Of a stretch of DNA of 64,000 bases, positions 1-64,000 are shown piece after piece. Each line of letters begins with the position of its first letter. Position 1 is the first letter of the stretch. The position numbers and the translations under genes were made by a program. The notes beneath the pieces were generated by a model. The model saw only the letters and a list, made by a program, of their open reading frames with translations, was not told where the DNA came from and did no database searches. Origin of the DNA: Macrostomum lignano (taxonomy: Eukaryota); NCBI GenBank assembly GCA_002269645.1, contig NIVC01000494.1, positions 1 through 64,000 of the forward strand, given 5' to 3'.

Positions 1-649
1 TGGATTATATATTTGTGTTTAATGACCAGGCAGGCAGACCAGTCAGTGAGCCAGGCACTAAATTATTCACTGAACTTTAAGGGTAGTATCTCCTACCCCG
101 GATTTATAGGAGTTACCGCTTAGGAATATATACTTAGTGATTAAGTCATGGCAGTTATAGCAGCAATTCTACATCGAAATCGTAGGCCATTATTATCGTC
201 ACGGTCACGGACGACGTGACTCGTGTCTTGTGGAGTGGAGTTGTGGACTAGCTTAATCATAATATATTCGCAAAATTAATTTTATTTAAATCCACAGTTG
301 TTGACTCGATCACGATAAAACTGGAATCAGTTTCAAAGAAAGCTAAAGAAATTTTCTAAGATTTTATTTTTCTTATAATTTCAGCATTGCTTATGATTCC
401 GAAAAACGGTATCCTATTGCTCCTAATTTGTGTTTTTGTTTGTATAAAGCTAATGCGCGTACAGTTTGTAAGCGTGTTATTTATTGGCACGTCACATGCT
501 GAAGTTCTGAAGGCATGTAGGTCAAGGAGCTCTATACCCATTGATAATTCGAATATGACTTTCCAGCTCTATTTTCTGTACTCTTTAAGCCTACGAATGG
601 AACATTAGACTTCATGTACATTCATGTGTAGTGTAAATTGTTTACGTAC

Positions 650-2340
650 ATTTGAATCGAGAGTACATTATGAAAAGAGTCGGCCAAGTGTGGCAGAAAC
701 GACGAAGTGCTGCAGCAGGCCCTGATGACAGTGGAAAGACTGCGGAGGGGTGGACAGCCTGCGGAGAAGGAAGAGGGAGACTAGCGGAGACAAAAAAACC
801 GCGGGTGCCGCGTCTGGTCGGTCGTCTATCAGCTGACAGGCCGCAAGAGATGCAAAGCGCTGAACCTGGCGGGTGGACACGCCAGAAGCTGAGAGGCGAA
901 ACGACCTGTGGACCTGATCTTCTATTGGAATCGTCATATCATTGTCCACGGCGGAGGTTGCGCTGCCAGAGGAGCTTCTTAACACCAGCAGGCCCCATCA
1001 CCATCGACGAGGTGCTACAACTTACAAGAAAACTCCAGGCAACAAGGGCTTAGGACGACCCGACAACGACATGCCATTCGAAGTGCTGCGCGCAGGTCGC
1101 GTTGGAAGTCACGCCCCGCCCCTGCTGAGTGGCGGACTGCACATACGAGCTATCGTCGGGATCCCAAAGAATTTCTTGCAGGCTCCGTCAAGATCGAAGT
1201 GCATCGCCGGATTTCACTAATGTCTTGCACGGCGGCAAACTATTTAACAGGGTTCTGCTGTCACGCAGCTGCAGCCGGTTCTGGACCCGTTCCTCCGGCG
1301 CGAGCAGAAACATGATTCCGGACAGGCAGAGAGGCACTGTGACCTACAATGTAAATTCTCGCTCTACGCCGCATTTTAATTAGGAGGGGCCCGCATCCAC
1401 CAGTCGACCTGGACCATCATCTGCATCTTCATGGACTTCCTGAAGGCCTTTGACTCGGTGTCGAGGCGGAGGGTCATCGTGAATATCCTGCGTGCGTATC
1501 ACGTGCTTGAGCAGCTGGTGACGGCTGTGACGGCTGTACCAGGAGACCAGGGTGGCAGTTGTGACACCGCGGATGGCCTTTCCAAATTTTTCGACACGTC
1601 CTCCGGCGTTCTCCAAGGGACACCTGGCCCCTTTTCTGTTCGTCCTGGTCCTGGACTGAGTCGCTGACCCTGACAACTCAAACGGATTCTCTTGCTCTGT
1701 CGCAGAACAAGCAGGCGATCGCGATACCCTGAGAAGCGACTCTCCCTCCTAGCGTACGCGGACGACCTAGCGCTGCTGTCTAGCTCAGCTGAAGGAGCTC
1801 AACGCCTGCTAGACCAGCTGACGGCGGCGGCCGCTGCGATCGGACTGTCCGTGATCACCAAAAAGACAATGGTGCTGACCGTACCGACGGACCTCCCAGC
1901 TGAGATCTACTGCCGCTGCACGAACGGGCAGGTGGCGTTGTTGCCCCGCTGCAAATAATTTATCTACCCCGACGGTCTAGTGCCAAGCATCATGGACGAC
2001 ATAGCGCGGCGCAGGGTGCTTGCCTGGGGCGCATTTCGCACCGTGCGGACTGTCCCCGCGTTGCCGGATCGGCTGAGAGGACGGCTGTTCCAGGCAGTCA
2101 TAGAAACCGTCCTTCTTTACAATGCTGAAACGCTGACCGGCTCGCAGGAGCGGTAACTCGAGGCCGCTCACGCTGGACTTCTACGAGCCGCCTACAGTGT
2201 CCACTACTCGCCGACCGCCACCAAAAACACCAGCAATGACGAGCTTTACCGTCGGCCCAGCTCTCCCGACCCAGCCAGCTGCTGCGCATCCAGCACCTAC
2301 AGCTGGCCGGTCGATAGACCGGTCGACGTCGATAGACCGG
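650..2340 (+). mobile_element. Degenerate non-LTR retrotransposon (RTE-like reverse transcriptase, many frameshifts); boundaries approximate
   Basis: RT motifs are spread across frames: DFLKAFDSV (1431), SSGVLQG (~1600), LAYADDLALL (~1750), and ETVLLYNAETLT...LEAAHAGLLRAAY (~2100-2190), the last typical of the RTE post-RT region. Confidence 0.8.
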
Positions 2341-3570
2341 GAACGTCGGATTGCTGTACGGGCCTCCTTACAGAGCTTTTAGTGTATAGAGTGACAGAAA
2401 TATCCGTACTACTAAAAGCTTATATAATGCACTCTTCCATATTCTCTTCATCTTCCGAGTGAACCTCATACCTTAGTCACATAACCGACTGCTGGGGCGT
2501 CGCCACCGGGAGACAGGAGAACATGTCCCCCCCCCCACCCCCAGTGAAATTAATTTGTTTCAAGGCGCCAAAATGCGAGTGCCTGAGGTCCTACAACGTA
2601 CATGCAGTGTATATGTAGCCAAAACGATCAAGTGCCTGTGGTAATATGTCGGCATTTAGTCGTACATGTACATGTAGAGTCCTTCCCCCCAGCTACCATA
2701 AAATTGATATAATAACCGAGATTCTGAGCAAATTTCTAACTGAATAATTAATGATGCTGAGCTGTGTTTTTAAGATAGTTAACTGTAAATACAAGCTATA
2801 TATGTACACCTCCAAGAAATTAAAACTCCCAAGCGCAACTGACATTTTACTATGATGCGGATAATAGGTGGTTCTACTGTTTAACTAAATGCGGTCTACA
2901 GTCGCAAAAAACACGATAATTAAAAAATCACAAGCACGTATTTACGTGCATGTATGCATAAGTTATGCCAATTAATAAAAAAGTGCAAAATACGCGTCAG
3001 TCAGTTAATTATAGACATCTTTGCTCTAAGAATTTGCGGCTGCTAATTTAATTAATATAGGCTCAGACAATGCAGTTTCAATAAAAGCTTAAAAAATTCG
3101 TGGAACCAAAGCCAGCTGTCAAATGTCAACTGCTGCAGCTCCTGAGTGAACTTCTCTACCAATTTGCATTTGTGTAGCTGGCCAGTTGTGTGCTACCAAG
3201 CGAATCTCGAATCTATAATGATTTTCTAATCGAATAGTATTGAAGAATGTCTGCTGCAGTAATTTACCGTTATCTGACACTGTCAAATTATAGCTGCTAA
3301 CGGAAAATTGTCCGATTTCCAACGGAAGCAACTCTCGGCATTGATAAGCCTTGGCAATTGGAAAACTTGAGTATAAAACTCAAGCTGTAGAGATTCCACG
3401 AAATAAAGTTATAATCCGAAACTTCTCCTATAAGCGAGAGCAAGAACTTCAGTCAGTAAAATCCTCTTTCTCGTGAGTAAAAACTCGTGGCTTTTTTGTT
3501 TCAATTTAGCTTTCCGACCAATTAGGCTCTCATAAAGATCTCAACCGCCTTTCAGACAATAACAGACAAA

Positions 3571-3834
3571 ATGCGTTTCTCCCTGATGCTCCTGGCTCTT
3601 CTGGTCGCCGTTGCCAAGGCCGACGTTCAGTTTGCCGCGGACAATGACGCCACTATTGACTACGACTTCAACTGCATGACTCTGACTCAGGAGAGTCGCC
3701 AGTGCCTCACCGAGCTGCTGATGGAGGGCCGATGCAACGCCGAGCAGCTGGGCACCGCGGCCAAGATTGCCAACTGTCTGGTGTCCGGATGCGGCGGCTC
3801 AGCCTCCGAGTACCAGAGGTGCATCGAGGTCTAA
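3571..3834 (+). CDS. Small secreted cysteine-rich protein, 87 aa, single exon, unknown family
   Basis: ATG-to-TAA ORF in a GC-rich island. Hydrophobic signal-peptide-like N-terminus (MRFSLMLLALLVAVAKA|DV) and six Cys. AATAAA at 3970-3975 is followed by a GT/T-rich tract. Confidence 0.75.
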   Translation: MRFSLMLLALLVAVAKADVQFAADNDATIDYDFNCMTLTQESRQCLTELLMEGRCNAEQLGTAAKIANCLVSGCGGSASEYQRCIEV

Positions 3835-4281
3835 GACTGGCATTGAATGATCGTTAATATCCGATTTATCAAATGAAGCTGGATGAAAGTACACACACAA
3901 GAAGAAATATACGCGAGCTTGTTGCAGTTGTCCCCGGGTCTTTTGGGGGCGTAGAAATTGTTGAATAGAAATAAAACAAGTATGCGTGACTGCCCGGTCT
4001 GGGCGATCGGGTTGTTTCTTTTTGATTCTGGTTATTCTGTAAAAGGATTACTGGTTTGATTTGGTAGTTCGGTCACCAGGCTTCCCGACAATTCCCAATC
4101 CTATAGCTAGTTACTTGGATAATTGAATAAAGAACGAAGACAGGAATCCAAAAAAACAAAATGTGTTGACTTAGCTGCAGGGCGCTCCGTGAGTCCGAAA
4201 ACAGCGTTGCCGCCCATTTCGATAACCCCTGGCGACCACGGGCAGCTGGTGCTGCGGTGTCGCGCAGGGAGTACTGGTTGT

Positions 4282-5322
4282 TGTTGTTTTTAACCCTCGC
4301 CAGGGTCGCGCTGGACAGGCAGCGACAGGAACTCAGCGACTTCAACAGGGTTGCGCCACAGGTCAGAAGGCACCAACTCGGTGGGGTGAGTCGGGCAATT
4401 AAAAGATGCAGGCAATCATGCGTGGCCGCGTCGCACTCAGGACAGCTTGGAGGCGTCTCAGGATTCAACCGGTGCTGGTAACTACGTAGCATAGGACTGA
4501 AGCCAGAGCGCAGTTGGGCGAGCAGAGAGCGGGTCCGACGCGGCAAGGAACGCTCGGAATCGCAGACGTCGGGGCGAAGGCCGACGACGCGGTTAGGAGG
4601 TAGGCCGTCGATGTGATTGAGCACGATGAGCGAGTGTTGAGCTCGCCTCGCCCTGTCCCAGGCTGCCGCGTCGTCGAGGACCGCCGGGGCTTCGACTGGC
4701 TGCCAGGAATCGTCAAAGAATGGTGCGGTAAAAATGGACGGCTTCATGCGCCGGCGCGGGGCCGGGCAGGCGAAAAGGTGGTAGCAGGGGTGCTCAGGAC
4801 GGCGAGAAGCCAGGAGGAACTGGAGAGACAGGAGCCTGTTGTGCTGCTGGACCGGGAGCATCCGGGTCTCGCAGTGAAGGTCGGCAACAGAGGTATTGAC
4901 GGTGCAGCCGGTGATGCACCGAATGGCCGCGTTTTGGACCGACTGGAGCCCGTTCCAGGAGGTGGACGAGATGTCAGGTCCCCAAACAGGAGCAGCGTAG
5001 TTGAGGATGCTGCGCGAAATGGCCTTGTAGGTGTTGAGCAGCAGCTCCTTGCAGCTGCCCCAACTGCTACCCGCCAAGCAGCGGAGGACGCTGTTACGTT
5101 TGTGGGCCTTCTCGATAGTGGCCTTGACGTGATGGCTGAACGTCATCTTCGGATCAAAGATCACGCCCAGGATCTATCGAGGCCTATTGGAGAGTCTCCA
5201 ATATGGTCCGCTTTCGTCCCGCGAGAATCGTAGGGCAAGTGGAGACGACTCCGACACCTGTCGGTGCAAATGGACCATGCTCTCTCTACCCGGGATCGCG
5301 CTCTTCGCGCTGCGCCATACCT
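4282..5322 (-). mobile_element. 5'-truncated LINE (I/Jockey-group-like RT C-terminus plus Cys/His motif) with (AAC)n tail and 17-bp target-site duplication
   Basis: Protein motifs ILGVIFDPKMTF...LAGSSWG...TYKAISRSILNYAAPVW and LAQLRSG...CPECDAATHDCLHL. The minus-strand tail is AACAACAAC. cagggagtactggttgt is duplicated at 4265-4281 and 5323-5339. Confidence 0.85.
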
Positions 5323-5690
5323 CAGGGAGTACTGGTTGTGCCGGTGTCCGCAGCACGGCCGGCCACCTCCTGGAGAGTCCAGGAGGTGGATTGTCGCTCG
5401 CCCGGTAGCCCTTAGGTAGCGAACGAGCTGGTAGAGATTCTCGGGCCTGAAAACGTCGGAGAGGTCCGGGTTTGGGCCGAGGTAGGTGAGCCTGTCCTGA
5501 GTAAAGGCGGGGCATTCACAGATGAAGTGCTCCGCATTCTCAACACCGGAGAGGCAGAATGGGCATTTCTCACTGCGGATTTTTCCCTGGAGGTAAAGAT
5601 GCCTGGCAAAACAGCCATGACCCGAGAGGGCCATGGTCACTGCCCTGATGTCCCTGCGGCAGGGCCCTGCGCAGGGCGGAGGAAACAAAA
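5323..5690 (-). mobile_element. 3' end of a second LINE (R1/LOA-like C-terminal zinc knuckle), interrupted by the element above; remainder probably at ~4180-4264
   Basis: LSGHGCFARHL...CPFC...ENAEHFICECPAF is a non-LTR ORF2 C-terminal CCHC-type motif. Confidence 0.75.
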
Positions 5691-7056
5691 TGTGTTAATA
5701 ATAATTGTTTATTTCGATGCAAAGGTGTTATTTTTATTTTCTTAATTTCTCTTAGTATCTTAATTTCCTTAGAATTTTAATGAGTGCCCAAATACCTCGG
5801 TTGTTGAGACAAGAATACTCCTTGTGCAATTTAACCTACATATGTACCTTTTACTAACTTCCTTTTTACATTCTGATTTTTAAAATAGACCACTATTACT
5901 ACTAGCTAGAATAACTAGTCTATCTACGAGCTAGTATCTGTGTAGTAATCGATAGCTTTATTGCAGAGACAATCAATTGAAGCAACATGTACGCATAATG
6001 CTTTAGTTGCCGGCATCATCTCTCCGACTCTGAACAATGATGGGAAAGTAAAAAAAACTGGCCTCTCTAGAAGTGCTAAACAGTTGAAGTAAAGTAAGTA
6101 CATCAGCGAGGCATAAAACAGCATTATGTTTGTTTTTATCGTATTGAATTATAAATTTAATCTATGTACATGTAAATGATGATTAAAAGGCAAAATTTAA
6201 ATTTGTTTTCCAGCTGTCAGGGATCTTGCAAATTTTCATTTGACACCGGCACGTTTGTCACTGGCCTTCACCCAGGCGGAGCTTGATCTGGGCCTTCAAC
6301 AGATGGCACAAAGCAATTCTATGGACACTCTGATGCAAATCTCTTGAGTTTCGCTGATCAAGCCTCGACAGTGGGCAAGCCTCCACTGCTGGACATCGTC
6401 AGCTAGCTAGTCTCTCAAGCATTCAGTCACTACCCCGACGCCGTCGGCACCTTCAACAGATGACACCAGGCACCGGATGGTGCCCCTGTGCTGCTCCGTT
6501 CTGGCGCAGCAACCCCCCCCCGCCCCTTGGTAGTTCTACTGTTAAAACAATTTTAACGAGAAAAATTTTGGTCATTATAGTAAAAGTAAAAATAGTTATT
6601 GAAGCAACAGACAAGATAACTAAAAGTATATGATCATACACACTTAAACAAGAAACGGAAGCAAGCAAAGAAACAAAATAGACAATTAACAATTTAAAAG
6701 TAAAAAAGTGCAGAATTATTGAAATTATTAATAAAACATGCCGACGAAGCTGCTTATATTTTCTCAATTAAACTACTGCACGACTGTACAATCCTGAATT
6801 TAGCAAAGTAGACGATTCGGAAGGCATGTTAAAAATCTTAATAATAACCTGTGTTATTATTATCCAACTAAAACCATTTGCATCGTAGAAGTCTCCGCAA
6901 CATCAAAGCTAAGAATTTGAATTGTAAATACATGAAATTTTTTGAAGTAGCTAGATCGGGATATTTATTGTAGAAATAGGAAGTATAAAAAATTCTTGGC
7001 TCAACCAAGACGTCTCTATATTCAGTCTCAGCCTATGCTCGGAAACTATTCCGATT

Positions 7057-8774
7057 CTAGCTGTGCTTCTGAGCTGCATTCTTCTTCCGGGTAGCAACTG
7101 GGGTTGACCTGCGGCTGTTCGGCTGCGATTGCTGCCTTCTTATGGAGGATTGATGCTCCTTGTCCGTTGTCGTTTTGGGCGACCTCAATGTCGAAGAAAC
7201 CGACATCGATGCTGTCGACGAAGTCAGACGCTCAAAAACAGACGCCGATCTGGATGTTGACAGTTTTGTTGCCGCTCTTGGCGACATCGGCGGCGGCGTC
7301 GATTTCGGTAAGGTTGACTTGGCGGTTGGTCCACTTCCGGTTTTCTTGCTTCCAGTTGGTGCACTTCCGGTTTTCTTGCTTCCGGTTGGTGCACTTCCGG
7401 TTTGCTTGCTTCCGGTTGGTCTACTTCCGGTTTTCTTGCTTCCAGTTGGTGCGCTTCCGGTTTGCTTGCTTCCAGTTGGTGCACTTCCGGTTTGCTTGCT
7501 TCCGGTTGGTCTACTTCCGGTTTGCTTGCTTCCGGTTGGTGCACTTCCGGTTTGCTTGCTTCCGGTTGGTGCACTTCCGGTTTGCTTGCTTCCATTTGGT
7601 CCACTTCCGGTTTCATTGCTTCCGGTTGGTCCACTTCCGGTTTCATTGCTTCCAGTTGGTGCACTTCCGGTTTGCTTGCTTCCGGTTGGTCCACTTCCGG
7701 TTTCATTGCTTCCGGTTGGTCTACTTTTAGAAACATTGTTCGTTCCGCCGCGCCGCTGGAACAGCGAGTGCACGATGGTCTGCGGAACGCAACGCAAAGC
7801 GTAGCTGCTGTCCGATCTCGAAGATTTTCGATTGGCTACGGGCGACAGAGCGGCGCTGGCGGTGCCGGAAGCACCCGGCGTGTTTGTTGCCATAGGAACG
7901 CGGCTAACAACAAGTCGACCACCGGCACCGATAGAGGCGCGCAGCAGAGTCGGCGCCGGAGTCACCTGCAGCACCGGCAGCCTCGACGGTGGCGGCGATG
8001 GCGAGCTCAGCAGGTAAAGGCCAAGCGCTTCATCGAATTTCAACTCGGCAACGCTCGGATCCTCGTTGAGAACGTCGACAGGCCGAACGGGACTCGGTGC
8101 CGCGGGACCAGCGGCTTGGCGGCAGCCGGCGGCCCCGGGCGGTGCCGATACGGGCGGACCGGCGCGCAGCTCCGGCCGGCGTCGAGCAACCATCGACACC
8201 GGCTCCGCGGACGGCGGCACGATTTCGACGACGGCCCGATTGACCTCGGGCTCCGGCGGAGGCGGCAGCGGCTGCGCTGACTCCGCCTGCAGGCGAATGC
8301 CGAGGATCCGAGCGTACAGTAACTCGTGGGACGCCGGCGCAGCAAAAGCCGCCGACGCGGCTGCTACTACCGAGGAGCCGCGTCGCTGGCCCGCTGTTGG
8401 CGGCGGCTTCTGAGCGGCATCAGTGGCTGCGGCGTCAACTCCGCCGACGCCGAACGCCGTGCGTCGACGACGCCGTGTCGAACGACCTCCGGCGATGGTC
8501 GAGACGGCGAAATGGCGAAGGGCAGCCTCCAGCTCACAGGAGGACGTCGATGATGCTGCAGATGACGCGGCCGAGGACGGAGACATGGAAGAGTTTTGAT
8601 CAGTAAAGATGCCGCTGTCCACGGAAGCCAACGACGCCGCGTCATCAGCCGGCTGAGGCGGCAGAGTGGCTGCAGAGCCGCCGGTCTCAAAGTACATGGA
8701 GACGCTCTGAACGTCGCGTAGCGAGGCGGTACCAGTGGGATTGTTCCGGCCGTTGCACGACGCTTTTGCGCTAC
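7057..8774 (-). CDS. Formin terminal exon (S/T/P/A-rich tail with a 10-aa repeat)
   Basis: aaacag|GT AGC... joins exon 8 in phase 1 and runs open for 1.7 kb into the 546-aa ORF. Confidence 0.75.
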
Positions 8775-11700
8775 CTGTTTTTGGTAATTAAAGAATTCGG
8801 AGTTGTGAGCTTGATGCAAATAAAAGGATTAGGGTCTCTGCTCTGGGAACAGGTGAAGGTGATCTAAAGATATAAAGATCATTCCAATGACCTAAAGAAT
8901 AATTGGAGATCAGACTTGGTGATCTACAGAACTGTTACAGACGAATTTGCGATCTGCGGAACTGGCTTTTTTAGCAGTGTCTTAATTACGATGTCTTTGC
9001 TGCCGTTGCAAGCTGTTCAGATAATTTGTCTGCTCCTGGTCCAAGTTGGTTAAGAAAGTAGAGAGAATGTTGAAGCAGTCGCCAAGCTGAAATGTGCCCC
9101 TCTCCTCGCAGAAGTACTCAGCCAGATTGATTCTCTCCTGATGCAGCGTGTCCAGCCTCTCCTGCGCCAGCTGCAGTTCGTGTCGCGATTTCTAAAAATA
9201 TAATGACGTCGCATATGTCACGTGATTTATTAGATTAATCGACCACGAAACGTCCGTATACATGTAAGTCACGTGATCTATGAGGTCAACGGGCCACGAA
9301 ACGTCCGCATACATGTAAGTCACGTGATCTATGAGGTCAATGGGCCACGAAACGTCCGCATACATGTAAGTCACATGATCTATGAGGTCGGTGGGCGTTA
9401 GCCGCTGTGCTACTTTGCCGTAGTGCCAAAAACTGAGCGTACACTTCGGTTCAAGTTCACGCGACATATTACGTCATAAAACTAGTACTTTTGAAAAGAT
9501 ATAAAGTCGCAAACCTGCAAAAATGGCGCCATGCTGTGCCGGAAATCCTCAGTGACCAGCCTCAGCTGGTTCTGCATCTGACCGATTCGGCCTAGAAAGC
9601 TAGCCACATCGCCGCTAATGACTTCTACGTTGACCCTGTGGGACAATAGCAAATAATAAGAATGCATGCCCCTCTAGAATGCTACGAGCGTAGCTTTTTA
9701 ACAAGCTTTTGAGTGTCGAGATCTTCGGCGTCAAACTTTGAGTTCGGTGCGCCGAAATGAAAATCAGGGGGTCATAGATGAGAGTCAGGGAGTGTCATGG
9801 AAACCAATGAGAGTCAGAGATGGTAAAATGAGTGTCGTGGAGGGATGCATGAGTCAGGGATGCCAAAATGAGTGTCATGGGGAAAATGAGTCAAGGATGC
9901 CGAAATGAGTGTCGTGGGTAGCAATGAGCCAGGGATGCCGAAATGAGTGTCATGGGGAGAAATGAGAGTCAGGGATGCCGAAATGAGTGTCATGAGGGGC
10001 AGTGAGAGTCAGAGATGCCAAGATGAGTGTCATGGGGGGCAGTGGGAGTCAGAGATGCCAAGATGAGTGTCACGGGGGGCAGTGGGAGTCAGAGATGCCA
10101 ATATGAGTGTCATGGGGGGCAGTGGGAGTCAGAGATGCCAAGATGAGTGTCACGGGGGGCAGTGGGAGTCAGAGATGCCAAAATGAGTGTCAGGGGCCAA
10201 ATGCATAGAGTCCAGTGGGTCTGAAGTGTAGTGGCCATCTCTAATACATGTAAACGCCCAACTGCCTCAAGTGAGTTTAACCTCGAAATTAAAGGGATAC
10301 ATACAAGGAAACTATAAAAAATATCCTTACTTAACAGCCGACGAAAGATTTGGCATAGAAGACTTCAATTCGAGTAGGAATTCGTGATTCTGCCTGGCAA
10401 CTGCCTGCAAGTTTGAGATTATAGTATACATGTATATTAATATTATTCTACTACTACTATGTCGTAATTAACCAACACGTCCGGTAGAATGCGCAAATGC
10501 ATAATGCAGAGAGTCTTCGGCAGAAGCAAATACGTAATTTTATGGTGAAATTTGACACCACGCAAGCTGAAAATTGGGGGCATGCATGCGACGTATTAAC
10601 CATTACGTATGACAAACAATTAGGCGAGCGCACCTCGTATAGAAAGGTGAGAAGGCTCAACCGGCTGTTTGCCACCGCTTTGATGTCTCCTAGTTTTGTT
10701 AGACTGTGCAGCCGAAAGCCGGAGGCATTTCCGAGCTGAGCTGCGCCCTGAAACAATATTTAGTTATTATTAATATTTATAACAAGAAATTAAGCCAATT
10801 AAACCGTATTAAACCAATTTAAATTCTAGTGAACCTAAGTGAATCAAAGTTAACTAAACTAAGCTAAATTAAACAACAGTAAAATAAGCTATCTAATCTA
10901 TCTAAACCGTATTAAACTCGTATTTTGAGGTTGAGCTTTAACCTTTTAACCTTGAGGTATTGTTGATTTTAACATCTAACTCCAAACAGGTGGTCGATGG
11001 AATCTCGGCACTGCGCACCGCAACCTCGGTTGCAGTGCGACTTAGTTTTCCGGCTGTCGAGAAGGTGATGATGAATGATGACTGAGATGGCGTTTTTTCA
11101 TTGGGATGCAGCACTCGGATCGGACGCGAGCTGTCCTTGGGAAACTGGCACCACGGGCGACACGATCGAGCACGGCGGCCATAGTAGAGGTGTGAGCGGC
11201 AAACGACGGGGCGTTGGCCAGGCTTAAATGGGTCTGTTCCAGTGGGCTTACCAGGTGCTTGTCGGTGTGGAGCTTGCTCAAAGCGCTGTTGGGGTGCCCG
11301 GTCTGCACCGGCCTGCTGAATTGGGCAAACTGTCGCTGGTGAAGGAGAGCTAAGGCCTCTGACGATCAACATTGAGTCAGCAATCTCAGAAATTTGCTGG
11401 GATGACTGCTGTTGGAATCCCGAAAGTGCGATACGAAGGTCCTGTGGAAGACAGCGCATCAATGTGGCCTTGAACAGTTCCTTGTTGGGTTGTATCCGGC
11501 ACTGCTCCATCTTGCTCCGGAGCTTGCGCATGAAGATCGATGGCTTGTCTCCTCTGAGGTCCAAGACTTGCAATACTTCCGAAACCTTCTCCTGCTTGGA
11601 ATTCTGCAGAGTCAATGTAGTCACTGTTTTCAGTTGTTTGTACTGTTTTGGAGTCTGAGCGGACAAGTGCAGGGCCGCGATATCCTCCGGTAGATGAGAG

Positions 11701-14700
11701 ACTAGGTGGTAAAATTCGGCGGTCTCGCTGGTCACCCTGTTGAGCATAAACTGGGCCTCCAGCGTGAGGAAACATGCTTCCGGGTTGTTGCGATAGAAGA
11801 TTGGCAGCTTCAGGTGAGCCAGGGAGACTAAAGCGGTGTCGGTGGCGGCCGCACCACTGGTGCGGCCGAACTTGGTGCAGCTTGCGTAGTTGTAGGTGGT
11901 GTAGGAGCGGAACTGTTGCTGGCACTGTCCGTCATTGGATTCGTCTTATGTGAGTACTGAGTATGCGGGTATAATATCTTTCGCCGCCTCACCGGACCAA
12001 TTTGTAGTTTCACTACAAACCTAATTAAATTCTTGACCAAAGTGAAATAAACTGAACAAAAGAAAACTCAGCTAACTAAACTTAAACTTAATTAAACTTA
12101 ACTAATAACTACACACTCGGATAATTTCAAATAAAAAACCTAAACAAAATTCCGAAGTTGACATAATGAACAAAACTGATCTAAATTAAAATTATCTACA
12201 TTTACTTAACGTTCTTAAATTAAAGCTAATAATAATTATTAACTATAAGTCAACAAAAGATCTGAAAGATATTATGTTAAATTTACCACCAAACTACTCA
12301 AAAAAACTAAACCAGATAAAAACCAGATAAACCAGATAAAAGAAACCAAACTGAGCCAACTAAACTTGATTAAAACAAATTTAAACACGCCAACTTACGG
12401 AATTCAGATAGTTACCGATCTTCAGTATCAGATGCAGTACTAGCAATCTTCGCCCCCCGATGGGGGACATCTGGATAGAATCTCTGTTCTCTACAAGTAA
12501 CAAAAAGACAGCCAAAAATCCTTCACAAAGACAACAGACAAACTGCTCAAATGAAGTGAATTCCAATAAGAAATCTTCCCAAGACCACAAGCATCCCCCA
12601 GATAGCAAGCATTCCCCCAGATAGCAAGCATTCCCCAGATAGCAAGCATCCCTCAAATAGCAAGCATCCCCCAGATAGCAAGCATCCCCCAGATAGCAAG
12701 CATCCCCCAGATAGCAAGCATCCCCCAGATAGCAAGCATCCCCCAGATAGCAAGCATCCCCCAGATAGCAAGCATCCCCCAGATAGCAAGCATTCCCCAG
12801 ATAGCAAGCATTCCCCAGATAGCAAGCATTCCCCAGATAAGCATTCCCCAGATAGCAAGCATCACTCAGATAGCAAGCATCCACCAGATAGCAAACATCC
12901 CCCAGATAGCAAGCATCGCCCAAATAGCAAGCATTCCCCAGATAAGCATTCCCCAGATAGCAAGCATCACTCAGATAGCAAGCATCCACCAGATAGCAAG
13001 CATCCCCCAGATAGCAAGCATCCCCCAGATAGCAAGCATCCCCCAGATAGCAAGCATCCCTCAGATAGCAAGCATCCCCCAGATAGCAAGCATCCCCCAG
13101 ATAGCAAGCATCCCTCCAGATAGCAAGCATCCCCCAGATAGCAAGCATCCCTCAGATAGCAAGCATCCCCCAGATAGCAAGCATCCCCCAGATAGCAAGC
13201 ATCCCCCAGATAGCAAGCATCCCCCAGATAGCAAGCATCCCCCAGATAGCAAGCATCCCTCAGATAGCAAGCATCCCCCAGATAGCAAGCATCCCTCCAG
13301 ATAGCAAGCATCCCCCAGATAGCAAGCATCCCCCAGATAGCAAGCATCCCCCAGATAGCAAGCATCCCCCAGATAGCAAGCATCTCCCAGATATCAAGCA
13401 TCCTCCAGATAGCAAGCGTCCCTCAGATAGCAAGCATCCCCCAGATAGCAAGCATCCTCCAGATAGCAAGCATCCCCCAGATAGCAAGCATCCTCCAGAT
13501 AGCAAGCATCCCCCAGATAGCAAGCATCCCCCAGATAGCAAACATCCCCCAGATAGCAAGCATCGCCCAAATAGCAAGCATTCCCCAGATAAGCATTCCC
13601 CAGATAGCAAGCATCACTCAGATAGCAAGCATCCACCAAATAGCAAGCATCCCTCAGATAGCAAGCATCCCCAGATAGCAAGCATCCCCCAGATAGCAAG
13701 CATCCCCCAGATAGCAAGCATTCCCCAGATAAGCATTCCCCAGATAGCAAGCATTCCCCAGATAAGCATTCCCCAGATAGCAAGCATCCCCCAGATAGCA
13801 AGCATCCCCCAGATAGCAAGCATTCCCCAGATAAGCATTCCCCAGATAGCAAGCATCACTCAGATAGCAAGCATCCACCAGATAGCAAGCATCGCTCAGA
13901 TAGCAAGCATCCCCCAGATAGCAAGCATCCCCCAGATAGCAAGCATCCCCCAGATAGCAAGCATCCTCCAGATAGCAAGCATCCCCCAGATAGCAAGTAT
14001 CCCCCAGATAGCAAGCATTCCCCAGATAAGCATTCCCCAGATAGCAAGCATCACTCAGATAGCAAGCATCCACCAGATAGCAAGCATCCCTCAGATAGCA
14101 AGCATCCCCCAGATAGCAAGCATCCCCCAGATAGCAAGCATCCCCCAAATAGCAAGCATCCTCCAGATAGCAAGCATCCCCCAGATAGCAAACATCCCCC
14201 AGATAGCAAGCATCGCCCAAATAGCAAGCATTCCCCAGATAGGCATTCCCCAGATAGCAAGCATCACTCAGATAGCAAGCATCCACCAAATAGCAAGCAT
14301 CCCTCAGATAGCAAGCATCCCCCAGATAGCAAGCATCCCCCAGATAGCAAGCATCCCCCAGATAGCAAGCATCCCCCAGATAGCAAGCATCCTCCAGATA
14401 GCAAGCATCCCCCAGATAGCAAGCATCCACCAGATAGCAAGCATCCCTCAGATAGCAAGCATCCCCCAGATAGCAAGCATCCCCCAGATAGCAAGCATCT
14501 CCCAGATAGCAAGCATCCTCTAGATAGCAAGCATCCCCCAGATAGCAAGCATCCTCCAGATAGCAAGCATCCCCCAGATAGCAAGCATCCCCCAGATAGC
14601 AAGCATCCCCCAGATAGCAAACATCCTCCAGATAGCAAGCATCCCTCAGATAGCAAGCATTCCCCAGATAGCAAGCATTCCCCAGATAAGCATTCCCCAG

Positions 14701-17700
14701 ATAGCAAGCATCACTCAGATAGCAAGCATCCACCAGATAGCAAGCATCCCCCAGATAGCAAGCATCCCCCAGATAGCAAGCATCCCCCAGATAGCAAACA
14801 TCCTCCAGATAGCAAGCATCCCTCAGATAGCAAGCATTCCCCAGATAGCAAGCATTCCCCAGATAAGCATTCCCCAGATAGCAAGCATCACTCAGATAGC
14901 AAGCATCCCCCAGATAGCAAGCATCCTCTAGATAGCAAGCATCCCCCAGATAGCAAGCATCCCCCAGATAGCAAGCATCCCCCAGATAGCAAACATCCTC
15001 CAGATAGCAAGCATCCCTCAGATAGCAAGCATTCCCCAGATAGCAAGCATTCCCCAGATAAGCATTCCCCAGATAGCAAGCATCCCTCAGATAGCAAGCA
15101 TCGCCCAGATAGCAAGCATCCTCCAGATAGCAAGCATCCCCCAGATAGCAAGCATCCTCCAGATAGCAAGCATCGCCCAAATAGCAAGCATTCCCCAGAT
15201 AGCAAGCATTCCCCAGATAAGCATTCCCCAGATAGCAAGCATCACTCAGATAGCAAGCATCCACCAGATAGCAAGCATCCCTCAGATAGCAAGCATACCC
15301 CAAATAGCAAGCATCACTCAGATAGCAAGCATCCCTCAGATAGCAAGCATCCCCCAGATAGCAAGCATCACTCAGATAGCAAGCATCCCTCAGATAGCAA
15401 GCATCCACCAGATAGCAAGCATCCCTCAGATAGCAAGCATCCCTCAGATAGCAAGCATCCACCAGATAGCAAGCATCCCTCAGATAGCAAGCATCCCCCA
15501 AATTGCAAGCATCGCCCAGATAGCAAGCATCCCCCAGAAAGCAAGCATCCTCCAAATAGCAAGCATCCCCCAGATAGATAGCATCCCCAAATAGCAAGCA
15601 TCCTCCAAATAGCAAGCATCCCCCAGATAGATAGCATCCCCAAATAGCAACCATCCACCAGACAATAAGTAGCTAGAGCGACAATTTCCTTAGCTTAATA
15701 GTGGCTCCTTTAAATTGGCATGGCGCTTTATACCTTTACATTTGAAATTGTATATCTTGAATGTTTGACATGGTGGCTCTTCTATGTTTGACATAGTGGC
15801 TCTTCCATGTTTGACATGTTGGCTCTTTTATGTTTGACATGGTGGCTCTTTTATGTTTGACATGGTGGCTCTTCTATGTTTGACATGGTGGCTTTTTTAG
15901 GTTTGACATGGTGGCTCTTTTATGTTTGACATGTTGGCTTTTTAATGTTCGACATGGTGGCCCTTTAATGTTCGACATGGTGGCTCTTTTAGGTTTGAAA
16001 TGGTGGCTCTTTAATGTTTTACATGGTGGCTCTTTGATGTTTGACATGGTGGCTCTTTAATATTCTACATTGTGGCTCTTAAGTGTTCGAAATGGTGGCT
16101 CTTTAATGTTCGACATGGTAGCTCTTTTATATTCGACATGGTGGCTGTTTTAGGTTTGACATGGTGGCTCTTAAATGTTTGAGATGGTGGCTCTTTAATG
16201 TTCGACATGGTGGCTCTTTAATGTTTGACATGGTGGCTCTTTAATGTTTGACATGGTGGCTCTTTAATATTCTACATTGTGGCTCTTAAGTGTTCGAAAA
16301 GGTGGCTCTTTAATGTTCGAAATGGTGGCTCTTTTTTGTTCTACATGGTAACTCTTTTATATTTGATACGGTGGCTTTTTTAATGTCTGACATGTTGGCT
16401 CTTTTATGTTTGACATGGTGGCTCTTTAATGTTCGACAAAGTGGCTCCTAAATGTTTGACATAGTGGCTCTTTAATGTTCAAAATGGTGGCTCTTTTATG
16501 TTTGACATGTTGGCTGTTTTATGTTTGACATGGTGGCTCTTTTATATTCGACATGGCGGCTCTTTGATGTTCGAAATGGTGGCTCTTTTATGTTCGACAT
16601 GGTGGCTCTTTAATGTTCGAAATGGTGGCTCTTTAATGTTTAACATGGTGGCTCTTTAATGTTTAACATGGTGGCTCTTTAATATTCTTCATGTTATAGC
16701 TCTTTTATGTTTGACATGGTGGCTCTTTATGTTTGACATGTTGGCTCTTTTATGTTTAACATGTTGGCTCTTTTATGTTTGACATGGTGTCTCTTTAATG
16801 TTCGAAATGGTGGCTCTTTTTTGTTCTACATGGTAACTCTTTTATATTTGATACGGTGGCTTTTTAATGTCTGACATGTTGGCTCTTTTATGTTTGACAT
16901 GGTGGCTCTTTAATGTTCGAAAAAGTGGCTCCTGAATGTTTGACAAAGTGGCTCTTTGATGTTCGAAATAGTGGCTCTTTTATCGTCGACATGGTGGCTC
17001 TTTAATGTTCGAAATGGTCGCTTTTTAATGTTCGAAATAGTGGCTCTTTAATGTTCGAAATGGTCGCTTTTTAATGTTCGAAATAGTGGCTCTTTTATGT
17101 TCGAAATGGTGGTTCTTTAATGTTCGAAATGGTGGCTCTTTTATGATTTACATGGTGGCTCTTTTATGTTCGACATGGTGGCTCTTTTATGATTGACATG
17201 GTGGCTCTTTTGTGTTTGACATGGTGTCTCTTCTGTGTTCGACATGGTGGCACTTTTATGTTTGGCATGGTGGCTCTTTTATATTTGACATTGCGCTTCT
17301 TTTATGTTTAGCATTTTGTGTTTTAAAGTGTTTTAATAAAAAAATTATTTTGCACTACTAAGATTCGAACCCAGGTCGCTACATTAGCAGTCCAGTCTGT
17401 TCGCATCTTGGCTATCTCTTTTCAATTGGAGAACATGAATTGTGGCCCTTATAATTCAATTCTTATAGCAAGTCAGTTAGAGTAAAAAGTTATGACATAA
17501 TCAATTTCTCAGTCAGCCAGTATCAGTCTCAATTCAAGTTTGCAATATGGTTACGCAATTACAATCAAGTCTTGTGTGCATTTTTTCGACACTGTTTTCA
17601 TCTTGTTGTGATGCAATCTTTATCACAATTGAAATTCAGTCAGTCAGTTTTTTCTCTCGCATTTTACAATGCATTTCAGGTCGAAAGAGCTGCTTGACCT

Positions 17701-18167
17701 TTGCAAAAAAGCATGTTTTTCGAATATTTAATCCCTTTAAAATTGAGCAATTTCTTAGCCAAGATGCATGTACCGTCCCAGGAAAATTTCTGATCAAATG
17801 GTGCAAGTTTGAAGAAAATCGGTTGAGCCAATTTTTCTGAAATCTATCGCATAGCTAGATAGATAGATACAGACAACTCATTTTTAGTATATTGGATATC
17901 GCGTAGACTTTGAGAATGAAGAATATCTGAAAATCAATGACTTTATCAAGTTAAATAAGTTCTTAACAAAATTATAGTGATAATTGAAAAATGACAACTA
18001 ACAAACCTCTGCAGGTGTCGATCACGCTGTCAAGGTTGATCAGGACGTCATCCATTTGGGCTTGGTATTCCGCCCTGGTTAAAAGCATCTCCAGATGGCT
18101 GGCGAAACTGCGATTTTGTTTGTTGGGAATAATACTGCTACTACTACTACTATTAATAATGTTTATA

Positions 18168-18216
<49 letters not shown>

Positions 18217-21200
18217 TAATAACAATAATTGATTACACCTGCCCTAATGGCCAGATGTGCAACCGACAGCTCAGCCGCAGCTATTGCGCGGCGCATCTGA
18301 AGGCTGCGTACGGCTGTTCAGTCCAAGGACTGGGGGGTCGCCACACACAGCCTCAAATACTCCAGCTAATGCTGGCACCCATTTTACAGCTGGGTGAACT
18401 GAAGCAATGCAGGAGTTTAAGTGTCTTTCTCAAAGTGACATTGTTTCAGTAGGATCTGGTATCGAACCTCCGACCGAGCTTAATTCTTGTTGGAAAGCTT
18501 CGATAGAAACTGCTGACTGACACAAAGTATAAACAAAATAATATATTTGCACTGTACTAGAGATTCACTTGATAGAAAACAGACAAGCAATAGTAGACTA
18601 GAGATTAGAGACTAGAGATTAGATATTAGACAATAAAGCCTTGAGATTAGAGACTTAAAATTAGAGACTTGAGATTAGAGACTTGAGATTAGAGACCTGA
18701 GATTAGAGACTAGAGAACAGAAGCTAAGAGGTTAGACACTACGAGCTAGAGATTAGAGAAAAGTAAATGAGATCTGAGACTAGAAATAAGCAATTAAAAT
18801 GAGACAGATGACGGAAAGACACATCGAGAGTCTAGTAGAAAGGAAGGCCACAGTCATACCTAGCGGCGATGCTATTTGCAAAGGGTTCGTGCAATAAAAA
18901 GCTGTTTTTACTGCCCACATCAGCTGTGTCTCGTTCAGCCTGTTTAGATTTCTCGACGCTTAATTCCGGAAGCAGAACTTTACAATCCTGATCGACATTG
19001 CAAGTGTTCGCCCTAAAATGTCAATCGCCATCGCATTGAAGCCCCGCTGCACCGCCATACCACACTTGGGCATTGTCTCCAAGCTCGTAGACAGGTGGGG
19101 AGAGCTTCGCTAAGCAATAAATATTTATGGACCAACCGACGGGTTCAACCGACAAAGTTTTGGGGGAACTAGGTCGAATCAGGAATATTCGTTGGTTCCG
19201 CATCAATACGGTATAGGGCAAGAGTGCATCTTACAAAAGCAGCAACCGATGTGCCTACATGGAATCGCATAGCCAATGCCAATGTACACAGACTTGGGTA
19301 AGGGGATGTCTGTACGGAGGGGTGCACATTGTCCTGGGCTGTACGTACATAACCCGGTACGTACTGGAACCGGGATTGAGGTACTAGCTTGACATTTCCT
19401 GATGAAACATCCTCTGGTAATTCAAGGCAAGTGTGCGCCGCCAACATAGCCACTGTATTGGTTTGATTAGTTAACATTATTCGGGGACAGAGTGAAATGT
19501 CGAATGGTTAATGACAAAAGGACTGTTACTAAAAGTTCGCGGAGACTGTCATATCAATGCTCTGTGTTTTTTTCCTCAGCAAAATTCACTAACGAGAAGA
19601 CGTCCGCATCAACTCCTACCTGTCACCCACCTCAGCATCCTCAACTCCTACCTGTCACCCACCTCAGCATCATCAACTCCCAACTGTCACCCACCTCAGC
19701 ATCCTCAACTCCCACCTGTCACCCACAGCATCCTCAACTCTTCCCGGTCACCCACCTCAACATCATCAACTCCCAACTGTCACCCACCTCAGCATCATCA
19801 ACTCCCAACTGTCACTCACCTCAGCATCATCAATTTAGTCACCCACCTCAGCATCATCATCAACTCCCACCTGTCACCCACCTCAGCATCATGTCAACTT
19901 TACGAGGTGAAACAGCCGATAAAGCGCCACAGGTACTCACTGCTTATTCTGTGCCAACAGGTACACAAACTTTGAGGCCATATCCAATCGCTCTGGATCT
20001 CCATGGTAACCAGTTATTCGGTCCAACTCGTTGCTGTCAGGCAAATTTTTCAGCAACTCCTTCAATTGATTGGCTGTCAGTTGATTGTCCGAATTCTCGT
20101 CCTGACTCCGGCTGCTTAGCAACCAGGCGACTGTGTGCTCTACTGGCTGACGGAACTGACGCAACAGTATGCTCAGGCTGAGGCACTTGCGCTGGTCTAG
20201 CAAAGCGATCTGCGGGTCGAGAGTGGATGATGTCATTTAATCCAGCTCTAATCCAACTCTAATCCAACTCTAATCCAACTCTAATCTAACTCTATTCCAA
20301 CTCTAATCCAACTCTAATCCAACTCTAATCCAACTCTTAATCCAACTCTAATCCAACTCTAGTCCAACTCTAATCCAACTCTAATCCAACTCTAGTCCAA
20401 CTCTAATCCAACTCTAATCCAACTCTAATCCAACTCTAGTCCAACTCTAATCCAACTCTAATCCAACTCTAGTCCAACTCTAGTCCAACTCTAATCCAAC
20501 TCTAATCCAACTCTAGTCCAACTCTAATCCAACTCTAATCCAACTCTAATCCAACTCTAGTCCAACTCTAATCCAACTCTAATCCAACTCTAATCCAACT
20601 CTAATCCAACTCTAATCCAACTCTAGTCCAACTCTAATCCAACTCTAATCCAACTCTAATCCAACTCTAATCCAACTCTAATCCAACTCTAATCCAACTC
20701 TAGTCCAACTCTAATCCAACTCTCAAACACATTGTCAGAACTATCTTATCTGTTTTAGAAAATAAACAAGAATCTGCAGCTCAGTAAAAAGTCAGATACG
20801 GAAAGCTTTGATAACGTTTGCCAGGCAATCATCCCTACCAGGTAAAATAGCGCAAATGTTGCGCTAAACGCAGCGAAACCAGAACCCCAACCCAAACTGC
20901 AGAATTGTAAAAGATGATTCATTCTGCGAGGCAAATACTCCTTGTTAGGGGATCTGAACTATTCCCCCCACCCCTCCTGGTAAGGTGAGATTTTCTGACA
21001 TTCTCCCTCTGCCTATCGAACTACGTCTGACCCGAACTGCTGCACAACCTGCTGCAGTTCTGCGCAACAAGAAAAGTTCTGTCTGCTTTGGGCAGCAGGA
21101 CGAAACTATGATGGAAAACGTGGCGTTTCTTCTTCAGGCCAGAATTCAAGAAATACTATACCGCATAGTACACACATTGCTGCACCACAGACCGGGTATG

Positions 21201-22146
21201 ACAATTGCAGAGCAGATCAGATACACAGTGACAGCAGATGAAGCCAATCAACACAACAGACTCACAAATAAAAACCAATACACAGCAGAAATCAAAGATG
21301 ACAAACACAGGTGCACAACAGAAGACACTGTAAAAACACAGGTGCACAACAGAAGACACTGTACAAACACCGGTGCACAACAGAAGACACTGTACAAACA
21401 CCGGTTAATTACAGAAGACACTGTACAATTACCGGTTAATTACAGAAGACACTGTACAAACACCGGTTAATTACAGAAGACACTGTACAAACACCAGTAC
21501 ACAACAGAAGACACTGTACAAACACCAGTACACAACAGAAGACACTGTACAAACACCAGTACACAACAGAAGACACTGTACAAACACCAGTACACAACAG
21601 AAGACACTGTACAAACACCAGTACACAAAGAAGACACTGTACAAACACCGGTGCACAACAGAAGACACTTCGTCTTGCAGCATAAGATCAAAATGCACCA
21701 AAACCTGCCGGTACCTCTTGATTTCTGTCAGAACTTCTTCGCTGATGAAAATCAACTCCGCTGACGCCGCCATTCAGCCGCCTGCTGTCATTGGCTGACT
21801 GATGGTCGACTGGCACGCTGAACAGCTCTTCTAACTGTTCGAAATCCACTTCAAGATTTTCGCCTAGCAGAGAAAACTGCTGCTGATGCTGATGCTGGCG
21901 ATGCTGATGCAGAGCCTGACTCCACACCGTCTGCTTGCCGCGGAGGCGACTGTGCGGCACAGCCGACCAAGCCAGTTTCTTCAGCTTCACCCGGGATGCC
22001 GCCGCGGAACTGCCGGGATGACCGACGGCTGCATCGCTAGATTGCGGCGGAGGCGGCGGCGGAGGCGGCGGAGGCGGAGGCGGAGGCGGGGGCGGTGGTG
22101 GAGGCGGAGGCGGCGTGGGCGGAGCTACCGAGTTTGGAGGTGGCAT
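7057..22146 (-). CDS. Formin (FH1-FH2 at the N-terminus, long low-complexity tail; inverted-formin/FHDC1-like architecture). Exons 22146-21715, 20209-19941, 18107-18007, 12490-12399, 10747-10634, 10404-10331, 9635-9515, 9191-8990, 8774-7057; 3123 nt, about 1040 aa
   Basis: A 23-Pro FH1 run is followed by FH2 motifs KLKKLAW, VDFEQLEELF, LLDQRK..LSILL, ILKIGNYLNS|GAAQLGNASGFRLHSLTKLGDIK and EYFCEE...FQLGDCF. All eight introns are GT-AG with matching phases, and the total length is divisible by 3. Confidence 0.9.
7325..7730. repeat. 30-bp minisatellite, about 13.5 copies, inside the formin terminal exon
   Basis: Unit ccacttccggtttgcttgcttccggttggt, encoding S(A/G/R)PTGSK(Q/K)TG. Confidence 0.95.
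8990..9191 (-). CDS. Formin exon 8 (end of FH2)
   Basis: ttttag|KSRHELQ...NLAEYFCEERGTFQLGDCFNILSTF...RH C|gtaatt. Confidence 0.85.
9215..9390. repeat. 51-bp tandem repeat, about 3.5 copies, intronic
   Basis: Unit gccacgaaacgtccgcatacatgtaagtcacgtgatctatgaggtcaa. Confidence 0.9.
9515..9635 (-). CDS. Formin exon 7
   Basis: ccacag|VNVEVISGDV...APFLQ|gtttgc. Confidence 0.85.
9770..10195. repeat. ~40-bp minisatellite, about 10 copies, intronic
   Basis: Unit gagtcagagatgccaagatgagtgtcatggggggcagtgg. Confidence 0.9.
10331..10404 (-). CDS. Formin exon 6
   Basis: ttgcag|AVARQNHEFLLELKSSMPNLSSAV AA|gtaagg. Confidence 0.8.
10634..10747 (-). CDS. Formin exon 5
   Basis: tgtttcag|GAAQLGNASGFRLHSLTKLGDIK...LYE|gtgcgc. 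Confidence 0.9.
10938..12017 (-). mobile_element. Ty3/gypsy LTR-retrotransposon remnant: gag with one frameshift, start of protease, and PBS; lies in a formin intron
   Basis: ATG at 11935. LKLPIFYRNNPEACFLTLEAQF resembles the gypsy gag N-terminal motif, and CRSHLYYGRRARSCRPWC is a CHCC-type knuckle. PBS-like TGGTCCGGTGAGGCGG at 11999-11984 lies 3 nt after ...CTACA. Confidence 0.75.
12399..12490 (-). CDS. Formin exon 4 (GNYLN motif)
   Basis: ttgtag|...LHLILKIGNYLNS|gtaagt. The acceptor position is less certain than the donor. Confidence 0.75.
12590..15660. repeat. 18-bp satellite, about 170 copies, intronic
   Basis: Unit caagcatcccccagatag with recurring variants. Confidence 0.97.
15760..17300. 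repeat. 23-bp minisatellite, about 65 copies
   Basis: Unit tgtttgacatggtggctctttta. Confidence 0.95.
17345..17420 (-). other. tRNA-derived remnant (SINE head or tRNA pseudogene, Ser-GCT-like anticodon loop)
   Basis: Minus strand shows TAGCCAAGATG (A-box-like), CTGGA-CTGCTAA-TGTAG (anticodon arm with one mismatch), CTGGG-TTCGAAT-CTTAG (T-arm/B-box) and a T7 run. There is no acceptor stem. Confidence 0.45.
17740..17900 (+). mobile_element. Possible end of a non-autonomous Helitron/Helentron-type repeat
   Basis: tgcaagtttgaagaaaatcggttgagc followed by a (GATA)n microsatellite and tttttagtatattggat, a layout seen in DINE-1/Lep1-like elements. Pattern recognition only. Confidence 0.3.
18007..18107 (-). 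CDS. Formin exon 3
   Basis: tcgcag|FASHLEMLLTRAEY...SVIDTCR G|gtttgt; phase 2 in, phase 1 out. Confidence 0.85.
18135..18490 (-). mobile_element. tRNA-derived SINE with CORE-like central domain and (TTA)n tail, 5' degraded
   Basis: Minus strand has B-box GGTTCGATACC (18468-18458), then GTCACTTTGAGAAAGACACTTAA...CAGCTGTAAAATGGG resembling the MIR/CORE domain, ending in an (ATT)n microsatellite at 18135-18230. Confidence 0.55.
18590..18790. repeat. Degenerate 14-bp minisatellite
   Basis: Unit gagattagagact(t/a). Confidence 0.85.
19600..19890. repeat. 32-35-bp minisatellite, about 8 copies
   Basis: Unit tcaactcccacctgtcacccacctcagcatc(c/at). Confidence 0.9.
19941..20209 (-). CDS. Formin exon 2 (FH2)
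   Basis: ccgcag|IALLDQRKCLSLSILL...LLAQNK CA|gtgagt. Confidence 0.9.
20244..20724. repeat. 11-bp minisatellite, about 43 copies
   Basis: Unit ccaactcta(a/g)t. Confidence 0.97.
21290..21670. repeat. 31-bp minisatellite, about 12 copies
   Basis: Unit acacaacagaagacactgtacaaacaccagt. Confidence 0.93.
21715..22146 (-). CDS. Formin coding exon 1 (FH1 poly-Pro and start of FH2)
   Basis: AAAGATG start context with in-frame stops upstream; donor GAG|GTACCG. Confidence 0.85.
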
Positions 22147-22714
22147 CTTTCTGCTGCTGCTGCTGCTGGCGGTTGGTGGCACCTGCCGTTATCAAGTTGA
22201 CTGCGTGGAAGGAACTGCCAGCAAGATCATGCGACAGCACGCAAGCTGACTGACTGGAATTGAAAGTAGAAGCTTAAAGGCTTACAGTGTGGCTGTTTGT
22301 GCAACGAAGGAGGAGAGGAGAGAGAAAGAGGAGAGAATCAGAACCAGTAGACGCCATGACGGCCCAATCAGACCCCGTTTGCCTGGAAGAAGCAGACTCG
22401 GCTGGCATGCAATGCAACTTTCAGCTTGCCGTCTATTGTATCGCTGAAGCAAGCGTTTCTTTGTGCGATTTTTTCCCGACAAGATCTGCTTCTTATCAAC
22501 TATCATTTTCTACTTGATACATTGTACACGCTGGTATTGTTTGACGCCATCAATTTCTGGAGAGACTAAAAAGTTTGCCTTTTTTCTGTTGCTGTCTGCT
22601 AAATGCTTTCGAGACCAGCTTGGAAATTGTGTGATTCCTGGGTGGCTGCCACATGGATGCCAAATTCCTAATCCACATCTGCTAATTCCTATTTCTCAAA
22701 CGTCAAATCCCGGT

Positions 22715-23015
22715 CTTTTAATCCTGGTCTTTTAATCCTGGTCTTTAAATCCTGGTCTTTTAATCCTGGTCTTTTAATCCTGGTCTTTTAATCCCAGTCT
22801 TTTAATCCCAGTCTTTTAATCCCAGTCTTTTAATCCCAGTCTTTTAATCCCGATCTTTTGATCCCGATCTTTTGATCCTGGTCTTTTAATCCCGGTCTTT
22901 AAATCCTGGTCTTTTGATCCCGGTCTTTTAATCCCGGTCTTTTAATCCCGATCTTTTAATCCTGGTCTTTTAATCCTGAACTTTTAATCCTGGTTTTTTA
23001 ATCTCAGTCTTCGAA
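22715..23015. repeat. 14-bp minisatellite, about 21 copies
   Basis: Unit tcttttaatcc(t/c)gg. Confidence 0.93.
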
Positions 23016-23589
23016 TCTGGGTCTTTTGAACCAGAACTTCGAAGCCTCCCAGTCTACATCAACCAACAGCACACGAAACTAGGCAAAAAGCGTGTATATA
23101 CAAAAATTTTTAGAAAACAAGATTACTAATCATACTTTTACAGCTAAATGTAAGTTTGACTAGCTACGTTTAGCCCGCACACTGTAAAATATGTTTAGCT
23201 AACAGCTTCTGTTTGTTGAATCATGCTTCGTAGATGAAATTTGAAGCCGTCAGAAATGCTGTGAGAAAATCTGCCTTTTTTGGTTTCCTATAATTTGCAG
23301 TGAGAATGTGAGACATAAACTCGAGAGCTATACTATTACGTACAAACTTAGCTAGATCTACCACATTGACAATAGGCTAGCTAGCTAGAACGAGAATTTC
23401 TAGCTACGACTTTTTACTGCCAGTTATAACTTCAGACTTACAAGTCAACTATACTGTAACACATTTATTATGCGCCAAATGCTGATAATGGTGCCAATTA
23501 GTTGCACGCTTGCCACACGCCCAAATGCTCATAGTGAGGTGACTCAGTCAGTTGAAATTCTTTTAGAAAGTCGTGCCAATGACCCAGAA

Positions 23590-24750
23590 AATAGTGGCGC
23601 CAGATACATCAGGAAATAATGGTGCCAGAAACACGGGAATAGTGGCGCCAGATACATCGAGGAATAATGGCGCCAGATACATCGGGGAATAATGGCGCCA
23701 GATACATCAGCGAATTGTGGCGCCAGATACATCAGCGAATAGTGGCGCCAGATACATCAGCGAATAGTGGCGCCAGATACATCAGTGAATATTGGTGCCA
23801 GATACATCGGGGAATAATGGCGCCAGATACATCGGGAATAATGGCGCCAGATACATCAGGGAATAATGGCGCCAGAAACATCAGGGAATAAAGGCGCCAG
23901 ATACATCGGGGAATAATGGCGCCAGATACATCGGGGAATAATGGCGCCAGATACATCGGGAATAATGGCGCCAGATACATCGGGGAATAATGGCGCCAGA
24001 AACATCGGGGAATAATGGCGCCAGATACATCAGCGAATAGTGGCGCCAGATACATCAGCGAATAGTGGCGCCAGATACATCAGCGAATAGTGGCGCCAGA
24101 TACATCAGCGAATAGTGGCGCCAGATACATCAGTGAATATTGGTGCCAGATACATCGGGGAATAATGGCGCCAGATACATCGGGGAATAATGGCGCCAGA
24201 TACATCGGGAATAATGGCGCCAGATACATCAGGGAATAATGGCGCCAGAAACATCAGGGAATAAAGGCGCCAGATACATCGGGGAATAATGGCGCCAGAT
24301 ACATCGGGAATAATGGCGCCAGATACATCGGGAATAATGGCGCCAGATACATCGGGGAATAATGGCGCCAGAAACATCAGGGAATAAAGGCGCCAGATAC
24401 ATCGGGGAATAATGGCGCCAGATACATCGGGAATAATGGCGCCAGATACATCAGGGAATAGTGGCGCCAGATACATCAGCGAATAGTGGCGCCAGAAACG
24501 TCAGGGAATAATGGCGCCAGATACATCAGGGAATAGTGGCGCCAGAAACGTCAGGGAATAATGGCGCCAGATACATCAGGGAAAAATGGCGCCAGATACA
24601 TCAGGGAATAGTGGCGCCAGATACATCAGGGAATAGTGGCGCCAGATACATCAGGGAATAGTGGCGCCAGATACATCAGCGAATAGTGGCGCCAGATAAA
24701 TCAGGGAATAATGGCGCCAGATACATCAGGGACTAATGGCGCCAGAAAAG
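23590..24750. repeat. 24-25-bp minisatellite, about 46 copies
   Basis: Unit ggcgccagatacatcggggaataat. Confidence 0.95.
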
Positions 24751-25210
24751 CACATAAAAGAGGTCCGAACTGTAATAATGTTATTTACAGGTACTTTCGA
24801 AGACAAGATACATCGGATTCCTAAAATGTTGCTAATAAATCTGCTGAGAAAACAGGCAGTCACTAGCGGTGACCCCACTTGACCTCATGGAGCTTTACTC
24901 GCCTCAGTCTCTGGCTTAAGAATGCCTCATTAGAACAAACCATTTGTTTAACCGTTTATTAGCGACGAAGGCTGTCGCATCTTGTTCACTTCGTATTTAT
25001 TATTTCTAAAGGGAGCTCTAGGCTTCTGGGCGGGTTTTGCTAGTCAGGGAATGAAAGCAGTCAGTAATTATATAGCAATCTTGCAGGATAACTATAATCT
25101 ATATAGTAAACTAGCATACGGTATGGTAATAATATTCCTATAGAAGAAGAAAAACACGGTAGACCCACTCTATTGAAGAATAATTTTTTCGCCAAGTGTT
25201 TCAACGAGTT

Positions 25211-25322
<112 letters not shown>

Positions 25323-25619
25323 TGTAATAAAATGGAAAATTCGAGTAAACAGCAGCTGCAGCATAAGATGTCGCTTAACGTTATTGACACGCAAGCGTTA
25401 AGAGGTGCTGCTGTGTTACGCAATCATTCTCTGCAAGATTTTCGTATTTCGATTTGGGTATGGGCGCTTTTAGCCTGCTCAACTGCTTCTGCATGCTTGA
25501 GTAGTTTTCTGGCTTGCTTGTTACTCACTGATTCTTCTCTTGCATGAAACTCGTAATTTTTAAAGAAACCTTGAAATTTTTTGTTCAATAAATTGAATAA
25601 ATTCTAACATGAAGCAGTG

Positions 25620-26945
25620 CAACCGGTTTCTAATGAGTTGGATTCGTCATTAGTGAGACCGGTTTCTAATGAGTTGGATTCTTCATTAGTGAGGCCGGTT
25701 TCTAATGAGTTGGATTCTTCATTAGTGAGGCCGGTTTCTAATGAGTTGGATTCTTCATTAGTGAGGCTGGTTTCTAATGAGTTGGATTCTTCATTAGTGA
25801 GGCCGGTTTCTAATGAGTTGGATTCTTCATTAGTGAGGCCGGTTTCTAATGAGTTGGATTCTTCATTAGTGAGACCGGTTTCTAATGAGTTGGATTCTTC
25901 ATTAGTGAGGCCGGTTTCTAATGAGTTGGATTCTTCATTAGTGAGGCTGGTTTCTAATGAGTTGGATTCTTCATTAGTGAGACCGGTTTCTAATGAGTTG
26001 GATTCTTCATTAGTGAGGCTGGTTTCTAATGAGTTGGATTCTTCATTAGTGAGACCGGTTTCTAATGAGTTGGATTCTTCATTAGTGAGGCTGGTTTCTA
26101 ATGAGTTGGATTCTTCATTAGTGAGACCGGTTTCTAATGAGTTGGATTCTTCATTAGTGAGGCTGGTTTCTAATGAGTTGGATTCTTCATCAGTGAGGCT
26201 GGTTTCTAATGAGTTGGATTCTTCATTAGTGAGACCGGTTTCTAATGAGTTGGATTCTTCATTAGTGAGACCGGTTTCTAATGAGTTGGATTCTTCATTA
26301 GTGAGGCTGGTTTCTAATGAGTTGGATTCTTCATTAGTGAGACCGGTTTCTAATGAGTTGGATTCTTCATTAGTGAGGCCGGTTTCTAATGAGTTGGATT
26401 CTTCATTAGTGAGACCGGTTTCTAATGAGTTGGATTCTTCATTAGTGAGACCGGTTTCTAATGAGTTGGATTCTTCATTAGTGAGGCTGGTTTCTAATGA
26501 GTTGGATTCTTCATTAGTGAGGCTGGTTTCTAATGAGTTGGATTCTTCATTAGTGAGGCTGGTTTCTAATGAGTTGGATTCTTCATTAGTGAGACCGGTT
26601 TCTAATGAGTTGGATTCTTCATTAGTGAGGCCGGTTTCTAATGAGTTGGATTCTTCATTAGTGAGGCTGGTTTCTAATGAGTTGGATTCTTCATTAGTGA
26701 GACCGGTTTCTAATGAGTTGGATTCTTCATTAGTGAGACCGGTTTCTAATGAGTTGGATTCTTCATCAGTGAGGCCGGTTTCTAATGAGTTGGATTCTTC
26801 ATCAGTGAGGCCGGTTTCTAATGAGTTGGATTCTTCATTAGTGAGACCGGTTTCTAATGAGTTGGATTCTTCATCAGTGAGGCCGGTTTCTAATGAGTTG
26901 GATTCTTCATCAGTGAGGCCGGTTTCTAATGAGTTGGATTCGTTA
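25620..26945. repeat. Highly homogeneous 36-bp minisatellite, about 37 copies
   Basis: Unit ccggtttctaatgagttggattcttcattagtgag(a/g). Confidence 0.97.
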
Positions 26946-27544
26946 GTTTGGAGTCTAACGAGTTTAATTCTTAGTCGGGAGATTCACATTTTACATATCG
27001 ATACACATATACGTCATGCATTTCATACACGCTACTGTTAACAGCAGGGGATTTATAATATAAATTCAACCAACAACAAATAACTAACCATATTTTGTTG
27101 CTTGTGTTTTTAATAATCATAAACTTCAGCATGTGAAGCTCAACTAACTGATTTAGAAAACTGAACTTGTTGTAACTTTATTTTAAAGCCACTTGCAGCC
27201 GAAAATGTAAGAAATTTTCGTGCTTAAGGGTACAGTAGAGAGTGCAGACTATAGTAAACATCTATTTTTAGCATGGGAAAAAAAGACAGTTTAAGCGTTC
27301 AGCTACACGGCAGTAGGCTAGTGACTCACCATGCACCCATGCATTCAGCCCGGTTTAAGAATATGGCAGCGTGCCAATTTTGGGCATGGAGCTTCTTTAG
27401 TTGCCAACTAAGCTTTATAAGCTGCGTGTATGCGTTCACATCCTGGAGAAAGAATTATGATAAAAGTACACTGTATACGAATGCTGGTTCAAAAATGAGT
27501 TTACAATACATGGTACATGTAAACCATCCATGAAACAACAATTG

Positions 27545-29140
27545 AGAATCGCCCTTAAACCATCTATGAGAGTCGCCCTTAAACCATCTATGAGAGTCTC
27601 CCTTAAACCATCTACATGTACAGTATGAGAATCGGCCTAAAGCGTCTATGAGTAGAATCGCCTTAAATCCCTCAAGAATCGCCCTTAAACCCTCAATGAG
27701 AATCGCCCTTAAACCATATATGAGAGTCGCCCTTAAACCATCTATGAGAGTCGCCCTTAAACCATCTATGAGAATCGCCCTTAAACCATCTATGAGAGTC
27801 GCCCTTAAACCATCTATGAGAGTCGCCCTTAAACCATCTATGAGAATCGCCCTTAAACCATCTATGAGAGTCGCCCTTAAACCATCTATGAGAGTCGCCC
27901 TTAAACCATCTATGAGAGTCGCCCTTAAACCATCTATGAGAATCGCCCTTAAACCATCTATGAGAGTCGCCCTTAAACCATCTATGAGAATCGCCCTTAA
28001 ACCATCTATGAGAGTCGCCCTTAAACCATCTATGAGAATCGCCCTTAAACCATCTATGAGAGTCGCCCTTAAACCATCTATGAGAGTCGCCCTTAAACCA
28101 TCTATGAGAATCGCCCTTAAACCATCTATGAGAGTCGCCCTTAAACCATCTATGAGAGTCGCCCTTAAACCATCTATGAGAATCGCCCTTAAACCATCTA
28201 TGAGAGTCGCCCTTAAACCATCTATGAGAATCGCCCTTAAACCATCTATGAGAGTCGCCCTTAAACCATCTATGAGAATCGCCCTTAAACCATCTATGAG
28301 AGTCGCCCTTAAACCATCTATGAGAGTCGCCCTTAAACCATCTATGAGAATCGCCCTTAAACCATCTATGAGAGTCGCCCTTAAACCATCTATGAGAGTC
28401 GCCCTTAAACCATCTATGAGAGTCGCCCTTAAACCATCTATGAGAATCGCCCTTAAACCATCTATGAGAGTCGCCCTTAAACCATCTATGAGAATCGCCC
28501 TTAAACCATCTATGAGAGTCGCCCTTAAACCATCTATGAGAGTCGCCCTTAAACCATCTATGAGAATCGCCCTTAAACCATCTATGAGAGTCGCCCTTAA
28601 ACCATCTATGAGAATCGCCCTTAAACCATCTATGAGAGTCGCCCTTAAACCATCTATGAGAGTCGCCCTTAAACCATCTATGAGAATCGCCCTTAAACCA
28701 TCTATGAGAATCGGCCCTAAAGCGTCTATGAGTAGAATCGCCCTAAATCCCTCAAGAATCGCCCTTAAACCCTCAATGAGAATCGCCCTTAAACCCTCAA
28801 TGAGAATCGCCCTAAATCCCTCAAGAATCGCCCTTAAACCCTCAATGAGAATCGCCCTAAATCCCTCAATGAGAATCGCCCTAAATCCCTCAAGAATCGC
28901 CCTTAAACCCTCAATGAGAATCGCCCTAAATCCCTCAATGAGAATCGCCCTTAAACCCTCAATGAGAATCGCCCTAAATCCCTCAATGAGAATCGCCCTA
29001 AATCCCTCAAGAATCGCCCTTAAACCCTCAATGAGAATCGCCCTAAATCCCTCAATGAGAATCGCCCTAAATCCCTCAAGAATCGCCCTAAATCCCTCAA
29101 TGAAAATCGCCCTAAAATCCCTCAATGAGAATCGCCCTTA
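27545..29140. repeat. 24-bp minisatellite with two sub-variants, about 66 copies
   Basis: Units aaaccatctatgagagtcgccctt and aaatccctca(at)gagaatcgccct. Confidence 0.97.
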
Positions 29141-29589
29141 GACCCTAAAGTCCATCCAGTTTTGACTACCAGGACTACCAGAAATCCTCTTGCAGTGCGT
29201 TCTTGGTTCAGAAAAGTTTAGCGGAAATGTACCGCATAAGATTGTAACAAATTTTCTTACAGCTGATATTTAATTAGGACTATGGACTGCTTTTTAGGGC
29301 CCTGCCCGGATCCCTAGAGATTTTGGAGCGTGCAATGAATTTTAAATCCATAAAGAAAAATTTCGTTCCTTGTATTCTTTTCTTTTTCTTTGCACAAAAA
29401 TCATAAAGTTGGTAATAAGATTTGCCCAAATTTTGGACCGTTAACTAATACCATTTCATACTTTAGTAATATTACGAGCGTATGAATGAATGTATGCCCT
29501 GCCTGGCAATATGGTGTACATACATGTAAGAACTTTATAATTGTATTTACATGTATGGGATGCGCCCTTTAAAAATATCATCGAAATGA

Positions 29590-30590
29590 AATCGGCCCTC
29601 AAATAAACCATTTCACAATAGAATCAGCCTTCAAATAGACCATTCACAATGGAATCGGCCTTCAACTGAAGACACCCATATTAGAATCTGCCTTTAAACC
29701 CCCCCCCCCCACAGTATAATCGGCCTTCAAATAGACCCCCCACAGTATTATCGGCCTTCAAATAGACCCCCCACAGTATAATCGGCCTTCAAATGGACCC
29801 CCTACAGTATAATCGGCCTTCAAATAGACTCCCCCATAATATAATCAACTTTCAAATAGACCCCCCACAGTATAATCGGCTTTCAAATAGACCCCCCCCC
29901 CCACAGTATAATCAGCCTTCAAATAGACCCCCCACCCTACAGTATAATCGGCCTTCAAAAAGACCCCCCACAGTATAATCGGCCTTCAAATGGACTCCCC
30001 CACAATATAATCGGCCTTCAAATAGACCCCCCCCACAGTATTATCGGCCTTCAAATAGACCCCCCACAGTATAATCGGCCTTCAAATAGACCCCCCCTAC
30101 AGTATAATCGGCCTTCAAATAGACCCCCCCCCCTACAGTATAATCGGCCTTCAAATAGACCCCCCCACAGTATAATCGGCCTTCAAATGGACCCCCTACA
30201 GTATAATCGGCCTTCAAATAGACCCCCCCTACAGTATAATCAGCCTTCAAATAGCAACCCCCCCCCTACAGTATAATCAGCCTTCAAAAAGACCCCCCCC
30301 CTACAGTATAATCGGCCTTCAAATAGACCCCCCCCACAGTATAATCGGCCTTCAAATGGACCCCCTACAGTATAATCGGCCTTCAAATAGACCCCCCCTA
30401 CAGTATAATCGGCCTTCAAATAGACCCCCCCACAGTATAATCGGCCTTCAAATGGACCCCCTACAGTATAATCGGCCTTCAAATAGACCCCCCCCCTACA
30501 GTATAATCAGCCTTCAAATAGCAACCCCCCCCTACAGTATAATCAGCCTTCAAAAAGACCCCCCCCCTACAGTATAATCGGCCTTCAAAA
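29590..30590. repeat. ~31-bp minisatellite with variable C-run, about 32 copies
   Basis: Unit cggccttcaaatagac(c)nacagtataat. Confidence 0.95.
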
Positions 30591-31524
30591 CGACAAAATA
30601 TAAAAACAAGGACAGTTAACAATCGTCATATTTCGCTATCACTCTGTCTAACTGAGCACGAATAGATTCGTCAGTGTTAGAAAAACAATTAAAACTTATG
30701 ACTGTTAAGCGTGTAATATTGGGGGTATATTTTTGAGGCGAGTGCTTATATTTTCATTAATTGATTTTTATTGTCAAACAATAGCGCATTTTATAACTGA
30801 GGGGGAGGAGGGGGGCAACAGAAACTGTGATGACATGCGGTGCATTAATTAGTAAAACAAAAAATCTGCCTTTTAATAATATACACATACGCTCGTTTAA
30901 GTTTGCCAAATCTAGAGCCGTTTAAAATTAAATTTAAGGTTTATTAAGTCTGGAGTAACACGCAAAAAGTAATAAACTTATACTTTTTACTAATTAGTTC
31001 GGTAAAGTTATGGTGACAGTGCCAATTAAATCTGAAAGCGTTGATAACAGAAAAACAAAATTATAACAATAATTAGGATTAACTTTATACTAAATAAGTT
31101 TCAAGCACAGGTTAAATTTTCTATTAAAATGAAATATAGGTGAGCGCAAAAGAATATAATAACTCACAACTACAATATTTATGCTGGCAATAATAGTTTT
31201 AGCAATTAAAAAACAAAAATTAGTAGATATTAAACTTATGTAAGATACACAATGAGGCAATGGTATACTGCTGGTATAAATATATGTATATATAGTTATT
31301 TAGAACCGTGCAGCAAAAAAAACAATAAAATATTGGTAACCCACCCCAGATATTTGAGATATTTTTATTAAAAAACAAAAATGATTCCAGGAATCGCTGA
31401 CTCTAGCTGGAGCCACGAACCCAATCCAGCGGATGGATAATCCGGATTTTTTAAAATTAAATGATTATCCGCCAAAAAAATCCACTGGCTAAACTGTTTC
31501 ACAGACGCTTAATAATTTTTTTAT

Positions 31525-31596
31525 TCACTTTGTCACGTCGGCCTCTTCATCAGATTCTTCTTCGGCTTGGTCCAACCAGTTGAGGAACTTGTTTAG
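31525..31596 (-). CDS. EIF4G2: eIF4G2 last coding exon (end of W2)
   Basis: attccag|LNKFLNWLDQAEEESDEEADVTK*; TGA overlaps AATAAA. Confidence 0.9.
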   Translation of the reverse strand, partial: LNKFLNWLDQAEEESDEEADVTK

Positions 31597-34500
31597 CTGG
31601 AATTGGGAGTTTATGGGAGATTCCATGGGTAGTTTATGGGAGATTCCATGGGTAGTTTATGGGAGATTCCATGGGTAGTTTATGGGAGATTCTATGGGTA
31701 TTTTATGAAAGATTTAAATGGGTAGTTTATTGGAAATTTTATGGGTAGCTTATGGGAGATTCTTTAGGTAGTTTATGGGAGATTCCATGGGTAGTTTATG
31801 GGAGATTCCATGGGTAGTTTATGGGAGATTCTATGGGTAGTTTATGGGAGATTCTATGGGTAGCTTATGGGAGATAATATGGGTAGTTTATGGGAGATTC
31901 TATGGGTAGTTTATGGGAGATTCTATGGGTAGTTTATGGGAGATTCTATGGGTAGTTTATGGGAGATTCTATGGGTAGTTTATGGGAGATTCTATGGGTA
32001 GTTTATTGGAGATTTCATGGGTAGTTTATGGGAGATTTCATGGGTAGTTTATGGGAGATCATATGGGTAGCTTATGGGAGATTCTATGGGTATTTTATGA
32101 AAAATTTAAATGGGTAGTTTATTGGAAATTTTATGGGTAGCTTATGGGAGATTCTATGGGTAGTTTATGGGAGATTCTATGGGTAGTTCATGGGAGATTC
32201 TATGGGTAACTTATGCGAGATTCCATGGGTAGTTTATTGGAGATTTTATGGGTAGTTTATGGGAGATTCTATGGGTAGCTTATTGGAGATTCTATGGGTA
32301 GTTTATGAGAGATTTAAATGGGTAGCTTATGGGAGATTCTATGGGTAGTTTATGGGAGATTCTATGGGTAGTTTATGGGAGATTCTATGGGTAGTTTATT
32401 GGAGATTTCATGGGTAGTTTATGGGAGATTTCATGGGTAGTTTATGGGAGATCATATGGGTAGCTTATGGGAGATTCTATGGGTAGTTTATGAGAGATTT
32501 AAATGGGTAGTTTATGGGAGATTCTATGGGTAGTTTATGGGAGATTCTATGGGTAGCTTATGGAAGATTCTATGGGTAGTTTATGGGAGATTCTATGAGT
32601 AGCTTATGGGAGATTCTATGGGTAGTTTATGGGAGATTCTATAGGTAGCTGATGGGAGATTCTATGGGTAGTTTATGGGAGATTCTATGGGTAGCTTATG
32701 GGAGATTATATGGGTAGTTTATGGGAGATTCTATGGGTAGCTTATGGGAGATTATATGGGTAGCTTATGGGAGATTCTATGGGTAGTTTATGGGAGATTC
32801 TATGGGTAGCTTATGGGATATTCTATGGGTAGTTTATGGGAGATTCTATGGATAGTTTATGGGAGATTCTATGGGTAGCTTATGGGATATTCTATGGGTA
32901 GTTTATGGGAGATTCTATGGATAGTTTATGGGAGATTCTATGGGTAGTTTATGGGAGATTCTATGGGTAGTTTATGGGAGATTCTATGGGTATTTTATGG
33001 GAGATTTTATGGGTAGTTTATGGGAGATCATATGGGTAGCTTATGGGAGATTCTATGGGTAGCTTATGGGAGATTCTATGGGTAGCTTATGGGAGATTCT
33101 AGGGGTAGTTTATTGGAGATTAGATAGGGGTAGTTTATTGAAGATTAGACTATCTCCCTTAGAAGAAAACAAAGCACCAACCTGAAACAGCGCCTTGCCC
33201 TTGTCCGGGAGATCATATGGGAGATCATATGGGTATCTTATGAGGGATTCTATGGGTAGTTTATGAGAGATCATATGGGTAGCTTATGGGAGATTCTATG
33301 GGTAGTTTATGAGAGATTTAAATGGGTAGTTTATGGGAGATTCTATGGGTAGTTTATGGGAGATTCTATGGGTAGCTTATGGAAGATTCTATGGGTAGTT
33401 TATGGGAGATTCTATGAGTAGCTTATGGGAGATTCTATGGGTAGTTTATGGGAGATTCTATAGGTAGCTGATGGGAGATTCTATGGGTAGTTTATGGGAG
33501 ATTCTATGGGTAGCTTATGGGAGATTATATGGGTAGTTTATGGGAGATTCTATGGGTAGCTTATGGGAGATTATATGGGTAGCTTATGGGAGATTCTATG
33601 GGTAGTTTATGGGAGATTCTATGGGTAGCTTATGGGATATTCTATGGGTAGTTTATGGGAGATTCTATGGATAGTTTATGGGAGATTCTATGGGTAGTTT
33701 ATGGGAGATTCTATGGGTAGTTTATGGGAGATTCTATGGGTAGTTTATGAAAGATTTAAATGGGTAGTTTATTGGAAATTTTATGGGTAGCTTATGGGAG
33801 ATTCTATGGGTAGTTTATGGGAGATTCTATGGGTAGTTTATGGGAGATTCTATGGGTAGTTTATGGGAGATTCTATGGGTAGTTTATTGGAGATTTTATG
33901 GGTAGTTTATGGAAGATTTCATGGGTAGTTTATGAAAGATCATATGGGTAGCTTATGGGAGATTCTATGGGTAGTTTATGAAAAATTTAAATGGGTAGCT
34001 TATGGGAGATTCTATGGGTAGTTTATGGGAGATTCTATGGGTAGTTTATGGGAGATTCTATGGGTAGTTTATGGGAGATTCTATGGGTAGTTTATGAGAG
34101 ATTTAAATGGGTAGCTTATGGGAGATTCTATGGGTAGTTTATGGGAGATTCTATGGATAGTTTATGGGAGATTCTATGGGTAGTTTATGGGAGATTCTAT
34201 GGGTAGTTTATGGGAGATTCTATGGGTAGCTTATGGGAGATTCTATGGGTAGCTTATGGGAGATTCTAGGGGTAGTTTATTGGAGATTAGATAGGGGTAG
34301 TTTATTGGAGATTAGACTATCTCCCTTAGAAGAAAACAAAGCACCAACCTGAAACAGCGCCTTGCCCTTGTCCGGGAGATCATATGGGAGATCATATGGG
34401 TATCTTATGGGAGATTCTATGGGTAGTTTATGAGAGATTTAAATGGGTAGTTTATGGGAGATTCTATGGGTAGTTTATGGGAGATTCTATGGGTAGCTAA

Positions 34501-37500
34501 TGGGAGATTCTATGGGTAGTTTATGGGAGATTCTATGAGTAGCTTATGGGAGATTCTATGGGTAGTTTATGGGAGATTCTATGGGTAGCTTATGGGAGAT
34601 TCTATGGGTAGTTTATGAGAGATTCTATGGGTAGCTTATGGGAGATTATATGGGTAGTTTATGGGAGATTCTATGGGTAGCTTATGGGAGATTATATGGG
34701 TAGTTTATGGGAGATTCTATGGGTAGTTTATGGGAGATTCTATGGGTAGCTTATGGGATATTCTATGGGTTGTTTATGAGAGATTCTATGGATAGTTTAT
34801 GGGAGATTCTATGGGTAGTTTATGGGAGATTCTATGGGTAGTTTATGGGAGATTCTATGGGTATTTTATGAAAGATTTAAATGGGTAGTTTATTGGAAAT
34901 TTTATGGGTAGCTTATGGGAGATTCTATGGGTAGTTTATGGGAGATTCTATGGGTAGTTTATGGGAGATTCTATGGGTAGTTTATGGGAGATTCTATGGG
35001 TAGTTTATTGGAGATTTCATGGGTAGTTTATGGGAGATTTCATGGGTAGTTTATGGGAGATCATATGGGTAGCTTATGGGAGATTCTATGGGTAGTTTAT
35101 GAAAAATTTAAATGGGTAGCTTATGGGAGATTCTATGGGTAGTTTATGGGAGATTCTATGGGTAGTTTATGGGAGATTCTATGGGTAGTTTATGAGAGAT
35201 TTAAATGGGTAGCTTATGGGAGATTCTATGGGTAGTTTATGGGAGATTCTATGGATAGTTTATGGGAGATTCTATGGGTAGTTTATGGGAGATTCTATGG
35301 GTAGTTTATGGGAGATTCTATGGGTAGCTTATGGGAGATTCTATGGGTAGCTTATGGGAGATTCTAGGGGTAGTTTATTGGAGATTAGATAGGGGTAGTT
35401 TATTGGAGATTAGACTATCTCCCTTAGAAGAAAACAAAGCACCAACCTGAAACAGCGCCTTGCCCTTGTCCGGAAGATCATATGGGAGATCATATGGGTA
35501 TCTTATGGGAGATTCTATGGGTAGTTTATGAGAGATTTAAATGGGTAGTTTATGGGAGATTCTATGGGTAGTTTATGGAAGATTCTATGGGTAGCTAATG
35601 GGAGATTCTATGGGTAGTTTATGGGAGATTCTATGAGTAGCTTATGGGAGATTCTATGGGTAGTTTATGGGAGATTCTATGGGTAGCTTATGGGAGATTC
35701 TATGGGTAGTTTATGGGAGATTCTATGGGTAGCTTATGGGAGATTATATGGGTAGTTTATGGGAGATTCTATGGGTAGCTTATGGGAGATTATATGGGTA
35801 GTTTATGGGAGATTCTATGGGTAGTTTATGGGAGATTCTATGGGTAGCTTATGGGATATTCTATGGGTTGTTTATGAGAGATTCTATGGATAGTTTATGG
35901 GAGATTCTATGGGTAGTTTATGGGAGATTCTATGGGTAGTTTATGGGAGATTCTATGGGTATTTTATGAAAGATTTAAATGGGTAGTTTATTGGAAATTT
36001 TATGGGTAGCTTATGGGAGATTCTATGGGTAGTTTATGGGAGATTCTATGGGTAGTTTATGGGAGATTCTATGGGTAGTTTATGGGAGATTCTATGGGTA
36101 GTTTATTGGAGATTTCATGGGTAGTTTATGGGAGATTTCATGGGTAGTTTATGGGAGATCATATGGGTAGCTTATGGGAGATTCTATGGGTAGTTTATGA
36201 AAAATTTAAATGGGTAGCTTATGGGAGATTCTATGGGTAGTTTATGGGAGATTCTATGGGTAGTTTATGGGAGATTCTATGGGTAGTTTATGAGAGATTT
36301 AAATGGGTAGCTTATGGGAGATTCTATGGGTAGTTTATGGGAGATTCTATGGATAGTTTATGGGAGATTCTATGGGTAGTTTATGGGAGATTCTATGGGT
36401 AGTTTATGGGAGATTCTATGGGTAGCTTATGGGAGATTCTATGGGTAGCTTATGGGAGATTCTAGGGGTAGTTTATTGGAGATTAGATAGGGGTAGTTTA
36501 TTGGAGATTAGACTATCTCCCTTAGAAGAAAACAAAGCACCAACCTGAAACAGCGCCTTGCCCTTGTCCGGGAGATCATATGGGAGATCATATGGGTAGC
36601 TTATGGGAGATTCTATGGGTAGTTTATGAGAGATCATATGGGTATCTTATGAGAGATTCTATGGGTAGTTTATGGGAGATTCTATGGGTAGCTTATGGGA
36701 GATTATATGGGTAGTTTATGGGAGATTCTATGGGTAGTTTATGGGAGATTCTATGGGTAGCTTATGGGATATTCTATGGGTAGTTTATGGGAGATTCTAT
36801 GGATAGTTTATGGGAGATTCTATGGGTAGTTTATGGGAGATTCTATGGGTAGTTTATGGGAGATTCTATGGGTATTTTATGAAAGATTTAAATGGGTAGT
36901 TTATTGGAAATTTTATGGGTAGCTTATGGGAGATTCTATGGGTAGTTTATGGGAGATTCTATGGGTAGTTTATGGGAGATTCTATGGGTAGTTTATGGGA
37001 GATTCTATGGTAGTTTATTGGAGATTTCATGGGTAGTTTATGGAAGATTTCATGGGTAGTTTATGAAAGATCATATGGGTAGCTTATGGGAGATTCTATG
37101 GGTAGTTTATGAAAAATTTAAATGGGTAGCTTATGGGAGATTCTATGGGTAGTTTATGGGAGATTCTATGGGTAGTTTATGGGAGATTCTATGGGTAGTT
37201 TATGGGAGATTCTATGGGTAGTTTATGAGAGATTTAAATGGGTAGCTTATGGGAGATTCTATGGGTAGTTTATGGGAGATTCTATGGATAGTTTATGGGA
37301 GATTCTATGGGTAGTTTATGGGAGATTCTATGGGTAGTTTATGGGAGATTCTATGGGTAGCTTATGGGAGATTCTATGGGTAGCTTATGGGAGATTCTAG
37401 GGGTAGTTTATTGGAGATTAGATAGGGGTAGTTTATTGGAGATTAGACTATCTCCCTTAGAAGAAAACAAAGCACCAACCTGAAACAGCGCCTTGCCCTT

Positions 37501-40500
37501 GTCCGGGAGATCATATGGGAGATCATATGGGTATCTTATGGGAGATTCTATGGGTAGTTTATGAGAGATTTAAATGGGTAGTTTATGGGAGATTATATGG
37601 GTAGTTTATGGGAGATTCTATGGGTAGCTAATGGGAGATTCTATGGGTAGTTTATGGGAGATTCTATGAGTAGCTTATGGGAGATTCTATGGGTAGTTTA
37701 TGGGAGATTCTATGGGTAGCTTATGGGAGATTCTATGGGTAGTTTATGGGAGATTCTATGGGTAGCTTATGGGAGATTATATGGGTAGTTTATGGGAGAT
37801 TCTATGGGTAGCTTATGGGAGATTATATGGGTAGTTTATGGGAGATTCTATGGGTAGTTTATGGGAGATTCTATGGGTAGCTTATGGGATATTCTATGGG
37901 TAGTTTATGAGAGATTCTATGGATAGTTTATGGGAGATTCTATGGGTAGTTTATGGGAGATTCTATGGGTAGTTTATGGGAGATTCTATGGGTATTTTAT
38001 GAAAGATTTAAATGGGTAGTTTATTGGAAATTTTATGGGTAGCTTATGGGAGATTCTATGGGTAGTTTATGGGAGATTCTATGGGTAGTTTATGGGAGAT
38101 TCTATGGGTAGTTTATGGGAGATTCTATGGGTAGTTTATTGGAGATTTCATGGGTAGTTTATGGGAGATTTCATGGGTAGTTTATGGGAGATCATATGGG
38201 TAGCTTATGGGAGATTCTATGGGTAGTTTATGAAAAATTTAAATGGGTAGCTTATGGGAGATTCTATGGGTAGTTTATGGGAGATTCTATGGGTAGTTTA
38301 TGAGAGATTTAAATGGGTAGCTTATGGGAGATTCTATGGGTAGTTTATGGGAGATTCTATGGATAGTTTATGGGAGATTCTATGGGTAGTTTATGGGAGA
38401 TTCTATGGGTAGTTTATGGGAGATTCTATGGGTAGCTTATGGGAGATTCTATGGGTAGCTTATGGGAGATTCTAGGGGTAGTTTATTGGAGATTAGATAG
38501 GGGTAGTTTATTGGAGATTAGACTATCTCCCTTAGAAGAAAACAAAGCACCAACCTGAAACAGCGCCTTGCCCTTGTCCGGGAGATCATATGGGAGATCA
38601 TATGGGTATCTTATGGGAGATTCTATGGGTAGTTTATGAGAGATTTAAATGGGTAGTTTATGGGAGATTATATGGGTAGTTTATGGGAGATTCTATGGGT
38701 AGCTAATGGGAGATTCTATGGGTAGTTTATGGGAGATTCTATGAGTAGCTTATGGGAGATTCTATGGGTAGTTTATGGGAGATTCTATGGGTAGCTTATG
38801 GGAGATTCTATGGGTAGTTTATGGGAGATTCTATGGGTAGCTTATGGGAGATTATATGGGTAGTTTATGGGAGATTCTATGGGTAGCTTATGGGAGATTA
38901 TATGGGTAGTTTATGGGAGATTCTATGGGTAGTTTATGGGAGATTCTATGGGTAGCTTATGGGATATTCTATGGGTAGTTTATGAGAGATTCTATGGATA
39001 GTTTATGGGAGATTCTATGGGTAGTTTATGGGAGATTCTATGGGTAGTTTATGGGAGATTCTATGGGTATTTTATGAAAGATTTAAATGGGTAGTTTATT
39101 GGAAATTTTATGGGTAGCTTATGGGAGATTCTATGGGTAGTTTATGGGAGATTCTATGGGTAGTTTATGGGAGATTCTATGGGTAGTTTATGGGAGATTC
39201 TATGGGTAGTTTATTGGAGATTTCATGGGTAGTTTATGGGAGATTTCATGGGTAGTTTATGGGAGATCATATGGGTAGCTTATGGGAGATTCTATGGGTA
39301 GTTTATGGGAAATTAAATGGGTAGCTTATGGGAGATTCTATGGGTAGTTTATGGGAGATTCTATGGGTAGTTTATGGGAGATTCTATGGGTAGTTTATGA
39401 GAGATTTAAATGGGTAGCTTATGGGAGATTCTATGGGTAGTTTATGGGAGATTCTATGGATAGTTTATGGGAGATTCTATGGGTAGTTTATGGGAGATTC
39501 TATGGGTAGTTTATGGGAGATTCTATGGGTAGCTTATGGGAGATTCTATGGGTAGCTTATGGGAGATTCTAGGGGTAGTTTATTGGAGATTAGATAGGGG
39601 TAGTTTATTGGAGATTAGACTATCTCCCTTAGAAGAAAACAAAGCACCAACCTGAAACAGCGCCTTGCCCTTGTCCGGGAGATCATATGGGAGATCATAT
39701 GGGTATCTTATGGGAGATTCTATGGGTAGTTTATGAGAGATTTAAATGGGTAGTTTATGGGAGATTCTATGGGTAGTTTATGGGAGATTCTATGGGTAGC
39801 TAATGGGAGATTCTATGGGTAGTTTATGGGAGATTCTATGAGTAGCTTATGGGAGATTCTATGGGTAGTTTATGGGAGATTCTATGGGTAGCTTATGGGA
39901 GATTCTATGGGTAGTTTATGGGAGATTCTATGGGTAGCTTATGGGAGATTATATGGGTAGTTTATGGGAGATTCTATGGGTAGCTTATGGGAGATTATAT
40001 AGGTAGTTTATGGGAGATTCTATGGGTAGTTTATGGGAGATTCTATGGGTAGCTTATGGGATATTCTATGGGTTGTTTATGAGAGATTCTATGGATAGTT
40101 TATGGGAGATTCTATGGGTAGTTTATGGGAGATTCTATGGGTAGTTTATGGGAGATTCTATGGGTATTTTATGAAAGATTTAAATGGGTAGTTTATTGGA
40201 AATTTTATGGGTAGCTTATGGAGATTCTATGGGTAGTTTATGGGAGATTCTATGGGTAGTTTATGGGAGATTCTATGGGTAGTTTATGGGAGATTCTATG
40301 GGTAGTTTATTGGAGATTTCATGGGTAGTTTATGGGAGATTTCATGGGTAGTTTATGGGAGATCATATGGGTAGCTTATGGGAGATTCTATGGGTAGTTT
40401 ATGAAAATTTAAATGGGTAGCTTATGGGAGATTCTATGGGTAGTTTATGGGAGATTCTATGGGTAGTTTATGGGAGATTCTATGGGTAGTTTATGAGAGA

Positions 40501-43500
40501 TTTAAATGGGTAGCTTATGGGAGATTCTATGGGTAGTTTATGGGAGATTCTATGGATAGTTTATGGGAGATTCTATGGGTAGTTTATGGGAGATTCTATG
40601 GGTAGTTTATGGGAGATTCTATGGGTAGCTTATGGGAGATTCTATGGGTAGCTTATGGGAGATTCTAGGGGTAGTTTATTGGAGATTAGATAGGGGTAGT
40701 TTATTGGAGATTAGACTATCTCCCTTAGAAGAAAACAAAGCACCAACCTGAAACAGCGCCTTGCCCTTGTCCGGGAGATCATATGGGAGATCATATGGGT
40801 AGCTTATGGGAGATTCTATGGGTAGTTTATGAGAGATCATATGGGTATCTTATGAGAGATTCTATGGGTAGTTTATGGGAGATTCTATGGGTAGCTTATG
40901 GGAGATTATATGGGTAGTTTATGGGAGATTCTATGGGTAGTTTATGGGAGATTCTATGGGTAGCTTATGGGATATTCTATGGGTAGTTTATGGGAGATTC
41001 TATGTATAGTTTATGGGAGATTCTATGGGTAGTTTATGGGAGATTCTATGGGTAGTTTATGGGAGATTCTATGGGTATTTTATGAAAGATTTAAATGGGT
41101 AGTTTATTGGAAATTTTATGGGTAGCTTATGGGAGATTCTATGGGTAGTTTATGGGAGATTCTATGGGTAGTTTATGGGAGATTCTATGGGTAGTTTATT
41201 GGAGATTTCATGGGTAGTTTATGGAAGATTTCATGGGTAGTTTATGAAAGATCATATGGGTAGCTTATGGGAGATTCTATGGGTAGTTTATGAAAAATTT
41301 AAATGGGTAGCTTATGGGAGATTCTATGGGTAGTTTATGGGAGATTCTATGGGTAGTTTATGGGAGATTCTATGGGTAGTTTATGGGAGATTCTATGGGT
41401 AGTTTATGAGAGATTTAAATGGGTAGCTTATGGGAGATTCTATGGGTAGTTTATGGGAGATTCTATGGATAGTTTATGGGAGATTCTATGGGTAGTTTAT
41501 GGGAGATTCTATGGGTAGTTTATGGGAGATTCTATGGGTAGCTTATGGGAGATTCTATGGGTAGCTTATGGGAGATTCTAGGGGTAGTTTATTGGAGATT
41601 AGATAGGGGTAGTTTATTGGAGATTAGACTATCTCCCTTAGAAGAAAACAAAGCACCAACCTGAAACAGCGCCTTGCCCTTGTCCGGGAGATCATATGGG
41701 AGATCATATGGGTATCTTATGGGAGATTCTATGGGTAGTTTATGAGAGATTTAAATGGGTAGTTTATGGGAGATTCTATGGGTAGTTTATGGGAGATTCT
41801 ATGGGTAGCTAATGGGAGATTCTATGGGTAGTTTATGGGAGATTCTATGGGTAGCTTATGGGAGATTCTATGGGTAGTTTATGGGAGATTCTATGGGTAG
41901 CTTATGGGAGATTCTATGGGTAGTTTATGGGAGATTCTATGGGTTGCTTATGGGAGATTATATGGGTAGTTTATGGGAGATTCTATGGGTAGCTTATGGG
42001 AGATTATATGGGTAGTTTATGGGAGATTCTATGGGTAGTTTATGGGAGATTCTATGGGTAGCTTATGGGATATTCTATGGGTAGTTTATGAGAGATTCTA
42101 TGGATAGTTTATGGGAGATTCTATGGGTAGTTTATGGGAGATTCTATGGGTAGTTTATGGGAGATTCTATGGGTATTTTATGAAAGATTTAAATGGGTAG
42201 TTTATTGGAAATTTTATGGGTAGCTTATGGGAGATTCTATGGGTAGTTTATGGGAGATTCTATGGGTAGTTTATGGGAGATTCTATGGGTAGTTTATGGG
42301 AGATTCTATGGGTAGTTTATTGGAGATTTCATGGGTAGTTTATGGGAGATTTCATGGGTAGTTTATGGGAGATCATATGGGTAGCTTATGGGAGATTCTA
42401 TGGGTAGTTTATGAAAAATTTAAATGGGTAGCTTATGGGAGATTCTATGGGTAGTTTATGGGAGATTCTATGGGTAGTTTATGGGAGATTCTATGGGTAG
42501 TTTATGAGAGATTTAAATGGGTAGCTTATGGGAGATTCTATGGGTAGTTTATGGGAGATTCTATGGATAGTTTATGGGAGATTCTATGGGTAGTTTATGG
42601 GAGATTCTATGGGTAGTTTATGGGAGATTCTATGGGTAGCTTATGGGAGATTCTATGGGTAGCTTATGGGAGATTCTAGGGGTAGTTTATTGGAGATTAG
42701 ATAGGGGTAGTTTATTGGAGATTAGACTATCTCCCTTAGAAGAAAACAAAGCACCAACCTGAAACAGCGCCTTGCCCTTGTCCGGGAGATCATATGGGAG
42801 ATCATATGGGTAGCTTATGGGAGATTCTATGGGTAGTTTATGAGAGATCATATGGGTATCTTATGAGAGATTCTATGGGTAGTTTATGAGAGATCATATG
42901 GGTAGCTTATGGGAGATTCTATGGGTAGTTTATGAGAGATTTAAATGGGTAGTTTATGGGAGATTCTATGGGTAGTTTATGGGAGATTCTATGGGTAGCT
43001 TATGGGAGATTCTATGGGTAGTTTATGGGAGATTCTATGAGTAGCTTATGGGAGATTCTATGGGTAGTTTATGGGAGATTCTATAGGTAGCTTATGGGAG
43101 ATTCTATGGGTAGTTTATGGGAGATTCTATGGGTAGCTTATGGGAGATTATATGGGTAGTTTATGGGAGATTCGATGGGTAGCTTATGGGAGATTATATG
43201 GGTAGTTTATGGGAGATTCTATGGGTAGTTTATGGGAGATTCTATGGGTAGCTTATGGGAGATTCTATGGGTAGTTTATGGGAGATTCTATGGATAGTTT
43301 ATGGGAGATTCTATGGGTAGTTTATGGGAGATTCTATGGGTAGTTTATGGGAGATTCTATGGGTATTTTATGAAAGATTTAAATGGGTAGTTTATTGGAA
43401 ATTTTATGGGTAGCTTATGGGAGATTCTATGGGTAGTTTATGGGAGATTCTATGGGTAGTTTATGGGAGATTCTATGGGTAGTTTATGGGAGATTCTATG

Positions 43501-46500
43501 AGTAGCTTATGGGAGATTCTATGGGTAGTTTATGGGAGATTCTATAGGTAGCTTATGGGAGATTCTATGGGTAGTTTATGGGAGATTCTATGGGTAGCTT
43601 ATGGGAGATTATATGGGTAGTTTATGGGAGATTCGATGGGTAGCTTATGGGAGATTCGATGGGTAGCTTATGGGAGATTATATGGGTAGTTTATGGGAGA
43701 TTCTATGGGTAGTTTATGGAGATTCTATGGGTAGCTTATGGGAGATTCTATGGGTAGTTTATGGGAGATTCTATGGATAGTTTATGGGAGATTCTATGGG
43801 TAGTTTATGGGAGATTCTATGGGTAGTTTATGGGAGATTCTATGGGTATTTTATGAAAGATTTAAATGGGTAGTTTATTGGAAATTTTATGGGTAGCTTA
43901 TGGGAGATTCTAGGGGTAGTTTATTGGAGATTAGATAGGGGTAGTTTATTGGAGATTAGACTATCTCCCTTAGAAGAAAACAAAGCACCAACCTGAAACA
44001 GCGCCTTGCCCTTGTCCGGGAGATCATATGGGAGATCATATGGGTAGCTTATGGGAGATTCTATGGGTAGTTTATGAGAGATCATATGGGTATCTTATGA
44101 GAGATTCTATGGGTAGTTTATGAGAGATCATATGGGTAGCTTATGGGAGATTCTATGGGTAGTTTATGAGAGATTTAAATGGGTAGTTTATGGGAGATTC
44201 TATGGGTAGTTTATGGGAGATTCTATGGGTAGCTTATGGGAGATTCTATGGGTAGTTTATGGGAGATTCTATGAGTAGCTTATGGGAGATTCTATGGGTA
44301 GTTTATGGGAGATTCTATAGGTAGCTTATGGGAGATTCTATGGGTAGTTTATGGGAGATTCTATGGGTAGCTTATGGGAGATTCTATGGGTAGCTTATGG
44401 GAGATTCTATGAGTAGCTTATGGGAGATTCTATGGGTAGTTTATGGGAGATTCTATAGGTAGCTTATGGGAGATTCTATGGGTAGTTTATGGGAGATTCT
44501 ATGGGTAGCTTATGGGAGATTATATGGGTAGTTTATGGGAGATTCTATGGGTAGCTTATGGGAGATTATATGGGTAGTTTATGGGAGATTCTATGGGTAG
44601 TTTATGGGAGATTCTATGGGTAGCTTATGGGAGATTCTATGGGTAGTTTATGGGAGATTCTATGGATAGTTTATGGGAGATTCTATGGGTAGTTTATGGG
44701 AGATTCTATGGGTAGTTTATGGGAGATTCTATGGGTATTTTATGAAAAATTTAAATGGGTAGTTTATTGGAAATTTTATGGGTAGCTTATGGGAGATTCT
44801 ATGGGTAGTTTATGGGAGATTCTATGGGTAGTTTATGGGAGATTCTATGGGTAACTTATGCGAGATTCCATGGGTAGTTTATTGGAGATTTTATGGGTAG
44901 TTTATGGGAGATTCTATGGGTAGCTTATTGGAGATTCTATGAGTAGTTTATGAGAGATTTAAATGGGTAGCTTGTGGGAGATTCTATGGGTAGTTTATGG
45001 GAGATTCTATGGGTAGTTTATGGGAGATTCTATGGGTAGTTTATGGGAGATTCTATGGGTAGTTTATGGGAGATTCTATGGGTAGCTTATGGGAGATTCT
45101 ATGGGTAGCTTATGGGAGATTCTAGGGGTAGTTTATTGGAGATTAGATAGGGGTAGTTTATTGGAGATTAGACTATCTCCCTTAGAAGAAAACAAAGCAC
45201 CAACCTGAAACAGCGCCTTGCCCTTGTCCGGGAGATCATATGGGAGATCATATGGGTATCTTATGAGAGATTCTATGGGTAGTTTATGAGAGATCATATG
45301 GGTAGCTTATGGGAGATTCTATGGGTAGTTTATGAGAGATCATATGGGTAGCTTATGGGAGATTCTATGGGTAGTTTATGAGAGATTTAAATGGGTAGCT
45401 TGTGGGAGATTCTATGGGTAGTTTATGGGAGATTCTATGGGTAGTTTATGGGAGATTCTATGAGTAGCTTATGGGAGATTCTATGGGTAGTTTATGGGAG
45501 ATTCTATAGGTAGCTTATGGGAGATTCTATGGGTAGTTTATGGGAGATTCTATGGGTAGCTTATGGGAGATTATATGGGTAGTTTATGGGAGATTCTATG
45601 GGTAGCTTATGGGAGATTATATGGGTAGTTTATGGGAGATTCTATGGGTAGTTTATGGGAGATTCTATGGGTAGTTTATGAAAAATTTAAATGGGTAGCT
45701 TATGGGAGATTCTATGGGTAGTTTATGGGAGATTCTATGGGTAGTTTATGGGAGATTCTATGGGTAGTTTATGAGAGATTTAAATGGGTAGCTTATGGGA
45801 GATTCTATGGGTAGTTTATGGGAGATTCTATGGATAGTTTATGGGAGATTCTATGGGTAGTTTATGGGAGATTCTATGGGTAGTTTATGGGAGATTCTAT
45901 GGGTAGCTTATGGGAGATTCTATGGGTAGCTTATGGGAGATTCTAGGGTAGTTTATTGGAGATTAGATAGGGGTAGTTTATTGGAGATTAGACTATCTCC
46001 CTTAGAAGAAAACAAAGCACCAACCTGAAACAGCGCCTTGCCCTTGTCCGGGAGATCATATGGGAGATCATATGGGTAGCTTATGGGAGATTCTATGGGT
46101 AGTTTATGAGAGATCATATGGGTATCTTATGAGAGATTCTATGGGTAGTTTATGAGAGATCATATGGGTAGCTTATGGGAGATTCTATGGGTAGTTTATG
46201 AGAGATTTAAATGGGTAGTTTATGGGAGATTCTATGGGTAGTTTATGGGAGATTCTATGGGTAGCTTATGGGAGATTCTATGGGTAGTTTATGGGAGATT
46301 CTATGAGTAGCTTATGGGAGATTCTATGGGTAGTTTATGGAGATTCTATAGGTAGCTTATGGGAGATTCTATGGGTAGTTTATGGGAGATTCTATGGGTA
46401 GCTTATGGGAGATTATATGGGTAGTTTATGGGAGATTCGATGGGTAGCTTATGGGAGATTATATGGGTAGTTTATGGGAGATTCTATGGGTAGTTTATGG

Positions 46501-49500
46501 GAGATTCTATGGGTAGCTTATGGGAGATTCTATGGGTAGTTTATGGGAGATTCTATGGATAGTTTATGGGAGATTCTATGGGTAGTTTATGGGAGATTCT
46601 ATGGGTAGTTTATGGGAGATTCTATGGGTATTTTATGAAAGATTTAAATGGGTAGTTTATTGGAAATTTTATGGGTAGCTTATGGGAGATTCTATGGGTA
46701 GTTTATGGGAGATTCTATGGGTAGTTTATGGGAGATTCTATGGGTAGTTTATGGGAGATTCTATGAGTAGCTTATGGGAGATTCTATGGGTAGTTTATGG
46801 GAGATTCTATAGGTAGCTTATGGGAGATTCTATGGGTAGTTTATGGGAGATTCTATGGGTAGCTTATGGGAGATTATATGGGTAGTTTATGGGAGATTCG
46901 ATGGGTAGCTTATGGGAGATTCGATGGGTAGCTTATGGGAGATTATATGGGTAGTTTATGGGAGATTCTATGGGTAGTTTATGGGAGATTCTATGGGTAG
47001 CTTATGGGAGATTCTATGGGTAGTTTATGGGAGATTCTATGGATAGTTTATGGGAGATTCTATGGGTAGTTTATGGGAGATTCTATGGGTAGTTTATGGG
47101 AGATTCTATGGGTATTTTATGAAAGATTTAAATGGGTAGTTTATTGGAAATTTTATGGGTAGCTTATGGGAGATTCTAGGGGTAGTTTATTGGAGATTAG
47201 ATAGGGGTAGTTTATTGGAGATTAGACTATCTCCCTTAGAAGAAAACAAAGCACCAACCTGAAACAGCGCCTTGCCCTTGTCCGGGAGATCATATGGGAG
47301 ATCATATGGGTAGCTTATGGGAGATTCTATGGGTAGTTTATGAGAGATCATATGGGTATCTTATGAGAGATTCTATGGGTAGTTTATGAGAGATCATATG
47401 GGTAGCTTATGGGAGATTCTATGGGTAGTTTATGAGAGATTTAAATGGGTAGTTTATGGGAGATTCTATGGGTAGTTTATGGGAGATTCTATGGGTAGCT
47501 TATGGGAGATTCTATGGGTAGTTTATGGGAGATTCTATGAGTAGCTTATGGGAGATTCTATGGGTAGTTTATGGGAGATTCTATAGGTAGCTTATGGGAG
47601 ATTCTATGGGTAGTTTATGGGAGATTCTATGGGTAGCTTATGGGAGATTCTATGGGTAGCTTATGGGAGATTCTATGAGTAGCTTATGGGAGATTCTATG
47701 GGTAGTTTATGGGAGATTCTATAGGTAGCTTATGGGAGATTCTATGGGTAGTTTATGGGAGATTCTATGGGTAGCTTATGGGAGATTATATGGGTAGTTT
47801 ATGGGAGATTCTATGGGTAGCTTATGGGAGATTATATGGGTAGTTTATGGGAGATTCTATGGGTAGTTTATGGGAGATTCTATGGGTAGCTTATGGGAGA
47901 TTCTATGGGTAGTTTATGGAGATTCTATGGATAGTTTATGGGAGATTCTATGGGTAGTTTATGGGAGATTCTATGGGTAGTTTATGGGAGATTCTATGGG
48001 TATTTTATGAAAAATTTAAATGGGTAGTTTATTGGAAATTTTATGGGTAGCTTATGGGAGATTCTATGGGTAGTTTATGGGAGATTCTATGGGTAGTTTA
48101 TGGGAGATTCTATGGGTAACTTATGCGAGATTCCATGGGTAGTTTATTGAAGATTTTATGGGTAGTTTATGGGAGATTCTATGGGTAGCTTATTGGAGAT
48201 TCTATGGGTAGTTTATGAGAGATTTAAATGGGTAGCTTGTGGGAGATTCTATGGGTAGTTTATGGGAGATTCTATGGGTAGTTTATGGGAGATTCTATGG
48301 GTAGTTTATGGGAGATTCTATGGGTAGTTTATGGGAGATTCTATGGGTAGCTTATGGGAGATTCTATGGGTAGCTTATGGGAGATTCTAGGGGTAGTTTA
48401 TTGGAGATTAGATAGGGGTAGTTTATTGGAGATTAGACTATCTCCCTTAGAAGAAAACAAAGCACCAACCTGAAACAGCGCCTTGCCCTTGTCCGGGAGA
48501 TCATATGGGAGATCATATGGGTATCTTATGAGAGATTCTATGGGTAGTTTATGAGAGATCATATGGGTAGCTTATGGGAGATTCTATGGGTAGTTTATGA
48601 GAGATCATATGGGTAGCTTATGGGAGATTCTATGGGTAGTTTATGAGAGATTCTATGGGTAGTTTATGGGAGATTCTATGAGTAGCTTATGGGAGATTCT
48701 ATGGGTAGTTTATGGGAGATTCTATAGGTAGCTTATGGGAGATTCTATGGGTAGTTTATGGGAGATTCTATGGGTAGCTTATGGGAGATTATATGGGTAG
48801 TTTATGGGAGATTCTATGGGTAGCTTATGGGAGATTATATGGGTAGTTTATGGGAGATTCTATGGGTAGCTAATGGGAGATTCTATGGGTAGTTTATGGG
48901 AGATTCTATGAGTAGCTTATGGGAGATTCTATGGGTAGTTTATGGGAGATTCTATGGGTAGCTTATGGGAGATTCTATGGGTAGTTTATGGGAGATTCTA
49001 TGGGTAGCTTATGGGAGATTATATGGGTAGTTTATGGGAGATTCTATGGGTAGCTTATGGGAGATTATATGGGTAGTTTATGGGAGATTCTATGGGTAGT
49101 TTATGGGAGATTCTATGGGTAGCTTATGGGATATTCTATGGGTAGTTTATGAGAGATTCTATGGATAGTTTATGGGAGATTCTATGGGTAGTTTATGGGA
49201 GATTCTATGGGTAGTTTATGGGAGATTCTATGGGTATTTATGAAAGATTTAAATGGGTAGTTTATTGGAAATTTATGGGTAGCTTATGGGAGATTCTATG
49301 GGTAGTTTATGGGAGATTCTATGGGTAGTTTATGGGAGATTCTATGGGTAGTTTATGGGAGATTCTATGGGTAGTTTATTGGAGATTTCATGGGTAGTTT
49401 ATGGGAGATTTCATGGGTAGTTTATGGGAGATCATATGGGTAGCTTATGGGAGATTCTATGGGTAGTTTATGAAAAATTTAAATGGGTAGCTTATGGGAG

Positions 49501-52500
49501 ATTCTATGGGTAGTTTATGGAGATTCTATGGGTAGTTTATGGGAGATTCTATGGGTAGTTTATGAGAGATTTAAATGGGTAGCTTATGGGAGATTCTATG
49601 GGTAGTTTATGGGAGATTCTATGGATAGTTTATGGGAGATTCTATGGGTAGTTTATGGGAGATTCTATGGGTAGTTTATGGGAGATTCTATGGGTAGCTT
49701 ATGGGAGATTCTATGGGTAGCTTATGGGAGATTCTAGGGTAGTTTATTGGAGATTAGATAGGGGTAGTTTATTGGAGATTAGACTATCTCCCTTAGAAGA
49801 AAACAAAGCACCAACCTGAAACAGCGCCTTGCTCTTGTCCGGGAGATCATATGGGAGATCATATGGGTAGCTTATGGGAGATTCTATGGGTAGTTTATGA
49901 GAGATCATATGGGTATCTTATGAGAGATTCTATGGGTAGTTTATGAGAGATCATATGGGTAGCTTATGGGAGATTCTATGGGTAGTTTATGAGAGATTTA
50001 AATGGGTAGTTTATGGGAGATTCTATGGGTAGTTTATGGGAGATTCTATGGGTAGCTTATGGGAGATTCTATGGGTAGTTTATGGGAGATTCTATGAGTA
50101 GCTTATGGGAGATTCTATGGGTAGTTTATGGGAGATTCTATAGGTAGCTTATGGGAGATTCTATGGGTAGTTTATGGGAGATTCTATGGGTAGCTTATGG
50201 GAGATTATATGGGTAGTTTATGGGAGATTCGATGGGTAGCTTATGGGAGATTATATGGGTAGTTTATGGGAGATTCTATGGGTAGTTTATGGGAGATTCT
50301 ATGGGTAGCTTATGGGAGATTCTATGGGTAGTTTATGGGAGATTCTATGGATAGTTTATGGGAGATTCTATGGGTAGTTTATGGGAGATTCTATGGGTAG
50401 TTTATGGAGATTCTATGGGTATTTTATGAAAGATTTAAATGGGTAGTTTATTGGAAATTTTATGGGTAGCTTATGGGAGATTCTATGGGTAGTTTATGGG
50501 AGATTCTATGGGTAGTTTATGGGAGATTCTATGGGTAGTTTATGGGAGATTCTATGAGTAGCTTATGGGAGATTCTATGGGTAGTTTATGGGAGATTCTA
50601 TAGGTAGCTTATGGGAGATTCTATGGGTAGTTTATGGGAGATTCTATGGGTAGCTTATGGGAGATTATATGGGTAGTTTATGGGAGATTCGATGGGTAGC
50701 TTATGGGAGATTCGATGGGTAGCTTATGGGAGATTATATGGGTAGTTTATGGGAGATTCTATGGGTAGTTTATGGGAGATTCTATGGGTAGCTTATGGGA
50801 GATTCTATGGGTAGTTTATGGGAGATTCTATGGATAGTTTATGGGAGATTCTATGGGTAGTTTATGGGAGATTCTATGGGTAGTTTATGGGAGATTCTAT
50901 GGGTATTTTATGAAAGATTTAAATGGGTAGTTTATTGGAAATTTTATGGGTAGCTTATGGGATATTCTATGGGTAGTTTATGGGATATTCTATGGGAGTT
51001 AGATGGGGTAGTTTATGGGAGATTAGACTATCTCCCTTAGAAGAAAACAAAGCACCAACCTGAAACAGCGCCTTGCCTTTGTCCGGATAAGCGTGGTTGA
51101 CCTCCTCTTTCCAGCGCACAATCGTTTCCTCGTCGCAGATGTCCAGATCGTACACAGCCATGAATGCGCGCAGCAGAGCATTGGGCGGGTTGCCAGCCCG
51201 GCTCCAGTGCACCAGTAGGCCATTGAGCAGCTCCAGGCCGTCCAGTTCGGCTAGAAGCTGCGCGTAGGGACCGAGACGGGCCTGGGCAATGGTGGCAATT
51301 TGATTTGATTATAGTGAGTGCAGTTGAATAGATAAACAGAAGATATCAAATCTCACTGTAGACTAGAGAATATCCGAAATCTCACCTTTAGATTAGAGAA
51401 AGACTGAAAAAAGTCTTACCCTTAGATTAGAGAAAGAAAATCGGATAACTCACCCTTAGGGAAAGACGATTTGAAATCTCACCCTTAGTTTTAGAAAGAA
51501 GATCCAAAATCTCACCATTAGATAAGAGAAAGACGATTTGAAGTCTCCCTCTTAGATTAGAGAAAGATCTGAAATCTCATCCTTAGATTAGAGAAATAAG
51601 ATTTAAAATCTCACCCTTACATTAGAGAAAGACAATTTGAAGTCTAACCGTTAGATTAGAGAAAGAAGATCGGATAACTCATCCTTAGGGAAAGACGATT
51701 TGAAATCTCACGCTTAGATTAGAGATAGATATTAAAATATGACCCTTAGGCCTTAGATTAGAGAAAGATTCGCAATCTCAACCCCTACAAGAGAATAAAG
51801 CTTCGAAATTTCACAAAACACAGAGTCTAGAGCTCATTCCTGCTGACCTTCTCTAACTGCAGTTTCTCCTTGTCAGTGTGCTCGGCACTGCTAGGATCGG
51901 TCTCCACAGCGGCATAGACGTGATGCACCAGGGCGTGAACAAATTCCGGCTTGCACAACAGTTCCGAATCGGCCTCGGCTACGAAAGCAGCAACAGCATC
52001 TGGCGAAGTGCCAACTCGACCGCGGCGAAGATCTTCGAGTAGTTTGAGTTTGGGCACTAAACTGGTCAAGCCGCGTTCTTCAACGGCGGCTAAGAGATCG
52101 GCGCCTTCGGGCAGAAGGTCGGACAGCTGCAAGCCAGATTCGGACAGTCTGGCTCGGGTCCAATCTGGTGACCGATTGGCTACCAGCTGCTGGAGTAGCA
52201 GCAGTCCGAGCGGATGGTGCCGACCACCGCGAAGTACAGCGAAACAGTCGGATAGGGAAACCTGCGTGTCGGGTTTTGGTTGGTTGGTTTATTAGTTTTT
52301 GGGGTATAATTATGAGAATATGGGACATAATTATATGAGAATATGGGATATAACTATGAGAATATGGGATATAACTATGAGAATATGGGATATAACTATG
52401 AGAATATGGGATATAACTATGAGAATTGGGATAGAATTATAGGAATATGGGATATAACTATGAGAATATGGGATATAACTATGAGAATATGGGATATAAC

Positions 52501-55500
52501 TATGAGAATATGGGATATAACTATGAGAATATGGGATATAACTATGAGAATTGGGATAGAATTATAGGAATATGGGATATAACTATGAGAATATGGGATA
52601 TAACTATGAGAATATGGGATATAGCTATGAGAATATGGGATATAACTATGAGAACATGGGATATAACTATGAGAGTATGGGATATAACTATGAGAATAGG
52701 GGATATATAACTATGAAAATATGGGATATAATTAAATGATAATATGGGATATAACCATGAGAATATGGGATATAACCATGAGAATATAGGATATAATTAT
52801 ATGAGAATATGGGATTTAACTATGAAAATATGGGATATAATTATATGATAATATGGGATATAATTATGAGAATATGGGATGTATTTATGAGTAAATGGGA
52901 TATAACTATGAGAATATGGGATATAACTATAAGAATATGGGATATAACTATGAGAATATGGGATATAACTATATAACTATGAGAATATGTGATATAACTA
53001 TAAGAATATGGGATATAATTGAGAATATGGGATATAACTATGAGAATATGGGATATAACTATGAGAAAATGGGATATAACTATGAGAATATGGGATATAA
53101 TTGAGAATATGGGATATAACTATGAGAATATGGGATATAACTACAGTCATGCACAAAAGTAAGTACACCCCAAGCAAAAATCGAGAAAAACTGTTAAAAT
53201 TTCTGAACTGTCAGCTGTATTACAACAAAACTGCATCACAATGATCCTTATTGACTGGCATTTATTTTGACACATCAAGCTTTGAAAAACTCTTTGTGGC
53301 TACGGAGCTATGGCAAAAAATGCTCAAACACACCTGTGCAAAAGTAAGTACACCCTGTCTTAATACTTTGTAGCTCCACCTCGTGCAGCCACCACAGCCA
53401 AGAGCCGCTTGCGGTAGCCATTCACCAGCGCAGCGCACCTCTCAGCGGGCACTTTCCGCCACTCCTCGATGCAGAATTCGGCCAATTCCCGCAGATTCTT
53501 CGGCTTCCTCGCGTGAACCATCTTCTTGAGATCCGTCCACAGCATCTCGATCGGATTCAGGTCAGGGCTCTGGCTTGGCCACTCCATGACCTTGATGCGC
53601 CTCTGCTGCAGCCATCGCCGAGTTGCAGCGCTTGTGTGCTTGGGGTCATTGTCCTGCTGCAGTGTCCAAGCTTGTCAAGACCGAGGTCATGCACTGATGG
53701 CTGCAGGTTTTCATCAAGGATCTGCTGATACACAGCCGAATTCATCTTCTCGGTGATGTGCATCAGCCTGCCGGTGCCAGCAGCTGCAAAGCAGCCCCAC
53801 AGCATGATGCTGCCGCCTCCGTGCTTGACTGTCGGCTTCAGGTGTTTCTGCTCAAATGCGGTGTTCGGCTTGCGCCACACGCGCTGCTTCTCATTCCTGC
53901 CGAACAGCTCAATCTTGGTTTCATCAGTCCAAAGCACTGACTGCCAGTAGCTGTCTGGCTTGCTCAACATCGCATTAGCAAACTGCAGCCTGGCATCGCG
54001 ATGTCGCTGCTGCAGCAGAGGCTTTTTTCTTGGAATGCAGCTGCGGAGGCCTGCGCGGTTCAGGGCTCGGCGAACAGTAGTCCTGTGCGGCAATAAGCCA
54101 GCTGCATTCAGCATCTGCTGCAGCTCGCCTGATGTTGCATTCGGGTTTTGGCTGACCTCTTGCGTGAGTTTGCGCAGCGCGCGAGCTGAAATTTTACTCG
54201 GCCGGCCACTGCGAGGCAGAGATGCTGTGGTGCCATTCTGCTTGTACTTTGCGATGATGCGCCTAACTGTTGATATATGCACATTGAAGGCAGTCGATAT
54301 CCGCTTGTAGCCATCGCCACTATCGTGAGCTGCTACAATGCGATTTCTTAACTGAACTGACAGCTCCTGGCCTCTTGGCATTGTCCTGGCGTGTATCAAG
54401 TCAATGATGAAGCGGCTGCATTGCACATAAGCTTTATAGTAGCATGAAAACCAGTAGCTGAGCCGATTGAGGGCAGGGGCAAGCAGGACTAAAGTTGCTG
54501 GTGACGTAACAGGCAGTGAGGCGGCTGGCAATGTACTTATGGTGGCTCGCATCTGCACAGAGGAGGTTATACTGGTAGTAAACGGCAGGGTGTACTTACT
54601 TTTGCACAGGTGTGTTTGAGCATTTTTTGCCATAGCTCCGTAGCCACAAAGAGTTTTTCAAAGCTTGATATGTCAAAATAAATGCCAGTCAATAAGGATC
54701 ATTGTGATGCAGTTTTGTTGTAATACAGCTGACGGTTCAGAAATTTTAACAGTTTTTCTCAATTTTTGCTTGGGGTGTACTTACTTTTGTGCATGACTGT
54801 ATGAGAATATGGGATATAACTATGAGAATATGGGATATAATTGAGAATATGGGATATAACTATGAGAATATGGGATATAACTATGAGAAAATGGGATACA
54901 CGATACTCGCTAAAATCAACAAATCAATAACAAACCTGATCAAGCAGAACCAGTTGGGCAACCAGTTTAGCGCTGCGCGAGCGAACCAACGTTACACCAG
55001 TGGACTCCAGCGAGGCCATGGACTGGTCGCAGTATTGCCTGAGGCCGCCCAGCACGGAGCCTGGTGGGCAGATTGGCTTCGTCTGCTGCTTTTCAGTTGA
55101 AGACGAACTGCTGCTGCCAAGCGATTCCAGCAGGCGCACAACGCCGACTGGCTCAGCCTCGATGCCCGACACCAGCAGGCGGTGCACGAGAAGCTCGGGA
55201 CGATCGAATGGCCAGGCGAGTTTAACCAGCTGCTCGCGCACCCAGGCATGATCGCCTGACCAAAGCCTGCCGCCTAGCGATTCGATGTCTCTGGCTGCGG
55301 TCACCTGCGATGGTGTGGGATTGCGTGCTGGGTCTGAGCAACTGGGGATCTGGGAGGCTGGCCCAGCAACTGAGGATCTGGGAGGCTGGCCCAGCAACTG
55401 GGGATCTGGGAGGCTGGCCCAGCAACTGAGGATCTGGGAGGCTGGCCCAGCAACTGAGGATCTGGGAGGCTGGCCCAGCAACTGAGGATCTGGGAGGCTG

Positions 55501-58500
55501 GCCAAGCAACTGAGGATCTGGGAGGCTGGCCCAGCAACTGGGGATCTGGGAGGCTGGCCCAGCAACTGAGGATCTGGGAGGCTGGCCCAGCAACTGAGGA
55601 TCTGGGAGGCTGGCCCAGCAACTGGGGATCTGGGAGGCTGGCCCAGCAATTGAGGATCTGGGAGGCTGGCCCAGCAACTGGGGATCTGGGAGGCTGGCCC
55701 AGCAACTGAGGATCTGGGAGGCTGGCCCAGCAACTGAGGATCTGGGAGGCTGGCCCAGCAACTGAGGATCTGGGAGGCTGGCCCAGCAACTGGGGATCTG
55801 GGAGGCTGGCCCAGCAACTGAGGATCTGGGAGGCTGGCCCAGCAACTGAGGATCTGGGAGGCTGGCCAAGCAACTGAGGATCTGGGAGGCTGGCCCAGCA
55901 ACTGGGGATCTGGGAGGCTGGCCCAGCAACTGGGGATCTGGGAGGCTGGCCCAGCAACTGAGGATCTGGGAGGCTGACACAGCAACTGGGGATCTGTGAG
56001 GCTGGCTCAGCAACTGAGGATCTGGGAGGCTGGCCCAGCAACTGAGGATCTGGGAGGCTGGCCCAGCAATTGAGGATCTGGGAGGCTGGCCCAGCAACTG
56101 GGGATCTGGGAGGCTGGCCCAGCAACTGAGGATCTGGGAGGCTGGCCCAGCAACTGAGGATCTGGGAGGCTGGCCCAGCAACTGAGGATCTGGGAGGCTG
56201 GCCCAGCAATTGAGGATCTGGGAGGCTGGCCCAGCAACTGGGGATCTGGGAGGCTGGCCCAGCAACTGAGGATCTGGGAGGCTGGCCCAGCAACTGAGGA
56301 TCTGGGAGGCTGGCCCAGCAACTGAGGATCTGGGAGGCTGGCCCAGCAACTGAGGATCTGGGAGGCTGGCCCAGCAACTGGGGATCTGGGAGGCTGGCCC
56401 AGCAACTGGGGATCTGGGAGGCTGGCCCAGCAACTGAGGATCTGGGAGGCTGGCCCAGCAACTGAGGATCTGGGAGGCTGACACAGCAACTGGGGATCTG
56501 TGAGGCTGGTAGCCTTCGGTTTGAGGTGCGGTCGAGGATTTGAAGTATCAATTATTAGAAAAAAAGAACTTACCAACGGGGACTCCGGCTCTTCCTTCTT
56601 AACGGAACCCGGCTGCTGCCCCTTGCCCTGCTGCTGGCCTCTGGCAGCCATCTGCCGGAAATAAGCCGGCTCAAACGTGAACGTGGTCTGCTTGGGCTTA
56701 GACAGCATCGGCATATCGCCGCGCCTCTGCTGTTGCTGCTTGTGAAATTGCTGCTGCTGTTGCTGCTGTTGAAGGTGCATCTGCACAGCTAGAGGCGGCG
56801 GCGGCGGTCCAACAGGCTGCCAACGATGATGACTTTGCGAGGCTGAAGCTACTGCAGTGCCACTCTGCTGCTGCTGCTGCTGAGGCCTAGAAGAGACCTG
56901 CTGCAATCTGCCTAGTGCTTGCAACTTCGGGGCAAAAGTAGAAGCAGTTGCAGCGGCACTCGGATTCGAACCCCTGACGATTGTTGTTGCTGCTGCTGAT
57001 GTTGAACCGTTGCCGTTTTTATTAGCGCCCACGCTGCTACTATAAGTAGCATTGGAAGCCGCGGAGGAAGCGGCCGCAGCAGCAGCAGCAATCAAAGCAG
57101 GTTGATGCGGTCTTCGCCAAGCTGCTGGCTCATCCTTCATCAGAGGAGGCGGTGGCTGCTGCTGCTGCTGCTGCTGCATCGATTGGCGCTCTTTAGAAGC
57201 AGAAGAAGAAGAGACTGCCAACAGCAGCGGAGCACCGCCGCCATTGGCACTGCCGCCGTTACGTCCTCCGCCATTCGCAGCCGCTGCTGTCGGACCGTCA
57301 CGCCACTCCTCCATCATGCGTGGCCTGTCAGCGTCAACCTGCTGGCCGAGACGCCGCGGCACCCAAGCGTTGCGGCGCAGCTCCAGCAGGTCGTCGAGCA
57401 TAAATCGAACCCGAAGCGGTAGGCCGCCGCTAGCCGCCGTTGCCGACATAATTTTGGCCACCCTAGCAAAGTATTGGTCGAACAAGTTGACAGCCGGTCC
57501 CGTGTCAAATCTGCGGCCAGTGATGAGCAGCAGGGTGCACAGGCACTCCATGTCCATTGGCAGATTTGGTCCGCTCTTGCTAGCCAGTAATTTTTTAATG
57601 CACCGATGCAGCACAGGCTCCGGCACCAGGCCTCGGAGGCTGAGCTCGCCGATGAAGCGGAACAGACCGACGAGAGCGCTGAGTCGCCTACTAGCCATCT
57701 CTTCAATGTGCTGCCGACGCTGCTCTTCGGTTTCTTCGTTGTTGTTACTGTTGCCATGGCTACCATTACTACTAGCCGCCGAGCTGATATCCGGCAGGCC
57801 AGCTAATACGCTGTGGCGAGCTTCGAATTGAGTCTCGCAATAGGCCAATAATAGCAGTCCAAAACTGCTGGCAGCGGCCAGGCCAATCTGTTGCTGCTGC
57901 TGCTGCCGCTGCTGCTGCCTGACCCCCAGAGGGGGCGACTCAAAATCTGGCGCGTCCGAACAGAGCCGCAAACAGAGATCAGCGTATAAGCCGCTGAATT
58001 TCACTTCATTGCAAGCCTTCTCTAGTACAAGATGGGCGATATCTTTCAGTATCTGCTTGGACTCTATGCCAACATTGAGGATGTCGATTGATAGTTTGTC
58101 AAATTTCTCCGGCGTGAGCTTATTGAGTATGCTGTGGGATTTCATTGTGGATAATTAATAGTTATTGGGATGATCTGGGACATACATGCGCAACCTCCAA
58201 ATTTCGGTCGGCCATGCGACTTAGTTTTAACAAAAATGCGACGTAGTTTTTGGCCAAAAATGCGACTTACATGTAAAAAAACCCGAAAGCAAAATAAACG
58301 CAACTTTGGGTAAACGGCAGGAGTAACTATGACTGTCTTATAAAGCCAAAATGCCTCGTCAGCTACTTAGTACTACTACTCGGTGTTTTTTCGGGTTGGC
58401 ATTTTTGCGACTTCCTTGGTTGGCCGCCAAATCGGTCGGCCGGATCGGCCGACTCGGCCGACTGTTGCGCATGTATGATCTGGGAAGCCAAGCCTTGAGG

Positions 58501-59687
58501 AATTGGGAAGCCAAGCTTTGGGGATCTGGGAAGCCAAGCGTTGAGGATTTGGAAAGCCAAGCTTTGAGGATCTGGGAAGCCAAGCTGTGATGATCTGGGA
58601 AACCTTGAGATTTGGGAAGCCAAGCTTTGAGGATTTGGGAAGCCAAGATTTAAGGATTTGGGAAGCAAAGTTTAGGGGATTTGGGAAGCCAAGCTGTGAT
58701 GATCTGGGAAGCCAAGCTTTGGGGATTTGGGAAGCCAAGATTTAAGGATTTGGGAAGCAAAGTTTAGGGGATTTGGGAAGCCAAGCTGTGATGATCTGGG
58801 AAGCCTTGAGATTTGGGAAGCCAAGCTTTGAGGATTTGGGAAGCCAAGATTTAAGGATTTGGGAAGCAAAGTTTAGGGGATTTGGGAAGCCAAGCTGTGA
58901 TGATCTGGGAAGCCAAGTTTTGGGGATTTGGGAAGCCAAGTTTTGAGGATTTGGAAAGCCAAGATTTGAGGATTTGGGAGGCCAAGCTTTGAGGATTTGG
59001 GAAGCCAAGATTTGAGAATTTACGAAGCCCCAAGCTTTGAGGATCTGGGAAGCAAAGCTTTGGGGATTTGGGAAGCCAAGCTTTGAGGATTTGGGAAGCC
59101 AAGATTTGAGGATTTGGGAAGCCCCAAGCTTTGAAGATCTGGGAAGCAAAGCTTTGGGGATTTGGGAAGCCAAGATTTGAGGATTTGGGAAGCCAAGATT
59201 TGAGGATTTGGGAAGCAAAGCTTTGGGGATTTGGGAAGCCAAGCTTTGAGGATTTAGGAGGCCAAGCTTTGAGGATTTGGGAGGCCAAGCTTTGAGGATT
59301 TGGGAAGCCAAGCTTTGAGGGTTTGGGAGGCCAAGATTTGAGGATCTGGAAGGCGATAAGCTTGAGAATCAAAAAGAATACAGAGTGAGCAACAAAGCGA
59401 AAAGTCGCCAAATAAAAAACAGCACTCACCCCTTAACTTTCTTAACAATAACCTGGCGCCGCTCCTCCTGATCTAGACCAGCTTTGTTCACCTGAACAGG
59501 CGGCACCCATTTAGTATGCGAGGGTAGAAACCTTGAATTGCTAGCAGTGCTGTCAGCGCTGGTAGCAGCTGGGCCAGTTTGTACTGTAGCACAGTTATTG
59601 CTCTGCTGCACTAAAGAGGATGCTGCTGCATTGGGCTCAGTCTGCTGATCATTAAATCCGGCTGGTTTGTAGCTCTGAGGGGATAAT
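31525..59687 (-). CDS. EIF4G2: eIF4G2/DAP5/NAT1/p97 orthologue (MIF4G, MA3, W2). Coding exons 59687-59430, 58131-56574, 55304-54936, 52261-51848, 51281-51060, 31596-31525; 5' end not identified
   Basis: KWVPP...KKVKG|ILNKLTPEKFDKL starts the MIF4G domain. HHPLGLLLLQQL matches DAP5 HFPLFLLCLQQL. The C-terminus WKEEVNHAYPDKGKALFQ|LNKFLNWLDQAEEESDEEAD matches DAP5 GKGKALFQVNQWLTWLETAEEEESEEEAD rather than eIF4G1. Introns are GT-AG with consistent phases. Confidence 0.9.
31605..51030. repeat. 23-bp satellite (roughly 800 monomers) with ~0.8-1.35-kb higher-order units, filling the last eIF4G2 intron
   Basis: Unit tatgggagattctatgggtagtt. Recurrent variant monomers and a 60-bp non-satellite cassette mark each higher-order unit. 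Confidence 0.97.
51060..51281 (-). CDS. EIF4G2: eIF4G2 penultimate exon (W2)
   Basis: gcccag|ARLGPY...YDLDICDEETIVRWKEE...KGKALFQ|gttggt; 74 codons. Confidence 0.9.
51350..51790. repeat. Degenerate ~35-40-bp intronic tandem repeat
   Basis: Recurring cttagattagagaaaga...aaatctcacc. Confidence 0.75.
51848..52261 (-). CDS. EIF4G2: eIF4G2 exon (end of MA3 and start of W2)
   Basis: acgcag|VSLSDCF...HHPLGLLLLQQL...KLQLEK|gtcagc; 138 codons. Confidence 0.88.
53144..54799 (-). mobile_element. Full-length Tc1-family DNA transposon, 1656 bp, IR/DR-type 214-bp TIRs, TA target duplication
   Basis: TIRs 53144-53357 and 54586-54799 differ at 3 positions. Each carries two copies of tg(c/t)(a/g)caaaagtaagtacaccc. 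TA flanks both ends. Confidence 0.97.
53360..54381 (-). pseudogene. Tc1 transposase (DD34E), 340 aa if a single 1-nt frameshift near 53670 is repaired
   Basis: MPRGQELS...paired-like HTH, WTDETK, KHGGGSIMLWGCF; after the shift, WTLQQDNDPKH...WPSQSPDLNPIE with 34 residues between the second D and E. Confidence 0.93.
54936..55304 (-). CDS. EIF4G2: eIF4G2 exon (MA3 region)
   Basis: tcgcag|VTAARDIE...LVLLDQ|gtttgt; 123 codons, phase 0/0. Confidence 0.8.
55338..56505. repeat. 28-bp minisatellite, about 42 copies, intronic
   Basis: Unit gatctgggaggctggcccagcaactgag. Confidence 0.97.
56574..58131 (-). CDS. EIF4G2: eIF4G2 large exon (MIF4G and low-complexity linker)
   Basis: cccacag|C ILNKLTPEKFDKL...FRFIGEL...MECLCTLL...RVRFMLDDLLELRRNAWVPRR...ESPL|gtaagt. 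Confidence 0.92.
58181..58477. mobile_element. 297-bp MITE with 14-bp TIR (CATACATGCGCAAC) and 8-bp TSD (ATCTGGGA); hAT- or P-like
   Basis: TIRs at 58181-58194 and 58464-58477; TSD at 58173-58180 and 58478-58485; subterminal gtcggcc/tgcgac motifs. Confidence 0.88.
58308..58371 (+). pseudogene. Decayed 64-bp fragment of 28S rDNA (helix 69-71 region) inside the MITE
   Basis: gggtaaacggcaggagtaactatgactgtcttataaagccaaaatgcctcgtcagctacttagt compared with the conserved eukaryotic GGGTAAACGGCGGGAGTAACTATGACTCTCTTAAGGTAGCCAAATGCCTCGTCATCTAATTAGT; about 80-85% identity by eye. Confidence 0.85.
58478..59360. repeat. ~23-bp minisatellite, about 38 copies, intronic
   Basis: Unit gatttgggaagccaagctttgag. 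Confidence 0.95.
59430..59687 (-). CDS. EIF4G2: eIF4G2 most 5' identifiable coding exon
   Basis: tcgcag|...KWVPPVQ...ERRQVIVKKVK GG|gtgagt. It joins ILNKL in phase 2 and contains no Met. Confidence 0.85.
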
Positions 59688-62600
59688 CTGCGATCCCCAA
59701 GTGAAATTGTCTCCAGAATTTTGATAAGAAAAAATTTAGGGAAAATAAAACAATTCTGGTAACCAAGAAGCACACTAGCAGAAAATCAAATTTCGGACAC
59801 ACAATTTATTAGACTTTTTGCACAGATTATCAGTTGTGGCAGCAGTACGTCTGAAATGAAAGTAAAAAATATTAAATAGTACTCAAATGGTGCTTAACTA
59901 TGAAAATTGATATAGAAGCCTAAAAATCTGGCTTCTAAAGATAACATGAAGCTTCTATCCATAGGCCAATTCATTATCTTGGCCATTCTAGGGTACAATT
60001 TAAAATGCCAAAATCATAGTTGAAATTAAAGGTTTTTCTGTTCTTGGTTTTTTACTATTGGTACAAATTATACCTAAAATGCATTAAAACCTTGATATAG
60101 ACACCAGTCACCAATAGCAAAGTAAATGCCAATAGTGAATGTCAATAGAAAATGCACTTTTGGAACATCTTTATTTGTTGCCCTAAAGCAAAATTATGGA
60201 CATGTCCTTAATGTCTCCCCTAGTCATGATGCCCCTATGTCAAAACAAAAAATCTAAAATATCTCTTTATACAATAATGCAAAAATTTGGCAAAATGCTT
60301 AGTGCACAGTGCACTGGACTCTAGATAGTATATAGATGCATGCCAGAAAGTGCAATGTGCAAAGGGACCTGGAGGACACCATTGGCATATAACTTGGTTA
60401 TATAGAGGGGCCTAGCATGCCATTTTGGCGTATAGCCTGGCATACAAAGATTGCCAAGGTAGCAGATAGGACCAAGTTGCAAATCCTAACCAGTGTACAT
60501 AGTTAGTGACTAGCATACAAAAATGACCAAGTTCAAGTTTATTGTAGTCTCGATGCACAGTTGGAATAGCTAAATTTTGATCAAAAAGAATATCTCCTAA
60601 AAAACAGACAGCTAAATAAAAAATTGTCTATCTTTTTAAAAGATTAAATTTTTTAAAAATAAACTAGTTCTTTAGTTTATAGTTTAAATAGTTTAATAGA
60701 ATATTAACGAGTTTTTACTTATCCTTTTTGCAGATTAAAAAAGCACAAGCTGAAAAGTTTGTCATTTTTGTGTTGGCATATTTTTGTGTACAATATAAGT
60801 CCACTATTGGCATGCATAGGCATATAAGAGTTAGGGAAGCAAATTTTGTTCCAGTATACACTGTACATAATCATGAAATGGCAGTGTTTATCCCCACAAT
60901 AGCATAAGAATAATTACATAGCACACTGACAAGATAGCTTTGCTATCTTCCTACAAATACTATAAGGAATAATTTGCAATTTGTTACTTATAGTTTATTT
61001 GCAATATAACGTAACTTTGCTTGAAGATTTGTTTTATATAAGTAAACATAAAAAATATTAAAAGTATATATAGACAATAGGGTAGCTATCTTGTTAGTGT
61101 GCCATGTAGATAAGATAGAAATTATTCCCACAGCATATATAAATCAATAAGATGGCAACCTTGCCTATGTGCCAATAGATAAGTAGAAAATCATTTCCAC
61201 AGTATAGGAATAAGAAAAATTATTCCTATGGCCATACTTAGGAAATTATACTCTATGGCAAAAAAATTCCAACACATAAACAAAAGAATATGCGCAAAAT
61301 AGCACACACAGCATACAACAAAAAGCTTAAAAGAAATTTCTAGTACATAGTAGGCTAGCAGATAGTCACCTAGTATAAATTATGTATAACCTAAAAGAAA
61401 TAAACTTTAAAACACATTTTTAAAGGCATAACTAATTAATATATGTCAATTAGATAATTGTTTTTTGGTAAATTAAATAAATAATTAAAATTCAAATTAA
61501 CAGTTTAGTTTACCATAAAGTTTTAGCAAATATTTCTGATAATTTTCAACATGAGCAAAAAAGGAGTTTTAACTTTAATAACAAGGCCTGAAATGCAACA
61601 AAATTGATATATTATTTTAAAGTTTAATTTAATCAAAATTTTATTAGACTTTTTAGTATTGCCATTGCATACTAGCCCTCTGCTATGCATATAATTATAT
61701 ATCAATAAACAAATATAGGACTTGGTACACAAATTTGGGTAATCCTTTGGTTTTCAATCACCTCCAATAGTGATGATCACCATAAGTCCATATAAAAATT
61801 GTTAGTTTTAAATGAAAAGAAACTCAAACTCATTTCAAATGATAGTAGTTTCAAATAAAAGAATTCAAAAGTAAGCTTACTAACTTTGTTTATTTTGAAA
61901 GATTGTAAATCAGTTTGCTAGTAGCTTATATATCACCTTGCTTTAGGATCACACAAACATACATTTTTCAATAAAATGATCATAAACCAAAGCTAGCAGT
62001 ATTTATAGCAAACTTTTACCTAGCTTTGGTTTACAATCATTTTATGTGTGCTACATATTCAAATGATTAGGCCTATAAACTAAAGCTAATATATAGGCTT
62101 AAGCTGAGCAGAGTCCAAAAATCCACTGCTGCTTATCTTTAACTAATGCTAGGCAGATAGCCTATAGCCAGGCTAATGATATCTATCAGATTCAATTTTT
62201 ATTTCATTTTATAAAGGTGATCATAAACCAAAACTGGCAAAATAGAAGGTGATTATAAACCAAAGGATTGCTTTAATTTGTACTTTAGCTTTGTGTATAC
62301 TCTAAAATATTTTCTTGAATATAGTCATATAGTTTTATAAAAAAAAATATTGTTTCCTAACATAGATAGCCTAATAGTGCAATTGAATAGAATTAAAAAT
62401 ATTGATAATGTAATAATTAATTTTGAGCCATTTTTAAAACTTAATTAAAACTTAATTCAACTTAAGCCTTAAATAATATGAAAATAAGATAAAAAATGAT
62501 AAATAAAAAGTTGACAGAATACTTGATGGAAAAAATGATAGAATACTTGATAGAAAAGTTGATAGCATAGGCCTGCTTAATAGAATAGCAAAAGTTGAAG

Positions 62601-64000
62601 GAATATTTAATGGAAAAATTGACAAAAAGTTAATGGAATAGTTATGCCTATGGGAATAATTGCATGAAAAGGTTATAGGAAATTATATGGCCAAAGTTCT
62701 ACATGCTCAAAATGTCTTTTTAGCAAATTCTCAAATGTCTAATTGCCTGCCTTCTAAAACTAGTTACAAATTTACAATTAAATTAAAAAAACTTCATTGG
62801 CATTAGGGGCCTAGTCTAGGCTAGGCCTATTCCATAGTCTAGATCATGCTGGGTATATGCCCGAACAAAAATTGATAGGTACAAATGCATGCCAAAAAAT
62901 TGAGTGTATGCCCATTTTTAAAACTCTGCCAATGTTGGCCTTTTTTATGTTGTGAGGATAAACAACACATCCTTGACATATAACTTGGTTAATTTTTCTG
63001 CTTTTTTGGCAATACTATTTATAGTAGAAAATTGATACACACAAAGATTTGTTTAAATGCCTTATTACAAGCTTAAAACCCATAAATGGGAAATTTACAC
63101 TAAAAAATAAACTTTTTCCCCTTTTTTTCTACTTCACAATAACTTTTCTATGTGATTCTATAAAATGCATGCCAGGTGTTTTTTTAGGAGTGATGCAAAC
63201 CAACTATGCTCACTTACTTTTAGTGTGTAAGGCCAATGCATGCCCACATATTTGGGCATATACTACATGATTTAGAGTATAGGACCTGAGTATGGGATAG
63301 ACTAGATCAAGCCATCAAGGCCCATAGTTTGGAATATCCTGAATGTATGCTAGACTAAAATCTCCCATAATTTATTTAGTATAACAGTGTATTCCTGAAA
63401 ATCCTGGGAAAAACAAGGCTTGTTATAAGCTTCATTTTTAGTGTTGCAGTGCACCAAATGAATGACCTTTTTTGCTTTTTGCTGATACTTTTTATAGCAA
63501 GAATTCAATACATGCCAAGATTTTTCATTCTTTCAAAATAATTTTTTCCATTTAAATTCATTTTTATTTCACAATTTGATTCTACAATTGCAAGAAAATT
63601 TATGCCACTTTTTCATTATCTATTTTCATGCCAAATAGTATGCCAGATTTCAAAAAAAATTGTATGCCAAGTGTATGCCAAAAGTCATGAGTGTACACTG
63701 GATAATCCAGTATATACCACCTTTTTAAAAAAAAATAGATCAAGGTAAGCATATACTAAAGTGAAAAGAAGTACTTATCCCTATGGTCCCATGCTGATAA
63801 TTCCAATTTTATCCACATAGATCCATTTCAATAATTTCTAGCTTATCTTCATGGCAGCTTATTGAAATAGCTGCCATTATTCAAGTCAACAGGTCGTGTC
63901 AATAATTCCAATTTCATCTACATGGAGCCATGTTAATAATTTTAAGCTTATCCCTATAGCTAAGATTGTGCAGTTGTTTGTGTTTAGTTTTTTTGTATAG

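Follow-up and report, generated by a model that had tools for sequence, protein, structure and literature searches.

The last intron of an eIF4G2-like gene in the flatworm Macrostomum lignano (assembly Mlig_3_7) contains sixteen copies of the end of the preceding exon together with its splice donor, embedded in a minisatellite. This array is probably a structural by-product of repeat expansion rather than an evolved splicing device, with its sixteen AG/GT sites (a slash marks a junction) carried along as passengers. The window is the whole stretch of DNA that was analysed, 64,000 nucleotides; the coordinates of the features are given in Table 1.

The host gene and the cassettes in its last intron

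The gene had been named eIF4G2 by the first-pass annotation. Pfam matches to MIF4G (2e-33) and W2 (1e-8) agree with this name, as do the best named protein matches, which are eIF4G2 with 35-41% identity over about 30% of the query. By these matches the host gene is an eIF4G2/DAP5-like protein, and we refer to it as eIF4G2-like. In exons 3 and 4, Pfam gave no match to MA3. The upstream exons span 51848..58131 (minus strand), and every intron among them holds its own minisatellite. The penultimate exon, E5, is identical to the deposited protein PAA82091.1; at the authentic junction the final base of the exon is 51060 and the first base of the intron 51059 (minus strand). The deposited transcript-guided model joins ...ALFQ to LNKF... 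over the 19.5-kb intron, and reads from the other two gene copies could be its source.

The minisatellite of the last intron has a 23-bp unit, CTACCCATAGAATCTCCCATAAA on the transcribed strand, in about 840 copies, and the RNA of the intron would be 6% G. A satellite dimer gives 496 matches genome-wide, on one strand only, and all among the matches listed fall in the three copies of the locus. Among these matches, the "satellite" is a minisatellite private to the last intron. The acceptor of the last exon, ...CTCCCATAAACTCCCAATTCCAG, resembles a modified satellite monomer.

Table 1. Features of the eIF4G2-like gene and of the cassette array in its last intron. Cassette copies are given from -27 to +42 relative to the copied junction.
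Feature	Position	Strand	First intron-like base	Basis
E2 (MIF4G), upstream exon	56574-58131	-		gene model, Pfam
E3, upstream exon	54936-55304	-		gene model
E4, upstream exon	51848-52261	-		gene model
E5, penultimate coding exon, 222 nt, ends ...TATCCGGACAAAGGCAAGGCGCTGTTTCAG, encodes W2 part	51060..51281	-		gene model, Pfam W2
Authentic 5' splice site and unique intron leader GTTGGTGCTTTGTTTTCTTCTAAGGGAGATAGTCTAATCTCC, +1 to +42	51018..51059	-
Last intron, 19,463 nt, 23-bp minisatellite in 17 higher-order units	31597..51059	-
E6, last coding exon, LNKFLNWLDQAEEESDEEADVTK plus stop, starts 31596	31525..31596	-		gene model
Cassette copy 1, private G>A at -18	49774..49842	-	49815
Cassette copy 2	48428..48496	-	48469
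Cassette copy 3	47217..47285	-	47258
Cassette copy 4	45983..46051	-	46024
Cassette copy 5	45163..45231	-	45204
Cassette copy 6	43951..44019	-	43992
Cassette copy 7	42717..42785	-	42758
Cassette copy 8	41619..41687	-	41660
Cassette copy 9	40706..40774	-	40747
Cassette copy 10	39610..39678	-	39651
Cassette copy 11	38513..38581	-	38554
Cassette copy 12	37438..37506	-	37479
Cassette copy 13	36503..36571	-	36544
Cassette copy 14, private C>T just upstream of junction (CTTCCGG)	35405..35473	-	35446
Cassette copy 15	34307..34375	-	34348
Cassette copy 16, nearest acceptor (donor 1,585 nt upstream of acceptor), private C>T at +41	33140..33208	-	33181

The 21-mer CTGTTTCAG/GTTGGTGCTTTG (that is, CTGTTTCAGGTTGGTGCTTTG) occurs 17 times, always on the minus strand, versus 0.01 occurrences expected from shuffles. 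One occurrence is the authentic exon/intron junction and the other 16 lie within the 19,463-nt intron, with a unit spacing of 820-1346 nt. From -27 to +42 the copies are identical to the real junction, save a fixed difference at -19, where the real exon has A and the copies have G, and three singleton changes; at +43 the real junction has C and the copies have A.

The first-pass annotation had listed sixteen intronic copies, and all of them match exactly at the coordinates it gave. The allele differences at -19 and +43 are also present as it described them. As a marker of real versus copied junctions, however, -19 holds only in part, since G is the allele of the two other gene copies too and is therefore not diagnostic of the cassettes by itself. 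The description of the cassette as an exon end and donor amplified with the satellite stands, but the exon-derived part measures 27 nt (a CC microhomology of 2 nt and 25 further nt) and not 26 nt. The cassettes hold the only AG/GT sites of the intron and 84 of its 87 GTs, leaving three outside them over 19.5 kb.

Other gene copies and the origin of the array

About 70% of Mlig_3_7 occurs as three paralogous copies, between which indels are the main difference (PMC10733133). For this locus, two further collinear copies are found in the assembly (contigs C4598 and C416). Their last introns, 751 and 1,510 nt versus 19,463 nt with the array, are built throughout from the same locus-private 23-bp minisatellite and contain no cassette. 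On comparison of the three gene copies, the array is a recent event, private to one of them.

The reading frame of the array-bearing copy is intact, with no disabling mutation, and its private changes comprise about 10 that are synonymous and 4 that are not. E4 has eleven private substitutions, spread over nine codons with synonymous and two with non-synonymous changes; further private alleles are the A at -19 and ACA in E6. The intact frame and the synonymous bias point to purifying selection for most of the history of this copy, and it may still be expressed.

All 16 copies share one satellite-to-exon left junction, CCCATATGATCTCC/CGGAC (or CATATGATCTCC/CGGAC), with one singleton variant; this founder junction has a CC microhomology. 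The units are arranged head-to-tail, and each cassette stands at the head of a unit of 0.8-1.35 kb. Unit families are A (u0, u3 and u6, with u3 and u6 identical over all aligned columns), B (u2 and u5, 99.8% identity), C (u1, u7, u9-11 and u13-15) and D (u8 and u12, 99.9% identity). Identity is 99.3-100% within these families and 93-97% between them. Unit lengths recur with periods of 3 and 4 units, and long exact runs repeat at offsets of about 3,266 and 4,200 bp, i.e. super-repeats of about 3.27 and 4.2 kb. At +30 the real junction and the copies have T, while both other gene copies have G, so the copies stem from the lineage of their own locus. At -19 the copies retain the ancestral G, and at +43 they have the derived A in common.

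The array is best explained by a single microhomology-mediated tandem duplication, with its breakpoint 27 nt within the exon, and by subsequent unequal exchange. The last intron would have started as one locus-private 23-bp minisatellite that reached from +35 as far as the acceptor. A tandem duplication in one of the three subgenomic copies would have joined the CC of a satellite monomer (...CATATGATCTCC) to an exon CC 27 nt upstream of the donor, producing a unit of about 1.1 kb with exon end, donor, leader and satellite. Since the duplicated block begins within the exon, sixteen perfect copies of exon end and splice donor lie in the intron. The founder copy would have gained its own changes, including C>A at +43, and unequal exchange, with later 3-unit (about 3.27 kb) and 4-unit (about 4.2 kb) duplications, would have taken it to 16 copies and the intron from about 1 kb to 19.5 kb. 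The G>A change at -19 of the real exon, which is synonymous, would have come later.

It is unlikely that the array was created or inflated by Canu from noisy PacBio reads of this three-subgenome animal. The array presumably exceeds most reads of that era, and its copy number and unit order therefore rest on the assembler. An artefact would also fit the status of Mlig_3_7 as a Canu PacBio/Illumina draft (PMC5730564) and the misrepresented copy numbers documented for it (PMC10733133). However, the satellite-to-exon junction is in neither of the other locus copies and cannot come from collapse or looping. The units also sort into no fewer than four families that differ in length and carry private variants. 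No two cassettes share an exact surrounding repeat of more than 1,056 bp, identical loops of several kb are absent, and the window is free of N and gaps.

The cassettes as possible splice sites

According to the first-pass annotation, splicing to any copy would regenerate the donor without adding bases, and satellite amplification may have supplied the stepping stones for piecewise removal of the intron. The first claim follows directly from the sequence: the exon ends in CAG and each of the 16 CAG/GT sites continues GTTGGT..., identical to the authentic donor through +42, so that joining the exon to any copy would restore this donor. By such recursive (ratchet) splicing, the authentic donor would be joined to a cassette AG and the intron would leave in up to 17 pieces of about 1 kb, a size close to that of the ancestral intron. 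The zero-nucleotide RS sites of Drosophila and vertebrates likewise have AG and GT juxtaposed in a long intron and regenerate the donor. The cassette AG also has TT at -5/-6 (TGTTTCAG), as do 99.5% of fly ratchet points; the fly sites are further marked by a prominent pyrimidine tract (10.1101/006163). Further, the segments of 0.8-1.35 kb resemble both the 0.75-1.5-kb introns of the other gene copies and the mean intron of the genome, 1.1-1.4 kb (PMC5730564), and the reading frame of the array-bearing copy is intact.

Several features nevertheless make recursive splicing improbable here. Beyond -8 the tract upstream of the cassette AG is exon-derived and G-rich, with 9 G in the 22 nt from -25 to -4 versus 0-3 at six authentic acceptors (a small set), and its pyrimidine fraction of 0.44 is the lowest among the sites compared. 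No yUnAy branch motif is found in the tract upstream of the cassette AG, and two other AGs (CAAG and GCAAG) lie between the proposed branch A and CAG. RS sites require a downstream RS-exon donor (PMC8605326; PMC6110457), but after each cassette site GTs occur at +4, +11 and +31, all in poor contexts, and the next one is in the following cassette, 0.8-1.35 kb on. With just three GTs outside the cassettes, no RS-exon donor is available.

In flies, recursive splicing is found in introns of at least 11 kb with 1-6 sites and segments of 2.6-63.6 kb (10.1101/006163), whereas the array has 16 sites and its longest segments fall below that minimum. Known RS sites are conserved across species and combine a prominent pyrimidine tract with a strong GTAAGT-like donor and a downstream RS-exon donor (10.1101/006163; PMC8605326; PMC6110457). 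The cassettes differ from them as exon-end duplicates diverged by a few percent, with a GTTGGT donor, spaced about 1 kb apart, missing in the two other gene copies and located in a flatworm. Diversity is 0.0019 in the cassette versus 0-0.007 in the next ~250 nt of the unit (9% of windows are equal or lower), and by this measure there is no sign of selection on the cassette. We know of no report of recursive splicing in flatworms, and the Drosophila framing does not carry over to a flatworm.

These results do not support the amplification as a supplier of stepping stones, and the 19.5-kb intron owes its length to the array alone; in the other gene copies the introns measure 0.75 and 1.5 kb and lack cassettes. 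The comparison of upstream tracts is limited by the authentic acceptors of the host gene, which are themselves weak and C/A-rich. The formin acceptor that had been compared with the cassette (ATATTGTTTCAG/GG at 10748) is present.

As passengers, the 16 sites would be full-strength competitors of the authentic donor and nearly the sole GTs in the intron. U1 could then act on all 17 identical donors, with the copies competing for the single acceptor, or the copies could define, with satellite ...CCCATAG or ...CATAAG acceptors 55-114 nt upstream, stop-containing poison exons. That the RNA would be mostly aberrant, truncated or degraded in either way is possible but doubtful. The near-identity of the copies to the real junction fits with such decoys, as do 443 satellite ...CCCATAG acceptors (pyrimidine fraction 0.67, 1 G), which are similar in composition to the real last acceptor, and the frame-0 stops in all predicted pseudo-exons of 55, 68, 101 and 114 nt. 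A downstream 5' splice site is also known to strengthen recognition of the upstream 3' splice site via U2AF binding (PMC8724738), and the three-fold redundancy of the gene would tolerate a loss, buffered by the two other intact copies. Against this stand the purifying-selection signature in the CDS and its lack of disabling mutations. Identical satellite AGs must moreover go ignored in the other two gene copies, and pseudo-exons presuppose exon definition in M. lignano.

Decoy donors and pseudo-exons are compatible with a passenger origin. For the array as a by-product of repeat expansion, the most probable effect on the gene copy that bears it would be neutral to mildly harmful. The array amounts to a natural splice-site competition experiment.

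As the first-pass annotation had proposed, alongside decoy donors, the cassette donor could also be combined with the internal acceptor ...CCCGGACAAG/GGC into in-frame microexons of 18 nt, which would add GKALFQ repeats to the W2 domain and predict GKALFQGKALFQ-encoding junctions. The pieces of 18 and 12 nt both keep the frame and have no stops, and the tract upstream of CAAG is satellite-derived and acceptor-like (pyrimidine fraction 0.56, 3 G). However, AAG is a poor acceptor trinucleotide, all three deposited protein models, that of the array-bearing copy included, have one GKALFQ only, and no variant protein with an extra GKALFQ was found in the protein collection. We consider such microexons very improbable.

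Comparison with other repeat-bearing introns

The array resembles satellite HORs, intronic minisatellites and VNTRs in its near-identical larger units of monomers, its nested super-repeats, its single founder junction and the large length differences between homologous loci. Unlike in satellite HORs and VNTRs, the higher-order unit starts inside a coding exon, and thus the satellite has been multiplied along with 27 nt of coding sequence and a functional splice donor.

In human disease alleles, the creation of a deep-intronic 5' splice site activates pseudo-exons. The array similarly places a new donor downstream of latent acceptor-like sequence in an intron, but this donor exactly duplicates the authentic one, is present 16 times and arose by duplication.

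The Drosophila Y-linked fertility genes have gigantic satellite-filled introns, which are megabase-scale and fixed in the species; we know of no exon-junction copies in them. In both cases a simple tandem repeat, transcribed with the gene, makes up most of the intron, but the intron described here is 19.5 kb long and lies in one of three redundant gene copies.

Copies of an exon end in the last intron of an eIF4G2-like gene

The 21-mer CTGTTTCAG|GTTGGTGCTTTG, which spans the junction between the penultimate coding exon and the last intron, occurs 17 times in the window, always on the minus strand, where dinucleotide shuffles give an expectation of 0.01. One of these matches is the true exon end, with the last base of the penultimate coding exon at 51060. 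The other 16 are inside the intron, exactly where the first-pass annotation had placed them. In each copy the match to the real junction extends from -27 to +42, and we refer to this copied exon end and splice donor as the cassette. Fixed differences between the real junction and the copies are found, as described earlier, at -19 (A in the real exon, G in the copies) and at +43 (C and A, respectively), and nowhere else. The description of the cassette as an exon end plus a donor also holds, but its exon-derived part is 27 nt rather than 26 nt when the 2-nt CC microhomology is counted.

The minus-strand exons form an open frame in which MIF4G (2e-33) and W2 (1e-8) domains were recognised. Its translation matches PAA82091.1 (BOX15_Mlig023639g1) from the flatworm Macrostomum lignano at 100% identity, so the fly framing implicit in the first-pass annotation does not apply to this host. 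Its gene name does apply, as the next-best matches are eIF4G2/DAP5 of many animals at 35-41% identity. The exon junction that we derived independently is the one in the deposited model (...KGKALFQ joined to LNKFLNWL...). Reads from the sister copies of the locus (see below) could be the source of this model spanning the intron; in a protein search with the last 235 residues no transcript-derived M. lignano protein was found. The reading frame of the array-bearing copy is intact, and its private changes are about 10 synonymous versus 4 non-synonymous, which counts against a dead gene. For both the window copy and the sister copy on contig C416, the deposited protein begins at an internal Met (MASRRL...) in exon 2. 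The frame of this exon is open for ~210 residues further upstream, a stretch that takes in the first half of MIF4G, and on into the upstream exon ending at 59430, so both models look 5'-truncated.

According to Tandem Repeats Finder, the last intron consists of ~840 copies of a 23-bp unit. Its strand asymmetry is extreme: the plus strand has a GC skew of +0.66, and G would make up 6% of the transcript. The intron has 87 GT dinucleotides, 84 of them at the 17 cassette positions (offsets -7, 0, +4, +11 and +31) and three elsewhere, and the nearest plausible donor downstream of any cassette is the next cassette, 0.8-1.35 kb on. Coding potential inside the array was ruled out, as neither strand has an open frame reaching 70 aa.

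Two AAUAAA hexamers follow every copied donor (+42 and +67): one results from the C>A substitution at +43, the other from a corresponding substitution in the next monomer. These cassette-linked pairs make up 32 of the 67 AAUAAA hexamers in the intron, and the real junction has none at those offsets. Each unit of the array has one U1 site and two polyadenylation-like hexamers. On the plus (template) strand of the intron there are 1,352 GGG tracts at a spacing of 11-12 nt and 766 overlapping long-loop (N1-12) quadruplex-type motifs, with none at strict N1-7 loops. A predicted hairpin around the junction lies entirely inside the duplicated -25 to +21 stretch and is therefore common to the real junction and all copies. 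It was discarded, not being significant against shuffled controls (z = -1.7 and -0.45).

Features of the window discussed in the text
Feature	Position	Strand	Remarks
Last intron of the eIF4G2-like gene	31597..51059	minus	19,463 nt
Predicted hairpin	42690-42830 and 50990-51130	minus	14-bp, G-U-rich, CAG|GU in loop
Introns 1-4 of the eIF4G2-like gene	51282-59429	minus
29-34-bp arrays	51359-51729		intron of the eIF4G2-like gene
21-bp array	52300-53143		intron of the eIF4G2-like gene
Tc1/mariner-type transposase	53360-54657	minus	intron 3; Sleeping-Beauty-like HTH domains and DDE_3 domain
~24-bp array	about 55300-56550		intron of the eIF4G2-like gene; translates as ...PQLLGQPPRSS...
Exon 2 of the eIF4G2-like gene	56574-58131	minus
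Further tandem array	about 58360-59400		intron of the eIF4G2-like gene
Formin gene	about 7057-22188	minus	poly-proline FH1 region and FH2 pieces
Formin FH2 pieces (Pfam, four located)	21691-22188; 19940-20236; about 10630-10744; 8985-9191	minus
Very large minisatellites in formin introns	12381-15672; 23590-24748; 25604-27041; 27455-29141
Long open frames without a cellular-gene match	4076-5694 and 10941-11945	minus

Origin and growth of the array

The assembly (Mlig_3_7, 764 Mb in 5,269 contigs) was made with Canu on PacBio and Illumina reads, and its gene models draw on RNA-seq together with a de novo transcriptome; M. lignano introns average 1.1-1.4 kb and simple or tandem repeats make up 15% of the genome (PMC5730564). 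The whole region is found in two more collinear copies, on contigs C4598 and C416, with annotated proteins that are 98-99% identical. Three copies fit the published three-subgenome state of Mlig_3_7: for ~70% of the assembly there are three paralogous subgenomic copies, with ~2% substitution divergence and far greater indel divergence (PMC10733133).

In the sister copies the homologous intron is 751 and 1,510 nt long, versus 19,463 nt in the window copy. Both sister introns have a 34-nt leader followed solely by the 23-bp repeat up to the acceptor, which resembles an altered satellite monomer, and the cassette is absent from both. A genome-wide scan with the satellite dimer gave 496 matches on one strand only; all places listed are in the three contigs of this locus, and on these listed matches a genome-wide satellite was ruled out. 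The locus illustrates minisatellite dynamics as a driver of the very large indel divergence between the M. lignano subgenomes.

The left junction of the cassette, ...CCCATATGATCTCC|CGGACAAGG..., where the satellite passes into the exon at the common CC, is the same in 16/16 copies, which indicates that the cassettes come from a single founding event. At +30 the real junction and the copies have T, while both sister loci have G. The cassettes would thus descend from the window locus, and this private T rules out their import through ectopic exchange with another gene copy. At -19 the copies have G, as do both sister loci; the A of the real exon is, on this comparison of sequences, a later synonymous change. 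Derived changes common to all copies, including the A at +43, are missing from the real junction, and the founder would therefore have diverged prior to multiplication.

Units were measured from -27 to -27 of successive junctions (n=17, starting with u0), each being a block of the satellite headed by the real or a copied junction. They range from 820 to 1,346 nt, apart from the last one at 1,611 nt, and form families A (u0, u3 and u6, with u3 equal to u6 over all aligned columns), B (u2 and u5, 99.8%), C (u1, u7, u9-11 and u13-15) and D (u8 and u12, 99.9%). The order of the units implies super-repeats of three (~3.27 kb) and four units (~4.2 kb), a pattern characteristic of growth through unequal exchange or replication slippage, which would be how the array expanded. 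The locus is best filed as a higher-order minisatellite expansion with a unit that begins inside an exon.

As the 19.5-kb array was assembled from early PacBio reads, its copy number and unit order should be taken with caution. However, an assembly artefact does not account well for the novel satellite-to-exon junction, since neither collapse nor looping can produce it. The units form at least four families, no exact repeat around a cassette pair is longer than 1,056 bp (exact-run extension), and the window has no gaps. These observations argue that more than one cassette is real.

The exons also differ in their affinities. In exons 2 and 3 the window copy is nearly identical to C4598, and C416 stands apart. 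C4598 and C416 share one sequence in exon 4, where the window copy has eleven private substitutions, TGC for CGC and GCC for GTT among them; the A at -19 of exon 5 and ACA (Thr) in exon 6 are also private to it. The three gene copies are mosaics, which suggests exchange or gene conversion among the subgenomes.

The copied junctions as splice sites

The cassettes had been proposed to act as recursive (ratchet) splice sites supplied by satellite amplification. On the most far-reaching form of this reading, a tandem amplification begun inside the exon would by accident have made working zero-length sites, and the flatworm spliceosome would take out the intron in ~1-kb steps mimicking the ancestral intron. 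The cassettes are true AG|GT sites, their use would regenerate the authentic donor, and the segment size is close to that of the ancestral intron. They also carry TT at -5/-6, which is found in 99.5% of fly ratchet points (10.1101/006163). However, beyond -8 the cassette tract is exon sequence, with nine G in -25 to -4, where six authentic acceptors have 0-3. At 0.44, its pyrimidine fraction is the same as the lowest in this small set (five acceptors of the eIF4G2-like gene and one of the formin gene), compared by crude composition measures. No yUnAy branch motif was found upstream of the cassette AG, and two other AGs lie between the branch A proposed earlier and the cassette CAG. The formin acceptor ATATTGTTTCAG|GG at 10748, to which the cassette had been likened, is real, but the identity is limited to an 8-mer.

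In flies and vertebrates, recursive sites rely on a cryptic RS-exon that has a donor of its own downstream (PMC8605326; PMC6110457), while here a cassette is followed by no plausible donor before the next cassette. Conservation of the cassette among units is no better than that of the next 250 nt, which rules out selective constraint on it, and it is missing at both sister loci. Known recursive introns carry 1-6 sites, with segments that measure 2.6-63.6 kb, in contrast to 16 sites ~1 kb apart in the window intron. As this intron is long solely due to the array, there was no long intron in need of help. Recursive removal of the last intron is therefore possible but unsupported, and we regard it as improbable: the structural half of the first-pass reading stands, and its stepping-stone function lacks several defining features of recursive sites. 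If true, this would be a first report of recursive splicing in a flatworm and a first instance of ratchet-point birth that is legible directly from sequence, as well as evidence for a repeat expansion rescuing its own splicing.

It is more likely that the cassettes, nearly the sole donor-like sequences in the intron, would be full-strength competitors of the real donor. The satellite offers 443 acceptor-like sites of the type ...CTACCCATAG| and about 200 of the type ...CCCATAAG|, with a composition like that of the authentic last acceptor. Since recognition of an upstream acceptor is strengthened by a downstream donor (PMC8724738), each cassette could define a pseudo-exon of 55, 68, 101 or 114 nt. 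Frame-0 stops are present in all of these, and the only in-frame pieces of the cassette are of 18 nt (GKALFQ) and 12 nt (ALFQ). Alternatively, the acceptor could pair first with the nearest cassette, 1,585 nt upstream of it. For the window gene copy we infer that the cassettes are expected to be neutral to harmful, buffered by the two sister genes.

The locus is a natural experiment, with 17 identical donors in the same -27 to +42 context, one acceptor, and two array-free sister copies in the same nucleus as controls. It addresses how a donor is chosen among equals (transcription order, proximity to the acceptor, or exon context), whether an AG|GT made by duplication suffices for recursive splicing without an RS-exon, and whether intronic repeat expansion harms gene output. 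If the cassettes are ignored or harmful, it is an ordinary, though unusually tidy, structural variant.

Other repeats and mobile elements in the window

Every intron of the eIF4G2-like gene has its own tandem repeat, and intron length in this gene seems to depend mostly on private minisatellites. The transposase in intron 3 spans two overlapping frames and is therefore probably a frameshifted dead copy. Beside the eIF4G2-like gene lies a formin gene. One of the long open frames there contains DUF7041 together with a Cys-rich motif of the kind typical of Gag-like proteins of retroelements, and the others have no Pfam match; they are probably decayed mobile elements in or beside the formin gene.
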